From NCBI GenBank assembly GCA_047495785.1, contig JBLDXI010000028.1, positions 992,001-1,056,000 of the forward strand: a stretch of 64,000 bases of DNA, in the 5' to 3' direction. Shown here one piece after another: positions 1 to 64,000 of this stretch; within the stretch, counting starts at the first letter, position 1; each line of letters opens with the position of its first letter. The DNA is from Lepidodermella squamata (taxonomy: Eukaryota; Animalia; Gastrotricha). The notes under the pieces were generated by a model. It made no database searches, had not been told where the DNA came from, and saw only the letters and a program-made list of their open reading frames with translations. The translations under genes were made by a program, and so were the position numbers.

Positions 1-403
1 AAAACTTGAAGTTCATTATTGTGAACAATTTCGACCAAAATAAAATTCGTACAATTCGACGGTTGTCTTATATGTAAATTTAACAAAAAAATATTTTAAA
101 AATTCTAAAAAATCTGATATTAAATGGTGCGTTAATTCGCGCTGTTCTTATACCTTCAAATAATGTTCATATTTCTCGTTGTCATTTTCAAGCATTTTTA
201 CGTCTAAAAATGTGTACATTGCTCTCATTGATTTTTCAGTAAAATAATGACTGCCTACATTTCCGCGTTTACTTTTTATTTTACCTGTCATTCCGATTCG
301 TCCATTCTATTTTATATGTTTCATAGTGGATTAGCATTTCCATAATTTCCTCAGGCCATAAGATCAGGAATCGACTAAATTTTAAACATTTCCCTCTTAA
401 CTA

Positions 404-741
404 CCGTACTGCCCGGAACAAAAACCATGACATTTGTTTTTTTCAAACGCTGATGAACCCCTGACATTTATTTATTTTAGTAACTTGCCTGGGTACCAAA
501 ATGGCATATATTTTCCTGAGATTCTAAGTATTTTGACCCAAAAAATTGGTCGCTGACCTTTCTATAAGCCAAGAGTAGAAATTATCTCCATTCAGAATGG
601 CTATAATGACCTCATTAGTGATCTTCAGTATAGTCCCTGCAATTGACCTGACATTTATTTCGGGCCTGACATTTATTATTTCGAACGACCTCTAACCTCT
701 GACATTTATTTGAGGCTGGCTTTTTTTTTCGGGCAGTACGG
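404..741. mobile_element. Tc1/mariner-pogo-type MITE in a CEP120 intron
   Basis: Terminal inverted repeats CCGTACTGCCCG...CGGGCAGTACGG with TA on both sides (402-403, 742-743); internal CTGACATTTATT repeats. Confidence 0.8.
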
Positions 742-1047
742 TATACTCTCTTCAGTAGCATTACTTACAAGGCACCCTTTATTGTGTGTACATTGCTGAT
801 ATCATCATGAAATGTTATAATCCCGATTCCTCATTCCCACTATCAGATACAAGCTACGAGATTTAGTTATTTGAACAAATAAACTGAGAAATCGGTGTTT
901 TAAACTGAGAAATGGGCACACCGGAAATCTAGTGACATTTCAGTCCCATCAACTGAATAGACCACGCAGTAGGTAATCTCTGCTTTGCATTCAAGGTGCA
1001 TACTCGCATTTTAAAAGCCTAATCGGATTATAATTGTTGGGGCTTAC

Positions 1048-2619
1048 CGGTGTGGCCGAGCCTTTCGATTGGCTCCACAACTGCAGTTTGACTTCGTGTT
1101 TACCGAGCACGGACGCGATGCGGTCAGCGCGTGACGCGAATTCGACGACGAAGCGGCTGAACGAGAGCGGCACGGGCACGCCGGCGGTAATCAGCTCAAC
1201 CGGCGGCTGAGTCGTAAGTGACGTCGGCTCGCCTTCCGCTGTCAGGAACAGCCCGCACGAGCAGCACAGGGTGACACTTGACAGCGCTTGCGCGCCCTCG
1301 GCTAGCGTAACTGACCCGAGTTCAACTGCGAGTTCAAAGTGCGACAGGTTCGACTGCTTACGCAGCGCTTGAGCAATAGGCGCGGCGGGCGAAGGACTTT
1401 TCACATTACTATAATTGCTACAGAAAAAAAATTAAATAAAAAAATCGAAGATTCAAATCGAAAATTATTTACCTGTTATTCAAATCACTCTTTTGCGTCT
1501 CCATCTGAGCAGGTGTTTTCCTCATTACCGGTGATGCCGAGGCACTACCCGACGTAAGCGGTGCGTCGAGTTTAAACGAAATTGTCAGACCAACAACAGG
1601 CTGCAGATCATTAGGCAGATGAGACAATTTGGTCTGAGTGTCCTTGGGCGGATTTAAGCGGTAGAGTCTGTCGACAACAACCGGCCTTGTTTCCAGCTCG
1701 TGAATATTTGATGGCAATATATCGGTCAGGCATAGTTGCGCTGTTCCTATAGGAACGGCGAGGTCGACACAATACAGGCCAACTTGAAACGGAGGTTGTT
1801 TGTTGAAGTAATGGCGTATTGCTTCCAGGCTGCTTCGAACGCGCACCGAAGTGCGCTCCGGAAGAAAATTAGCTTCTTGAATGTTACTGAAATGCTCCGT
1901 TGCAATATTACAACCGAAAAGGTTATATAAAAAGAAGAATCGTCGACCGGGAGCTAAGAAGTCTGTAACTTGGTCTGGAGGCATAAGAGATAGCAGATGC
2001 GAGGCAGAAGCAACAGTAATCGATAAGCAAAAAGTAATGTTGCATTTATCAGCAGGGCCCAGCTGATAGTAGTCTCCATTGTCAGTGTGCCAAATCGGCT
2101 TTAATTCTTTAAAATTAGCAGGGCTTGCGACCGCCCCAGCGCGGTTCGCTGTCGGGGCGTCAGGTTGATCCTCCAAATAAATGCCAATTTTCAACTCAGG
2201 TTTCGCTTTGGGATATCGACAGTGCAGCAAAGGGTACCATTTAATATTTGGCTTGTTAGAATGAGCATGGTGTAGATCGATCACGTTGTAGCCGATCAAC
2301 TCTCGAACTGAGGATCTGGTATCGACAGCAAAGACCTGCACTTTGATTATCGATCGCTGAATGCGATGCTCATGTAGGCTCTTTTTGTCCATCTCCCAAG
2401 CCAGTTCTTGATGAAACTCAGGGCTGGCTTCATGGTCTACTTCGTCAGTAACCAGAATTTCACCGCCAAACTTGGCTTCGACAACAATCTTGTGATGCGG
2501 CCGAGATGGAAAGCTACGGCCTAAAACGATGATTTTTTGATAAAGAAAGGTTATCGAGTTATCAATAATATACCTTCGACAATGCTTGCGACCAGAAGAA
2601 ATTGAGTATTCAGCTTCAT
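1048..2619 (-). CDS. CEP120: Centrosomal protein CEP120, 5' part (three C2 domains); runs off the left edge of the window
   Basis: Exons 2619-2574, 2520-1473, 1417-1048 with GT-AG introns. Spliced N-terminus [36 protein letters not shown]...ELAWEMDKKSLHEHRIQR closely matches CEP120 C2A; WYPLL and FLPERTSVRVRSS motifs follow. Confidence 0.92.
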
Positions 2620-3042
2620 TTAATCTTTCTAAATTATCTATCAAAATAATCGAATTCAGTTATTCCTAAGCAAATGGCGTGGATTTTGTATTCAAAACCC
2701 AACATCGCTGATGAACATCTAACAAGTGCCTAATCAATTTCTGATTTCTGATTATAACTAGAGCAGAAGATGTTTGAATAGTGGTTTAAAGGCGTAGTGA
2801 GTAAGTCAAATATCAAAACTGTCCACCGTGAGTTGCGAGCAAGCATAATCATTACGACTAATAATATATTAATTTATTACAAATGTCGCTGCAACTGAGC
2901 ACAGTCAAGCAAGTCTGGATGCATAGCACAAGCAATAGTTGCAACAACATGGGCGGTTTTTCAAGCTCAGTCTTGAGCAATTGCCGATGATTATCAAGTG
3001 GAGTACAGAAAAATTGCGAATGTCTTAGTTCCTGATAGTGTC

Positions 3043-3213
3043 GAAACACTGTGGATCTGGGCAAACAAATGCAACCTCAGTACAGGAAGAAGCCCAGACG
3101 GGGATCGAACCCGCGACCTTCTGTTTACAACACAGATGCTCTACCACTAAGCAGTAATCCCAGAAACACTGTGGATCTGGGCAAACAAATGCAACCTCAG
3201 TACAGGAAGAAGC
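3043..3213. repeat. Exact 51-bp direct repeat (3043-3093, 3163-3213) around a tRNA fragment
   Basis: GAAACACTGTGGATCTGGGCAAACAAATGCAACCTCAGTACAGGAAGAAGC occurs twice at 120-bp spacing. Confidence 0.9.
3091..3152 (-). pseudogene. 5'-truncated tRNA-Thr(TGT)-like sequence
   Basis: Minus strand GCTTAGTGGTAGAGCATCTGT-GTTGTAA-ACAGAAGGTCGCGGGTTCGATCCCCGTCTGGGCT has D arm, anticodon arm and T arm, but no matching 5' acceptor strand. Confidence 0.65.
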
Positions 3214-3590
3214 TAATCAATTTTCAAATTTTGATTTTGCGCGCCATTTGTGTTTTGGTCAGCTGACTTTTTGTTGAACATGCATAAAAATAGGCGAAAA
3301 CAATTTATAATTATTTATGTTATTTTATTAAATTACTATGATAAAAATAAAACCGCAAAAAACATCATTCAGTCACGCGGTCGACGATTCGACCGGATTT
3401 TCAAGCGTGTTGTAAGAATCCAACGAAACTGCGCTCAAATACATGTTGAAATGCAGGAACAGTGGTTGCTCGTATGCCCTTTACTATGTTATGGGTGAAT
3501 GTAAGCTTCTTTTACCTGGCTTTTCAGACTAGATTTTTCATTTGCGATGGTTCAGTGTCCTCTCCTTTTCTATCACTTAGAGGTAATATT

Positions 3591-4796
3591 ATGAAGAGGT
3601 TAAGTGATAACTTGGATGAAGATCACAATGTTCCTGCGTCAGAGCGACGCTTGAAAGCTGCTAAGAAGTATGTCGAAGATTTATATAGCTCAAATCTAGC
3701 TTCAACTGATGGCGAAGACGGTGCTGTGCAAGATAAAATTCATAAGAAGTTACGGCAAGATGTTCTCGAGAGCTCTGGTAAACTCAAGAAAGAAGTCGCC
3801 GCGTCTACCGGTTCTGCCTCTGTAGTTAGGACCATTCGAAAGCACAAAGCTGCAGTTACTAGCTGCACTTTTTCTGCTGATAATCGTCATGTGATCAGCT
3901 CTTGCAAGCAAGGCCTTGTTGTGAAGTGTGATGTTGAAACTGGAGCTAAAATTGCTGGTACTACTCTGTCCTCATCTTGCCTCACAATGTCTCTCACATC
4001 AGATGGTCGCTATTTAGCAGCTGGAACTTCAAAGGGGGAACTTGTTTTAATGGAAGGGGATTCTTTGCGCGTTGTTAAAACTTTCCAGGCCCACCGAGGT
4101 TCAGTGAATGGCATGTGCTTTCGTTCGGGTACCCATCAGCTGTACACGGGCGGCGCTGATAAACTTGTCAAAGTGTGGGAACCTGATCATGGTGGCTTTA
4201 TTGAAGTTCTTTGTGGTCATACGGCTGAAGTTTCTAGCGTCAGTTGTTTGGTTCGAGAGCGGCCTCTTACTGCGGGTGGTCAAGATTCGTCTCTTCGAAT
4301 CTGGAAACTCGTCGAAGAGTCGCAACTTGTTTACAATATTCCTTCCATCAGTTGTTGTGTTGATTGTTGTTCTTACATTGACGATTCTCATTTTCTGAGT
4401 GGCTCCACCGATGGAGCCTTATCACTCTGGGCTACTAATAATAAACAACCAATATATTCCGTCAAAAACGCTCATGGTGCAAATGGAGCTGCGAGTTGGC
4501 TTTCTAGCGTAGCGGCTCATCCTTATTCAGACATTGCTGCTTCAGGGGCAGCTGATGGCTTCGTCAGACTGTGGCAGGTAAAATATTCGACTGCTAAAAA
4601 ATCAGATGGCGGTGCTAACGAGATGCTGAGGGAGATCTGCAAAGTTCCCATTCCTGGCTGCATCAACGCGCTCAACTTTTCGAATGACTGCTCACTTTTA
4701 GCGGCCGGTGTTGGCCGCGAGTTCAGATTTGGTCGATGGACTGTGCCGAAAGAAGCGAAGAATTCAATCGCATTGATTAAACTTGTCAAAGGCTAA
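3591..4796 (+). CDS. RRP9: U3 snoRNP WD40 protein Rrp9 (U3-55K); start codon uncertain
   Basis: ASERRLKAAKKYVEDL N-terminal motif, WD40 repeats, WKLVEESQLVY and C-terminal AGVGREFRFGRW, all typical of Rrp9. Confidence 0.9.
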   Translation: MKRLSDNLDEDHNVPASERRLKAAKKYVEDLYSSNLASTDGEDGAVQDKIHKKLRQDVLESSGKLKKEVAASTGSASVVRTIRKHKAAVTSCTFSADNRHVISSCKQGLVVKCDVETGAKIAGTTLSSSCLTMSLTSDGRYLAAGTSKGELVLMEGDSLRVVKTFQAHRGSVNGMCFRSGTHQLYTGGADKLVKVWEPDHGGFIEVLCGHTAEVSSVSCLVRERPLTAGGQDSSLRIWKLVEESQLVYNIPSISCCVDCCSYIDDSHFLSGSTDGALSLWATNNKQPIYSVKNAHGANGAASWLSSVAAHPYSDIAASGAADGFVRLWQVKYSTAKKSDGGANEMLREICKVPIPGCINALNFSNDCSLLAAGVGREFRFGRWTVPKEAKNSIALIKLVKG

Positions 4797-4901
4797 TAAT
4801 AATAATTTGCGTAGCGAGCGTTTTATAAATGAAATTGTGAATGTTTCTTTTAATTTGATGATTATTTTCTCGCGGATATAGACTTTAATTAGTCGACAAG
4901 A

Positions 4902-5476
<575 letters not shown>

Positions 5477-7455
5477 ATGGGGAAACCTAATTTTTAAATT
5501 GTGGTCTATTGAGAAGATTGCGAAGTGAAATAAAAGAAAACGGAATGAGACGCTACACATCGTGGTTTTTTTCATTCATAGTTCATTCAATCAAGATAAA
5601 GTAGTTTTTCGTTAAGCTGGACTTGATCCGTGCCAGACGATTAGTCCGGCACATGGTGCATTCCTTTACAAATTAGCCAAGAATGCCAGCGCTATACTGT
5701 GATGAAGATATTTAAAGGTTGAAAGATTTCGAATATCGAGCTGGACTCTTGGAGTTGCAAGCGCAAACAGTTATTTTCCAAGGCTGCAATTATTTTTCTG
5801 TTAAAGCCACTCAAACGCAGGGTGGAGAGGGTTTTCATGCTCTCTAGGTGAAAATTATATGCATTCACTAAACATCAGTCCGTTATAACGCAAGTCCGGC
5901 TTATCGCAGTCAGTCCGATCGTCCGGCTAAACGCAAAACTGATGTATATGTAATGAATGAATTCAACAATTCAGTTTGAGATAGGGGGTAAATGTTTGAT
6001 GATTTCAATAGTTTGATAATGAAGTTAGCAAGGATATCATTTAGTGCGAAAGCTGATCGATAAGGCTCAGAACTTCAGGCTACACTTGCATCACTTCGAA
6101 AAAATATTTGCCTCATATCGTCAAAGGTAAATACAAACATGTACCTATTTCCGCCATCAGCAACGCAATTGCTTCATTAAGAATTCAATACACGAGACTG
6201 ATCGTATGCGTAATATTTTTGGAATCGAGGCACCGCTAGTCGATATTTGCAGTACAGCAAGCCGCCGCTTTACTCATGCATACTATTAGCCCCTAGGGGA
6301 CCTCAGAAAACTGGTGGGAAAAATTCTCTGACAATTTGAAACGCTGAAAAATGGATGCGCTTATATCTTATGCTGAGATGCTGTTTTGCTACTGCTCTCA
6401 GAAAAACAGTTGCGGTTTTCAAAACCACATAATTTGAGCTGTAATTACAGATTTGGGGATGGATGCCGCTCTACTTCCTTCACGCCTTCACCTCGAATTT
6501 CCGACCACAATTCCACCTGACCTTATATTTCAGAACCGTCATGCGAACTCAACTCAGGAGCTTTCATTCAGGGTGGCTTGGTCAGAAAATTTCGCTCGAA
6601 AATGTTATTAATACCTAGCGATGTTGAATCTGGACGCTGAGTCGCTGAAATAATTGACAGAAGTGACGTGAAAAAATGAAATCAACAAAATCCTCGATTT
6701 ATTCCTGTTTTCAAAGATGAAGAGTAACCCACTTCAAGGTGCCTAAAAGATACGCGTCTCGGCCGAAGGAAAACACGAATGCAAGAATAATAACAAGAAT
6801 AATAATACAATAGAATAAGAAAACGATTTCAAGGCATCCCACTGCTTTGGCGTGTTTTTATAATATTTACCAACATCACATTTCCGCTTTCAAATTTCGT
6901 AAATTTCAACCAAAACTTCGAGAGAAAAGAAGCATATTTCAATTGCCGAAATAATTAGCACGCAAATTCATTGGTGTGTGAACTTCCAAGACTGACTCAT
7001 GTTATAGCAATTTAGCGCGACAACCTCGGGTTATCGCCATTATAATATTTGCAACAGATATAGCGCGAGTTGAGAAGATAATACAACGGTAAATGGCAGC
7101 TCTATGACAGACTGTTTATTATCAGTAGTAGAAAAGAAAAAAACGCGGCGAAAAAAGGTTATTTTTCTACGTCGGCGTATGGCTGCTAGTTTTATCAAGC
7201 CAGTAACAGTTTACAACGAAAATTATGCAAAATTTCTGGAAGCCTAATTTTTTTGACAAATTTTCAGACAAGACAAAAGCAGTGCGAGGCCACACGAGCG
7301 GATTGTTTATTGATAAATTCATTATTTTTTCGCATTATTGAATAATACGCACACGGGTTGATTATATTGGCGAAAGCAGCGTGAGAGAAAAAATTGAGGT
7401 GATTTTATTGAATTCAATTTTCGCCTCGAACGTAACGGGGGTCAGTCATCGATCA

Positions 7456-8986
7456 TCACCGCGGCATTTTGACGAGCCACGCGACGACCTTGAATACAAC
7501 ATAGCCGAACACGAGGGTGCCGTAGAAGAGCTCGCGGTTCGCGCGGCGGCGGTTCTCGTCCTCGAGCCAGTCGACGCGCCGCGCCAGACGCACCATTTGC
7601 CGCCGCAGCTTCGTATCGTCGTCCTCGCAGCCGGACAACGCAGCAGTCGACAGTTGGCTGTCATTACGGCGCATGCGACCTATTAATAACAACAAATGAG
7701 TAAAAATAGCAATCGAAAAATTCTGAATTATAAGAAAATCAGACAATTTTGAATCGGAAATCTGATGGTGAAAATGAAAAGCATTTTATGGAACCCACTT
7801 TTATATAAAAAACCAAATATAAATAGATATGGGTGACCAATAAAAATTCGAGGGAAATTCAATTAAAATTATCAAAGACAAGAAAAACCCTCCCAAATTC
7901 GGGTTTGATTTTCAGAGTGAAATCTGAAAAAAATTCAACAAAAATGACCGAATTAATCAGAATTAACCGATGTTGATATTCAGCTTCATTTTAGGTATAG
8001 GTCTCACCCCCTTAATCCATTTTTGAAATGGGAGCTATTTTTTCATTCATTTTCAGCAGGGAAAAGTCATTTTCATCCTTATTTTTGAGTAAAAAAATAG
8101 TTAACACCACATTTTCCGAGGGGTAATTTGAGATCATAACTCACCATTATTTTCTTATCCTTCACGTTAAGCTACTCAACATGCGATTATTAGATCAAGG
8201 AAAGCCAGTGAAATCATGGGAAATTTTAATTTTCTCAAATTTGACCAAGATAAAAGTCCAGAGGCTTGTTAATTAGGGTTTGATACGCCCACGTAATTAT
8301 CAATCCTTATCATGCAAAATTAGCACGAATAATTTTTTTAGCTTTGCACTGATTTCAGACATAAATCATACTATTATCAAATTCTATAAAGATTAATTAA
8401 TCGGTAAATTTTGAAGGAAAAGTTCAAGCAGGTAATTTTCGGATAAAATTAGTAGGAAAAAGCGGTAAAAGGGGCGCGAACCTGAGCCGGTTGGGGTTTC
8501 CGCCTCGGATAGGGATTTCGAATATTGCCTACCAGTTGGCGCGTCATCATCGTCGTCCGTCTGCTGCGCCTGAGCCGTTCGTTCGAGATAAGTGTCCACA
8601 GTCAGAGTGCGCGGTGGGGTCGGAAGAGCCACGAAACTCGCCTGCTGCGAATCGCCATTCAACGCCATACCAGCAGCGCCTGAAGCAGAAGCAGTTGCCA
8701 CGGTCAGCATGTCCGAAAGTGGCCTGGGTTCAGGCCGGAGGGCGAGGTGTTGATTGAAGCCACCGACGACAATTTTCTCCGGAACAGCCATGTCGTGGAG
8801 CATTTTCTTCGTGGTCTCGGTTGTGCCGTTTTGAAGCGTGGTCGCCGCTTGTTGCGACGAAACAGGTCCGTTACTCTGCGGGTTGGGGCCGATTGAAAGA
8901 CGATCCGGTACTCGCATTCTACGGCTTATTTCCACCGTATAATGCGGATCGAACGACTCATATTTTTCATTAGGAGCAACGTCCAT
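7456..8986 (-). CDS. MFF: Mitochondrial fission factor (Mff/Tango11 family), at least 2 exons
   Basis: Exon 8986-8482 has YTVEISRRMRVPDRL, MAVPEKIVV and TPPRTLTV. Exon 7679-7456 has the coiled coil LRRQMVRLARRVDWLEDENRRRANRE and a tail anchor. Confidence 0.9.
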
Positions 8987-9858
8987 GTTTTTTCTAAAGA
9001 TAGAAAAAAAATTTGCATATTTTTGTCCAAACATGATATCATCATCACTTTTTTTTATTAAGTTGTTGTTTTCATCAAGTCTACATACCGATAAAAGAAA
9101 AGCGCATAAATCACACAAGTAGATTATTTCAAGTGACATATCGATGCATTGTGGCCATGTATCAATCCATTCATCTCATCAACATCATCCGAAATAACAA
9201 TAATAATAAAGTTAGCATTAGGTATGGGGCCTGCTGAATGATGTAGAAAATTTTTCACAAAGCTTAACTTGTTCGTTACATATCACTTTTTTGATAGTAT
9301 TTTTACCCATGCGAATTCGATTCTAGCTATAGCGACTAGTTGCATTTATTTTCATTTCCCAGCTACTAAAACGAAATAAAACTTGACGGCGGTAAAAAGA
9401 TGAACTGAGTGGTCAAGAGTTTTCGCAATGACTTGAAAAGCAACTAGGTATAACAAGCAGGCACAAAAGCAATACCCCACACAAAGCAGAGAAGGGAATT
9501 ATCAAATATATTTTTCTTCATTTTATACATACACAGCAGGTTGAAACGCAGAATGCACCGTGCATGTTTGTTTTCCATTCAGGTGAAATGTAACTTTCTA
9601 ATTAAGGCTGTGATAAAACTGACCATAGGTAAAAGCGTCGATCGCAACGAACAATACCGGGCGGAAATAGTGATGGAACAGCAAACTAGGAGTTTTCATC
9701 TAGGACAGCACCTACTAATAATAGGTTTAATCAACACGTGATGATACACACAGAATTAACGCAAGTAGTGAAAACAGCAGAGAAAAATCGCGTCACACAA
9801 ATTGATGATAATATTGAATAATAACGAATATAGATAACTAAATTGAACTCGGCAATAA

Positions 9859-11043
9859 CTACGCTTTGGCGCCTCGTTGGCGAACGTTGTCGCCACCCTT
9901 CTTGATCATCGCCTCGCTGGCGTCGCCGCCTTCGTTCTCCTGTGCTAGCAGCTTCTTCTGGTGGCGTTTCTCGAAGAAGAGAATAATACCGCAGAGGATG
10001 ACAACTTCGGCGCAAATGCCAAGGAAAGGCCAGAGAGGCGCCAACTTGTCTTTCACCCGGATCTGAAGAGTACCCTCGGCATTCACGCGGTCAGTGCCAC
10101 CAAAGGCAGTGACGTTATAAAGATTGCTATCTTCGAGCATTGGCTTAGCCAACACAATGCGGATTTTGTGCTCATTTGTCAAGCAAGTGACAGTGAAACG
10201 ATCGCCAAGGTCTTTCTTCTCACTAGCTTTATCGTCAAGGAGCGAGACTTTGCAATCGCTGAACGGCCAGCCGACAACGGTGCACTTGAATGAGCAAAAC
10301 TCGCTATCAGCAATGCAGTTCGAGCCAGCTGTGCTTGCGCAGTCCTTGATTTCGAGCTTGTTCGAAGAAACGTCATGAACGGCAGAAGCCAACACAGCGC
10401 CATTGGAACGCAGTTCAAAAGTGTAGCGGCCAGGAGCAAGAGCTGTGTTAGCCTTAGGAGTTAGCTTGAAGCAGTACCTGAGCTCATTATTGTCAGAGGC
10501 AGCTGAACAGTTACGGTTGATCTCGGCCTGGGCGTCCTCTTTGGCGCTGGCAGGCAATACGAGGTGAATAAATGTCTTATCATTGTCGTCCAAATCTTTA
10601 ACACCATCGAGGAAAGCACGGGGAATGTCTAGTTGAATAGATAGACCGTCCTTTGATTGACGCTTAGCCTCAACGGCAAAGAATTTTCTAGAGGTGTCAC
10701 CGCATTTGACGTCAAAAGATCCCTTTTCCTGAGGAGTAACTGTGACGTTGATGCTGCTAGTCTTACGGCCATTATTGGTTGCCGTGCTGCCACCGAATTC
10801 GCTTGCGCCGAAACCGTTGCCGGCAAGATTGCCGCTAGATGTAGCTTCAAATTTAACAGGTGACTTGTTGCCTGCTGCCAGAGTGAGAGCGTGTTCACCG
10901 CCATCAACCATCTCGCATTGAATTTTCAATTCGTCACCAATTGTGATGACCGTATTATTGGGGGCGACAGTTAGGGTGGATGCGCCATACGCAAACGCGC
11001 AGCAGCAAGCAAGTCCCAAAACTGAGAGAATACTCTTGATCAT
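9859..11043 (-). CDS. BSG: Basigin/neuroplastin-like Ig-superfamily membrane protein
   Basis: Signal peptide, Ig-like domains, transmembrane segment LAPLWPFLGICAEVVIL with the conserved Glu, FEKR juxtamembrane motif and C-terminal NVRQR. Confidence 0.88.
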   Translation of the reverse strand: MIKSILSVLGLACCCAFAYGASTLTVAPNNTVITIGDELKIQCEMVDGGEHALTLAAGNKSPVKFEATSSGNLAGNGFGASEFGGSTATNNGRKTSSINVTVTPQEKGSFDVKCGDTSRKFFAVEAKRQSKDGLSIQLDIPRAFLDGVKDLDDNDKTFIHLVLPASAKEDAQAEINRNCSAASDNNELRYCFKLTPKANTALAPGRYTFELRSNGAVLASAVHDVSSNKLEIKDCASTAGSNCIADSEFCSFKCTVVGWPFSDCKVSLLDDKASEKKDLGDRFTVTCLTNEHKIRIVLAKPMLEDSNLYNVTAFGGTDRVNAEGTLQIRVKDKLAPLWPFLGICAEVVILCGIILFFEKRHQKKLLAQENEGGDASEAMIKKGGDNVRQRGAKA

Positions 11044-12904
11044 CTTAAAAAATCTTCGAACCTAACAAATGAAACGACATTCAGATAAACTTGAAAGAGC
11101 AAGGTTTAAGCGATACGAAATATATTTGTAAGCAAGAGAGTAAAGCATTCATCCAAAGTGGCACAGCCCCTAGCGTTGAGGCTAAACTGGAGTTATTCAA
11201 GCACAGTTACAGCTGAAAATCTAAGTATTTGCCGGGCGGAGGTCAGTGGTACGTCAGAAGTTGTACACACAGGGGTCACGGAGCCGACTGCGGTACAAGT
11301 GACATCAGCAGCCTTCGGCAAATGTTGGGTCGCGCACGCCAAGTTGTCGTGGAAGGTGAATTCTCGGCGTTGTAAAAAATTATTCTTATCAAGTACTCCC
11401 ATGTCCCATGGCTTGCTTACTTGTGAGAGAAATTTTCAGGTACGGTCTCGGTTTACAAACGACCGTCGGCTCCTGCCTTGGCTGGGCCCCTGTGCTTAAG
11501 ATGTTCGCAATATCGAACCAAACGGAGTCGGGTGTGGGGAACCAGGACGTAGGCAATCCCATTGTGAACCTTCGGGTCTCTCCCCTGGTCAATGTTGTAC
11601 GATTGTACGATAACACCTAGTTTTTCCAAGAGGTTAGGCCGAGCGTTTTGCAGCCACTCTAATTTCCCGCTTAGGGCCCAGAAGCAGCAGGCGATCTCTG
11701 CTCGCTCTCTCTCCCTTCGAAATCCACTCATCACATATCATTTGCCGGGAATCACAAAAACGGGACGGGATTTTTTTGACTCACATAATTAAATAAATGT
11801 CAAGATCAACTTGAAAAACGATCTTTTCCATGAAATTAATTTTTTGCTTTTGAGAAACTTCTGTAAATGTTAAAATATAAAGTTTGCAAAATCGAAAAAA
11901 CGAAAAAATTCTACATACGCGAGAATACCGCGGGCAACCAACTTCTTTGCCGGCTTTTCGATCACAAAACGCGGCGTCGCGTCATGTCTCGTCGAATTGT
12001 GTGTTAGGTGTTTTAGAGATTTAGATATTAGCAAATAGCAAATAGCAAATAGCAAGCCTTACTGAATACCTCGTTGTAGCCACATCTTCGAAGTTATGCA
12101 GGTTCGTCGTTCAGCGGAGGGATTTTAAGCAACTGAGAACCGCCAGTCGCCAGTCGCTTCTGGTCAGCCAGACTGCACTGATACACTGACACACTGATTT
12201 ATTGTTGCAATTTGTCTCGCGACGTTAGCGATTAAAAAGGGTCGAGGCGCCTCACCACCGATATAGTATATTGTTCTAGGTTCTAGTTCACAGGCAATGT
12301 TTTTAGTATATTTTACAAAATTAAAATGAGAGCTATTTACGACCTCAGAGGGTATAGAATTCCACGCCGCACGCACACGTCGCACTGCATCGCCTTGGAG
12401 AGCGAGCTGATCAACATATAGGTGTCAAGCAATCCAGCAACACGAAGAATGTAGCTGGCGTTCTTGGATCATTGACCCATTTTGTGGAAGTTCGAACTCT
12501 TGCTCCGCAAGGTTCTGCATGTGGGCTGAGTCCTAGATCCACTTACGGTTGACTCCGCTAGCCAAAAGGGTGGTAGTAATTTGTCACGCTCCTTGTATGG
12601 AAGAGTCCATTCGAAGATTGGTCAGCGGATTGATATGCAAATCCTAGAAATAGCTCAACAGCCATGACCTCTCCACGTTTCTAATCACATCTGGAAGTAA
12701 TCTCTGGTAACGAAATTGAGGCTGTCATTTATAGACCTGACTTTAATAGTCTGCTGTTCCTACCGGGAAAACTCCCAACATCATCCCTCAATATGGAGTA
12801 GCGATGATTCTCCATAATTTCGGAATTCGTAGAAATAGACAGGATCGCTCAAATAATACGAATGAATCTATTTTAGATCTTGATATTGTTTATCAATTTA
12901 CAAA

Positions 12905-14509
12905 ATGACTGTGGACGAACTTTTCGACGTGAAGAACTCGTTCTACCTGGGAAACTACCAGCAATGCATCAACGATGTGCAAACCAAAAAGATCCCGGAA
13001 GGCCTGAAAGCCGAGGCCAACATTTTCCTTTACCGCGCCTATGCTGCCCAGAAGAAGTACTCGGTCGTGTTAAACGACGTTAAGAACGCAAGTTCACCCG
13101 AGTTGAACGCAGTGAAAATTTTTGTTGACTATTTCTCGGCGAAGGCGAACAGGTATGCTAGCTTTCTCAGTCAATTTCTGATGAAATAAATTTTTCGATT
13201 TAGATCGAAGGCTGTGTCAGATTTGGACACTTTGGTAGCAGCAAACAAGACCATGTTTTTCCCACCCGAGCGTTGGCCGTTGTTGGTTCTCGGCGCCACT
13301 GTTTACCTGCATGAAGATGACGTTAAATCAGCGCTAACCCTGCTGAACCAACTCGAGCATATCGAATGCGTAGCCATGAAAGTTCACATCTACCTTGGCC
13401 TTAGCCGAATGGATCTAGCCATCGCTGAGTTGAAGCGTATGCAAGAGTTGGATGAGGACAGCACGCTAACACAGCTTGTTCACGCCTGGGTTCGCCTGGC
13501 TGCTGGCTCTGAGAAGGTCCAGGATGCGTTTTACACGTTCCAGGAGCTGGCGGACAAGTACGGCAGCACGCCGTTGTTGCTCAACGGCATGGCTGCGGCA
13601 CTCATGACCCAGGGCAAGTTCGAACAGGCCGAAACTTCACTCCAGGAGGCTCTGGAAAAGGTTTGTTTCCATAACTCCACCATAAATAGCTTTTCAACTT
13701 TCAATCTGTAATTCGAATAAGATCGAGATGCTCATATTTGAGAAAGATAACACGTTTATATTAAAATTGGATGGGGAGACGATCTCTTTGCGAATTTTAA
13801 ATTCTAAGCTCTAGATAAACAAAGGCCATATCTGATTTAGGATTAATTGCTTGAATCTCAGTTTAAAGTTGAATTTCAATCATCTTCAAGCTTGTTCCCA
13901 ACTTTGCCTCGAACCCTTTATTACATGAGTTACATGAATTTATGGAAAAATGGAATTTTCCACGAAAGCAATTATGTTTGATTAAATTCGAGCTAACCTA
14001 TTTTTTTACAATTTTCCATTTTTTCTGAATTTTTCAGCCTCATTGTCCCTGATTTTTTAAATGCGGCTAAACCAGTTGAAAAATTGAAAATTACTGCTGA
14101 TAAATCTTTAAACTTGAGGTGCCTAATTGTGAAATTTGGCTCAACTCCCGGGTGAATTTGATATTCGCAAATCGATTTTTTTAAACTTCATCCACCTTAA
14201 TGATTGTTGGATTAATATTTATGATCGAAATTATTTAATGAGTGTAATTTTTATTCCAGGATCCGAATAACGCCGACACGCTTGCGAATTTCGTTGTGTT
14301 GAGCGAACACATGAACAAGCCACAGGAAGTGATTGCGCGTTACATTGCTCAACTTACCGAGTCACACACCGAGCATGTTTTTGTCAAAAAGTACACTCGC
14401 TCGGTAAGAAAATGAAATATTCCATATTCCAATAATTTAGTTCATATTTTTCCAGGAAACCGATTTTCAACTTGTCGAAAAGAAATTCGCCCCAGCTGTT
14501 GTGAGCTGA
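12905..14509 (+). CDS. COPE: Coatomer subunit epsilon, 4 exons
   Basis: Exons 12905-13152, 13204-13660, 14260-14403, 14456-14509; MTVDELFDVKNSFYLGNYQQCIN, MQELDEDSTLTQL, QDAFYTFQELADKY. Confidence 0.96.
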
Positions 14510-17500
14510 AAATACCACGAATAATTACTGCTGTCTTCGAGGCAACAAATCGGAGCTTGACTAAGATGAGAAACAAATAACGATAATATTATTTAAAAAT
14601 ATGCCGCGGTGAAAAATTCGCGTTGTGCTCTTGTGTTTACCATCTCAAGTGCTTTTCGTTTATTCGGGCTTACAGCAATTATTCCAGAAGTCGTTTTTGG
14701 TTATTGGGCTGAGTGATAAACTAACGTAAATAAAAAATATAATGACGAGGAAAAAATCGACTTTTTCTTATCCGGCTAGAGGCGAGCAGAAAATACCAAC
14801 GCTCAATTAGTGCTGGCCCAGATGTTATTGCGAGTGCCAATTACAAGGTGTTCAGATGCCGGGTAAACACGTTATCACTATTATCGAATCACGGCACAGA
14901 TAACTCGCCAATTACGAGGCGAATTTGCGAGCGCAGGTAAATAATTGTTTACCCCTCTCAGGTGGGTGTGTAAAACCGGGTCGAAATACTACACTGGTAG
15001 GGTTAACTCGGTGCCAGTGTTTGTCTAATTTGTATCTGCTGCGCGTTGACCTTTGAAGGAGGATGCGCGTGAATCACAATTAGCAGCCGATATAACACGG
15101 GCGTTACATAACGCAAAGCCGTGTTCAGTTATTCTGGTACCAAAATCGCGTGCTGTTTTGATCGCGCGTCATCCGAATCGAGCTCTGATTTGCATTTCAT
15201 TATACAAGCGGCTACTACATATAATAGCGATATCATCATCCTACCAGTGGTTTGCTGAAGGGGGTGGGGAATATATCTTTTTTTTCCTATACCATCATTT
15301 CTGAGTAGACACCCCCGAGTGAGTAAATCATTATGCAAAAGCGTTAAGCTGTTTTTCTAGCGGGCGAAAAATATTTGCGCTGGATGATTGCTGATACGCC
15401 GGCTCGATTATTATTGATTCGCCGAAATCAGTCGACCTATACATATACATGTCGCCAGCTGGGATGTCAAAATGGCTTCTTCGTCTGAAAGATATCTTCG
15501 TCAACAAACGTGTGTGTTATGTGTGTGTCGCACAGCTGCTCTTTTGCGCGTGTGAGTGCGCTAAAGTTGCGCGCGCGCAATTAGGTTTCGCGCGCACTAA
15601 ATATTTCGCGCAGTAATATATTGACACTTCGAAACTATGTGCGAACAATGTGTCAATTCAGCTCGAGTATAATACACATCATTAATATACCATCAATTGG
15701 TCTGAGCTTCTATTATTTTCCTTGCTGCTACTAGTAGTAATAATAGGTGTCTTTATTGTATTATAGCCGATAAATTATATTATATAGCCAGCAATCCGTA
15801 GCGCAAACAAAAATCGACACGCGTGCGCGCTTCTTGACGAATCAGACGCCTTAAATCCGAGTGTGACCCCGTGCGATCTTTATTGACGCCTAATTCTTCG
15901 CCTTCCTATAGGCCTAATAACAGGACGCCTCTCGATGACTATCGTTATAATAATAATAGCCCGCGATTCATCCCGAAAAACAATAATTTTTATCGGGCCT
16001 ATATATAATAAATCGTCGCATTGTTTAGGCTGATTTTATTATCGCTGCAATAACAATACTTTTGGTAATTGGCTTCAATAATTTTAGACACTGCGCTATT
16101 ATTATTTCCTAAATTTTCGCCTATATAGAGAGGGTGAGAATATAAGGCGCAATTAACTACTGGTTAGCGAAGTTAATTTGTGCGAAAATAAAAACGCGCT
16201 GTATAAGTTTTGTTGATTAGTAAGTGGGGAAGGGACGCGAGCGCGTTAAATCTCAGGAATTGACACGCAACTCAAGGCAGGAAAGAACGCTATAAAGCGA
16301 TGCTGCAGCAACAGCCACACCAATAAGCTTATATTATAATATTTTGTAATTTGTTAAACGCTACCCTCATTTCCTCGCAATTTAGTCACCCTGCTACTTA
16401 TATGCTAGCGTTAGTGCGACTAATAACCAACAAAGGCTTGGCCGCGCCGCCGAAAAATTTGCAATATTTTCATTTTTTTCCAGTACACAAAATTACACAA
16501 AATCCGAAACTTGTGATCCGAATTTCCTTCTGATTTTTCACAAGATTTTTTTCCCGTCTTATTTTTACGATTATTATCGATTTTGCCGAATCTCAAATAA
16601 GATATTTATACCGACCGAACTATCCCAATATAAATTGCTAATATTTTTTTTAAATATGGCGGAACTAATAAAATGCACCAAAACCATAGCGCAATACGGA
16701 ATTTTTTTCGTACTATAATTGACTGGCAACTTGTTTCACCATTTTTTTATTCATCAGCGAATATTTCAGAAATTTTGCTTTTCGCAACTATTATTCGGCT
16801 CGGTTTTCAAGAATCCATGTCAAAAATTCTGTAATTTTTGTTGTTCCCTTTCAATTTTGGAGTATTTGAGGCTTTAAGACGCGCTAATTTTTTCCTAATT
16901 TAATTTCAATGATACTCGACAAATTCACTGGTAATTATAGATTAGCCGCGTTTTTACATGTCACTCTTATAGCTGCGTTCACAATAGGCAACAAATGTAA
17001 CGTGAAAACGGGCCATCCAACCATCAATAAGCAGCTTTTGACCGAGTGAGCGAACGGGGTCGGGTTGACAAATGACGACACTCGGCCTTGTCATCATCCT
17101 AATAATAACAACGATGGTACAATCACATAAGGCTGTCTCTCATTTCATCAAAGATAGTTAGATACATGACACATGTTTTGACTCGTGTATAAATAATTAC
17201 AGGTTAGACCCTTCTTATACTGCTCGCCGTAGTAGTTAGTGTAATATAACGTATATAGCAATGCGGGTAAAATATCTTACATTTTATTAAAGTAGAAATG
17301 AAAAACCCGGTTTCTATGTTTGTATTTCGCCGCGAGTTTACCACATTTTATACTACATCAGGTGATGTCTACACTGTGCTGTCTGCTTTTCTTGACCGCG
17401 TGTCGGCGACTGGCTCAAAGGCTGGTCCATAAAAATGCCGTGTTTTACAAGTGCGCGCGCGTCACTTTGCGCGCTTTCCACGCACAAGTTGCGCGCGCAG

Positions 17501-17818
17501 TACACATTTTATGCGCGTCACTTGACTGGGTTATATCATCATCACCGGCCCGCCACCGTTTACAAGAAAGCGCCATAAATTATTTTTTAACAGTGCGTTA
17601 TCGCTACTTTTTTGCGCGGATATTATTTATAATATCATCATTATCTTTTATTTTCCCACAACAAAAGCATGGAAAATTAATTAATTTTTTTTGCTTCATT
17701 TCTAGAGATTTTTTAATATAATTACAAGGATGATTATACCAAATTTATCTCGCCGTAATTATTTGTTGTGAGCTGCCGCTATTAATCATCATTTTTACCT
17801 GATAATTTCCGCAAATAA

Positions 17819-19376
17819 ATGTCACAATTAAAATCAGCGCTTATTTCCGTCTTCGTTTTGCTGAGTTGGATTGCAACGACAGCTGATGGCCAGTATCAGA
17901 TTCGGCAAACTCGTCTATCTTCCCTGGAGAAGCAGCAAAGGAAGAAATGTTCGAGAGAAATTCAGTTCTGTACCCGGCAGAATATCGATGTTTTCGGACT
18001 TTTCGTCCAAACTGTACTCAGCATCGATATGCGGCGAGTTAACAACGATGAAGCTCATCAAATCACTGAAAATGTAAATTTCATTTTTAAATTTTAAATT
18101 TTTCGAAGAATTTTCAAAAATATTTCAATTCGGATTTTACAGTATTTTTTCGTCGAAACTCGTGGATTTTTTCATATATTATTCTGATTTTTTTTCAGTT
18201 GTGTATAACTTTCCGGCCGATTTTCGAATGCATCGAACGGCGGAATGCGTCGTGGTGCAGCGTGTCGGTCAACCAGCAGTCCCCTAACAAGCTCTTTCAC
18301 ATCAGCTATTTTGTACTCGTTTGCGAACTGGCGAAAATCTGGCGCGAATGTTCCGTCGTTGGCAACAGCATCGAAGACGGCGCTCAATCTAACAAAGTTA
18401 CCTCCGTATGCAGGTAAGGAATGCTAACCGAAGCTCCTTTTTCAAATTAAATTTAAAAAATTTTGAAAATTAAAAAATGGTTTTAGAAAAGGGCTGAATT
18501 TCAAATAAAAAATTTTGAAATCAAATAGCGCGAATATTTCTAGAAATTCAAACTTTAATGAATTTCCTATATAAATGGAATTTTTCCAAACATTTCACTT
18601 TTTATTTTGAATTTGGATATTGAAAGTTTTTGATAAATGAATTAATGAATATTTTGTATTTTAGTGATCACTTCCCGGCGTTACATCGCGAAGCCGAGCA
18701 ATTACGGCTATTGAACAATCCGAAAGGCGTGTCCCAATCTAAAAACGCAATAGCCGCGACCCCTGACGCGTCAATGATGGCCGATCAGCAGCCATCAATG
18801 ACCCAATCTTCGTTCGCCTCAATGGAACTGATCCTGCTTAACATTACCGAATCTCACTGCGAGGACATTATGATGTTCACAGGGTGCCAATTGCACTGGA
18901 CACGGTCGATTTGCGGCAGTCGAGCCTACGACATTGTCCGGCGATTATTCGCGGCGTATAACGACATGTCGGGGAAGCGATGCTCAGGGCACCACGAATT
19001 GCAGGACGTTGATTTCGAGGTGCTTGAGCGGAAATACGTCGAGCGGTATTTATACCTAGGCGGGACTACGAAAGACCCGAATAATTTAACGACTTTCACC
19101 ATCGCCCAGCCTGATAAAGCTCCAGCGCAGCAAGCGACGCGTGACGCGGGCGACGACACGCCTCAGCAGTTGGTTGATTCCGATTCTGATCAGGCCATGT
19201 TTAAGGAGGGCGCCGATAAAAAATTGGCGATTAATTTGCCGAATGTTAAGCAGACTATCGAAGTTGGCGGCGATTCGCCGGCTTCTGGGCCACTCAACTC
19301 GTTCAGCAACCACTGTCACGCTTCATTGCTTCTGGTCACTGCCGTTTTCTCAGCTACGCTTTTCTTGCTTTCTTAG
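17819..19376 (+). CDS. Uncharacterised cysteine-containing secreted protein, probably GPI-anchored, 3 exons
   Basis: Exons 17819-18073, 18199-18413, 18665-19376 join in frame. N-terminal signal peptide, spaced Cys pairs, hydrophobic C-terminus with no cytoplasmic tail. Confidence 0.75.
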
Positions 19377-20818
19377 AAAAAATTATCAAAATTTTGAAAA
19401 TTGAAATTTTCCAAAAATTACCGCGGAATTACCGAATTCGGGTTTTTTCGGGCGTTGAAAAATTTGTTCGCAAATACCGGAATTCGGCATCTTTACCATT
19501 TTTCGGTTTTTCCAAGGTTGCTATATTGTCTATTCTGAAAAATACAAAAAAATTCCGAATTCGGGTTTTGCGGGAAATTCCCAGTTAAATGCCCGATTTT
19601 TCTGAAATTTGCAATTTTTCTCAATATTAATCACTGAAATTTGCCTCAAATCAGGGTGTTAAAACTTTGAAATTCGGGATTTTCTTTCCAAATGTTGACC
19701 TCCGAGGATTTCGAACTAAATTGCCAGTCTCTATTGTTCCATAAATTTAGCTAAAAAATTCCCAGTTTTTTCTGTTGGCTCGAAAGTTACTACCCTAATC
19801 ACTTTCTGAAAAATTCATTTTAGCATTGCTTTATAAGAAAATTTTAAACATTCGAGTTGCGAGGTTGTACCCCATTATTATTTTTCCCCCTTTTCCATCG
19901 AGGAAACATTGAAAAATGTTTAAAAAATTTATAATCAATTTTTATGTAAATATCTAGAAAACAGATATAGGTTGAAAGATCTTGTCAGCTGACTTTTTCT
20001 TGTGCCACGGCTACTTCTCAGACTCAACGCTACCCTGTTGTTAGATTCCATCATCATCATCATCATCATCGCCATTCATTTTCTACCTTGATGTAACCCT
20101 CATTATATATGATTGTAATCGAAAAATGTATAGTCATTATCAAAAAATTCATGTGTATCATAAAAAATGTTAATTAATCTTAATCAGTTTAAAAATGCTA
20201 TTATTTATTACCTGATAATTGCTGTACATTCTGAAGAAGAAGAAAGGAAAGAATTTGATAATAAATTTTTGATGATTTCAGTATATAGTTGGCTTGTTTT
20301 TCGCTCCTTCCAGCAATTATGCGCATTGGTATAATGACTTTCACGTGGAATTATTGCATTAAGACTAATCGATAAGTCTGGAAGAGAACTCTTGAAAGTG
20401 TTTGCCGAATTGATTGCTGGCCGATGTTTTCGAAGGTGGAAAAGGCCTCATTCTCTATAAACAACTTTGAACGGATTTCTGCGGACAAGCGAATTATAAT
20501 CATGGCGAAGGCGCATTGTTTGCGCGATCGAGAATTTTAGTTGGCGGCAAAAAATGCGCGACCATACACCGGAAAGTTGCTTCAAATTTGCAGGCTGAAA
20601 TAAGGACAATCGATTTCTTTTTACAGTTTCAATGATTTATGATTTTTGTCACTCAATGCTCTCAGACCTTGTTACGGAATCCACACAGACGTACGACGCG
20701 ATTTGAAACGCGAACATGTATTGTTTTAAAAATTTTTAGGGATCAGGTTCACCCCGCACGCAAATTAAATCATAAATTTTTCAAATCCTGGCTATTTACC
20801 ACGCTGCCGAATTTTTGC

Positions 20819-21200
20819 CAGGGTGGATCAATTATCTCTTAATTTTAATAATTTATGACAAAATTTGCGCGTAGGTGAGCATTATTACTGTACATTTGTT
20901 GAATTTTACAAATAATGTACTTGCTTATTAAGTGCGAATTTGTCAATAACAATCATACATTTTTTAAATTGCGGAAAAAATTGATTCACCTTGTTGTCGC
21001 GATTTGGAACACGCAATAAAAGTCATAAATTTGTTGTTATACGTTTTTTTCTCGAATTAATAAATTTATGATATTTATTGCCTTGATATTACCCACTTCG
21101 CAATATGAAATACGAACATGTTTTACGCATGTTATCAGGCTCACCCACGCGCTAATTAAATCATAAATTTTTTAAATTGAGAGAAAATTGATCCACCCTG
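20819..21200. mobile_element. Degenerate MITE with CAGGGTGGATCAATT ends (hAT-like termini)
   Basis: About 60-bp imperfect inverted repeats; no clear target-site duplication. Confidence 0.5.
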
Positions 21201-21847
21201 GCCAGTTTTTTTGGCAAAAGTTCTGCAGTATAGCGGCGAACTTTATTTGCTAAAAAAAATCGGTTCCTATCTACGCACTTTTTACGCTGGGAAAAATATG
21301 TGTGCGTGCGCGAATTTGTAAACAGGTTCGGGGAAACATTTATAAAGATTAGTGAACCCGGCACAAGTCATGGAACTTTTTTTCTTCCCTGATTTATGAA
21401 AGCTCATCAGAAGAAAGTTTTCTACATACCTCTATTATGCGCTGCTTTTCAGGGTGAGCTTAGTAGCTGCATGAGAAGCTTCCGATGATCTGGGAAAGAG
21501 TCAAAATAGAAGTAGGATAGGTGGGCGTCCTGATTCGTAAAAAGCAACGCGAGGGACAGCTGTTTACAATTCAATCAGTTTGGCCATGAACAGCCAAACT
21601 GATACCTTAGAGACTTTTGGCGCCTAAGACCGCACTTGCGCGCGGTTTTAGTCAATTATAGCTAATTAGAGCACGGCTCTCCCGCGCGGTTTGAGCTTTT
21701 AACAACAGGTGGGTTTTTAATAAAAATAAAAATGTTAAAGTCTCGGAATTCTACTACAAATGTGGGTTCGCCATTATTTGGAAATCGGTTTTAAGTGTCT
21801 TCTTCGTTTTAATAACTCAGCAATAGTTAAACTTTAACTGATTTATT

Positions 21848-23547
21848 ATGCTGATCATGACAATAACTATCGCATTGCTTTTCCTACCGGTCCTCGTCAA
21901 CGCAGCTTCTGTTTGGAACTGGACGGATGCTCCTTCAAACTATTTGAAACCGCGTCTTTTCGAGCTATGCCCAGTACTAAAGAGCAATGGCCTGCCATCC
22001 GACTTGCAGATAATCTCTGGCAACTACACTAAACCGCTAGCAACGACCTTCTCATCCTATGCTTGTACCATCGACAAAATCGACGATGTGGGAATGAGGT
22101 AAATCATTATCATCAACCCAAGAGAACACCCTTAATCTCAGGCTGAAGCATCATATCTCCCAAAAATGTTCCATCATGTTTCTTGCATTCGCTGACCAAA
22201 TTGTGTGTTTAGCGTGACCATCAACATGATGTTGCGGTTGAAGTGGAACGTATCGTGTGGCCGTGATATTCGTGAAGAACTCCTGCCTGGTTACACTTCG
22301 ATTCCGGAATGGAAACGAACGGCGATCAACTTGCAAGTTCCTAAAGAAGAAGTTTGGTGGCCGGACATTCAGCACCTTAATCCTGTCGACGTTTCTCGGC
22401 CATTCAGGAAGTTAGTTTGCAATCAATTCTGCTCTAGACCCTTTGAATAAAATTCAAGCAGTTTTATTGAAATAACCACCCAGTATCACCAAAATCTTAC
22501 ACTGGTGCAGATTCCGTTTGAATTCCAATGCTCCCCATCTAAGCTTTTGATAGAATCGCCAAGAGGCTGCTTCAGAGACGACCTATATGCGTTTGGGGTT
22601 CTAAAGTTTCAGACCTCTTTGGGGTTCCACCTAAAAGACTTAACTGTTATCCCCAATAACATGTCTTCAAACAATTGAGTACCTTGACTTCGAAATTGGG
22701 AAAATTCGGCGACTTTGGCTATCCAACATACCCCATTCTAATGCATTGCCCCATTTCCGAAGGTCATAATGATTGCCAATGCTTCACTATCATTTCTCTA
22801 ACATTCCCATCTCATTGCAGCGAGCGAACTGTTTACATCAATCCTTTCCTCCCCGAGCCACGCATGAGAATGGATTACATAGGCCTGACAACAACCAAGT
22901 GTTCCGGGTTCAACTACCAGAAGTTTCCCTTCGACTCGGCAATATGCACTATGGAGTACGAACTCGACTACGACATGAATGACGTCACTATCACTCTAGA
23001 AAATGCAGCTCTGTACCCCGAGTGTCGACCCCTTCTACCAGACGACATATGGGCCTTTGTAAGCTACAACGGATCAGTGAAAAATTTCTACAACTTCCAC
23101 CACGTAACTGTGAAGCTTGTGCTGAAGAGGAAGTACATGTACTACATTGGCAATATCTTTGTACCTGCTATGGGATTGTTCGTACTTCAAGTTTTCGGCT
23201 TGGTTATGCACCCGGCACATCCCGACCGGCCGACGTTTTGTGTGACGATCAACTTGGCTGTAGCTGTTTCGCAGACTTTGGTTTCTAACTTAATTCCGCG
23301 AACCTCGCAGGAGATTTACATTATCGACGTCATGATTGCTTATACAATCGTGTGCCTTCTTATCACTATGTACACCTTGGCATCTTGTACAGCTGCAGCT
23401 TCGAAAACTTTCCGGCGCAAGATCAGTTTTTGCTGCGGCAAAGCATCTATTTCGGTGATTCGCTTGCTGGATGTAATCGTTGCTCTCCTTGCGAGTACTA
23501 CCGCCATAATTGTGCTTGGTGCTTACGGGTACTTGATGAATAGCTGA
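21848..23547 (+). CDS. Divergent nAChR-like pentameric ligand-gated ion channel subunit (paralog 1), 3 exons
   Basis: Exons 21848-22098, 22213-22410, 22821-23547. Signal peptide, WWPDI, Cys-loop CSGFNYQKFPFDSAIC, LKRKYMYYIGNIFVP pre-M1 and four hydrophobic helices. Confidence 0.9.
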
Positions 23548-24121
23548 AGCCACTGATGGAGACAATCAATGAGCAAAAAAGCGCGATGCCACCTAACTAC
23601 AAGCATGTGATATTTTGAATTTTTGAAGGTTTTTAAATTACTTTGTCCAGATCCTCATTTCTGCATTTTTACACGAACTATAACAGTAACCCTGATGACC
23701 GAATAAAACGATATTGAGATATTTAGCAGACTTCCAGATTGTGAATAATGTCTCACAATATTTTGGTATATCATGAAAAGTCGAGCTGCGCAAACAAATG
23801 CGTCGTACAACCATTATGCAGCTGAAATTAGCTGCCTCGAACGGATTTCCAAAATCAGCATGCATTGCAGGTTTTGGGGCAACCCAAGATAGTTGAAAAG
23901 TTAAGTTGGTAAAACGTTCGAAATTGAGGAAAAACACTGTGAACTGCATACCATCCATTTTCGATTTTCAATGCATGGCTGAATTGCAAAACGCAAAACC
24001 GAAAATTATTTGATTGATTCTATTTCTGTAAGGAACTTGGGAACATTGTTATGTTTATTGTACTGCGATTATGCCGTGATTATTACGTTGTCGTTGATAC
24101 TTCATCGTTCGGTCCTCTTAA

Positions 24122-24626
24122 CACTTTAAATGCCAAAAATAGACTGCGAGGTCCGATATTTGGGTCTAATTCCTGGGTCTGTCAAAAAGTCTTTTATTTC
24201 GGGTCAACGATGCGTCGAGGAGCAAAATGCCTGACGGCAAAGTGTAGGCCATGACCTGGCGGTTCTTTTGACACCGAATTCGGGGCCAAAGACTTCAAGG
24301 AACGCACAGAAATCAAACTTGAAAAACAGTGAAATTTCGATTGTTGCGCCATAATCTGGGTCTAATAATTAGGTCCAATTCTTGGGTCTGATTTTTGGCT
24401 CTAATCCAAAATTTTCGACGTTATTTCACTGTCATTTTCAATGACCTGCTCAGACCTTGTGGCCCCGAATTCGGTGTCAAAAGAACCGCCAGGTCATGGC
24501 CTACACTTTGCCGTCAGGCATTTTGCCCCTCGACGCATCGTTGACCCGAAATAAAAGACTTTTTGACAGACCCAGGAATTAGACCCAAATATCGGACCTC
24601 GCAGTCTATTTTTGGCAGTTAAAGTG
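24122..24626. mobile_element. piggyBac-type MITE (long foldback)
   Basis: About 175-bp near-perfect terminal inverted repeats with TTAA on both sides (24118-24121, 24627-24630). Confidence 0.88.
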
Positions 24627-25022
24627 TTAAACATCTTGATTGTATGATTTCAATCATTCTGGTTATTTTCAAAGTAATAAAGCAAGTTGTTGCCGAAGCA
24701 CAAGTCTTTTCATGACAATTTCTGTTTTAAACTTAGAATAATTCCGGTGCCGTATACTGAAGATCCTATACTTACTGTACGTGCGATAATGCTAAGCACA
24801 TACTTGCAACTTGCAAGGAGTCTTGAGCTAGAATCCTAGCCGTTTATTTACCGAAAGCTATTCTTCAAATCGAATACTTATACGACTACGTTTCATTGGT
24901 ATAAAATTGGATAAACAAACCCGATAAGAATCCGCGTATTCGCGCGTGTAGTTTAAAATTTTGATAGCATTTTGAGTAGTAATATCGAATTTTAGTAAAA
25001 TCGTTATTACATTTTCGATAAA

Positions 25023-27193
25023 ATGAATTACGAAGTGACGTTTTCCATAGTCTTCCTCCCAATTCTCAGTGATGCCACTTCTGTTTGGAACTGGACTGAT
25101 GCTCCCTCAAGCTATTTGAAAGACCGCCTGTTTGAAGTATGCCCCATACTACGGGGCAATACACTGCCGTTCGACATGCAGCTGACATCGGAGAACTTCA
25201 GCCAGCCGCTCGCAACAGCATTCGCCTCGCAAGCCTGCACGATCGACAAAATTGACGATGTTCATATGAGGTAACTCAATAAATTTAGGCTTTTTCGATA
25301 CACCTTTTTTCATTTGCAATTTCATTATTTTTATTAAAGAAAAACGCGTTTATTTTTTCATGATCATCAGCGTATTCATTTAATTCATTTTCTTACTTTT
25401 TTCTACCTAAGAATTTACTCGATCTTCGAAGGTTCGCTGTATGCGAATACGAAACCCGAATGGGATGAATTATATATCAAATTGAAGCTAGATATATAAT
25501 CTTTTCAAATATGCGATCAGATCGGCAAAATCATTATTTGTTTCGCAGAAACTAAGCAGTAAGTAGAATGAACTGCAAAGATGTTTTCCTTGGGTAGTTT
25601 TTATATTTTATAGGTATAAGGCCCCTCCCTCCTCCCCAAAAACGATTAGAACAATCAGGCGAAGGTGATATCTCGAGTAGAAGCGATAGAACCTCAAAAA
25701 ATTTGGCTTTAGTAGCATTTTGGGCAATAGCTTACGCGGGTGCTGAGGTAGTTTTCACAAATATTGCTTTGGTTTCATCATGAAATGATGAAATTAGCGA
25801 AGACTAAGTAATAGAATAGTTCCTTAGCAGTTATTTGTTGAAAAATAAACATAATTGTAGGTAAAATCAGAAGAAACTTTCCGAACAACCAGTCGGCTAA
25901 AACGTTGAATACCTTCAATAACAAAATGGCATCCAGTCTTTTAATATCACAGCTAGATAGATCAGATCTCTAGCTTCAATTTGATATATAGTTCACCCCA
26001 TTCGGGTTTCGTATTCGCATACAGCGAACCTTCGAAGATCGAGTAAATTCTTAGGTAGAAAAAAGTAAGAAAATGAATTAAATGAATACGCTGATGATCA
26101 TGAAAAAATAAACGCGTGTTTCTTTAATAAAAATAATGAAATTGCAAAGGAAAAAAGGTGTAGCTATCAATAGTACGGTTCTTTAGTATCACCATCAATA
26201 TTTTCATGTGGTTGGCGTGGAATGTATCGTGTGGCCGTGACATTCGTGATGAGCTCCTGCCTGGCTATTCCAATTTGATACCGCAGTCTAAACAATCATC
26301 GATAGTTTTGCATGTTCCAAAAGAGGATGTTTGGTGGCCGGATATTCAGCATCTGAATCCTGTCGATGTTTCACGGCCATTTAGGAAGTAATTTTCATCA
26401 TTTAGGCTTAACACATTAAACACTATGGAAGCTATGCATTAACTGACCTGATTTTGTTGAATTTAGTGAGAGAACTGTCAACGTATATCCATTCCTACCG
26501 AAACCGAAGTTAAGAATCGATTACATTGGCCTAACTTCAACCAAATGTGATGGCTTCAATTATCAAAAGTTCCCCTTCGACACAGCTGTTTGCACTATGG
26601 AGTACGAGTTGGACTACGGCATGGATGTCATTACAATCTCGCTAGAAAGCGCAGCTCTTTATCCCGAATGCCGAGCCATCCACCCCGACGACATCTGGAC
26701 TTTCATCAGCTACAACGGCACATTGAAAGAGTTTAACAATTTCCATCACGTTACCGTGATGCTTGTGCTGAAGAGGAAGTACATGTACTACATTGGCAAT
26801 ATCTTTGTACCTGCTATGGGATTGTTCGTACTTCAAGTTTTCGGCTTGGTTATGCACCCGGCACACGCCGATCGGCCGACGTTTTGCGTGACGATCAATT
26901 TAGCTGTTGCTGTTTCACAGACGTTGGTTTCCAATTTAGTTCCAAGAACATCGCAACAGATTTACATCATTGAAATAATGATAGCTTATACAATTCTTTG
27001 CCTCTTGATTACAATGTACACCCTGGCGGCATGTTCAGCTGCTGAATCGAAAATGTTTCAGCGCAAGATTCGCTTGTTTTACGGACAACAATGTATTACG
27101 TTGATTCGTCTGCTTGATGCGATTGTAGCTTTCCTCGCGAGTACTGCCGCTTTGATTGTGCTTACATTTTATGGAATCTTGATGACTAGTTAA
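25023..27193 (+). CDS. Divergent nAChR-like ion channel subunit (paralog 2), 3 exons
   Basis: Exons 25023-25270, 26187-26387, 26467-27193; same intron positions and motifs as paralog 1. Confidence 0.9.
25301..26160. mobile_element. Foldback MITE with TA target duplication in intron 1 of receptor paralog 2
   Basis: About 190-bp near-perfect inverted repeats CACCTTTTTT...AAAAAAGGTG flanked by TA; absent from the short equivalent intron of paralog 1. Confidence 0.9.
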
Positions 27194-27525
27194 ACCTTGA
27201 AAATAAGGACCGCTCTAGATAGCTAAATGCGCCCTAATATTTTTGAAAAGGTCTGCCTTTCTCCGTTTCTATTTTACCACAGGTGCATGCAAGATAAATA
27301 AAAAAGACAGCCTGCAACCCTACAACTTCTTCGGGACATGAGACGTAACATTCACAAAAGCTCGAACACTTTTGCAGAGCAATGAGCATGTAAGTTTTGT
27401 TGACAGGCCAAGCTTGAGAAAACAATATTCTGGTCATACAAGTACGTTCAATTTTTCCTGTTGGATGAAAAAAACTCACATTAAAACATGTGAAAAGATA
27501 CTTAACACTGACAAGTACAAAATTC

Positions 27526-30445
27526 ATGCAATTACGAGCTTGTTTTTTCTTAGTTGCCCTTGCGCTTCTGGCGGAACTAGCGGTACGATAATGCTATTTG
27601 CTTTTGGCTTTTTTGACTAGTCTATCATTCCGTCACAGGGGTCCCAAGTACAACAGACATGCTTACCCGGCTTGCAGTTCAAATGCACAAATGGGCAATG
27701 CATAACGTCCAACTTTAGGTGAGCTGAATCCTATCAGGGAAAAATAGCGCCCTTCATAGCTCGAAAATATCGAAATTCGAATCGCTTGCAACTCGCGATC
27801 CTTGAATAAATTCACTACCTATTTTGCTTTTCATCTCATAAACTAATAGATGCAACGGAATATGCGACTGCGATGATATGGTAGGTTCCACCTCATTTTT
27901 CTACGAGATTAATACCTATAATCTTTACCCTTAGAGCGACGAGGAGCAATGCCAAGCATGTGTTAGCAATGCTTTCTTATGCAACAACAAACGATGCATC
28001 CGACCTGCTTACGTCTGCGACTACGCCAACGATTGTGGCGATAATTCCGACGAAACCAACTCCAAATGCGTGAAATGCTCAGGTTTCCAATGCCGCCGTA
28101 GCAATCGTTGCTTGAAAAACGTAACTGCCGACCGTTGCGATGGTTTTGACGATTGTGGTGATGGCGGTAGCGACGAAGAAGCTTGCGATCGATGCCAGGG
28201 CAATACAACATTCTTTTGCCCGAAGAGCCGGCGCTGCATCTTCGCTTCGCAACGCTGTGATGGCAAATTGCAATGTGGATTAAACGATACAAGCGACGAA
28301 ACGAATTGTCCGGTTGTTCGATGTGAGTCGAGTTATCAGTTTGCCTGTTCTAGTCGCACTCAGTGCATCTTCATGGGCGATCGCTGTGACGGTAAAAAAG
28401 ATTGTTTGGATGGCAGTGACGAGGTGAATTGCACTTGCCGCGATCCAAAACGGGAGTTCAAGTGCGGCAACAACCTGTGTATTTCCATGAGTAAGCGGTG
28501 CGATGGGCGCATCGATTGTGCCGTAACTGGGGACGACGAGCTGAATTGCACGGCGGCGGATGGTTGCACTGCTTTGGCTGCGTCGAAGAATGTTACGCTT
28601 CAAGCACTGTTCCAATGTGCTAATGGCCGGTGCATCGAGGCTCGACGGCGATGCAACAGGTTTATATCACTAGACAGTATGTAACGCGCTACACGAGTGC
28701 TCGAAAAGTGTCGTACCCGGGGATTGAACCCGGGCTGCCTTTCTGAGAAGGCACGGCTCTAACCTTTGAGCCACCATGGCCGACACGCACTCAGTGTTCG
28801 CTTGCGCGGTTGTAAGGGGACCAGGAGGAGAGATGGGAGGTGGACTCGCTCCCTATACAGTAAGATACTATAGTATTAAAAACAATCCCCGGAATATTCG
28901 ATTTATAGGATGTATAGGACAGTTCGATGAAGTATAAAAATTGCATTGCTTCCGAAGAAACCCCATACCCTGGTCAATTCCCTTGGAAAAGCCCTTTCGT
29001 TCAAGTTTCTAATTTTTGCTTTCCTGCCCTAATCATGTAAATTCGGAGGCTGAGCTCATAGAATCAGTCCTTACGATGTGTATTTTACTTCCTCTCAATT
29101 TAGCTTTGAATTTCAGCATTGATGATTGTGCCGATGGCTCAGACGAGAAAAATTGCAAGCCGTGCGATTTGGTGACTAGTTTTCAATGCAAGACCGGTGG
29201 TTGTATCAACAAAATGTTCTTGTAAAGTCTTGCCAATTTCCTCCTATTCTTCCCAATTCCTCGTAATTTTCGCATAGGTGTGACGGCGAAAGGGATTGCT
29301 TTGACGGTTCGGACGAAGAGAACTGCACCGGTGGCTGCAAGGCTAACGCATTCTTATGCGCCAATAAGCGATGCATCTCCTCGAATCAACTGTGCGACAA
29401 ATCTGACGACTGCGGCGATAGATCGGATGAATCAGCACAAACATGCCGTTGCTTGAACTCAACAACCGAATTTCAATGCAGAACAACCGGAACAGTAAAA
29501 CAATGCATTCCGATATCGAAACGCTGCGACGGCGTCGTTGATTGCCTAGACGACTCCTACCTAAGCGATGAGCGTAACTGCGATAAATGCGCCGCTGGGG
29601 CTTTCCTATGCGTTAAAGAGCGGAAATGCGTCAAAGGCTGCGATGTTTGCGATGGGGTTGCTCAATGTTCAGACAAATCTGACGAAGCATCCTGCAAAGA
29701 CTGTGATTATCAATGTCGTCGGGCTAATGCCACCGCCTGTTTGAAGAACTACCAAATCTGCGATGGGTTCAACGACTGTGATTCTGGCGAGGATGAGCAG
29801 TCTTGTTCAAGGTGTCTCGGCAATGGCTATCGATGCCCGAATTCAACTCGATGCATCCGCGGCAGTGTTATCTGCGATGGGAAATCAGACTGTCCTGATG
29901 GTTCGGACGAAGATTCTTGCGGATGTTGGCGCGGGGCGAAGTTCCGCTGCGGCGATAACTCATGCATCTGGCTTAACTACATATGCGACGGTGTCAAAGA
30001 TTGCGCAGATAATTCTGATGAACAAAACTGCGCCTACTACGAGAAGTTACTCGGGGATTCGCCTTATTCCTGTGCGAATGGGCAGAAGGTTAGGAAAGAT
30101 GCTAAATGCGATGGCATCGTCCAATGTCGTGATAAATCCGACGAGGCTGATTGCGGTTCAATGTGTTCAAATGGAGGATTTCGCTGCCAGAATGGGCGAT
30201 GTTTGACTCAGTTTAAAGACTGTCTTGAAGCTGATGCTTGTCTGGTTCGTTGTAATGAGGCTAAAGCAGCTTGCCCAGCGTGTCGGCCATTGCTGAGATC
30301 GAATGGAACGAGGACTTACGAGGTTGCGATGCGCCACTGCGATAACTGTCAGTGCTACCCGGCCGCGAAATGGCAGGACGGATATCGAGATTGTGACGAT
30401 GGCAGTGACGAATGTGTTGCTGATAGCATGAAAGGACCTCTCTAG
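27526..30445 (+). CDS. Secreted protein built almost entirely of LDL-receptor class A repeats (about 15-17 modules), multi-exon
   Basis: Signal peptide exon MQLRACFFLVALALLAELA (27526-27582), then exons of repeated F-x-C...CDG..DC.DGSDE..C modules; no transmembrane segment before the stop at 30445. Confidence 0.85.
28670..28865 (-). mobile_element. Possible non-autonomous Helitron-like element containing a tRNA-derived segment (28709-28780), intronic
   Basis: Minus strand has Pol III A/B boxes (TGGCTCAAAGGTTAGAGC, GGTTCAATCC) and ends GCACTCGTGTAGCGC-11 nt-CTAG|T. Confidence 0.5.
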
Positions 30446-30816
30446 ACCTTTTACCTCTGTCAAATAAAACATAATCGCGGATTTAGTTTCTGATTTTTCT
30501 TCCATAATTGACTACATTGTTGCAAAGCAGAGAAAATGATTCTTTAAGGATCCATCCACTTTAAGGTCCTCTCGTTCCTGCAAAGAGTGCATGTGGATAT
30601 TCTGAACTGCGGATTTAGTAAAAATTGGCGGATTCATGCAGATTACGAACAATGAATGGACACGTAAATAGTAGTGTCAGTGCAACACGTGCAAAAACTT
30701 AGATTTGATGTTTTTTCGGCTCAATTGTTCTGAAGCTCTGCTAGTGAGCAACATAATTCGACTCAATATTAGAGTTTATCATTTTAGATTTTGTGTTGTT
30801 ATAGCTAATTCATAAA

Positions 30817-32572
30817 ATGGCGAGCCAGTCTAAAACCGATGAAGCTAACCGCCGATTGAAGGCCACAGCGAACCTGCCCCCTTACTTGGTCGATGAAATT
30901 TTCGGGAAACGACGTTACATAGTTTTCTGCTTTGAGCTATGCTCAATGGCTCATATTAAAGCAGCGCTGCCTTTAGCTCGTGAGCTGGCTGATCGAGGTC
31001 ATGAAATCGCATTTGCCTCGCCAAGCGTCTTCAGGTACGACCGATGGTTTGACAAAGCCAGTCCATCTTGTCCCTTCTCCAAGTTCATCACTCTGAAAAC
31101 AACGCATGAGTACTATGGGCTGACTCCGGAAGTACCAATGGATAAAGCTTTCCATAAGCTGCATCATGACATTCCGCCTGGTTACAACGGTAAATAAAAG
31201 CATCATTCAACGCCTCGAACTGTGTTGAGAAAATTCTATTTTCTTTTCAGGGTGGAGCTTTATGGCCGCAAACACGCTAATCCGCCTTGAATATCTCTAC
31301 GAAGGAGTATTTCTGTCTTTGAAGGAAGAATTTGCCACCAGGAAGCCAGATTTAATCGTCAGTGATTGGCTCGCAATGGGAACTTTCGACTTTTGCAAAG
31401 CCTCCAACATTCCCTACGTCATTTCAATTTCACATTCGAACACGGATTTCATCCCGAATGCACCTTACATCCCTACGATTACAAGTGGTGAAACGGTTGA
31501 ATCGATTTCGTACTCGAAACGAGCTCTGGATTTCTTCGTTGGACCTTTGATAAAAAATTACAATTTCTATCCGGTTTTGTTAAAAATCAATCGAATTCGT
31601 GCGAAGCTTGGGGCGCCAATTTCTTACGATTGGTCATTTTCGTATCGCCGGAAACACATCTTCGTGGCTAATTATTTCGGCCTGGAACCTGTTCGCTACA
31701 TGTCACCCTTCGTCCACGTTGTAGGGCCAGTGATTCTTGACGAAACTGATACTGCGAAATCGAAGATTGGCGACGATTTGAAACGTTGGCTGGACGAAAT
31801 TGCTAGCAAGAAGGAAAGCGTTGTCCTGATGGTTTTCGGCTCCTTGACAACTCACAAGCCTGCAATCACAAAGCGGTTACTGTCGGGTATTTTATTCGAA
31901 AAACCAGGGCTGAAATGTGGGGCCGGAGAATTCCCGACTTCGACCGAACATTTATCGCAGGGTGTTCACGTTTTATGGGCATCATGCGGGGCGAAAATTG
32001 ACGAAATTCTTCCGAAAGAAGTTTCGGCTAATCCAGGAAAGTTTCATTTGAAAATTGTTGACTGGGTGCCGCAGATTGCTGTTTTGAATCACCCTGCTGT
32101 GAAGCTTTTCATCACTCATGGAGGGGCTGAGAGTCAGCTTGAAGCCACTCGAGCTGCTAAACCTGTTCTTGTCTACCCTGGCTTCTACGACCAGTCTTAC
32201 CAAGCTACAAAAGCTGTCGAACTTGGCTACGGCGATAAATTGTCGCCACGAGATAAGTTGACTGCCGTGGAAGTTTGCGAAAAATCAAAGCGATTGATCA
32301 AGCGTTACAATGAAGATGTTGAGTTTCGTAAGCTTTTGGATAGATTTGCGAAGGTTGCCTTCTACGGCACGTGTCGGCCGCAAAAGGCCGCTGATATTGT
32401 CGAAATGGAGGCGGACGTAGGCTCAGACCATCTGCGACCTGCTGAGGACGATGTGTCACAAATCAAAAGATACAATATTGATGTTCTTGTTCCGTTTTGT
32501 GTGCTGACTACTTCTGTTTCTCTCTATTTATGGAAGAATGGCGTTGCCTCTAAATTTGAAAGATTTTTCTGA
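30817..32572 (+). CDS. UDP-glycosyltransferase (GT1/UDPGT family), 2 exons
   Basis: Exons 30817-31189 and 31251-32572; AHIKAALPLARELADRGHEI, signature WVPQIAVLNHPAVKLFITHGGAESQLEA...YPGFYDQ, C-terminal hydrophobic helix. Confidence 0.92.
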
Positions 32573-32966
32573 TGAAGGCGCGAATAAAGATGAGGCTTGA
32601 GATTTGGCCATTTTGTTTCTTTTTTCACTGCTTTAAACAATCGGCAAAGGAGAGAAATCATGTTCAAAGGTGTATCTTCATCATAGCGAAGTATAATCGC
32701 CAGAAAATCCATAACTTCAACAACTGCCAGGGTTGCTTCCAGGTGGGATTCCTGCTTTGGCCAAGCGTTTATAATTTCCATCCGTGAAAAAATGTTCGAA
32801 ACGGTTTTAATTTTGTTGGCAAACGCAGAAATTGACGAATCCGATCAAGCTCTGCGCGTGATTATAAATTCCACTCACCCAGCTCTTGCTTAAGCCTTCG
32901 AGTCATGCTATTTTCAAGGTGATCTGTGGAGTGGAGTAAAAAAAAGCTCAGAGCGAAAAATGATTC

Positions 32967-33050
32967 TACCAGAGGTGGGGTTCGAACCCACGCGGGATTA
33001 CTCCCATCAGATCTTAAGTCTGACCTCTTAAACCACTCGAGCACTCTGGT
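32967..33050 (-). tRNA. tRNA-Leu(TAA)
   Basis: 84-nt cloverleaf ACCAGAG...TCAGA-CTTAAGA-TCTGA, long variable arm, GGTTCGAACC, ...CTCTGGTA, followed by a T-run. Confidence 0.93.
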
Positions 33051-33496
33051 TTGTTGAAAATGGCTTAAGCTTTTTGTATTATAATATAGTCCTAAAACTC
33101 AAACCCCCAATCATCCGACAACTCACTTTAATCACAACGTGATAATGAGCGGACATCCGAAAAAGCAGTCACAGAATCATGTAAAGAAATAGGGTGAAGT
33201 TGAACATAAGAGAAACGATGAAGACGATTGCAAACAATATTAAGTCATAAATTCGAATCAAAGAAAAGCGCTTCGCACGAGGTAGCAATCTCAACTTTAC
33301 ACCCGCTGTAAACGAATCCCGCCGAGCGAAGTCACATGAAAGCAGCGAGTAGATAGTAATTATCATGCCCAGTACAATCTGGCCACTGATCATGATTGAA
33401 ATGTAAGGTGTCTCTGACGATTTAGGAAGCGAGTCGCCGATGACCGATTGTAATATGACAAAAGCCATAAGAACTGTTATGCTGTAGGAAGCTCGC

Positions 33497-34240
33497 TCAG
33501 GAAATCGTGGCGGCTGTACTAACACGTTCATCGACGATAGCATTTATTACATCGCGCAGCTGTTCAGCTGTTATCGCGTTAACGCCTGTTTCGGCGGCCT
33601 TACTACCGCTAGCAATAGCAATATCCTGCTCGTCTTCGGCAATTTTTAAGAGTTGAGCAAAAGTGAGCGACGAGTTAGCTTTTCTTTTGGCAATCAATTT
33701 CCGCTTAATCGCGCCTTCAGTGACACCATTCACGAAAAGAGCGCAAAATGGCAGAGATTTAACGTAATCTGAAGCAGTATCAGGATAAGCTTTATGAGCC
33801 AAATCATACAAAGAAGCACCAAAATCCAACACACTTTCGCCTTGTAACTGTTTACGCGCGAGTAATTTCGCCTCAAAACTTGATTCATCACCTTGAATAC
33901 CGAAATGTTTTAGTAATTTCAAGCGAGCAACGTCATACGTCAAAGGATGAGCATCAGCAGTGCCTTGAAGGCAGGATAAGAAAAGATGAGCTGAACGTGG
34001 TAAGATAGGTTTAAGCGCAGACAACTTTTCATCATCCATAGTAACACCACGAGACTTACAAGCGACCTCAAAGCGATCGAGAAAAGACTCGAAATCCTCT
34101 CCTAAAGTATACGGGTCAGGCCATGGGTTAGCGACGACAGTAGGTACAGAGACCTTTAATTTTGACTTTAACGCTGAGGCTAAAATTTCTACTGCATCGG
34201 CAGTTAATTTTCCTTCGTCATCGACAATGGCTTGAGACAT
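33497..34240 (-). CDS. gag: Gag capsid-like ORF of the Gypsy element
   Basis: DFESFLDRFEVAC, TYDVARLKLLKHF, ARKQLQGESVLDFGASLYDLAHKAYP (major homology region) and FVNGV; no CCHC zinc knuckle. Confidence 0.85.
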   Translation of the reverse strand: MSQAIVDDEGKLTADAVEILASALKSKLKVSVPTVVANPWPDPYTLGEDFESFLDRFEVACKSRGVTMDDEKLSALKPILPRSAHLFLSCLQGTADAHPLTYDVARLKLLKHFGIQGDESSFEAKLLARKQLQGESVLDFGASLYDLAHKAYPDTASDYVKSLPFCALFVNGVTEGAIKRKLIAKRKANSSLTFAQLLKIAEDEQDIAIASGSKAAETGVNAITAEQLRDVINAIVDERVSTAATIS

Positions 34241-34798
34241 TGATAAAAGTAGAAGAGAAAAATAGCGAAAAATCAACAGAATGAAGGTAAAATTAAGGTG
34301 GATTTGTAAGGTAAAATTAGAATCTACGGCGAGAGAAAATCAGCTGAGATTGCAAGATGAAATCAAATCCAAAGAGAAATCAAGGTAAATTGAGAATTAA
34401 AAGGTAAAATTTGGACACTTCAAATATTGAAAAACTACTGTTACCAATTTAAGCTAAAATTTTACCCAAAACCCTGCAAAGAGGCATGCTCGGCACGATC
34501 GACGAATAGCGCGAACTGGAAACACGAACAGGATACTCGAACAGCAGCGGCTATCTCGCACGAATTGATGAAAGTCGAGGGCGGGCACGAAGTACGCTGC
34601 CACCAATGTAAAGTACCACCAAAACAAAGTTTGTTCCAAAACCGAAATCTTTATTCTGCCTCTTTTTTTTCTTTTCCTAAACGACCTCTATCCGGGAGCA
34701 CATGGCTCGTGACCCGCCGGTAATAATAATCGGTATTATAAAACAGTATTATTATAAGTAGTAATAAATTGCATCTAATATTTGGCGGCGACATTACA
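33515..34798 (-). mobile_element. 3'-truncated Ty3/Gypsy LTR retrotransposon (5' LTR, PBS, gag)
   Basis: LTR 34798-34607 (TG...CA with AATAAA), PBS TGGTGGCAGCG at 34605-34595, then the gag ORF; no pol or second LTR. Confidence 0.85.
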
Positions 34799-35507
34799 AG
34801 TGGTTCTGAGTAATTCCTAACAGGTCTTGTTTTCGACATCAGGCTACATTTTGAGTAAAGCCAGTTCTTTAATTGTTCCTCCAAAGGAAAGAACTGGTCG
34901 AACTGGCACTTTGAGACGGTAAGCTGTAGTATAATTATTGATGCAACTATCAGAGAGAGGAAAGTAAAACGCATAGTTTAAGGTAGAACTCTAACTCCCT
35001 GTTACGTTAAGACTCTCATCAGCAATTCTCAATAATTACCACAGAAATCTATGTCTGCTGTGCTTAATTATTCGCTGTCTCAAGACCCAGGTTGAGGACG
35101 TCTGAAGTTCATAGGTAGTGCAAAAGCGTCATCTGGAATTTTATTGATCTCGTTCTTGGAAAAAAGATACATATTAAGATAAAGTACAAGAGAACTCAAT
35201 TTTAGCGGTTGTTTAAAGACTCCTGGATCCTTCCTTTTACAGGGCGTTCGCGTAATAATACTCTTCTAAAAATAGCTTTGCTACTTTTTGCATACATTTT
35301 AGCTTTTTTGTAGCTATTTTTAGCTCACCCAGAGTATTATTACGCGAACGCCCTGTACTTGTCACTCATCGATTCCTCGATTGTCCACTTGAATCTTATG
35401 AAGGATGAAGGGAGATCCTCTCTGGCCAAAAATATCGCTTTTGAGAAAAAACTTGATTCCGTTATTGCATTGAGGATTGGAGTGGTTGTAGACGTCAAAA
35501 ATGATTT

Positions 35508-35591
35508 TACCAGAGGTGGGGTTCGAACCCACGCGGGATTGCTCCCATCAGATCTTAAGTCTGACCTCTTAAACCACTCGAGCACTCTGGT
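35508..35591 (-). tRNA. tRNA-Leu(TAA), second copy
   Basis: Identical to 32967-33050 except one variable-arm base. Confidence 0.93.
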
Positions 35592-35913
35592 TTGTTGAAG
35601 ACAACCTCAGTCTAAACAGATTGCATTGTTGAAGTCGCAAATTCCTACTGTGGCCTAAGATTCCCGACTTATTTTGTTGCTGATTGGCTTTATTTAATAA
35701 TGCGAGCTTTATTTATTATTGACCGTTTCAATTTACATAGATTATAGATTCCATTCCATTCCGTCTTATTTTAGCTGGGAGGAACGCGAGCACCAGTATG
35801 GTTGGCCGCGAATTCTTCAATAGTTAAGTCAGAGGATGGATTCAAGCCCTGTTTGTATCCAGCATTTTCGCGGCAATTGTGGACTTCAATTCGGGCTAGA
35901 TTTGCCCTGGAAA

Positions 35914-36022
35914 TCAAGGCGTAAATTTATGGGCGCAGTAGTCAGGGCGCAAAAGTCAGGGCGCATTTTTGTGGGCGCAAACACGCTGGGCGCAAAATTC
36001 TGGGCGCATGTCACCATCTACC
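35914..36022 (-). mobile_element. Isolated end of the MITE family seen at 52069-52960
   Basis: Reverse complement of about 52069-52178 with two mismatches. Confidence 0.85.
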
Positions 36023-36036
36023 AAAAAACGCAACTT

Positions 36037-36187
36037 TGGACTGACCAGGCCATTGAAAGAAGACGCGAATTTTTAGCTTTCAGTCGCCAATCTCAGCCTG
36101 AACCTGTCTCAGTAAATTAAATGCTTCTTATTCAAAAAAAATGGTTTGAAATTTGCTGCACGTTAATTTTAACCTTGTTTTATATCA
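36037..36187 (+). pseudogene. Inverted duplicate of the IQCC 3' end and 3' UTR
   Basis: Encodes WTDQAIERRREFLAFSRQSQPEPVSVN*, matching the IQCC C-terminus on the minus strand at about 58953-59102; similarity continues into the UTR. Confidence 0.85.
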
Positions 36188-37843
36188 ATATAAATTTGAG
36201 ACTCCAGCACTAGATTTCAATTAAATATGGTTTTTCGAATTTCTATTCTTCACTAGAATCTCAAATTTTTTGTATCATGCTTAACCGATAGACCTTCACG
36301 TTACATGTATTTCGCGCTATGAGCGGTCAGTTTACGAATTATACTTCAACCTATAGAGCCGATATCGATTCCAAGTATCGATTTGATTTAAAAAATCAGT
36401 GATTTTCCCGATATCAGCCGTCTTTCACGTATCACGTATCACGTAGCTGAAATAAATATCCTACAGGATCAGGGAGGGCATCAGTATCGATCAAAAACCG
36501 AAAACGCCGAAATCGCAAAAAATCTGAAAAATTTAGTGCCAGGAACATTTAGTGCTGGAACCTCATTTTTAGTGGTGGAAATATTTGGACCCTTTACCAG
36601 AGAATTTTATGGATCACGTGCCAGCCAACGGTGTGATCAGGAAATTGCTATTACCTGATACCGCTAGATTTGAGTTTTATCATAATTTTCTCATGAGCTA
36701 ACTAGCTTAGAGGAAAAATGAGTGTTTCACATTTACTCCTCTGCGCCTTAGGGTGATGAATCCTGCAGTAAGGCTCCTTGATGCCGGTCTGGCGCTTACG
36801 CCTTATCAAACCAGACTTTTCCTTGGGACTAATACTGTATGGACTCGACACTGCTGGCATCTCTCCATTAAAATCCTGCTGGACGCAAAAAACCGTCCAA
36901 AAAAGGACTTTTCTATGATAGTGATTTTGCGCGCAGTTGAGAATGCAAAAAAATGACAAGCGTGCGCTTATATCTCTTGCGAGGGGGAGGTATAGGTACA
37001 AAAGTGTGCTTTATTAAGCTTCATTTATCACAAGAGGAATAATGAGTGTTTCACATTTTACTCCTCTGCGCCTTTGTGTGATGAATTCTGCTCCTTAAAG
37101 CCGGTCTGGCCGCTTTCGCCTTATCAAACCATACTTTTCTGTGATAGTGAATTTACACTCTGCTGAGAATGCAACAAATGATAAGCGTTCGCTCATTTCT
37201 CTTGCAAAGGGGAGGTAAAGGAAAAATATACTTTATCAAGCTCATTTATCAACGACAGCAGAAGAGAAAAAATAGTTGACAGTAGTTCTAAGGATTTTCG
37301 AAGGCCCTGATCACGATTTTGAAATCCGTTCGTCTCTATCTATCACCGTTAGGACTGTGTGAAAAGTGCCATATCCGCCCAGCTGATTTCAGGCGATTTT
37401 CGAGCACCCTAATTTTTGTGTCAGCTTTCAGCTTTGGAATTTCAGATTCTAAATTACTTCCATGAAGGTCCCTAACATTCTCCATTCTCCCTCACTTCAC
37501 CGACATCACCGAAAACATTCAGTTTATAACAGTTTTAGAAGCTCAGTATTCAGATCAAGATTTAGTTTCTCCAGTTTTCCCCGTGTTTTTCCTCGCGACA
37601 TTTTTTTAGCACAAAAAATCCGCATTCCGACGCATTCCGCACGCATTCCGACTGTATAAGTCTGGGCGGATATATGGCAATTTCGACTGGTTTGATTCAA
37701 TTTAAATGGAAAATGGAGTAGTCATTTTTTATCAGAAACTTTTTATCAGAAATTAAAATTACACAAGCCAATGAGACTCTATGCCGCCACTGTGGTATTT
37801 TTTATTCGGCGGATAGATGAAGTGACGTCACCTTAATTTAAAA

Positions 37844-38146
37844 CTAGCAATAGCAGGGGCCGGCCCTTCGGTCCGGCCATCCAAAATATAGAGAAACCAT
37901 TAAAATTTCAGATAAGATCCTGTAAATTTATCTGCTCGTGGACACCGTGTAATGCATGCATTTTAGGTAAATAATTTGGCAATTTATGGGTAACAGTTTG
38001 TGAGGAAAATTGGGGAGCTAATAGGGAACTATAACGCGAAAAATCAAGCTGATATGTAATTTTTTCCTAACACCTTTCGCTCAATCGCTCAATATCATAA
38101 AATTAAAAAATAAGCGAATTTATTTAAGGAAAGTAGCCACCTCCTG

Positions 38147-38179
<33 letters not shown>

Positions 38180-38356
38180 GCTTTTAAGGCGACCCCAACC
38201 GAAGCCATTAGATGAGCTTTTATTTTTCTGATATCTACAATTTTAATATCTTCTATCTAACCATGTTTTTATTTTTCCGTTATTCCTCAGCGTTATGAAA
38301 TAAATCCGTACAAACCTCCTTTCCCGAAAACCTTATTCTCTCTTTAGTATTGTAGA
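37844..38356 (-). mobile_element. Non-autonomous Helitron with an internal (GT)n microsatellite
   Basis: 5' A|TCTACAATACTAAAGAGAG; 3' hairpin GGCCGGACCGAAGGGCCGGCC followed by CTAG|T; absent from duplication unit 2 near 54597. Confidence 0.75.
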
Positions 38357-38704
38357 TTGTAGTCGAAATTTCACACCTCGGTCATCAAATTCAGTAAATT
38401 GAAATGTTGGTGCCCTGTCAAAGTGGAAATTGCCCTTGATTGCAGCAACCAATTGATGTATGATGATCCATAGTGACCGACACGGTTCGGCCATTATTTC
38501 GGTGATAATGTTCATACCCTAAGGCTTAAATCCCCTATAGGCGTACAACTTGCCCTCTTAACGAAATCATTAGTGCTGACAGAAGGAGTTGGATTTTTTT
38601 TCGAGATTTATGAATTGACTAGCCATAATGATGAATTGAATTATATTTCATTCTTCATAGACATATAATAGCAAGGAAAAGTAACCTGTCCGACTAATTC
38701 AAAA

Positions 38705-40081
38705 ATGCTTTCCTGGTTGTTTGGACAGACTTCTCCACTGCTAAACTCAGAAAGAAGTACATGGATTGAACATAGTCTGGAATATGATGCTGAATCGCGT
38801 TCCTCGAATCTGCCCTTGATCGCAAATATTGGCTATGACAGTGAAAAGAAGGTTTTCAAGAAAGTTCAACTATGTTATACGCAGAATAGTTATATGGGAA
38901 TTGCTTATCAGCATTGGTTTATTACTGATGGCGTTAATTTCGTTGAATTCGGTTCCGCCAACTTGAATTACTCCACAGCAAGAGTCAACATCAACACCCT
39001 TCCACGTGACCAATTTTATATTTCGAGAAAGGAAGACATGGATGAAGCAAAACGCGAGCGCTTACGGCATGTCATGGGGATGAAGAACTACTCACTTTGC
39101 CTTCGAAATTGCGAGCACGTTGCCAATTACATCTTTAGAGGGCTTTGGTTCAGCTCTCAGATGGCTGAAGAGGGCGCTTTGATGAAATTCTTTCGTGACT
39201 ATTTCGTCGGTAATTCTAGGCGGTTGATAAATTCGTTTCCTTCAACTATTCGTCCTCATGTGTTTTCGCAAGCGAAAAAGCAACCCGTGTATTCTTTCAT
39301 CACGGAATCTTTCAAAGCAAATGCATTCGATTATTACTTGGATGAAACAGCTAAAACGTTCAATGTTGCGGTGATCGGCCCCACTGGCGCAGGAAAGTCA
39401 AGACTCATCAATGTGTTGTTTAATCACGAAAACTTGAGTAAAAGTGAAGAAAACCTAAAATCTGTCACTCGCGAAGTCTATTTCATCTCCGGCACTGGCG
39501 TAGTCGCGGAATATAATCCTGGTGGACAGGCAAGACATGAAAGTCGAAATGTTATAGTTGCTGATACCGTGGGACTATGTGACACCGACTTTAAGGATGA
39601 GCAAATTATGCAGTTGGTTAAAGGAAGAATTCAGGCTAACATGCGTTACCTTGATGTTGTTATCATAGTTTTCAATAGCCAGGTCCGAATGGAGCAACAA
39701 CATATTAAAAATATTAAACAAGTGCTGGAATGGTTGCAGTACAAAGAGGGTGACAATTGGAAAAGGTTTTTGTTCATTGGTACACATTCAGAGAATTGTA
39801 GCCCGGAAGCAATTGAGCGCCTACGCAGACAATTCATGGAAATATACGAGATTCCCGAGGAGAAATCGCGTTTTGTGGCAGCAGGCGACGGCGAACGCGA
39901 GAGCCAGAATACAGTTATCTTCTCCGGATTTCCACCTGGGGACGAGGAATCAGTTAGCGTTGGCGTTCTTCGACGTGCCAAAGACGATTGGTTAAAAATA
40001 AGAAAGATGTTTGAATATGCAAGACCGGATGCTCCACTGAGTGTCACTCCACCGCGCAACACAATGTGTTCTATATTGTGA
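38705..40081 (+). CDS. LRAT/PLAAT-like (H-NC) domain fused to a GIMAP/AIG1-like GTPase with C-terminal CaaX, copy 1
   Basis: 458-aa intronless ORF: YQHWF (His70), YSLCLRNCEHVANY (Cys136), G1 GPTGAGKS, G2 SVT, G3 DTVG, G4-like THSE, terminal CSIL. Confidence 0.85.
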   Translation: MLSWLFGQTSPLLNSERSTWIEHSLEYDAESRSSNLPLIANIGYDSEKKVFKKVQLCYTQNSYMGIAYQHWFITDGVNFVEFGSANLNYSTARVNINTLPRDQFYISRKEDMDEAKRERLRHVMGMKNYSLCLRNCEHVANYIFRGLWFSSQMAEEGALMKFFRDYFVGNSRRLINSFPSTIRPHVFSQAKKQPVYSFITESFKANAFDYYLDETAKTFNVAVIGPTGAGKSRLINVLFNHENLSKSEENLKSVTREVYFISGTGVVAEYNPGGQARHESRNVIVADTVGLCDTDFKDEQIMQLVKGRIQANMRYLDVVIIVFNSQVRMEQQHIKNIKQVLEWLQYKEGDNWKRFLFIGTHSENCSPEAIERLRRQFMEIYEIPEEKSRFVAAGDGERESQNTVIFSGFPPGDEESVSVGVLRRAKDDWLKIRKMFEYARPDAPLSVTPPRNTMCSIL

Positions 40082-41667
40082 GCTGCTTACCGATTCTCGG
40101 TGCCATTTTTGTTATCCCAGACTTGAAACTAATTCAGTATAAGGCGATATTCACTTTCAACAAATTGCTAGCTTGCGTTGAGTAACTGTCTGTTGAGGCC
40201 TGATAATTTTCTACTTATGCATCATTTCCATTTGAATTGGGTGCTAAAAAGTTACAAATATACAGTAACCAAACAATCAATATTAATGAACTGGAACACT
40301 ATTAACCCTCTAAGGCCGGGAGCGTGTATACTCAAACTACGACTTCTCACCTTGAATTCTCATACTTCTGGATTTTTGCCGGCCAAATGGTTTGGCATAC
40401 GTTTAGATGACCATCTAAATACCCCGATTCCGAAAACCGCAGACTCGCCGCGTTGATTACGTAACACAGGTGAGCGCGCAAATCACGGGCACTCATGCCT
40501 ATTGTGTAAACTCAGGCAAATTTCGACCAAATGACACGGGGGTCGCGCGGGCGGCCTGTTTTGTGTGCATCGGTTCAGTCACCCTGTGTTAATTCAAATG
40601 GCCACTTAAGTTTACTCATGCACATTGTCAATAAATGTTTGATTTCAATTTTTTTACATTTTCTTTTTAAATAAAACTTTTTATGAGTGTGATGAAAAAT
40701 TAAGACACTCGCAGATGCTGCGCAACATAGAATTGCGTAACAACAACAAGCTTTTTACGTTGTTACGTTATAACCATGCAAAATGGAAATAAAAGCGCGG
40801 CTTCGAGTAGAAACATGAGCATCGTCAATATTCATTTACCGAAATTTGCGTCATCCTAACTTTTCGTAACTCATGGATGCGGCTGATAAGCAGCAAGTCT
40901 ACGGCATGGTGGAATCCGATGAGATCGGTTCAACCGATTCCGCGCTCTCGTCATCGGACGATGAACTTGACCGGCCGCTGGCTGACTTCAAGGTGCCTGG
41001 ACAGGTCAAATGGCAAAAGCTGAACGAAGATCGCCAACTTCACATCGAAAAATGCGACCTGAAAAGTCGCCCTACCGACGAATTTGTAACACGAGTCGAG
41101 GCGCTAGGCAAAGGTAGGTATCTAGCCCATACCCATCCGAATTATACTGTAAACGTATTAATTTTCGCGGTATTTTTGAATTCGCGGACGGCCCATTTTC
41201 GGTCATTTTTCATTTTCGCGGATTCTTGAATTCGCGGAGGCAATTTCCGAAAAAGTACCATTTTCGCGTGAGCGAATTTTTCGCGCGCGTGTAATTTTCG
41301 CGGTGATATGAATTCGCGCAAGTGCCGCATCAGTGATTCGCAGAGCCATAGCGCACGCAAATGAACAGGTGCGCTCATGGACCAAACAACAAAGCCTATT
41401 ACGCACATTTGCTCGCGCGGCGAACGCGCGTCCAGGGCGGCGGTTGTCTTTATCGCGGTGTTTGAGGGCGCCGTGTTGTCTGATCGCGATCTTTGATAGA
41501 CACCTTGTCAATCGAGAGCACGCCGTTTGAATTTTATTGGTCCACCCGATGTCCAATAGGAAGCGGCGCGCAGGGTGGCTACGGCGCATGCCGAATTTGT
41601 CGAAAACGTCAAACGTACAGTTCTCGCTCTAATCGCTCTAATTCGCTCTAATACGCTCTAATCGCAA

Positions 41668-43997
41668 ATGAAAACACTCAACGCCTACTTCGCAAGTGTC
41701 CCTAGTCCAAAGGGCGTAATCAAGATCACTCGTGACGACGCGCCCTCGGTGCCGATCACTTCATTGAACGCGGTCAACGACGCTATCTCCGCGCTCTACA
41801 ATGGTAATCCAGCGTCAACGCCGACCGGCAGCCGGAAACGCCCCTCGTCTTACCTGAAAATCTCTGACGAATATCGGCTTAAAATCGCCAAGTTTCAAAT
41901 TAACGGAAGCGCAGCTGAAGCAGCACGCAAGTTTGGTCAAGAGCTCGGTAAGCCGCTCAACGAGTCGACCTGTCGCGGCATCAAGCAGCAATTAGACAAA
42001 AAACTTGCAACCCTCGGCTACGACTTGAGTCAGATCGATTCGCTGCCCAAGGAATCCGGCGCATCTCTTATGATTCCTGACGACACCGATAAAAATATCC
42101 AAATTGTAAGTAACTATTTTTGTTGCTTTTCCCCTTTTTCGTTTGAATAAATTTTCAAATTTGACCGTGAAATTGATGCAAATGAGCAATAATTTTGCTT
42201 TCTTTTCTCTTAGGTCATCGAGAAATTGCGCGAGAAAGGTGCGGTTGTCAACACTTTGGTCGTTCTCTCAATCGCCGAGGCAATCGTTCGCGCCGAGTGC
42301 CCAACGCTACTCATGGGCAAAGGTGGTACCCGCATCAGGCTGACGAAAACGTGGACGCAGAGCCTTTTTCGCCGCATGGGCTACGTAAAGCGCAAGGGTA
42401 CCAAAAGCGCGAAGTCGGATGTGGCGAACAAGGACGAGATCAAGGCGGACTGGTGCCTTCTTGTTCGACGTACTGCCCTTGAGTGCGCCGTTCCGCCTGA
42501 GCTGATAGTTAACTTTGATCAGTTTCCGTCTAAACTAGCTCCGGTTGGCAACTGGACGATGGAGCGGCGAAACTCGAAGCAGGTCAAAATTCATGGCGTC
42601 GATGACAAGCGCGAGATCACCGTCGTTCTCGGCTCAACTATGGCTGGCAGCATTCTGCCGTTTCAGGTTAACTATTTTTTAATTTTTTATTCTCTCGTAT
42701 TTTTGCTGAAGTGACCATACTGCTCGCGCGCAAAATTTTGAATGATTTACCATAGAATCTAGAATATCCACAGCATTTTTTTTTACTTTTTAAACTTTTT
42801 AAACGGTGAAAATTGTATGAAAAATCAAGTTTTCGACGGTGAGGAAGTTCAAGAAACAAATTTGACAGCTAGACAGCGCGTGCTTATGATAAAAATTAGC
42901 GATGAAATAGGGGGAATTAAATCATAATTTTGTTTGTGCGCGCGCTTGTGTGTGCGTGTAAGAGCGCGGAGTTGAGCGCTGCACATGCGCTATTTTTAAT
43001 TAATAAATTTTTTATTTTCATCAACCTAATTACGCGGTTTTGCCTGCAGGTCATTTACGCGGGAAAGACCGAGCGTTGCCACCGTGGACTGGTTTTCCCC
43101 GAAGGTTTCGATGTCACCGAGTCGCCATCTCACTGGTCAGTCGAGCATATGATGAAACGCTAGGTCGTAGAAATTTTGGATCCATATTGCGTCAAAACTC
43201 GCGAGTCGCTCGACCTCCCTCCAGAGCAGCCAGCAATCATCATCCTCGATCATTACGCTTGTCACCTGCAGCCGGAATTCAAGGACTGCTTACGCGAGCA
43301 TCGAATGATACCGATCTATGTTCCTCCCAACCTGACAAGTGAGCTACAACCGGCGGATTTCCTCCTCAATCAATTCGTGAAGAATCGAGTCCGCGACAGG
43401 TACCACGCATGGCACACTGATCAATTTTTCGAAAGTTTTAAGGCGGATGGAGCTAATGCGAAACCAGTTGACACGCTGGCCAGTATCATCAAGCCTCTTC
43501 ATGCTGAATGGCTGGGTGGCGCGTACGCTGACCTGGCTAAGCGACCCGACTTGGTGTTTTCTGCCTGGAAGCGACCGGGAATTTTGTTCAACGAAGTCCC
43601 GTTCGATTTGATCGGCGAGTGCAGCGAGGTAAAAAACGAATTCACCGACAGCGACGACGAGGAGTATGAAAAACCGATCGCTTGCTTCAAAAAGCGCGCC
43701 GTTATTCGCGATTCGCCGACGCCGTCGAATTCTACACCTGTAACGTCAACACCACTTTGGCGGTCGATCACTTCAACGCCTGCTCCGCCTTCCTCGACTC
43801 CACTTCCTTCAACGCCGGTTCCTGTGGCAGAAACAGCACCATCATCGCTTTGCTTCGAGACGGCCGTTTCATCTCAACGGGATGCGAGCGACGAACAGCT
43901 CATCCCAGCAATCGAAGCTAATGTTCTCGCTGAATCGTCTGAACTTCCGTGGTTCGGAGGCACAAACTTCACGAAAACATCGACGCAACAACCATGA
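41668..43997 (+). pseudogene. pogo/Tc2-type DDE_1 transposase (DD35D) with two introns and one in-frame stop, nested in the piggyBac
   Basis: Exons 41668-42105, 42214-42666, 43050-43997; HTH/CENP-B-like N-terminus, VNFDQ, IILDHY and LQPADF catalytic motifs, TAG at 43161-43163. Left end TA|CTGTAAACGTATTAATTTTCGCG at 41147 with TTTTCGCG repeats; no right end found. Confidence 0.85.
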
Positions 43998-44244
43998 CTG
44001 ACGCTTGGAAAGATGGCGGACATTGGCCTCGGCACATCGGCAATTACCCCGGCACTCAGCGCACTCGTATGCGCCAATGTGCGCTATGTGTGGCCACGAA
44101 GCCTCTTGGCAGCCGAATTCCGGCATCAGCCTACGAATGCCAGGTCTGCGACGTTGGGCTGTGCATCGATCCTTGCTTTCGGCAATTCGGACCTCACGCC
44201 GGCTGATTTTTCACCATTTTTATCATGAATAAATGGAAAATATT

Positions 44245-45455
44245 TTTTTAACATCAAATTTACTTTTTTCAACATCAAATTACTTTTTCTATCATCAAAC
44301 TCTTTTTTCAACAGCAAACTTCAGAAATTGTTATTTGATAGGGAAGAATATGCTTTCATGATGATTTCAAGTGATTATGACCTCGGGTGATGATAGCGGG
44401 CCCAGACTCGTACCAATGAGCTAAGGTGGTCATATCCAGAGGTGGAAACAGGTCAGGTTAACCGGCCGGTAAGCTGACCGGTTGCCGGTTGGGTCGGGTC
44501 GCCGGTTAGGTAGTTTCCAGCCGGTTGACCGGTAAACTGGGCTTTTCGGCATGAAAGCAAAACATATAGCGAATTTAACGTGGCTGCGAGACTTCCGCGA
44601 AATGTTCTGAGTAGCACTCGTAGAGAAAGGACGCTATTTTCAACAATCAGGGGTCTGCGCTAATCGATTATTGGATTTTTGGTGATTCATAGTGGTCGGT
44701 GGTCGAAAGACACTTTCAATTATAAAGAGACCTAGCAAACGGTGATGACATCACCTATTGCCTATTTTTATTGTCGCTACATGCGAAAGTCCCTTGGAGG
44801 AAAGTCCGGCTACGAACGATGTCAGTGCCGGGCAAAGTTGCTTCTCGACGGCGAGACATGGGTGCTGATGGCATCCGGGGCGAAGCAGCGTCACAAGACC
44901 ACTTCCCAACTAACGACACCAGTCGAGAAGCGAATAGAGAAAATTTCTATTCGATGGATACTACAATAGAATCGACACATGCCCATGAAAATCTCCATCG
45001 ACATTGACAATGCCCACCCTCAAGAAAGGGAGCGCATGCGTCTATTCAGTGCAGCGCAACGGCGTAAAACGTTCCGGCGGCTAAACCTTGAAGGGCCCTG
45101 ACTAATTTCACTCATTTGAATCATTGTCTTCGCAAAAAAATGAGAATCGTAAAATTATTCGGACAAATATTTAAAAATTCAATTTTTTTGGCCAAAAATC
45201 AAATATTTGTCCGTAACTTTGCAAAATCACAGATAACTCAATTTTACATATTTTTATAAACGGGTTCGACAGCAATAAACTACATTGTTCACCCGAAATG
45301 CTATTTTTCTGTTATTTTTCCGGACTGGTCATTATCAAGGGCTTTAATGAGTGTGGATCGCAAAAATTAACATATCGAAATTTGCTGTTGAAAAAAGAGT
45401 TTAATGATGGAAAAGTAATTTGATGTTGAAAAAAGTAAATTTGATGTTGAATAAA
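44245..45455. mobile_element. Inverted-repeat element family X, copy 1 (inside the piggyBac)
   Basis: About 75-bp inverted repeats (CAACATCAAATTAC / GTAATTTGATGTTG). Related copy at 45866-46822 and a fragment at 56665-56800. Confidence 0.65.
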
Positions 45456-45865
45456 ATGTGACCCGAATAAATGAACTCATTTTGAGTAAATCACATGTTG
45501 ATCAGAGTAATTTTCAGCGCGTCTTGTGTTAACTCAAGTGCGAGTTTTTACAAATAATAAGTGTGAGTAAAGTCAAGTGGGTACTTGTGTATAATCGGTA
45601 TTGAGTGTCGTAAAAATCGCCAATCCAAAATATAACCCCCAAAACTGAGTTCACACATGTTGCAGCTTAGTTAACTCAAAATGAGTGGTTTTTCCCCAAT
45701 GAGTATACTCAAATTGTCAAAACTCAAGACGCTGCCGGCCTTAGAGGGTTAAATTATCTGCCATTTTTAACTCGCTTATCTCTTTTAGGATAAAAAAACT
45801 GTTTCCCGTGTGTTTGACTACTATCATTGTTAAACCACAAAAAATACGATTTGTGAAATAAATGC

Positions 45866-46822
45866 AACATCAAATTACTTTTCCTATCATCAAACTCAAA
45901 TTAGTATTTGATATAGGGAAGAATATACTTTCATGATGAAGTTTTGGATTTTATATGCTTATGACCCCGGGTGATGAAAGCGGGGTCCAGACAATTTTTT
46001 ATGGTCATGTCTATGTGAACACAGGATTGTGTATTGCCTAATGGCTATGCGTACACATCGTATGCGTGATTGGCTACTTGAACACTGCGCGAGTTTAAAT
46101 TTGGCTGTGTGCCACGCACATTCTGTACGCTTAGTACGCTTAGTACCTTCCTCATTGGCTTCACCTATACAAGTGAATCGCCCTTATAGTAATGTTGAGA
46201 ACAAACCCATCCTATAACTGAGAGCAGGCAGAAGATTGAGCCAAAACTGGCAACAAGACATTACACTTTGGTCTTTCAGAAATGAGATTTGGATTTTTGT
46301 TGAGGAACTCGAACCTAGATCCATACTTACTATCCATATTAAGGGATTGCATACAGCGGTTAGCGATTGCTAACATTGTTTTGGGCCAAAGAATCACATA
46401 TGCTTCACACCTCCGCTTGTGGCTGGGGCGCAGCCACTGCAGTGCATGATTCAGTGCAGCGCAACGGCGTCGAAAGCGTTACGGCGGCTTAACCTTGACT
46501 AATTTCACTTATTTGAAAAAAAAACGAGAATCGTAAAATTACTGGGACGAATAATATTCAAAAAATTAATTTTGTTGGCCAAAAATCAAATATTTGTCCG
46601 TAACTTTGCAAAATTACAACAAAGTCGATTTTCTATTATTTTATGAGGGGGTTCGACAACAATAAATTACATTCTCCCCCAGAATTTCCTGTTATTTTCT
46701 CGGACTGGGCATCATCAAGGGCTTTGAGGAGAGTGGGTCGCAAAATTTAACATAGGTATCGAAATTTGCTGTTGAAAAAAGAGTTTGATGATAGAAAAAG
46801 TAATTTGATGTTGAATAAAATG
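45866..46822. mobile_element. Inverted-repeat element family X, copy 2
   Basis: Shares both arms with 44245-45455 but has an unrelated middle. Confidence 0.65.
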
Positions 46823-47559
46823 TAACTTAAAGAATGAAATAAGAGCAACGAAACGACAGCGAATATATATCGTCTTTATTATAATAATAATATAATAATA
46901 TCTGGTAAATAATAATTGGTGCCCTCGGGCTGGTATTGGCGTCTCGGGGTACTTGGACACCTTTGGCGTCGCGGTAGGAGTGCTAAAGACAAGGATGTTA
47001 TTACTCGCGCTGTGATTATTCGAGTGGCATTGAATCGATTCGTCGAGAATTGTTCATGGAATGCAGCCGTACTTTGACCGATCAATTTAGCATGACAACG
47101 TGCACAAAATTCCACGACCACGCGACCACGCCCGTAATTTTAATGATGAAAATCCAGCAATTAATCACAATTAAAAAAACCGCCCATTTTACGCCATCTC
47201 GCGAGGTCTAGGGTCTAGGGTAAATTATTGTAAAACTCACAAATTCGATGCGTGAAATTTCATCCGAAGAATATTACCCTAAGTTATCGACGATGTTTCT
47301 TTTTATTACTCGAGGCGCGTTGCTGAAAACGTGTATTGCCCTGCTATTGTATGCGCGCGCGACTGTGACTACAACGGTACTGTCGCTCCGCGGATTTGTA
47401 AAACTGCCACGCGACAAATAAAATGTCGCGCGCGATTTTGTCGCCGCTGTCGCAGATTAGTGAATCCAGCTTAACTAGCTTAGAGGAATAATGAGTGTTT
47501 CACATTTTACTCCTCTGCGACTTTGTGTGATGAATCCTGCTCCTTGAAGCCGGTCTGGC

Positions 47560-47955
47560 CATGAGACGTACTGTAGGACTGGCCATAAGCTGAGAATCTG
47601 AAAAAGTGTGATATTTTTAATGAGGTCCAAAGTCCAACTCGACCAATGAATCATCTCATTACACTTTTTGCAATCATCTCAAGCCTCTTTTTTGCTTAAG
47701 ATCAACGAGATCAACACATCTTTACACAGCGTCACGCCGATCTTTTGCTGTAAAAGAATTCTCATCAGTTTTTAATTATTGACATTTAAAAAATTAAAAT
47801 TTTATAAATTAAAATTTCTTTAATTTCGAAATTTTACTGGACTAAAATTTAATTCGTATGCACATTCCGATATGCACAGTCCGCGGCCTTCAAGAGGCCC
47901 ATGTAACGGGAGTGCATGAGCTTCGAAGCCGCGGCGTCCTATAGTACGTCTCATG
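47560..47955. mobile_element. P/hAT-type MITE
   Basis: Inverted repeats CATGAGACGTACT; 8-bp duplication GGTCTGGC; empty site in unit 1 at about 37103. Confidence 0.92.
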
Positions 47956-48627
47956 GGTCTGGCCGCTTTCGCCTTATCAAACCATACTTTTCTGTGATAG
48001 TGAATTCACACTCTGCTGAGAATGCAACAAATGATAAGCGTTCGCTCATTTCTCTTGCAAAGGGGAGGTAAAACAAAAATATACTTTATTACGCTCATTT
48101 ATCAACGACAGCAAAAGAGAAACAATTGTTCACAGTAGTTCTAATGATTTTCGAAGGCCCTGATCACGATTTTGAAATCCGTTTGTCTCTATCACCGTTA
48201 GGACTATGTGAAAAGTGCCATATCCGCCCAGCTGATTTCAGGCGATTTTCGAGCACCCTGATTTCTGTGTCAGCTTTGTTCAGCTTTGGAATTTCAGATT
48301 CTAAATTACTTCCATGAAGGTCCCTAACATTCTCCCTCACTTACATCACCGAAAACATTCAGTTTATAACAGTTTTAGAAGCTCAGCATTCAGATCAGGA
48401 TATAGGGCGCTTTCGACCGCTTTGATTTAACTTGAATGGAGTAGGGTAAAGTGACCTAATGTGTCATAATTTCGCTTACTTTTTTTCGAGGCCCGATATC
48501 TACTCACCTGAGGGGTCCCGGCCCGATTTTGTTTGACAGGGACCTCAGTTAGGGTCTTGGCTTCGATAATCCGTCGAAAAAATTCGACCCCGATGCCTAT
48601 TGTAAGTGTGGCAGGAGGTGTTGTGAC

Positions 48628-49095
48628 CTTGGAGGAATAGTAATGGAGTGAGCACTGCCCTATTAACGAGATCGTATCGTGCACACGACGGGGGGCCCGC
48701 CGCCTGCCTCACTCGCGCGCACGAGATGAGGAAACAACTGCACGTTGGTACCATTTTTTCGTCAATTTTAAAGATATTGAGCTGTGCTTTAGAATATAGG
48801 TAGATAGTAGAAACCGAGACGCGTCCCTACATCTAAAAATTATTGAATTCTGACCCAGGATTGCGGAGTAACGGGAAAAATAAGTGAGCGCCTGTGCTTT
48901 TGCCTACATCAAAAAACGGTATCGATGCGACGTACGGTTGCTGAGCAATCGCGCATCAAAGTTTTAAAAAATGTGCGCGCGTTTGGAGTCACGTGAGCAA
49001 GAACAATGCGGGCGCCCTGCTGCGCACTCAGACTTTGTCCAACGATAGTGCGCGCTGATAAAGAGCAGTGCTCACTCCATCTCTATTCCTCCAAG
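48628..49095. mobile_element. Nested P/hAT-type MITE
   Basis: CTTGGAGGAATAG...CTATTCCTCCAAG with 8-bp duplication GTTGTGAC. Confidence 0.88.
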
Positions 49096-49140
49096 GTTGT
49101 GACGCAAGAGACTGATTATGACAAATTTAGGAGCCGGCGC

Positions 49141-50411
49141 CTATTTCGTCATAATTTTTCGACCAACGGTCCTAATTGTCATAATGGGGTCTAGAGTTAT
49201 TTTTTTGACCTGCCGTTATAGGATTAGGTGAATCGAGGCCGGCGGATTCGATTCTGATGTTCAAACAGTACCTTCATCAGTCAAAAATTTTTGTTTTTGC
49301 CAAATCCGTATCTTGGTCTAGTTTTTATTTCAAATTTCCCATCTTGCTTGACGTGCTCATGCCAGTAGCCATGTCAATGTCCGGGTAATGAACCAGATGG
49401 GTTTTAGCTCTAGCTGTATATCAGAATAATGCATAAATGTTAATTTTTCTAGGGGCCCAATGGTGGCTCGTATGGGCGGCTGCATCTATGCCTTAAATTG
49501 CCAAAATGTGTTTTCTTTCGGAATTTCCAGCCGAGTTTTTGTCATTCTTAAACCATCATAAGGCCATCTAAAGCTCATATATCACTCCTACTATAGTTTG
49601 ATGAGCTCATTAACGAACTTCTGGGACCAATTCAAAGCTAATATTGATCTAGCAGATCTGGTAAGATTGATTAGATGTGAGAATGAATGGCAAAATGAGT
49701 TTTAGTTCGTCTGAGTATAATCGATAAGTCTACGGAAATATTGCCAAATCTAACTGGTTGGCTCCTCTACCATGGTAAGCTGATGCCATCCGTCATCAAA
49801 ATTTACGTTAAGATCGAGGCAGAATCGAAAAATGTGGATCTTAGTGCACTCGATAGGTACAGTTTTATTTGCGGTTTCACTAGTTTCGAGATAGCGCCAT
49901 AGGATCATTTCCGAACAATACCAACTTGACATGGTCGGCCTCTGCTAGCCAGGGATGCCCCAAAGAATTCCTGATACCGAATTAAGCTGTTCGAGATCGA
50001 AATTAGGCATATTAGATGACCTATTAAGCCTTAATTAGTGTTAGGAAACTAGGCCAAGGCCATTCGGCATGTACAGCATGCATAGGAGCCTATTTTCATG
50101 ACAGCTAAACAGAAATTGCACTCTGACCAGAGCATTTTAGTTGAAGGGTCACCACATTACTACGAATTGGAAGAAATTTCCTAAAAATTGTGCTTCCGAC
50201 CGGGAAAAAGCAGTAAAATTGGATTAAAAACAACATAGAGCATTAAGTGGTCGCAAAATCTTGACAACAGTTAATTTTTGAATGATTTGAATATAAGAAT
50301 CGAATCCGCCGGCCTCGATTCACCTAATCATTATAACGGCAGACCAAAAAAATAACTCTAGACCTCATTATGACAATTAGAACCGTTGGTCGAAAAATTA
50401 TGACGAAATAG
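49141..50411. mobile_element. Nested foldback element
   Basis: About 115-bp inverted repeats CTATTTCGTCATAATTTTTCG...; target duplication ambiguous. Confidence 0.82.
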
Positions 50412-50538
50412 AGTTGCGTTTTTTATGGTGTCCACGGGCTAATTATATAAATTAGGACCAGATGACACACATAACTTAACTTATGCTTTTACAAGCAATC
50501 GTTAGACTTTAAATTCAGAAATATTGATCTACGGGTTG

Positions 50539-51623
50539 GGTACCATGACATAAGGGCGCGGATAAAAGCGCGAAAGACATAAGGGCGCCGGACATAAGGG
50601 CGAAAGGCAAAAGAGCGCCGGACAAAAGGGCGAAAGACCGAAGAGCGCGGACAAAAGGGCGCCTGGACAAAAGGGCGCCTGATTTTTATGTATAACGAAG
50701 GCCTATTAGTTATTATTTTTTAAAACGATGGCTTTGCGACGCTTTTAGAGGAAACTAATTGTTTTACAATGCGGAGTGTTGGCAAATATAACCCCTTCGC
50801 GAACCAGGTTCATCCCCAGGTCGATTTACCGGCTGATCGACGAGCGCCTTAGAGCCCTAGTCCCATTACAGGATAACCTGTTTGACTTTGAAAACCTAAT
50901 CTCTAATTTAGACGCCATTTGGCATGTGCTAGATGATTAATTTTCGATTCGAATGACCTTGTGCTAAATGATTTAATTTATTCAGTCATTGATTGAAAAT
51001 GGTTTGCTTCTCTTGCATGATAATAAATATCAATCACGTAGATTTTAGGGTTTTATCATAACTTATTTTGCTTATTTTGCCTTCGGAAACCTTATAAAAT
51101 CTTATAAAACTCACAATCGCATCAATTTCCGATTGCAGCATTACTATCAAGTTTTACAACTGTGTTACTATAGGTATTTTCAATTTTCATGAACAAATCT
51201 ATAGGTAATGAGTATAACAAAAATGACAAATAAGTAACTGAATAACTGAATTCATCAAAAAGTTCAACCTGCCCCAGTCAATCCTACCTGACATTGTCAT
51301 TTCAGTAATTAAGGACTCATGCAAAATAATTAATAACCACCTGTACAACAAGTAATTGTTAAACGTAAATACCCGTGTCTTTAGGCAATCTGATACTTAG
51401 TATTGGACGGAACATTGATTTTTAAATAAACAACTACTAAAAGTAATTGGTAATTTTATCTGGCGCCCTTATGTCCTGCGCCCTTTTGTCTCGGCGCCCT
51501 TTTGTCTTGATGTAGCGCCCTTATGCCCTCGCGCCCTTTTGTCCGGCGCCCTTTCGTCTTTCGCTCTAAAGTCGGCGCCCTTATGTCTGCGCGCTTATGT
51601 CTGCGCCCTTATGTCCTACCACG
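50539..51623. mobile_element. Nested MITE with AAGGGCGC subterminal arrays (Mutator-like)
   Basis: 8-bp duplication ACGGGTTG; inverted arrays of GACA(T/A)AAGGGCG. Confidence 0.85.
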
Positions 51624-52068
51624 ACGGGTTGTTTAGCAAGCTTGGATTCAAAATAATCGCCCATTGACAGTTAAAATTGAGAATTTTCGGTAAATTTCGA
51701 AAAATTTCAAAAAATCAATATTTCTCTCAATTTTTTCGGATCGTGCCAACGAAATAGAAATGCTTCCCCACGACGTTTGGCTATAAATTGACCGTATGGC
51801 ACGTCGTCATAAATTAACGAGGGTCAGATGGCGCTATGGAGTAAATTAATTACAACCATGTCTCGATTTGTCAAGGCTTAATCTAATCAAGTCGGGGCGT
51901 GATTAGTCTAAACTGTTTGCCTCTCGAGCTCGGACAGCTCCAGTCTAATTACTTGATTGTTATTTCTGTGTTGCGGAGGTGTTCGAAGAATTGATCACAA
52001 CGTCGAACAATAGCTTTCCGGACACCATAAAAAACGCAACTTAGGCGCCGGCTCCTAATTTGTCATAA

Positions 52069-52960
52069 GGTAGATGGTGACATGCGCCCAGAATTTTGCG
52101 CCCAGCGTGTTTGCGCCCACAAAAATGCGCCCCGACTTTTGCGCCCTGACTACTGCACCCATAAATTTACGCCTTGACATTTGCGCCCCGACTTTTGCGC
52201 CCTTACAGTATGCGCCCTGACATATGCGCCCCGACCTTTGCGCCCAGTGTTCTTTCCGCTTTGCCAATGGCTACTGTTTCATGGTGCTCATATCTGCGAG
52301 ATGTTAGTTAATTTCATGTTACCATGGAGGAGTACAATTTTGAAAGGTAAAAGTTTTTTCCACTACATGGCATACCTGCGGTTGACTTCCTAAAATTCTG
52401 GAAAAATATCTAAAAAATATCTTGGCTCCTGTAGAATACGGCTATCGATTTTGTTTCCCCGATTCGATTCCATTATTGACTGCTGATTTTTTGGAATCGA
52501 ACCTTCGATAACCCTAAAATCACCTCTCTGGATCCCTTCACCTGGGTGGTTTTTTATTAAATATCTGAAAAGTCTAATACAAAAGTCATAAAATGACTGC
52601 GTTTTCCATTAATGAGCACGCTTGAAGGTGCATCGACTTTTCGCCAACACAGAACTATAGAATAAGAAAATAATTTTCAGGTATATCTTCTTTAATCACA
52701 GATCAGGTATTTGGTGAACAGCCAGTTCATATTAGGATTATATGATTAGGAGAACACAGTTTTCTTCCAACAAACAAATCTCGGGGCGCAAGTGTCAGGG
52801 CGCAATTATCAGGGCGTAAAAATACGGGGCGCAAAATTCGGGGCGCAAATGTCAAGGCGCTTGAATCTGGGCGCAAATGTCGGGGCGCAAAAGTCAGAGC
52901 GCATTTTTGTGGGCGCAAACACGCTGGGCGCAAAAAACTGGGCGCATGTAACTACAATTC
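52069..52960. mobile_element. Nested MITE with TTGCGCCC subterminal arrays (Mutator-like)
   Basis: 8-bp duplication TGTCATAA (52061-52068, 52961-52968); inverted repeat arrays. Confidence 0.85.
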
Positions 52961-53040
52961 TGTCATAATCGGTCTCTTGCGTCACAACACCTGTTGCCAC
53001 ACTTACAATAGGCATCGGGGTCGAATTTTTTTGACGGATT

Positions 53041-54376
53041 CGTCGTTTTTACACGACGGAGGGGTACGGAGGCACTCGTTAATTACATCTGTTGCTATCA
53101 TCTATTTAGCGGCTCTGTTAAGACAAATTTTGATTACGCAATTAAATAGTTTCAGAAAATTGAATGTTGATTTTTTCCGAAGCGTCAAGAAAGCAATTTC
53201 AAAAAGAAATTTTTAAAAATATATTTCTTTCTTAATTGGTACTTCAAAGTTATTTTTACTAGTAGCCTCAATTATTATTCGAATATTTCGACACGTTGAA
53301 ATGGAATTTTTGATCAAATTTACAAATTTTGCCATTTGCCAGTCGGAAATTTGATCAGCAAAAGAATATTCGGCTATCAACCTCAACGTCGAAAATTGTT
53401 TAAAATTGCTTCAGGTGATTTAGATAGCCGTCGATTGAGAATTTTGTCCTATTGTAACTCCGGGACACTCCGAGACGTGTTTATAATTTCCTAAAATTAT
53501 TTAGAATTTTAGAAAATTATAAACACGTCCCGGAGTGTCCGGAGTTTGCGCAAACTTTTTTTAATTTTGCAAGTTTTTGGACGCAATTTCGGAAAAAAAT
53601 TCCTAGAGAATATTTGATTCTTCATCCGCGATTTTACCGAATAAATTTAAAATTTTAGCGGAGAAAACCCGAAAAACTCCGATTTTAACTGTTACGGTAA
53701 TTTTGACTAAGGTATTTTACCCGGTTGGACCCCTTTCCCGGTTGGAATTATTGTCAACTCATTGACAAGTGACATACTTGCTTACTATTCTCATGACATT
53801 TTGAATTTTTCTAAGATTTTTCTGCCCATGCGATATGAATTTACGTCGCATTTTAGATATTCGTCAACTATTTATCCCTGTGTTTCTATGTTTGATTATG
53901 GCTTATAGTACACGGTTCATTGCCTATAGGGTGATTAATCGTCACCAATTTAAAAAAAATATGAAAAACGAAAACATCGCCGCGGCCTTCAAGAATAGCA
54001 TTACGTGACTCATATTGACGGTAAATACAAATTTTGATCACATTTGATAGTCAAAATATTCTTTACTTCGGTGACATTCAAAAAATGATTTTTTGTTTTT
54101 CCATGGCTTAAATTTCGAGGGCCATAACCACGATAATTGATTTTCAGGTGGCTTAAGTTGATGCAAACCCAGCCTAATAATGCTTTATGTACTATCGACT
54201 GATTTTTCCCTGAAAAAATAACGGCGGGATTTTTATGCTGAAAACAAATTAAACATTAAAAATTTGCTTTTTCGTGAAAGCTCAGTTGCGTAATCAAACC
54301 AGAGCCTCGAAATAGGGGTGGCAACTGATGGCATTAACGAACGCCTCCGTAACCCTCCGCTATTGTAAAAACGACG
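53041..54376. mobile_element. Nested inverted-repeat element without a target duplication
   Basis: CGTCGTTTTTACA...TGTAAAAACGACG with about 40-bp imperfect inverted repeats; internal hairpin at 53457-53546. Confidence 0.75.
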
Positions 54377-54770
54377 ACTGAGGTCCCTGTCAAAAAAAAT
54401 CGGGCCGGGACCCCTCAGGTGAGTAGATATCGGGCCTCGAAAAAAAGTAAACGAAATTATGACACATTAGGTCACTTTACCCTAGTCATTTTTCATCAGA
54501 ATTTCGTAAAAAAAAATTGCACACAAGTCACTATGCCCGACACTGAAGTATTTTTTGTTTGGCCGATTGATGAAGTGACGACACCTTGATTTAAGATTAG
54601 AAAAAGTCGAAATTTCAAGGAGATTTCACACTTCGGTTGTCAAATTCATCAAACTGAAATTTTGGAGCACTGTCGAAGTCGAAATTCCGAAATTGCCCTT
54701 CCCGCCGTGAAAGGGTTAAAAGGTATGTATTAGAAGATTTAAGCTTATACGGCATAGGCTTAAGGCTTAA

Positions 54771-55123
54771 GGCTATACGGAATAAGCGATATTTTCAATT
54801 GCCATATAGTGGCCGAACCGTAAGGGTCGCTATGGATCATCATATATCAATCGATCGCTGTAATCAAGGAATTTCGATTAATGTCCGATCGAATTCCACG
54901 CGGTACATTCAGGGTGACGTTTTTGGCCAAAAGACGCGAATGTTGCGCATTTCATTCAACTTCGAAGGCAAAATCATATTCCCAAAAGTCCACGCGGAAT
55001 TCGATCGGGCACCTATCGATTGCCCTTGATTACAGCAACCAATTGATGTATGATGATCCATAGTGACCCTCACGGCTCACGGTTCGGCAATTATTTCGGT
55101 GATAATGCTCATACCCTAAGGCT
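54771..55123. mobile_element. Old PIF/Harbinger-like MITE upstream of the fusion gene
   Basis: 54811-54875 is an inverted copy of 55020-55090; TAA at both ends; only the right half survives in unit 1 (38430-38530). Confidence 0.55.
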
Positions 55124-55281
55124 TAAATCCCCTATAGGCGTACAACTAGCCCTCTTAACGAAATAATCATTAGTGCTGACAGAAGGAGTTGGATTTTTGG
55201 CGAGTTTTATTAATTGAATTATATTTCATTCTTCACAGGCATATAATAGCAAGAAAAAGTACCTGCCTGACTAATTCAAAA

Positions 55282-56655
55282 ATGTTTGCCGGGTTGTTAG
55301 GAAAGTCTTCTCCACTGCTAGAATCAGAAAAGAGGACATGGAATGAACATAGTCTGGAATTTGATGCTCAATCGCGTTCCGCGAATCTGCCCTTGATCGC
55401 AAATTTCGGCTATGACAGTGAAAACAAGGTTTACAAGGCAGTTCAACTATGTTATACGGTGGCTAGTTATATGGGTATTACTTATCAGCATTGGTTTATT
55501 ACTGATGGCGTTAATTACGTTGAATTCGGTTCCGCCGCCTTGGATTACTCCACAGCAAGAGTCAACATCAACACCCTTCCACATGGCGAATTTATTATTC
55601 CGAAAGAGGAAAGCATGGATGAAGCAAAACGCGAGCGCTTACGGCATGTCATAGGGATGAAGAACTACTCACTTTGCCTTCGAAATTGCGAGCATGTTGC
55701 CAATTACATCTTTAATGGGCATTGGTACAGCTCTCAGCTGGCCGAAAATGGCGCTTTGATGCGATTCTTTCGTAACTGTTTCGCCGGTGATTCTAGACTG
55801 TTGATAAATTCGTTTCCTTCAAGTATTCGTCCTCATGTGTTTTCGAAAGAGAAAAAGCAACCCGTGTATACTTTCATCACGACATCTTTCAATGCTAACC
55901 GATTCAACTATCACTTGGATGAAACAGCTAAAACATTCAATGTTGCGGTGATCGGCCCCACTGGCGCAGGAAAATCTCGACTCATCAATGTGTTGTTTAA
56001 TCACGAAAACTTGTGTAAAAGTGAAGGATCCTTCAAATCTGTCACTCGCGATGTCTATTTCATCTCCGGCACTGGCGTAGTCACGGAATATGAAGGCAAC
56101 AATCCTGAGGGAGAGGCAAGACTTAAAGGTCGACAGGTTATAGTTGCTGATACCGTGGGACTATGTAACACCGACTGTTCAGATGAGCAAGTTATGCAGT
56201 TGGTTAAAGGAAGAATTCAGGCCAACATGCGTTACCTTGATGTTGTAATCATTGTTTTTAAAGGCCAGGTCCGAATGGAGCAACAGCATATTAGAAACAT
56301 TAAACAAGTGCTGGAATGGTTGCATTACAAAGAGGGTGACAATTGGATGAGGTTTTTGTTCATTGGTACTCACACAGAGAATTGTAACCAGGAAGCAATT
56401 GAGCGCCTACGCAGTCAATTCATGGAAATATTCGAGATTCCGAAGGAGAAAACTTGTCGATTTGCCGAGCGTTTGGTGGCAGCAGGCGAGGGCTGGACTG
56501 AAAGTAAAATCGAGGGCCAGAATACAGTAATCTTCTCCGGATTTCCACCTGAGGACTCAGTTAGCGTTGGCGCCCTTCGACGTGTCCACAACGATTGGTT
56601 ACGAATAAGAAAGATTTTTTGTTATGCAGGACTGAGTGCTCCACTGAAAGTATGA
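55282..56655 (+). CDS. LRAT/PLAAT-like plus GIMAP/AIG1-like GTPase fusion, copy 2 (no CaaX)
   Basis: ATG at 55282 aligns with the copy 1 start; YQHWF, NCEHV, GPTGAGKS, DTVG and THTE all retained; ends SAPLKV*. Confidence 0.85.
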   Translation: MFAGLLGKSSPLLESEKRTWNEHSLEFDAQSRSANLPLIANFGYDSENKVYKAVQLCYTVASYMGITYQHWFITDGVNYVEFGSAALDYSTARVNINTLPHGEFIIPKEESMDEAKRERLRHVIGMKNYSLCLRNCEHVANYIFNGHWYSSQLAENGALMRFFRNCFAGDSRLLINSFPSSIRPHVFSKEKKQPVYTFITTSFNANRFNYHLDETAKTFNVAVIGPTGAGKSRLINVLFNHENLCKSEGSFKSVTRDVYFISGTGVVTEYEGNNPEGEARLKGRQVIVADTVGLCNTDCSDEQVMQLVKGRIQANMRYLDVVIIVFKGQVRMEQQHIRNIKQVLEWLHYKEGDNWMRFLFIGTHTENCNQEAIERLRSQFMEIFEIPKEKTCRFAERLVAAGEGWTESKIEGQNTVIFSGFPPEDSVSVGALRRVHNDWLRIRKIFCYAGLSAPLKV

Positions 56656-57870
56656 AAACATAACTATTGGGACGAATAAAATTCAATTTTGTTGGTCAAA
56701 AATCAAATATTTGTCTGTAACTTTGCAAAATTACAACCAAGTCGATTTTCTATAATTTTATTAGCTGGATCGACAACAATAAACCACATTCTCTGCGCAG
56801 AATTTTGCAAGGCCAAATCGCAAATGTTGTTCATTTCGATCAAGTAATCGTGCATTAGAGCATTTAACGAATAACTAAGTCAAAATGAACAACTGTCAAG
56901 TGCCGGGCGAAAAAAATTGACCCCGCTGCGGGGAGACATTTTTCTTCCGCTCTTGTGTGTTTTGGACGGTCAGTTCGGTCAGTGTTAAGTGCACATGACG
57001 CAAACAGGAAATCACAAAAATTGCGATTTGGTGTTGCAAACTTACCCATTTCAAGCCGGGCCCTAACAGACGTTATCTGGATTGCATGATTTCTGAAGCC
57101 GGATAACAACAATATTCGGTTGTTATCGGTTGTCGTAGATGGATATTGGTCCTTCAGCCCACTCCAGCCTTCGCCTCGTTTTTCATCGTTATATCCAACT
57201 ATGATATACTTATGACTTATGATATATATACACCGATCCCCCGTATATGGGAGTTATCCGGCGACATATATCGTTAAATCTGGATATTGTTTAATACATA
57301 ATATCACTCAGCTACCCCACAGATCCACCAGCTATCCCGCAAGCTACAACAATCCCACAATCCCACAGATTGTGGGACTTGTGATAGGGAACAATCCCAC
57401 ATAGGGAACAATCCCACAGATCCCGCAAGGATGTGGGAAGAATTTAGACGTTTGGTGTTGCAATAATAAATAATAATAATAATGGTTTTATTTAGTCCTC
57501 CTCTCGACTAAGCATCTATACCGTAAAAACGGTTTTGAGGAGGGCGAAGGCAGGCGAAAGATGGAAATCACCCACCCCCACAGTTGAAGATTCTACTTTT
57601 TCCAAAAAATTCATAATCATTCATTGAGTCAACAATGTTGCGCCATTCGATTTTATCAAAAGATAGTAATTCAGTCAATTGCAGATCAGGAATAATTTTA
57701 ATTTCAAATTTATTCTCTTTTTCGCCGGATTTTTTATTTTTAGCTGGCTTTTTGCCTTTCTGATTTTTGGGTTGTCTTTTCTTCATTGGTGTTGCAAATT
57801 GAGCCATTTTAACGTTTGGTGTTGCAAACTACCTTTTGGTGAATTAAGCTTCATTTTGGTGATCTAAATA

Positions 57871-58257
57871 CAGTAGAAATTGGTTATAGTGAACGCTCTC
57901 TGTGCCATCAAAATCGTTCACTATGTCGATTGTTCATTATAGCGATAGTCAACCTAGGTCAGGACCCATACCAAATTTTTAATTTTACCTGACAATTTTA
58001 CAAGTCATAGCTTCCAAGCTATCTTAATGAGTTTGAATTAGCTTCAAAGGGCGCAATTTCCTCAACAATCTTGAAAATTGAAAAATTTTCGCCATGGACT
58101 TGCTCATTTTCAATGAAAAAATGATTTTTTGACTAAAAACCGGCTAAAATTGTCGACCGTTCACTGTACCGATAGTAAATTACTAGCGAAAATAGGGTTT
58201 GGAGCCAAGGAAAACCGTTCACTATAGCGGTCGTTCACTATATGTGTTCACTATATG
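57871..58257. mobile_element. Truncated Tigger/pogo-like MITE
   Basis: TA|CAGTAGAAATTGGTTATAGTGAACG left end; inverted CGTTCACTATA repeats on the right. Confidence 0.55.
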
Positions 58258-58301
58258 TTTTTCGACACCAAATTACTTCTCTGGCAATGAATTACCCTAT
58301 A

Positions 58302-58489
58302 CAGTGGAACCCCGATTTCCCGTCACCTGATTTCCCGTCTGACGGGAAATCGCGATATGTAAATATTTACGAGCGACTTGGACCCGCAGAGGGCAATTAC
58401 ACGCAAAACTACCTAGATTTCCCGTCAATTTGAATTTTCCGTCAGGATTTTCGTGGAACCGCAGAAGACTGGAAATCGGGGTGCCACTG
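58302..58489. mobile_element. Tigger/pogo-like MITE
   Basis: TA|CAGTGGAACCCCGATTTCC...GGAAATCGGGGTGCCACTG|TA. Confidence 0.85.
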
Positions 58490-59018
58490 TACTTTAGTAA
58501 AGTATTTTTTGACAGAATCCGCTGATGTCACGGCAGATGTGACATCAGCGGAGGGAGGGGTGAGGGGTGAAAAAATGACTTTTTAGCCGGACGTCTTTTA
58601 TGGTTGCTCCCATTACATTTCATCGATCCAACTTTTCGTTTCGAAATCGGCAGCGCCCGCCGATGTCGAAGCTCAGAAGAAGCGTCATTACGAGCCGTGC
58701 GTCTCGACGCTTCAGAGACGATGCTATCTCGAATCATTCGAGGTATTGGGACTTATGGTCGGTGCTCGTGCTGGCACCGTTCCCGTCAATTTTTCTATTA
58801 TCTAAACCGCCTTGAGCAGCCAACAGTTACTGCCCATGACATCGTGATCTTCGTGATCAAAGACTCATGAGATCTGCGTTGAGAAATGAATAAATAAAAC
58901 CACATTGAAAGTGCGAACTTTTTATTGCTCAATATCATCGGTAAAAAATCAAGGTGATACAAAACATAACTAAAAATGAACGTGCATCAAATATCAAACG
59001 AATTTTAATAAGAAGCTT

Positions 59019-59745
59019 TTATTTTACTGAGACAGGATTAGGCTGAGATTGGCGAGTGAAAGCTAAAAATTCGCGTCTGCTTTCAATGGCCTGGTCAGTC
59101 CAGCATAGCTCCATCAAAAGCTCCGTTCGAGTCCGTTCCAAATCTTGGCGAGACCATTTTGAAAAATCACAGTTATGCAGATCAACCAAGCGGTCATTAT
59201 CGGCTTTGGTCGGGGATTTCGGCGAAATCGGTCGACTGTGGCATTTAACGTGGGCAGCAGGCGTTTGAGTCGAAATTTCATTTTTCAATGGCGTTAAATG
59301 ACATTGAATCGATTCGTCGAATTGTTCGTGGAATGAAGTTTGCATCACAGCGTCGAATAATATCGGCTGAGTAGGTTCGATTTCGCATTGAATCGCGAAT
59401 TCTGAACTGACCCTAGTCACCTTTTCATCCTTGGCAGGAATTTTGGGGGTAGGAGTTGATCGGCGGTGAGATTCGCCGAATTGCACTTCGAATGACAGCG
59501 AATTTCGCCAGAAAATCGAACATCCTGGGTTCATTGCTAAGACCAATTTCGAAAATTCCTCATCAGCAGCAGCTATCCTTCGTAAAACAAGCCATCGGCG
59601 AGCGATTGCCTGAATAGGAAACTTCAAGATTAATTTTGCTAAGTTTAGAAATGCCTACCTGAGTCTTGATAATTTTGGGTACGTTTTCAAGGTAGAATTG
59701 GTAATTATTCAAAACAAAAGGCAGCAGCACATGTTGAACCACCAT
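59019..59745 (-). CDS. IQCC: IQ domain-containing protein C-like, 2 exons
   Basis: Exons 59745-59659 and 59609-59019 give the IQ motif IIKTQAIARRWLVLRR; C-terminal LLMELCWTDQAIESRREFL matches the conserved IQCC motif. Confidence 0.75.
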
Positions 59746-60029
59746 CCCTAAATCAAGTGGATGAATGAATAAATTTCACGTGCCAAAAGAGGTGTGTGCA
59801 GTGCATTTCCAGTCCGATTTTATTTGATATAAACAACGCTTTTTATACCACACTTGGTGCTCGGTAGAACTAGATTATAATAAAGCGTAAATTTTTCATT
59901 CTCAAGGTTTTCAACCTATCAGAAGATCGCAACTTTGTGTCTGAACCGGCGATGAAATCAAACGTTTACAACGGAATGATGATGATAATGAGTCATTTCA
60001 GGGGCGAGAAAAATTGCAATTGAATTTTT

Positions 60030-61076
60030 TCACTTGAAGCTCATAGCTTGGATCATTGAGCCAAGCGATTGATGAATGTTGTCCGACAACATGTGATCAA
60101 CGCAATCTTCCAGGTGACGCTTCGGGTCCATGCGACCAACGTTGCGAAGGGCCAACTTCTCCGCAGAAAGTTTCTCCTCCTCTTCGATGTACTAGAAGTC
60201 AGAAAAGCAAAATTAGGAGGTGCGCTGTAATAGATAAAAAATTACCTTGGTATAGCTCTTAGCCAAGGCAAGCATCTCAGCCATTTTGCCTTCATTAGCA
60301 TGGCTGTGTTCGGTGAAGTCTTGCAGCCTAACGCCGTCCGCCCATGTTTTCTTGTGTAAATTGAGCAGCATTTTCTGTTCCAGCTCGCTCTTACGGTAGT
60401 TGATAGCAATTGAGTAGTAGTGCCTGTTCAAGCCATGGATCAGCGCCTGAACTGAGGGCTTGTTGAGATGGCCCAAGTTAGACGTGGTTTGGCGCGGCTC
60501 TTGGCCCAGGACCAGGGTGTTTGGGTTGATGAGACGGAACGCGTCGATGACAACCTTGCCCTTGACTGACTGGATCGGATCGACGACAACGGCTACTGCG
60601 CGTTCTGACAGAGCTTCGAAGCTCTGTTGCGTGTTGATATCGACGCCGGAGAGCCAGCAGCCGAAGCCAGGGTGAGAGTGGTACCAGCCGACGACCATTT
60701 CAGACCGGCCGGTTTGTTTGAGCATGTCTAACATCTTGGCTTGGAAAACAGGGTCGACGGCTTCGACACTGACGCCAGTACCACTTTGCGGCATAGCGAA
60801 GACGTCGATGACGCGGACGGTGTACTCGTCGACGAATTCGCCGAGCATGAGACCCATGACTTCCATTGGAACACCAGCGCGGCCGTGTTTCAACATCTTG
60901 AGGAGCGCAAGAGATGAAATGTATACTTGCTCGGCCGTATCGACCATGGGGCCATCAGCAGGAGGAAGGCCACCCTAAAATCGAAAAATTAATGTTTGAA
61001 AGAGAGAAGCATTAATAGTTACCTGACCGAGGCCAGCCAAGTTGCCCAAACCTAGACGCAATAATCTATCCGCCAT
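60030..61076 (-). CDS. PSMD14: 26S proteasome deubiquitinase Rpn11, 3 exons
   Basis: Exons 61076-61023, 60974-60246, 60191-60030; [40 protein letters not shown] and JAMM motif [16 protein letters not shown]. Confidence 0.98.
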
Positions 61077-62412
61077 TACAGTTAGACAATAATAAAATAC
61101 TTGATAAGATTCTATGCAAGAATTATATGTTTAGTGTTTAGTTCACCGATGTTGCATATCCCACATTGCTATTCGAGCTGCGCAAGAGAAAAAAGAAATG
61201 AACAATTCAAGCGTTGTATTAGCCAAAACTGCATTTCACTCCGATAATATCATCTAAAATGATAAATCCACCACTCTGGAACCTCTATAAGGACAACAGC
61301 AGCGGCCTCAAAACATCAGTTCAAGTGACTTCAATAGCAGATACTTATCTAGAAGTAAAGTGGTCTCACTGATGTTTCTCTAAGAGTAGAGCTTTTACTG
61401 GGAGCAACTTCCTCTAGGAGACGATAGCTCTGGGCTCTGGGAGTAACGCTACTTAATGCTTGGAGCAGAAGTTTCTTATGAGTATTTCGCTCTAGGAGTA
61501 GCTCTCATGGGACGAATTCCAAATCGGCCAAATATTCGCCTTTTCAAAAGTTCACAACTAGGTAATAGGTAAGTATTTTGCTTTCCTCATTACTGAAATA
61601 ATGGATTTGCACCGGACACATGCCCCGAAAACGTTTTCCCATAGTACTGAAGTTATGTCTTGGTGGGATTTTCCCATGGGAACCTCAGGAAGATCGAATA
61701 GGGAGATCGAGCTCGCGCATATTTCAAGCATATTTCTAGTTATCTAGAACTAGAGAAATAGCATCCCCAACCAAGAATGAGGTCCCGGAATGAGGACTTT
61801 TGAACCTCCTGCTGGGTTGCTTATCGTTTTTCATTTAAATTGAGGAAGCAAGATCAAATACTCCAAGCTCATTACTCCACAGTAGGCCATTCGAGCATTA
61901 TATGTGACAATAGGAAGAGCAACAAAAGCAAAAAAACAGATGTCGCAGGTTGAAAACTTCAAAAAAAGTTCAAATCGAAAAATCGCGGCAAAATTCGATT
62001 CAAAAGTATTTGATATTTATTAAGCAATATTATGCCAAATTTAACCATTTTAATTGCAAAAGCTAAAAGGTAATTTCCAGGTTTTATTTTAGGATCGACG
62101 ATTTTTTTCTGCAACGTGCCTCTTTTCCTTGTTTTTTGTTGGGGGTTACCTTCGTCACGCAGTGGGTGGATGAAAACGGAGGCATGCGTCTCCAACCGGA
62201 ATGATTGCTGCGGTTTCAAAGATTTTTCAACAATTTTCAATTTTGAAATTTGAATTTCAGATGCAAGCAGGTCTCGTTTTGATATATTGGGTGTTTTGTT
62301 CCTCTGTGAACTCATAAATTTGGGTTGATTTGCTATGAACATTGTAATTGTAACTTAAACCATCCTGAATTATTTGCATTCTCAATTCCATAGTGTTTTC
62401 TTTTTGTTGGTC

Positions 62413-63981
62413 ATGCTTGCTGGCTCGAGAGCGGTGAGCTTAGCTCACTGTCGTCGTGTTTCGCCTGGTTTAACATCGTCCTGGATCTCTACCAGCTCGC
62501 ATCGTGCCAGTAAATCCTCAGATGGGTCAAAGGGCGATGAGAAGCCTCCAGGTGCTGAGCTTCCCAATTGGGTACCTCAATGGAAAGGTTCTAGACAACC
62601 TGGGGCGGAAGAATACAAAAGTCCGATAAAAATGTTTGGAGATGAGTTCAAATCATGGCGTAGCAGCTCCATGGAAGTCGATGGGCTTGTCAGAGTTCCT
62701 CGTGAGACTGATGTTCTGATAATAGGAGGTGGACTTGTTGGACAGGCCATTGCATACTTTCTGAAGCGTGAGCATCGCCGTGCAATCAAGATAACAATTG
62801 TGGAACGCGATCCTTCTCACAAAATATCTTCTTCTGCGCTATCGGTCGCGAGCATTCGGCAGCAATTCAGCTTGCCAGAAAATGTTCAACTTTCATTGTT
62901 TGGCGCTGACTTCCTGCGCAGGTCGAACGAGTTCTTGGGTGTGGAAGGTCTCGAACCTGTTAGTGTTCCGTTTCATCATGCTGGTTACATGTTTTTGGCC
63001 GAAACTGATAACGGGGCGGCAACTCTCGAGAGAAATGTTAAAATGCAACGTGATCTTGGTGCTGTCGTTACACTGTTGGCTGCCAATGAAATCAAAAAGC
63101 GGTTTCCTTGGATGAATGTCGATAACATCAAGCTCGGCTCTCTCGGTTTGGAGAACGAAGGATACTTTGATCAATGGGCCTTGATGGGTGCTCTCAAAAT
63201 GCGAAATTTGGCTTGGGGTGTTCGTTATGTCCACGGTGATGTTGTTGGCTTCGAGTTTGCAAAAGCACCCGACATCCGAGGCAACAATGAGCCCGTTCAA
63301 GCAAGTAAAGCCATCATCACTGATCTGTCACCAGATGCTGAGCACAAAACAGAACATGCTACCAAGTTTTGGAAAGCAATCGTCGCTACTGGCGCTTGGT
63401 CAGGATCACTTGCGGCGAAGCTTGGAGTTGGTCGACCGGATGGACCACCTGATTGCCAACACGCTCTGCCTATTGAGCCACGTAAGCGTTATGTTTATGT
63501 TGTCCGCTGCCCTAAAGGTCCTGGCTTGGAAACTCCTATGGTAATTGACCCCTCTGGTTTGTACTTCCGCCGCGAGGGTTACGGTGGTCATTACTTATGC
63601 GGTAAAAGCCCCGACGAGAACGAACCTGAGCCCGACCCGAATGATCTAAGCGTTGATGAAAGCTATTTCCTGGAAACCTTGTGGCCGATTTTGGCAAAAA
63701 GAGCACCTTGCTTTGAAGAATGCAAGATCACTTCGTCATGGGCTGGCTACTACGACTACAATTATTTCGACCAAAACCTGGTGATAGGTCCACATCCTCA
63801 TTTCAAAAATGTCATCTTCGCTTGTGGTTTGAGCGGTCACGGTATTCAACACGCTGTCGGTGTCGGTCGGGCTGTTTCTGAGCTAATTTATTACGACAAG
63901 TACCAGACAATCGATCTGAGTCGCTTCCAATTCGATCGCATAATTGCAGGTCGCCCCCTGTTTGAAGAGGGCATTGTTTGA
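62413..63981 (+). CDS. FOXRED1: FAD-dependent oxidoreductase domain-containing protein 1 (complex I assembly factor)
   Basis: Ser/Arg-rich presequence, GGGLVG FAD motif, IRQQFSLPENVQLS, WAGYYDYNYFDQN, GHGIQHAVGVGRAVSEL and QTIDLS; intronless. Confidence 0.93.
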   Translation: MLAGSRAVSLAHCRRVSPGLTSSWISTSSHRASKSSDGSKGDEKPPGAELPNWVPQWKGSRQPGAEEYKSPIKMFGDEFKSWRSSSMEVDGLVRVPRETDVLIIGGGLVGQAIAYFLKREHRRAIKITIVERDPSHKISSSALSVASIRQQFSLPENVQLSLFGADFLRRSNEFLGVEGLEPVSVPFHHAGYMFLAETDNGAATLERNVKMQRDLGAVVTLLAANEIKKRFPWMNVDNIKLGSLGLENEGYFDQWALMGALKMRNLAWGVRYVHGDVVGFEFAKAPDIRGNNEPVQASKAIITDLSPDAEHKTEHATKFWKAIVATGAWSGSLAAKLGVGRPDGPPDCQHALPIEPRKRYVYVVRCPKGPGLETPMVIDPSGLYFRREGYGGHYLCGKSPDENEPEPDPNDLSVDESYFLETLWPILAKRAPCFEECKITSSWAGYYDYNYFDQNLVIGPHPHFKNVIFACGLSGHGIQHAVGVGRAVSELIYYDKYQTIDLSRFQFDRIIAGRPLFEEGIV

Positions 63982-64000
63982 AAAACTACCGGTGCCATTC

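Follow-up and report, generated by a model that had tools for sequence, protein, structure and literature searches.

The window analysed here, a 64,000-nucleotide stretch of the Lepidodermella squamata genome, carries on its plus strand two open reading frames whose products would join an LRAT-like domain to a GIMAP-type GTPase. Sequence comparison indicates that this fusion is a large, old and uncharacterised eukaryotic family, and that it is not special to L. squamata. On balance we lean towards reading it as a membrane-held family in which the GTPase would gate the LRAT-like domain and the latter would carry out acyl chemistry on phospholipid, with copy 2 as a soluble form. The features of the two loci are as follows.

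38429-38704, plus strand: upstream segment duplicated with the gene (same blastn alignment as the ORF), probably holding the promoter and a short 5' UTR for copy 1
38705-40081, plus: copy 1 (458 aa), complete fusion gene with LRAT-like domain, linker, GIMAP-type GTPase, C-terminal helix and CaaX box (AF2 model)
38705-39154, plus: copy 1 residues 1-150, predicted N-terminal helices and permuted NlpC/P60 (LRAT-like) core (Pfam LRAT in relatives, fold matches, residue conservation)
38912-38914, 38945-38947 and 39110-39112, plus: His70, Glu81 and Cys136, with Tyr129 the proposed site residues (conservation)
39155-39349, plus: copy 1 residues 151-215, conserved linker with WxSxQ, NxFPSxIRP and YYLD (invariant alignment columns)
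39350-39940, plus: copy 1 residues 216-412, predicted GIMAP/Toc/septin-class G domain (Pfam, profile against PDB, Foldseek)
39377-39400, 39563-39574 and 39782-39793, plus: G1 GPTGAGKS, G3 DTVG and G4 THSE of copy 1, with Thr255 as G2 and Arg328 in the conserved box
40067-40078, plus: CaaX box CSIL of copy 1, in which X is Leu, the geranylgeranyl type (sequence and family conservation)
40082-40600, plus: probable 3' UTR of copy 1 (X1 contigs)
55019-55281, plus: copy 2 upstream segment, homologous to 38429-38704 (blastn)
55282-56655, plus: copy 2, a paralog of 457 aa in which no catalytic or GTPase motif is missing (alignment to copy 1)
56647-56655, plus: end of the similarity between the copies (blastn), the copy 2 stop codon following directly

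The first-pass annotation had described two intronless ORFs with H-box, NC-box and P-loop motifs and a CSIL terminus in copy 1, and every one of these elements was located: YQHWF (His70), VEF (Glu81), NYSLCLRNCEHVANY (Cys136, verified in both copies) and SSQ, followed by GPTGAGKS, SVT, DTVG and TH[S/T]E. Each ORF is single and uninterrupted. The mechanical ORF of copy 2 begins at a TTG at 55189, and the ATG that matches the copy 1 start lies at 55282. Copy 1 ends in CSIL and a stop, copy 2 in APLKV and a stop. Past the copy 2 stop a repeat family begins at 56670, and blastn found no remnant of the copy 1 tail or 3' UTR up to 59500. The copies are paralogs, 76% identical in protein and 86% identical in DNA between 38429-40040 and 55019-56647 (blastn), and a chance origin of the ORFs is excluded because full-length homologues are found down to E = 6e-115. 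The upstream segments 38429-38704 and 55019-55281 share 94.9% identity at aligned positions, above the 89.6% of the coding sequence; farther upstream the copies are unrelated (66%). A TATA-like ATATAATAG lies about 45 nt upstream of the copy 1 ATG. Contigs of run X1 tile 38724-40597 without gaps or splice joints and cover only 38.65-40.6 kb, with a depth that climbs from about 38626 and is zero beyond about 40680, whereas coverage by the DNA-like run X2 extends over the entire stretch. Copy 1 appears to be transcribed and unspliced, the RNA type of run X1 being a guess by the tool.

The N-terminal half is, judged by sequence matches and the predicted model, a circularly permuted NlpC/P60 domain of the LRAT/PLAAT kind, as had been proposed from its motifs. 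The window copies themselves score 14.9 and 15.9 bits against Pfam LRAT (PF04970), below the cut-off of 24.3 bits, while 32 of 33 relatives' N-terminal domains match this family at E<=1 (best 5e-7, two above the cut-off); these matches span only the NCEH helix. In the AF2 model of copy 1 (pLDDT 80.5, pTM 0.79; the linker is partly of low confidence, with pLDDT 51-57 at residues 171-190), the best Foldseek matches of the domain are parechovirus 2A, H-REV107/PLAAT3, PLAAT4 and Aichivirus 2A, and VIA-align gave Z scores of 5.8 for Aichivirus 2A, 5.3 for PLAAT4, 5.2 for PPPDE, 4.5 for YiiX, 4.3 for CLN5, 4.2 for TseH and 2.2 for RID, all of them individually weak (Foldseek E 0.04-0.5, Z <8). Shape matches in the ESM Atlas beyond the family itself were LRAT clusters, YiiX and PPPDE, and the three best matches of a language-model search were LRAT clusters. 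The order His, Glu, Cys, together with the Tyr, is that of the permuted NlpC/P60 site of BcPPNE, which consists of Cys154, His49 and Glu64 (PMC3142127).

The C-terminal half is, on the same kinds of evidence, a GTPase of the GIMAP/Toc/septin class. That of copy 1 scores 38.7 bits against Pfam MMR_HSR1, over the cut-off, and the window copies reach 25.4 and 24.3 bits against AIG1, just under its 27-bit cut-off. The earlier assignment to AIG1/GIMAP-like proteins was borne out when the family profile was searched against the PDB, with GIMAP4 (4.5e-9) and GIMAP7 (6e-9) ahead of septins, GIMAP5 and Toc33/34, and by Foldseek, where the best matches were Toc34, GIMAP7, Toc33, GIMAP2 and GIMAP5 (2e-9 to 8e-9 for Toc34 and GIMAP7). 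The profile alignment places Arg328 on the GIMAP 'LGR' box and the G4 motif on 'TRKD'. In GIMAP7 and Toc34 dimers the conserved-box arginine acts as an arginine finger.

A search with a profile of the N-terminal domain recovered 364 protein clusters, 247 of them at E<=1e-10. They come from animals, from protists, from a chytrid and from a dinoflagellate; the only animals among the named sources are a nematode, a springtail, gnats and a bdelloid. The tree shows two clades roughly by lineage, one holding the named animals and the other the protists and the chytrid. No clear stand-alone N-terminal domain lacking the GTPase was seen among the 364 clusters, and the domain is tied to the GTPase: AIG1 is present as well in the long clusters that were examined, and the majority of the short ones are fragments or frameshifted sequences that stop within or ahead of the P-loop region. 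The architecture had not been recognised as a characterised family: our literature search found no paper describing an LRAT-like/GIMAP-type fusion, but its spread across eukaryotes shows that it is not unique to this genome. In most members the sequence opens with MGxxxS, contains a His-Glu-Cys/Ser site and closes with CaaX(L). Among 95 members Asp287 and Gly290 are present in all and Arg328 in 89, whereas Lys231 of the P-loop is present by construction, since the set was selected for it.

The lipid-anchor signals are also a family feature. CaaX is found in 81/95 members, ending in L in 68, and no fewer than 90% of the relatives aligned keep the Cys at this position; MG, which opens the N-myristoylation-type signal MGxxxS, starts 56/95. 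Since most relatives start with MGxxxS, the ancestral design was probably lipid-anchored at both ends. This dual-anchor model does not fit the window copies as it stands, because both are without Gly2 and copy 2 is also without CaaX. The suggestion of a prenylated CaaL terminus therefore holds for the family and for copy 1, which is predicted to be prenylated although it is without the Gly2 start, but not for copy 2, where the signal has been lost.

Under the reading that we favour, the protein would be seated on the cytosolic side of a membrane, its parts being, in order, the LRAT-like domain, the conserved linker, the G domain and a C-terminal helix with a geranylgeranyl-type CaaX box. GTP-dependent dimerisation or oligomerisation of the G domain would position or release the LRAT-like domain, whose putative site, His70-Glu81-Cys136 with the conserved Tyr129, would react with a membrane glycerophospholipid to give an acyl-enzyme intermediate. 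The acyl chain might then be hydrolysed or transferred, as by PLAATs. Both the lipase activity and the GTP gating of the family are steps that we infer. Least secure is a conflict (immune) role, which might fit the rapid change of the N-terminal domain and the repeated local duplication.

That rapid change is seen in the comparison of the two copies, where dN/dS is 3.67 at residues 46-150 and 0.44 in the G domain (Fisher p = 0.004 for the contrast in non-synonymous to synonymous changes). The first 150 codons, with dN/dS of about 2-4, hold an excess of amino-acid changes (p = 0.035 against neutrality), a signal that comes from two sequences, with 4 synonymous changes and 43 non-synonymous ones. 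The dS of 0.03-0.07 in the 5' half and 0.18-0.21 in the 3' half (whole gene 0.13) suggests a mosaic history, possibly by gene conversion, which complicates the selection test. An immune effector, lipid-anchored to pathogen-containing or damaged membranes and degrading them once GTP-driven assembly switches the LRAT-like domain on, is a tentative possibility that agrees with this pattern, with the GIMAP-class G domain and with the local duplication here and a tandem duplication of the fusion gene in Adineta ricciae. GBP1/2/5 carry CaaX and Irga6 carries MGxxxS, and such GTPases assemble on target membranes. The resemblance of these signals to those of the fusion family raises the idea, again tentative and by analogy, of a PLAAT-type lipase joined in a single chain to the counterpart of a prenylated GBP or a myristoylated IRG. 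However, an old, broadly eukaryotic family with lineage-wise clades suits a cell-biological role equally, and vertebrate GIMAPs are reported mostly to govern lymphocyte survival and autophagy, not to attack membranes (PMC8201404).

Such a cell-biological role, as a GTPase-timed phospholipid remodeller or organelle-degrading lipase without a specific defence function, seems to us rather unlikely. The comparators would be PLAAT3 in lens organelle clearance and GIMAP6 in autophagy. The wide spread in separate clades of animals and of protists with the chytrid agrees with it, and so do the strongly conserved catalytic and G motifs and the finding that permuted NlpC/P60 enzymes are generally membrane-associated and have hydrophobic S1 pockets (PMC3142127). 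Retention is nevertheless patchy among the named sources, the paralogs are lineage-specific, and the enzyme domain has a dN/dS above 1, all of which would be unusual for a core housekeeping enzyme.

The amino-acid excess could also reflect relaxed constraint in a decaying copy 2 after loss of its CaaX tail, which we regard as unlikely. The C-terminal 11 residues of copy 1, CaaX box included, are indeed missing from copy 2, whose surroundings are rich in transposon remains, and dN/dS over the whole gene is 0.93. Yet the 457-codon ORF is intact at the whole-gene dS, the G domain appears constrained, and 93 of the 96 differences between the copies fall at family-variable columns and only 3 at conserved ones. 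Over 103 conserved columns, copy 2 shows 11 departures from the family consensus; copy 1 shares 8 of them, so that 3 are private to copy 2. The terminal branches are equal (0.13 and 0.14). Relaxation alone could not bring dN/dS in the N-terminal domain above 1. Copy 2 keeps its conserved core, which makes a dead gene less likely than a soluble variant or partner.

The LRAT-like domain might instead be a non-catalytic lipid- or protein-binding module on a membrane-anchored GTPase scaffold, a role that has been proposed for some picornavirus 2A H/NC and LRATD proteins. Some LRAT-family proteins (LRATD/FAM84) are reportedly inactive, viral 2A proteins are among the closest fold matches, and we know of no demonstrated enzyme activity for the 2A H/NC group; moreover, the nucleophile is Cys in 70 of the 95 members and Ser in 25. 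We consider this reading improbable, as His70 is present in 92/95 and Glu81 in 88/95, Tyr129 is conserved to at least 90%, an unfiltered alignment of 34 sequences shows no change at Asn135 or Glu137, and the Ser forms retain His in 22/25 and Glu in 21/25, as expected if Ser were an alternative nucleophile. Action on proteins, as a thiol peptidase, de-acylase or N-acyltransferase, perhaps on itself or a partner GTPase, is very doubtful, for while PPPDE/DUF862 and CLN5 (depalmitoylase or deSUMOylase-like), TseH and MARTX RID (a protein N-acyltransferase) are among the fold matches and three N-terminal domains touch Pfam Peptidase_C97, the motifs YQHW, NYSL, NCEH and SxQ and the best sequence matches are specifically of the LRAT/PLAAT type, a branch known for lipid acyl transfer.

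Among known systems, the prenylated GBPs and myristoylated IRGs offer a functional analogy only: they belong to other GTPase classes (dynamin-like and IRG), have no enzyme domain, and their homology to the fusion GTPase is limited to the P-loop GTPase fold (weak matches). The picornavirus 2A H-box/NC proteins of parechovirus, Aichivirus and Ljungan virus give the best Foldseek and VIA fold matches and have the H-box and NC motifs in common with the N-terminal domain, but are small stand-alone viral proteins of 16-20% identity to it, with neither GTPase nor lipid-anchor signals. With PLAAT/H-REV107 (HRASLS)/LRAT proteins (PF04970) the domain shares the permuted topology with His ahead of Cys, the motifs YQHW (H-box), NYSL (Tyr), NCEH (nucleophile) and SxQ, fold matches to PLAAT3, PLAAT4 and PLAAT2, and a predicted cytosol-facing, membrane-held setting. 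The third site residue is His in PLAATs and Glu in the fusion family. Glu is also found there in YiiX-type and viral permuted enzymes (PMC3142127). In contrast to PLAATs, the fusion family adds a 50-residue conserved N-terminal helical extension (Glu16, Trp20, His23), has lipid-modification signals in place of a C-terminal transmembrane helix, uses Ser as nucleophile in a quarter of its members, and has not clearly been seen without its GTPase. The best sequence and structure matches of the other half, GIMAP/AIG1 (GIMAP2, 4, 5, 7), Toc34/Toc33 and septins, have G1-G4 in common with it. GIMAPs also have the invariant Arg in a conserved box between G3 and G4, and a C-terminal helix that leads into a membrane anchor. 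Structural alignments show no more than 12-15% identity to solved GIMAPs, and the fusion family differs from them in a predicted CaaX anchor instead of a transmembrane helix and in the enzyme domain fused N-terminally.

Each of two paralogous open reading frames in the window, copy 1 and copy 2, encodes a protein whose N-terminal half (the N-domain) is predicted to be LRAT/PLAAT-like and of the permuted NlpC/P60 kind, and whose C-terminal half (the G domain) is assigned to the GIMAP/Toc/septin class of GTPases. An ORF scan of the window gave copy 1 as a frame with an ATG start and the C-terminus CSIL*. The mechanical ORF of copy 2 runs from 55189 to 56655 on the + strand, and the ATG homologous to the copy 1 start lies at 55282, which gives a protein with the C-terminus APLKV*. 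The two proteins are 76% identical, and translation bore out all of the motifs that the first-pass annotation had quoted from them, as well as the CSIL end that it had reported for copy 1, whose residue numbers are used throughout. The neighbours in the window are ordinary animal genes with long exons, namely Cep120, a WD40 protein, Mff, LDL-receptor class A repeats, a UDP-glycosyltransferase and FOXRED1, and GC content is uniform at ~40%. The best named matches of the FOXRED1 orthologue are from molluscs and annelids (44-49% identity), and one metagenome contig matches it at 68%. These identities point to a host that is a spiralian-like invertebrate, without a close relative in the protein collection.

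Features of the window, by position

37033-37565 (upstream of copy 1) and 47482-48405 (between the copies): several direct-repeat pieces, 93-96% identity
38705-40081, + strand: copy 1, 458 amino acids
41668-43997, + strand: decayed DNA transposon, DDE_1 (pogo/Tigger-type), three ORFs in different frames between the copies, of which only the last matches DDE_1 transposase (E 8e-6)
48439-48549 and 54377-54487: inverted repeats of 111 nt, 97% complementary, 5.8 kb apart, just upstream of copy 2
54806-55078: foldback or MITE-like pair, 89-nt arms, 81% complementary, 86 nt apart
55282-56655, + strand: copy 2, 457 amino acids
62374-63981, + strand: FOXRED1 orthologue, single 535-codon ORF

The DNA likeness between the copies forms one 1.6-kb block, 38429-40040 against 55019-56647, at 86% identity. 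From its limits it follows that about 270 bp of upstream sequence is included and that the block ends 41 nt short of the copy 1 stop codon. The stop codon of copy 2 comes 8 nt past the duplication breakpoint and a repeat family starts at 56670; DNA comparison of the downstream sequence found no remnant of the copy 1 tail 3′ of copy 2. The left edge of the duplication falls within a repeat, since the right arm of the foldback or MITE-like pair also makes up the opening ~65 nt of the duplicated unit (38429-38497). Transposon remains abound in the 16.6 kb separating the copies, and the 111-nt inverted repeats could be the termini of a mobile element. The direct repeats that lie upstream of copy 1 and between the copies are distinct from the gene duplication.

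The Pfam LRAT profile (PF04970) scored the two copies at 14.9 and 15.9 bits over the whole protein and the N-domain alone at 16.2 bits, below the gathering cut-off of 24.3, and the matches of the window copies (E 0.016-0.03) cover the NCEH helix only. The N-domains of 32 of 33 relatives match the same profile at E<=1 (best E 5e-7), over profile positions 66-118 only, and two relatives pass the cut-off, P0029 with 30.4 bits and P0024 with 27.1 bits. When a profile of the N-domain was compared with the PDB, HRASLS2 was found at E 0.19 with the NCEH and YSL motifs aligned, and it was outranked by an otoferlin C2 domain (E 0.01), a match that we regard as spurious. With otoferlin C2 ahead of HRASLS2, sequence was insufficient to place the N-domain, and fold comparison was used. 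Foldseek with the full-length model gave GTPases only, so the N-domain was modelled separately (AF2, residues 1-205, pLDDT 76.9). The top Foldseek matches of this model were parechovirus 2A, H-REV107/PLAAT3, PLAAT4 and Aichivirus 2A. Exhaustive comparison by VIA-align gave Z-scores of 5.8 for Aichivirus 2A, 5.3 for PLAAT4 (model residues 52-146 against chain residues 9-123), 5.2 for PPPDE, 4.5 for YiiX, 4.3 for CLN5, 4.2 for TseH and 3.4 for BcPPNE; the best score, Z 6.2, was that of 8iuf_E7, a Euglena respiratory supercomplex chain of unknown relationship. After the family's own cluster, a shape search of the ESM Atlas returned LRAT clusters (TM up to 0.60 by target over 108 residues), DUF3750, YaeF/YiiX and PPPDE, and the three nearest clusters in a language-model search all carry LRAT. 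Each of these scores is modest (Z 4-6) and the list is coherent, most of the matches being permuted, papain-like NlpC/P60 proteins. Profiles and models together show the predicted fold of the N-domain to be permuted, papain-like NlpC/P60 of the LRAT/PLAAT kind, which is the assignment that the first-pass annotation had made.

The C-terminal half is, to judge from profile, Foldseek, motif and conservation evidence, a member of the GIMAP/Toc/septin class. Pfam MMR_HSR1 passes its cut-off with 38.7 bits, and AIG1 (PF04548), for which most relatives carry a precomputed match, gives 25.4 and 24.3 bits for the copies, just under the gathering cut-off of 27 bits. A PDB profile search with 34 family members ranked GIMAP4 (4.5e-9) and GIMAP7 (6e-9) first, followed by septins, GIMAP5 and Toc33/34; a single-sequence PDB search with copy 1 had returned P-loop noise only. 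The AF2 model of the full-length protein (pLDDT 80.5, pTM 0.79) was closest by Foldseek to Toc34 (2.2e-9), GIMAP7 (8e-9), Toc33, GIMAP2 and GIMAP5, with E-values ranging from 2e-9 to 4e-7. The closest sequences and solved structures are thus GIMAP and Toc proteins, in agreement with the GIMAP/AIG1-type GTPase proposed at first. Copy 1 carries the G motifs GPTGAGKS, Thr255, DTVG and THSE, and Arg328 stands between G3 and G4; in the PDB profile alignments Arg328 falls on the Arg of the conserved 'LGRYT' box of GIMAP4 and GIMAP7, and the G4 motif falls on 'TRKD'. In the set of 95 full-length relatives no variation is seen at Asp287 or Gly290, Thr255 and Arg328 are each conserved in 89, and the G4 consensus is [TN]xx[DE]; the P-loop Lys is present in all 95 by construction, the set having been chosen for it. 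Members of the GIMAP/Toc/septin class form nucleotide-dependent dimers with an arginine finger. From the motifs we infer that the G domain binds GTP and dimerises in a nucleotide-dependent manner.

Searching with the full-length protein gave 49 relatives, 30-50% identical, in the nematode Acrobeloides, the springtail Folsomia, the fungus gnats Bradysia, the bdelloid rotifer Adineta and many metagenome contigs; further sources are the chytrid Cladochytrium, Symbiodinium, EukProt protists and a marine metatranscriptome. The fusion, for which the first-pass annotation had proposed a search by domain architecture, is therefore found in animals, a chytrid, Symbiodinium and protists. A precomputed LRAT match exists for only 2 of the 49 relatives, the labels being otherwise AIG1/GIMAP-like (the Folsomia homologue is named 'GTPase IMAP family member 4'), and the enzyme half has gone largely unnoticed because database labels say only 'AIG1' or 'GTPase IMAP family member'. 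The N-domain profile, run against 1.84 billion representatives, matched 364 clusters (247 at E<=1e-10), most of them 410-470 amino acids long, and AIG1 follows the N-domain in those of the longer clusters that were tested. Most of the shorter matches stop in or before the P-loop region and are fragments or frameshifts, and a few stop earlier and are unclassifiable. Since no clear stand-alone form was seen among the 364 clusters, an N-domain of this kind appears to be tied to the GTPase. One metagenome protein (P0050, 2756 amino acids, 43 matched stretches) proved to be an artefact, the translation of a 165-bp tandem repeat (satellite), which matched because the repeat unit resembles the TWxxHxLxxD motif by chance.

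Some members are longer, with ~350 extra N-terminal or ~900 extra C-terminal residues: P0176 of Cladochytrium tenue (1335 amino acids), P0112 and P0133 from EukProt (828 and 803 amino acids) and P0120 of Symbiodinium (603 amino acids), the last with a zf-FPG_IleRS finger ahead of the LRAT-like domain. The homologue of Adineta ricciae, 449 amino acids in one ORF, lies at both 1075-2424 and 10001-11350 of its contig (L002), in a tandem duplication with a period of ~8.9 kb, which also takes in an oppositely oriented ZZ-domain gene (735 amino acids).

We considered horizontal transfer or a transposon-borne gene, given that the family is taxonomically patchy and that the gene lacks introns and lies in a transposon-rich region. 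We rejected this as the main explanation because the metagenome contigs with homologues look eukaryotic, with eukaryote-type neighbours, because the GC content of the gene matches its surroundings, because no inverted repeats bound the gene, and because a quick tree (SH-aLRT support only) sets the named animals as one clade apart from the protists and the chytrid, with the springtail beside the gnats. An old family with patchy retention fits the tree better than recent horizontal spread. Neither domain is new and members are already in public databases; what we rate as novel is the architecture, which is conserved but undescribed and comes with lipid-anchor signals that are themselves conserved. 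The first-pass annotation had not recognised it as a characterised family, and the literature searched yielded no relevant paper on an LRAT/PLAAT and GIMAP/AIG1 fusion or on the named invertebrate homologues.

A CaaX end is present in 81 of the 95 full-length members, with a final Leu in 68; 56 of the 95 begin with Met-Gly, typically MGxxxS, and 51 have both signals. In the window the CaaX with Leu in the last position is found in copy 1 and not in copy 2. Neither copy has the Met-Gly start (MLSWLFGQ and MFAGLLGK), and copy 1 has five extra residues ahead of the family's Gly2 position. A protein of the copy 1 type would be geranylgeranylated and membrane-bound. As to its expression, contigs of a small public run (X1) tile 38724-40597 without joints and with almost nothing on either side, whereas those of a second run (X2) cover the whole 3.4 kb evenly, as expected of DNA; if X1 is RNA, which is a guess, its pattern fits an unspliced copy 1 transcript whose 5′ UTR is short and whose 3′ UTR measures ~0.5 kb.

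Enzymes of the PLAAT/LRAT kind act on membranes, either remodelling or destroying them, and GIMAP-class GTPases have links with immunity, with cell survival and with autophagy. In the mechanism we propose, the protein would be held at a membrane by its geranylgeranyl group, the G domain would dimerise with GTP and would control the LRAT-like enzyme, and the latter would form an acyl-enzyme with phospholipids of the membrane; to take a pathogen-containing or damaged membrane as the target is more speculative. A bolder reading, in keeping with the immune effector first suggested and in our view doubtful as a whole, would make the family an unrecognised class of cell-autonomous defence effectors, ranging from protists to invertebrates, in which a dual-lipid-anchored, GTP-switched, PLAAT-like lipase would assemble on such membranes and destroy them, the enzyme domain would be caught in an arms race, and truncated paralogs without an anchor, copy 2 among them, would serve as regulators or decoys. 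A housekeeping role in remodelling membranes or organelles is likewise doubtful; the rapid change of the N-domain described below is one observation against it. If the GTPase does control the lipid enzyme, the conserved and seemingly obligatory fusion, which carries lipid-anchor signals at one end or at both, would offer a natural single-chain system for what a GIMAP-type switch does at a membrane, and a new kind of effector for invertebrate and protist cell biology. The family comprises at least 247 clusters at 50% identity, and its culturable hosts include bdelloid rotifers, springtails, fungus gnats and a cephalobid nematode.

Divergence between the copies bears on whether copy 2, which has neither lipid-anchor signal, is decaying. 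The family-conserved columns (>=80% of relatives, n=103) show 8 deviations in copy 1 and 11 in copy 2, 8 of them common to both; of the 96 positions at which the copies differ, only 3 belong to conserved columns, and the terminal branches of the two are equal in the tree. Both copies, as aligned, keep the conserved core, and we consider decay of copy 2 unlikely. By the Nei-Gojobori method dN/dS was 0.93 for the whole gene, 0.44 for the G domain (residues 216-365), 2.2 for residues 1-71 and 3.67 for residues 46-150 (2 synonymous against 28 non-synonymous changes), these selection statistics resting on two sequences only. The contrast in non-synonymous to synonymous changes between residues 46-150 and the G domain is significant (Fisher p = 0.004), as is the departure of residues 1-150 from neutrality (p = 0.035). 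Identity is 94.9% in the duplicated non-coding upstream segment and 89.6% in the first 150 codons, which together with dN/dS above 1 means that amino-acid change in the N-domain has been faster than both neutral yardsticks. A caveat to this signal is that dS is only 0.03-0.07 in the 5′ half but rises to 0.18-0.21 in the 3′ half, so the copies may have a mosaic history, e.g. through gene conversion.

Both copies have His70, Glu81, Tyr129 and Cys136 in permuted order, with the His N-terminal to the Cys. Among 95 relatives the His is kept in 92 and the Glu in 88, and the nucleophile position is Cys in 70 and Ser in 25; the Ser forms retain the His in 22 of 25 cases and the Glu in 21 of 25. Weighing the replaced nucleophile and the retained His and Glu side by side, we think it quite improbable that the LRAT-like domain is a non-catalytic, lipid-binding module. 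That a domain whose fold neighbours include PPPDE as well as PLAAT3 and PLAAT4 should be a protein-directed peptidase or de-acylase seems to us very unlikely.

Compared with known systems, the putative site resembles that of BcPPNE, a permuted NlpC/P60 enzyme with His49, Glu64 and Cys154 and a Tyr, the likeness being one of residue order only; hydrophobic pockets and membrane-targeting partners have been described for such enzymes (PMC3142127). The helical N-terminal extension (residues 11-39 of copy 1; 38735-38821), in which Glu16, Trp20 and His23 are near-invariant (88 to 91 of 95), is absent from the part of PLAAT4 that was matched, and its helices could serve as a lid, supply an extra site residue or contact the GTPase. 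PLAAT1-4 and LRAT have a C-terminal transmembrane anchor. In contrast, the window copies have no anchor of this type: a linker and then the GTPase come after the domain, and the CaaX of copy 1 is the sole anchoring signal.

What the first reader, a model, noticed from the sequence alone, without database searches (positions are those of the whole stretch)
38705..38917. Strong excess of amino-acid-changing differences between the two fusion paralogs
Hand alignment of the first 71 codons (38705-38917 vs 55282-55494) shows 20 codons with an amino-acid change and only one purely synonymous change (Gly65 GGA/GGT). Catalytic and GTPase motifs are kept and both frames stay open. This is above the roughly 3:1 ratio expected under neutrality and suggests diversifying selection, as in host-pathogen arms races.
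Basis: partly seen in the sequence, partly recalled or inferred. Interest (0 to 1): 0.75.

Follow-up and report, generated by a model that had tools for sequence, protein, structure and literature searches.

The report
Fast-evolving duplicated enzyme–GTPase gene pair
Two neighbouring copies of an invertebrate gene change their protein about as fast as their silent sites, 10 to 50 times faster than sister genes, but the evidence shows loosened constraint and does not prove an arms race.

Summary
The count is right: in the first 71 codons, 20 codons change the amino acid and one is silent. It does not hold gene-wide. Over 445 aligned codons there are 96 replacement and 23 silent-only codons, against a neutral 3.6:1. 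dN/dS is 0.93-1.06, not different from 1 (p=0.8).

The early excess comes from too few silent changes, not too many replacements. Replacement divergence is flat along the gene. Silent divergence is about 0.05 in codons 1-204 and about 0.20 after.

Both genes are real and still under selection:
- Both frames are open (P about 0.001 under neutrality).
- All four indels are in frame.
- Family-invariant residues are spared.
- Replacements are conservative.

Two sister pairs of the same family have dN/dS of 0.02-0.11, so this pair is strongly accelerated, about equally in both copies. Both copies lost the family's N-terminal Met-Gly signal, and copy B also lost the C-terminal lipid-anchor signal.

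Measured against local silent sites, the N-terminal half gives dN/dS near 3 (nominal p 0.004-0.016). A scan correction gives p=0.14, and a site test loses significance once multi-base changes are allowed. Positive selection stays possible but unproven.

The scan has described other genes of this family in this genome, but not this rate question.

The parts
38705..40081 (+). Copy A: intron-free gene of 458 codons. It has a PLAAT/LRAT-like N-domain, a linker, an AIG1/GIMAP/Toc34-type GTPase and a C-terminal CSIL (CaaX) signal.
   Evidence: ORF and translation. Pfam MMR_HSR1 and AIG1. Motifs. GTPase fold matches Toc34 and GIMAP7.
55282..56655 (+). Copy B: paralog of 457 codons, 78% identical in protein to A. 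The domains are the same, but the last 11 residues of A, including the CaaX, are missing.
   Evidence: Every other paralog read in full (7 of the 8 besides A and B; L010 was not read) and nearly all outside relatives end in CxIL.
38429..40040 (+). Duplicated segment, A side: 276 nt upstream plus nearly the whole coding region. The partner is 55019-56647.
   Evidence: Self-BLAST gives 86.4% identity over 1660 columns. The flank alignments show homology ending on both sides.
55019..56647 (+). Duplicated segment, B side.
38705..38917 (+). It holds 20 replacement codons and 1 silent codon.
38705..39316 (+). Codons 1-204 of A (B: 55282-55893): the part with low silent divergence. Silent differences are 6.5 per 129 sites and replacement differences 59.5 per 483 sites.
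   Evidence: Change-point at codon 204, permutation p=0.0175. Fisher tests. dN/dS 2.4-3.7.
39317..40078 (+). Codons 205 to the end of A (GTPase and tail). Silent differences are 27.8 per 155.5 sites and replacement 59.2 per 567.5, giving dN/dS of 0.54-0.63.
38429..38549 (.). Copy of a dispersed repeat of about 126 nt that forms the left end of the duplicated segment. The B-side copy is about 54990-55146 and reaches further left.
   Evidence: More than 40 copies in the genome and a 424-bp tandem array on contig C33. No Rfam or tRNA match.
56678..56805 (.). Repeat directly after the end of homology downstream of B, with copies at 45174-45286 and 46562-46687. It marks where B loses the ancestral tail.

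Best explanation
A and B are two intact, selected paralogs made by a local 1.6-kb duplication. They belong to a family of intron-free genes that join a PLAAT/LRAT-like Cys-His enzyme domain to an AIG1/GIMAP-type GTPase. The family normally carries an N-terminal Met-Gly start, which I infer to be a myristoylation signal, and a C-terminal CaaX lipid-anchor signal.

The A/B lineage is an offshoot that has shed these signals. Both copies lost the Met-Gly start, and B also lost the CaaX. Purifying selection on most of the protein has loosened sharply. Replacements now accumulate about as fast as silent changes (dN/dS about 1), roughly equally in both copies. The catalytic and nucleotide-binding core, the reading frames and the chemical character of the replaced residues are still protected.

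It reflects a shortage of silent changes in the 5' 200 codons, either by chance, by some constraint on silent and promoter sites, or because that part was homogenised later. It does not reflect a gene-wide excess of replacements.

Shown here: the counts, dN/dS, the contrast with sister pairs, the retained constraint and the anchor losses. Inferred: that relaxation rather than adaptation explains most of the acceleration, and that loss of the anchor signals is connected to it.
For: - Gene-wide dN/dS is 0.93 (NG86), 1.06 (my GY94 likelihood) and 0.94-1.06 (Biopython, four methods). None differs from 1.
- Differences are even over codon positions: 55, 45 and 53.
- Replacement divergence is flat along the gene: 43/357 against 76/694, p=0.61.
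- Sister pairs L005/L006 and L007/L008 have dN/dS of 0.11 and 0.02 at dS 0.19-0.24.
- Change is symmetric: 20 replacements polarised to A and 23 to B, with tree branch lengths of 0.15 and 0.22 behind a long shared stem.
- Constraint persists. Only 2 of 74 family-invariant columns differ, against 94 of 371 others (p=1.6e-6). The chance that both frames stay open under neutrality is about 0.001. All four coding indels are multiples of three. Replacements are more conservative than random mutation, mean BLOSUM62 +0.39 against -0.39, with none of 5000 resamples reaching the observed mean.
- Anchor signals: the family starts MG and ends CxIL. A and B have F or L where the ancestral Met stood, and B has no CaaX.
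- With one silent rate for the whole gene, the N-domain dN/dS is 1.1.
- The M2a-M1a site test drops from LRT 19 to 3.4 (p=0.19) once multi-base changes are allowed. Adjacent-base differences are in excess, 33 against 17 expected.
Against: - Pure relaxation cannot push dN/dS above 1. Yet with a large share of sites still constrained, a gene-wide value of 1 implies more than 1 at the remaining sites. Family-variable columns give 1.55-1.92 (p=0.003-0.09).
- The shortage of silent changes in codons 1-204 is unlikely by chance (permutation p=0.0175).
- The upstream non-coding DNA (18/253) matches that low value and differs from the 3' silent value (p=0.001).
- Against those local yardsticks, the N-terminal half has dN/dS near 3 (p=0.003-0.016).
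Confidence: 0.5

Rival explanations
1. Positive (diversifying) selection on the N-terminal, LRAT-like half. The promoter and about the first 200 codons were homogenised by gene conversion after the original duplication. Since then replacements there have been fixed two to three times faster than silent changes, while the GTPase half stayed under mild purifying selection.
For: - Silent divergence forms a two-age mosaic: 6.5/129 in codons 1-204 against 27.8/155.5 afterwards (permutation p=0.0175). Four-fold sites differ at 1/48 against 10/101. The upstream non-coding DNA fits the 5' value.
- dN/dS for codons 1-150 is 2.4-3.9 and for 1-204 is 2.4-3.7.
- The likelihood-ratio test against 1 gives p=0.008 and 0.004 with single-base changes, and p=0.014 and 0.016 with multi-base changes allowed.
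- Replacement sites against local silent plus upstream non-coding sites: p=0.0026.
- Codons 205 to the end have dN/dS of 0.54-0.63.
- In sister pairs the same LRAT-like domain has dN/dS of 0.04-0.05.
Against: - Only two sequences and 34 silent differences in all.
- The partition was chosen after looking. A segment scan corrected by permutation gives p=0.14. Bonferroni correction over four domains gives about 0.03-0.06.
- Replacement divergence is the same in both halves. That is natural under one age but a coincidence under two ages.
- Replacements are mostly conservative.
- The upstream DNA may be constrained as a promoter, and part of it is a repeat element.
- No orthologue above 45% identity was found among 5.8 billion proteins, so recurrence cannot be tested.
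Confidence: 0.33
2. One copy is a decaying pseudogene, most likely B because it is truncated and has no anchor signals. Its neutral drift inflates the pairwise ratio.
For: B lacks the conserved CaaX and the Met-Gly start. B departs from two well-conserved columns, D293N and W296C. B has the slightly longer branch.
Against: - If only one copy drifted neutrally, the pairwise dN/dS would be about 0.5, below the bootstrap interval of 0.65-1.39.
- Changes are split about evenly, 20 to A and 23 to B.
- B's frame is open over 457 codons, P about 0.02-0.05 for one copy under neutrality.
- All indels are in frame.
- Invariant columns are spared.
Confidence: 0.07
3. Artefact: the two copies are an assembly duplication or haplotypes, or the excess comes from misalignment.
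For: None found.
Against: - The copies sit on the same contig, 16.6 kb apart, at 14% divergence, with unrelated flanks and a degraded transposase between them.
- The first 270 codons align without any gap.
- Leaving out codons within 3 of a gap does not change the results.
Confidence: 0.01

Closest known systems
Rate acceleration and relaxed purifying selection in young gene duplicates (general knowledge: Lynch and Conery 2000 and later work)
   Same: A recent local duplicate pair (dS about 0.13) with dN/dS far above the family baseline. One copy is structurally truncated by the duplication boundary.
   Different: The acceleration is about symmetric and seems to predate the duplication, given the long shared stem. 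dN/dS reaches 1 while the frames and the core are clearly kept.
Immunity-related GTPase families that evolve by birth-and-death with positive selection (GIMAP/AIG1, IRG, GBP; general knowledge)
   Same: An AIG1/GIMAP/Toc34-type GTPase domain. A multi-copy family in the genome, with at least 10 members. One fast-evolving pair.
   Different: No immune role has been shown. The other pairs are strongly conserved. dN/dS above 1 is not robustly shown. The GTPase half is the more constrained half here.
PLAAT/H-rev107/LRAT enzymes and the picornavirus 2A H-box/NC proteins
   Same: The H-box (HWF) and the NC motif (NCEH) are kept in A and B. Pfam LRAT matches 18 of 25 relatives. Weak fold matches point the same way: Aichivirus 2A at Z 5.2, PLAAT4 at Z 4.2 and PLAAT3 at TM 0.52.
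   Different: The domain is fused to a GTPase. A and B themselves do not reach Pfam LRAT at E of 0.01 or better. The fold matches are below the level that proves kinship. Activity is untested.
False positive-selection signals from multi-nucleotide mutations (Venkat et al., bioRxiv 10.1101/165969) and from variation in silent rates (10.1101/174839)
   Same: There is an excess of codons with 2-3 changes (30 against 16 expected) and of adjacent differences (33 against 17). The site test loses significance when multi-base changes are modelled. Silent-rate heterogeneity drives the regional signal.
   Different: The regional test on the N-terminal half stays nominally significant under the multi-base model.

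Membership tests
Genes under diversifying (positive) selection | Gene-wide dN/dS significantly above 1 | tested here: not met
   dN/dS is 0.93-1.06, p=0.75-0.80, bootstrap interval 0.65-1.39.
Genes under diversifying (positive) selection | A class of sites with dN/dS above 1, robust to the model used | tested here: inconclusive
   M2a against M1a gives LRT 19 (p=7.5e-5) with single-base changes only, and LRT 3.4-4.3 (p=0.11-0.19) with multi-base changes allowed. Family-variable columns give 1.55-1.92, p=0.003-0.09.
Genes under diversifying (positive) selection | A region with dN/dS above 1 against its local silent rate | tested here: inconclusive
   Codons 1-150 and 1-204 give dN/dS of 2.4-3.9, nominal p=0.004-0.016. 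After scan correction p=0.14. With a shared silent rate the value is 1.1.
Genes under diversifying (positive) selection | Recurrent change at the same sites across several lineages or alleles | not testable with these tools
   The best outside relative is 45% identical. Neither exact protein is in the 15-billion collection. The next paralog is 47% identical.
Pseudogene (neutral decay) | Stops, frameshifts, or loss of invariant residues at the neutral rate | tested here: not met
   Both frames are open, P about 0.001. Indels are in frame. Only 2 of 74 invariant columns differ, p=1.6e-6.
AIG1/GIMAP/Toc34-type GTPases | P-loop GxxxxGKS and DTxG, plus a Pfam match | tested here: met
   GPTGAGKS and DTVG are present in both copies. 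MMR_HSR1 scores 38.7 and 37.6 bits, above its cut-off. AIG1 scores 25.4 and 24.3 bits, just under its cut-off of 27. All 25 relatives match AIG1, best E 6e-14.
AIG1/GIMAP/Toc34-type GTPases | Fold of the GTPase domain | tested here: met
   Foldseek matches Toc34 (E 4.7e-9), Toc33 and GIMAP7 (E 1.3e-7) with a model of pLDDT 78.5. A family profile hits septins and GIMAP7 in the PDB at E around 1e-8.
AIG1/GIMAP/Toc34-type GTPases | Canonical guanine-specificity motif (N/T)KxD | tested here: not met
   A has THSE and B has THTE. The family as a whole varies here (T-Y/F/H/K-A/S-D/E), so this is a family trait and not a defect of the pair.
PLAAT/LRAT (NlpC/P60-type Cys-His enzymes) | H-box His and NC-motif Cys | tested here: met
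   YQHWF and RNCEHV are identical in A and B and nearly invariant in the family.
PLAAT/LRAT (NlpC/P60-type Cys-His enzymes) | Profile match and fold | tested here: inconclusive
   A and B give no PF04970 match at E of 0.01 or better. 18 of 25 relatives do, best E 4.2e-6. The N-domain model has pLDDT of only 63.8. Its matches are Aichivirus 2A at Z 5.2, PLAAT4 at Z 4.2, and PLAAT3 at TM 0.52 with E 0.9.
PLAAT/LRAT (NlpC/P60-type Cys-His enzymes) | Phospholipase or acyltransferase activity | not testable with these tools
   Needs an enzyme assay.

The most novel reading that the evidence does not exclude
After a gene conversion reset the promoter and the first 200 or so codons, the LRAT-like half of both copies went through a burst of adaptive replacement. 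About 23% of its residues changed while only about 5% of silent sites did. This happened in an offshoot of a normally doubly lipid-anchored enzyme-GTPase family that has shed its anchor signals. That would mark the enzyme domain, not the GTPase, as the surface in conflict with a changing partner such as a pathogen or symbiont factor.
Probability: 0.3. Interest if true: 0.55.

Novelty: new member of a known kind. Interest (0 to 1): 0.3.

Why it matters
The family, a PLAAT/LRAT-like enzyme fused to an AIG1-type GTPase with lipid-anchor signals at both ends, has no studied member. Knowing which parts are free to change and which are frozen is a first functional map.

The A/B pair shows that the family can lose both anchor signals and evolve 10-50 times faster while keeping its catalytic and nucleotide-binding residues. 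That makes it a natural experiment on what the anchors and the variable surface do.

The case also shows that a striking replacement-to-silent count in a short stretch can come from a local shortage of silent changes. It further shows that standard site tests can be carried by multi-base changes.

Tried and rejected
- **IQ-TREE.** It failed on the thread setting and then timed out. I used FastTree instead.
- **Alleles or close orthologues.** Neither exact protein is in the collection, and the best outside relative is 45% identical. A multi-species codeml or HyPhy analysis and a McDonald-Kreitman test were therefore impossible. Paralogs at 38-47% identity are too saturated at silent sites and served only to polarise amino-acid changes.
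- **Overlapping reading frame to explain silent-site conservation.** None longer than 47-80 codons, and none shared by both copies.
- **Structured RNA or tRNA in the conserved upstream repeat.** No match.
- **Mapping variable sites on a structure.** The tool returns no coordinates. I could only compare with secondary structure and confidence, where differences are a little commoner in low-confidence blocks (30% against 17%).
- **Rejected readings.** Pseudogene and assembly artefact, for the reasons given under rival explanations.
- **Literature.** A search for the LRAT-AIG1 fusion found nothing.

Full report
**What is there**

The window comes from a 121-Mb eukaryotic genome. Its neighbours are animal-type genes: LDL-receptor repeats, a UDP-glycosyltransferase, RPN11 and a DAO oxidoreductase.

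At 38705-40081 (copy A, 458 codons) and 55282-56655 (copy B, 457 codons) lie two intron-free open frames, 78% identical in protein. They belong to a duplicated segment of only 1.6 kb, 38429-40040 against 55019-56647, at 86.4% identity. The segment holds 276 nt of upstream DNA and nearly the whole coding region. A degraded DDE transposase lies between the copies. The flanks are unrelated, so this is not an assembly artefact.

**Domains**

- The C-terminal half is an AIG1/GIMAP/Toc34-type GTPase. Pfam MMR_HSR1 scores above its cut-off and AIG1 just under it. A family profile hits septins and GIMAP7 among solved structures. A model with pLDDT 78.5 matches Toc34 and GIMAP7.
- The N-terminal 150 residues carry the H-box (HWF) and NC (NCEH) motifs of PLAAT/LRAT enzymes. 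Pfam LRAT matches 18 of 25 relatives but not A or B themselves. Fold matches are weak but consistent: Aichivirus 2A at Z 5.2, then PLAAT4, PLAAT3 and other NlpC/P60-like hydrolases.

**The family**

The genome has at least ten paralogs. Outside relatives, 45% identical at most, occur in a nematode, a springtail, sciarid flies, a bdelloid rotifer and many metagenome contigs.

The family starts with Met-Gly and ends in CxIL. In both A and B the ancestral Met is F or L, and the frame starts five codons upstream, so Gly is not residue 2. B also lacks the CaaX. Its homology to A stops 11 codons before A's end and a repeat follows.

**Checking the count**

A neutral simulation on this stretch expects 18.7 and 5.1, P=0.026. 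Per-site tests are not significant: Fisher p=0.31, and the likelihood-ratio test gives p=0.12-0.24.

Over all 445 aligned codons there are 96 replacement and 23 silent-only codons, against a neutral expectation of 3.6:1. dN is 0.122 and dS is 0.132, so dN/dS is 0.93 with a bootstrap interval of 0.65-1.39. My GY94 likelihood gives 1.06, p=0.80. Four Biopython methods give 0.94-1.06. The three codon positions differ equally: 55, 45 and 53.

**Why the first codons look extreme**

Replacement divergence is flat along the gene: 43/357 in codons 1-150 against 76/694 afterwards, p=0.61. Silent divergence is not flat. The best change-point is codon 204, with 6.5 silent differences per 129 sites before it and 27.8 per 155.5 after it (permutation p=0.0175).

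The upstream non-coding DNA differs at 18 of 253 sites. That fits the 5' silent value (p=0.50) and not the 3' one (p=0.001).

**Is the pair decaying?**

No, for four reasons:
- Under neutral substitution, the chance that both frames stay open is about 0.001.
- All four coding indels are multiples of three, while the short upstream stretch has indels of other lengths.
- Only 2 of 74 family-invariant columns differ between A and B, against 94 of 371 other columns (p=1.6e-6).
- Replacements are more conservative than random mutation.

The changes are shared about equally: 20 polarised to A, 23 to B and 53 ambiguous, with branch lengths of 0.15 and 0.22. That argues against a single dead copy.

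**How unusual is dN/dS of 1 in this family?**

Very unusual. Two collinear pairs on contigs C25 and C26 have similar or larger silent divergence (0.19 and 0.24). L005/L006 has dN/dS of 0.11 and L007/L008 has 0.02. Within their LRAT-like domain the value is 0.04-0.05. The A/B lineage, which also sits on a long stem in the tree, therefore evolves 10-50 times faster at the protein level.

**Is there positive selection?**

The evidence is mixed.

For it:
- Measured against its own silent sites, codons 1-150 give dN/dS of 2.4-3.9 and codons 1-204 give 2.4-3.7.
- The likelihood-ratio p values are 0.008 and 0.004. They become 0.014 and 0.016 when double and triple changes are allowed.
- Replacement sites against local silent plus upstream non-coding sites give p=0.0026.
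- Family-variable columns give 1.55-1.92 under a shared silent rate, p=0.003-0.09.

Against it:
- The partitions were chosen after looking at the data.
- A permutation-corrected scan for any segment with more replacement than silent divergence gives p=0.14.
- With one silent rate for the gene, the N-domain value is 1.1.
- The M2a-M1a site test falls from LRT 19 to 3.4-4.3 (p=0.11-0.19) when multi-base changes are modelled.
- Such changes are clearly in excess: 30 multi-hit codons against 16 expected, and 33 adjacent differences against 17. This is a known cause of false positives (bioRxiv 10.1101/165969). Variation in silent rates is another (10.1101/174839).

**Reading**

Two coherent scenarios remain.
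1. **One age for the whole duplicate.** Constraint is strongly relaxed after the loss of the anchor signals, dN/dS is near 1 outside the conserved core, and the 5' shortage of silent and upstream changes is due to chance or some constraint.
2. **A later gene conversion.** The promoter and about the first 200 codons were homogenised, and adaptive replacement in the LRAT-like half followed.

Scenario 1 needs one coincidence at roughly the 2% level. Scenario 2 needs strong positive selection plus the coincidence that replacement divergence came out equal in both halves. I rate them about 0.5 and 0.33. A pseudogene reading gets 0.07 and an artefact 0.01. With only two sequences and 34 silent differences, the question cannot be settled here.

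**Relation to earlier notes of the scan**

Other paralogs of this family in this genome have been described by other agents as lipid-anchored LRAT-like-GTPase fusions. I confirmed the conserved end signals on my own alignment. I also saw the hydrophobic N-terminal segment of the C25, C26 and C9 paralogs. The rate question had not been followed up in any report shown to me.

**Limits**

No coordinates of the predicted models were available, so the variable sites could not be placed on a surface. No expression data were available. All likelihood models were my own scripts, cross-checked against Biopython.

Noticed in passing
window 38429-38549; 54990-55146; inverted partial copy 54806-54903; L023 (C33:2483052-2484449): The left end of the duplicated segment is a dispersed repeat of about 126 nt. 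It has more than 40 copies in the genome at 73-88% identity and forms a 424-bp tandem array on contig C33. It has no Rfam or tRNA match. The B-side copy extends further left than the A-side copy.
   Followed up: partly
window 38705-38725 and 55282-55302; 40037-40081 against 56644-56655: The family consensus starts MG and ends CxIL. In A and B the ancestral Met is F or L, and a new ATG lies five codons upstream, so the Met-Gly start is lost in both. B also lacks the CaaX because homology ends at 56647 and a repeat (56678-56805) follows.
   Followed up: yes
L005/L006 and L007/L008 (contigs C25 and C26, collinear): The silent divergence of these pairs (0.19-0.24) is several times the divergence of their non-coding flanks (about 2-6%). 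Third codon positions differ more than the neighbouring non-coding DNA. Unexplained.
   Followed up: no
L005:about 2730-3130 (minus strand) against L006: The first 70 or so codons (a hydrophobic N-terminal segment) plus about 200 nt upstream are 16% different (dS 0.44, dN/dS 0.30). The remaining 400 codons have only 3 replacement differences. This is a locally old or converted segment at the 5' end of another pair of the family.
   Followed up: partly
window 43176-43997 (also ORFs 40873-42714): A degraded DDE_1 (pogo/Tc5-like) transposase ORF lies in a GC-richer stretch between the two copies.
   Followed up: no
window 39761-39784 and 56347-56370 (motif FIGTHSEN / FIGTHTEN): The guanine-specificity motif is THSE or THTE instead of (N/T)KxD. 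The whole family varies at this motif, which raises the question of its nucleotide specificity.
   Followed up: partly
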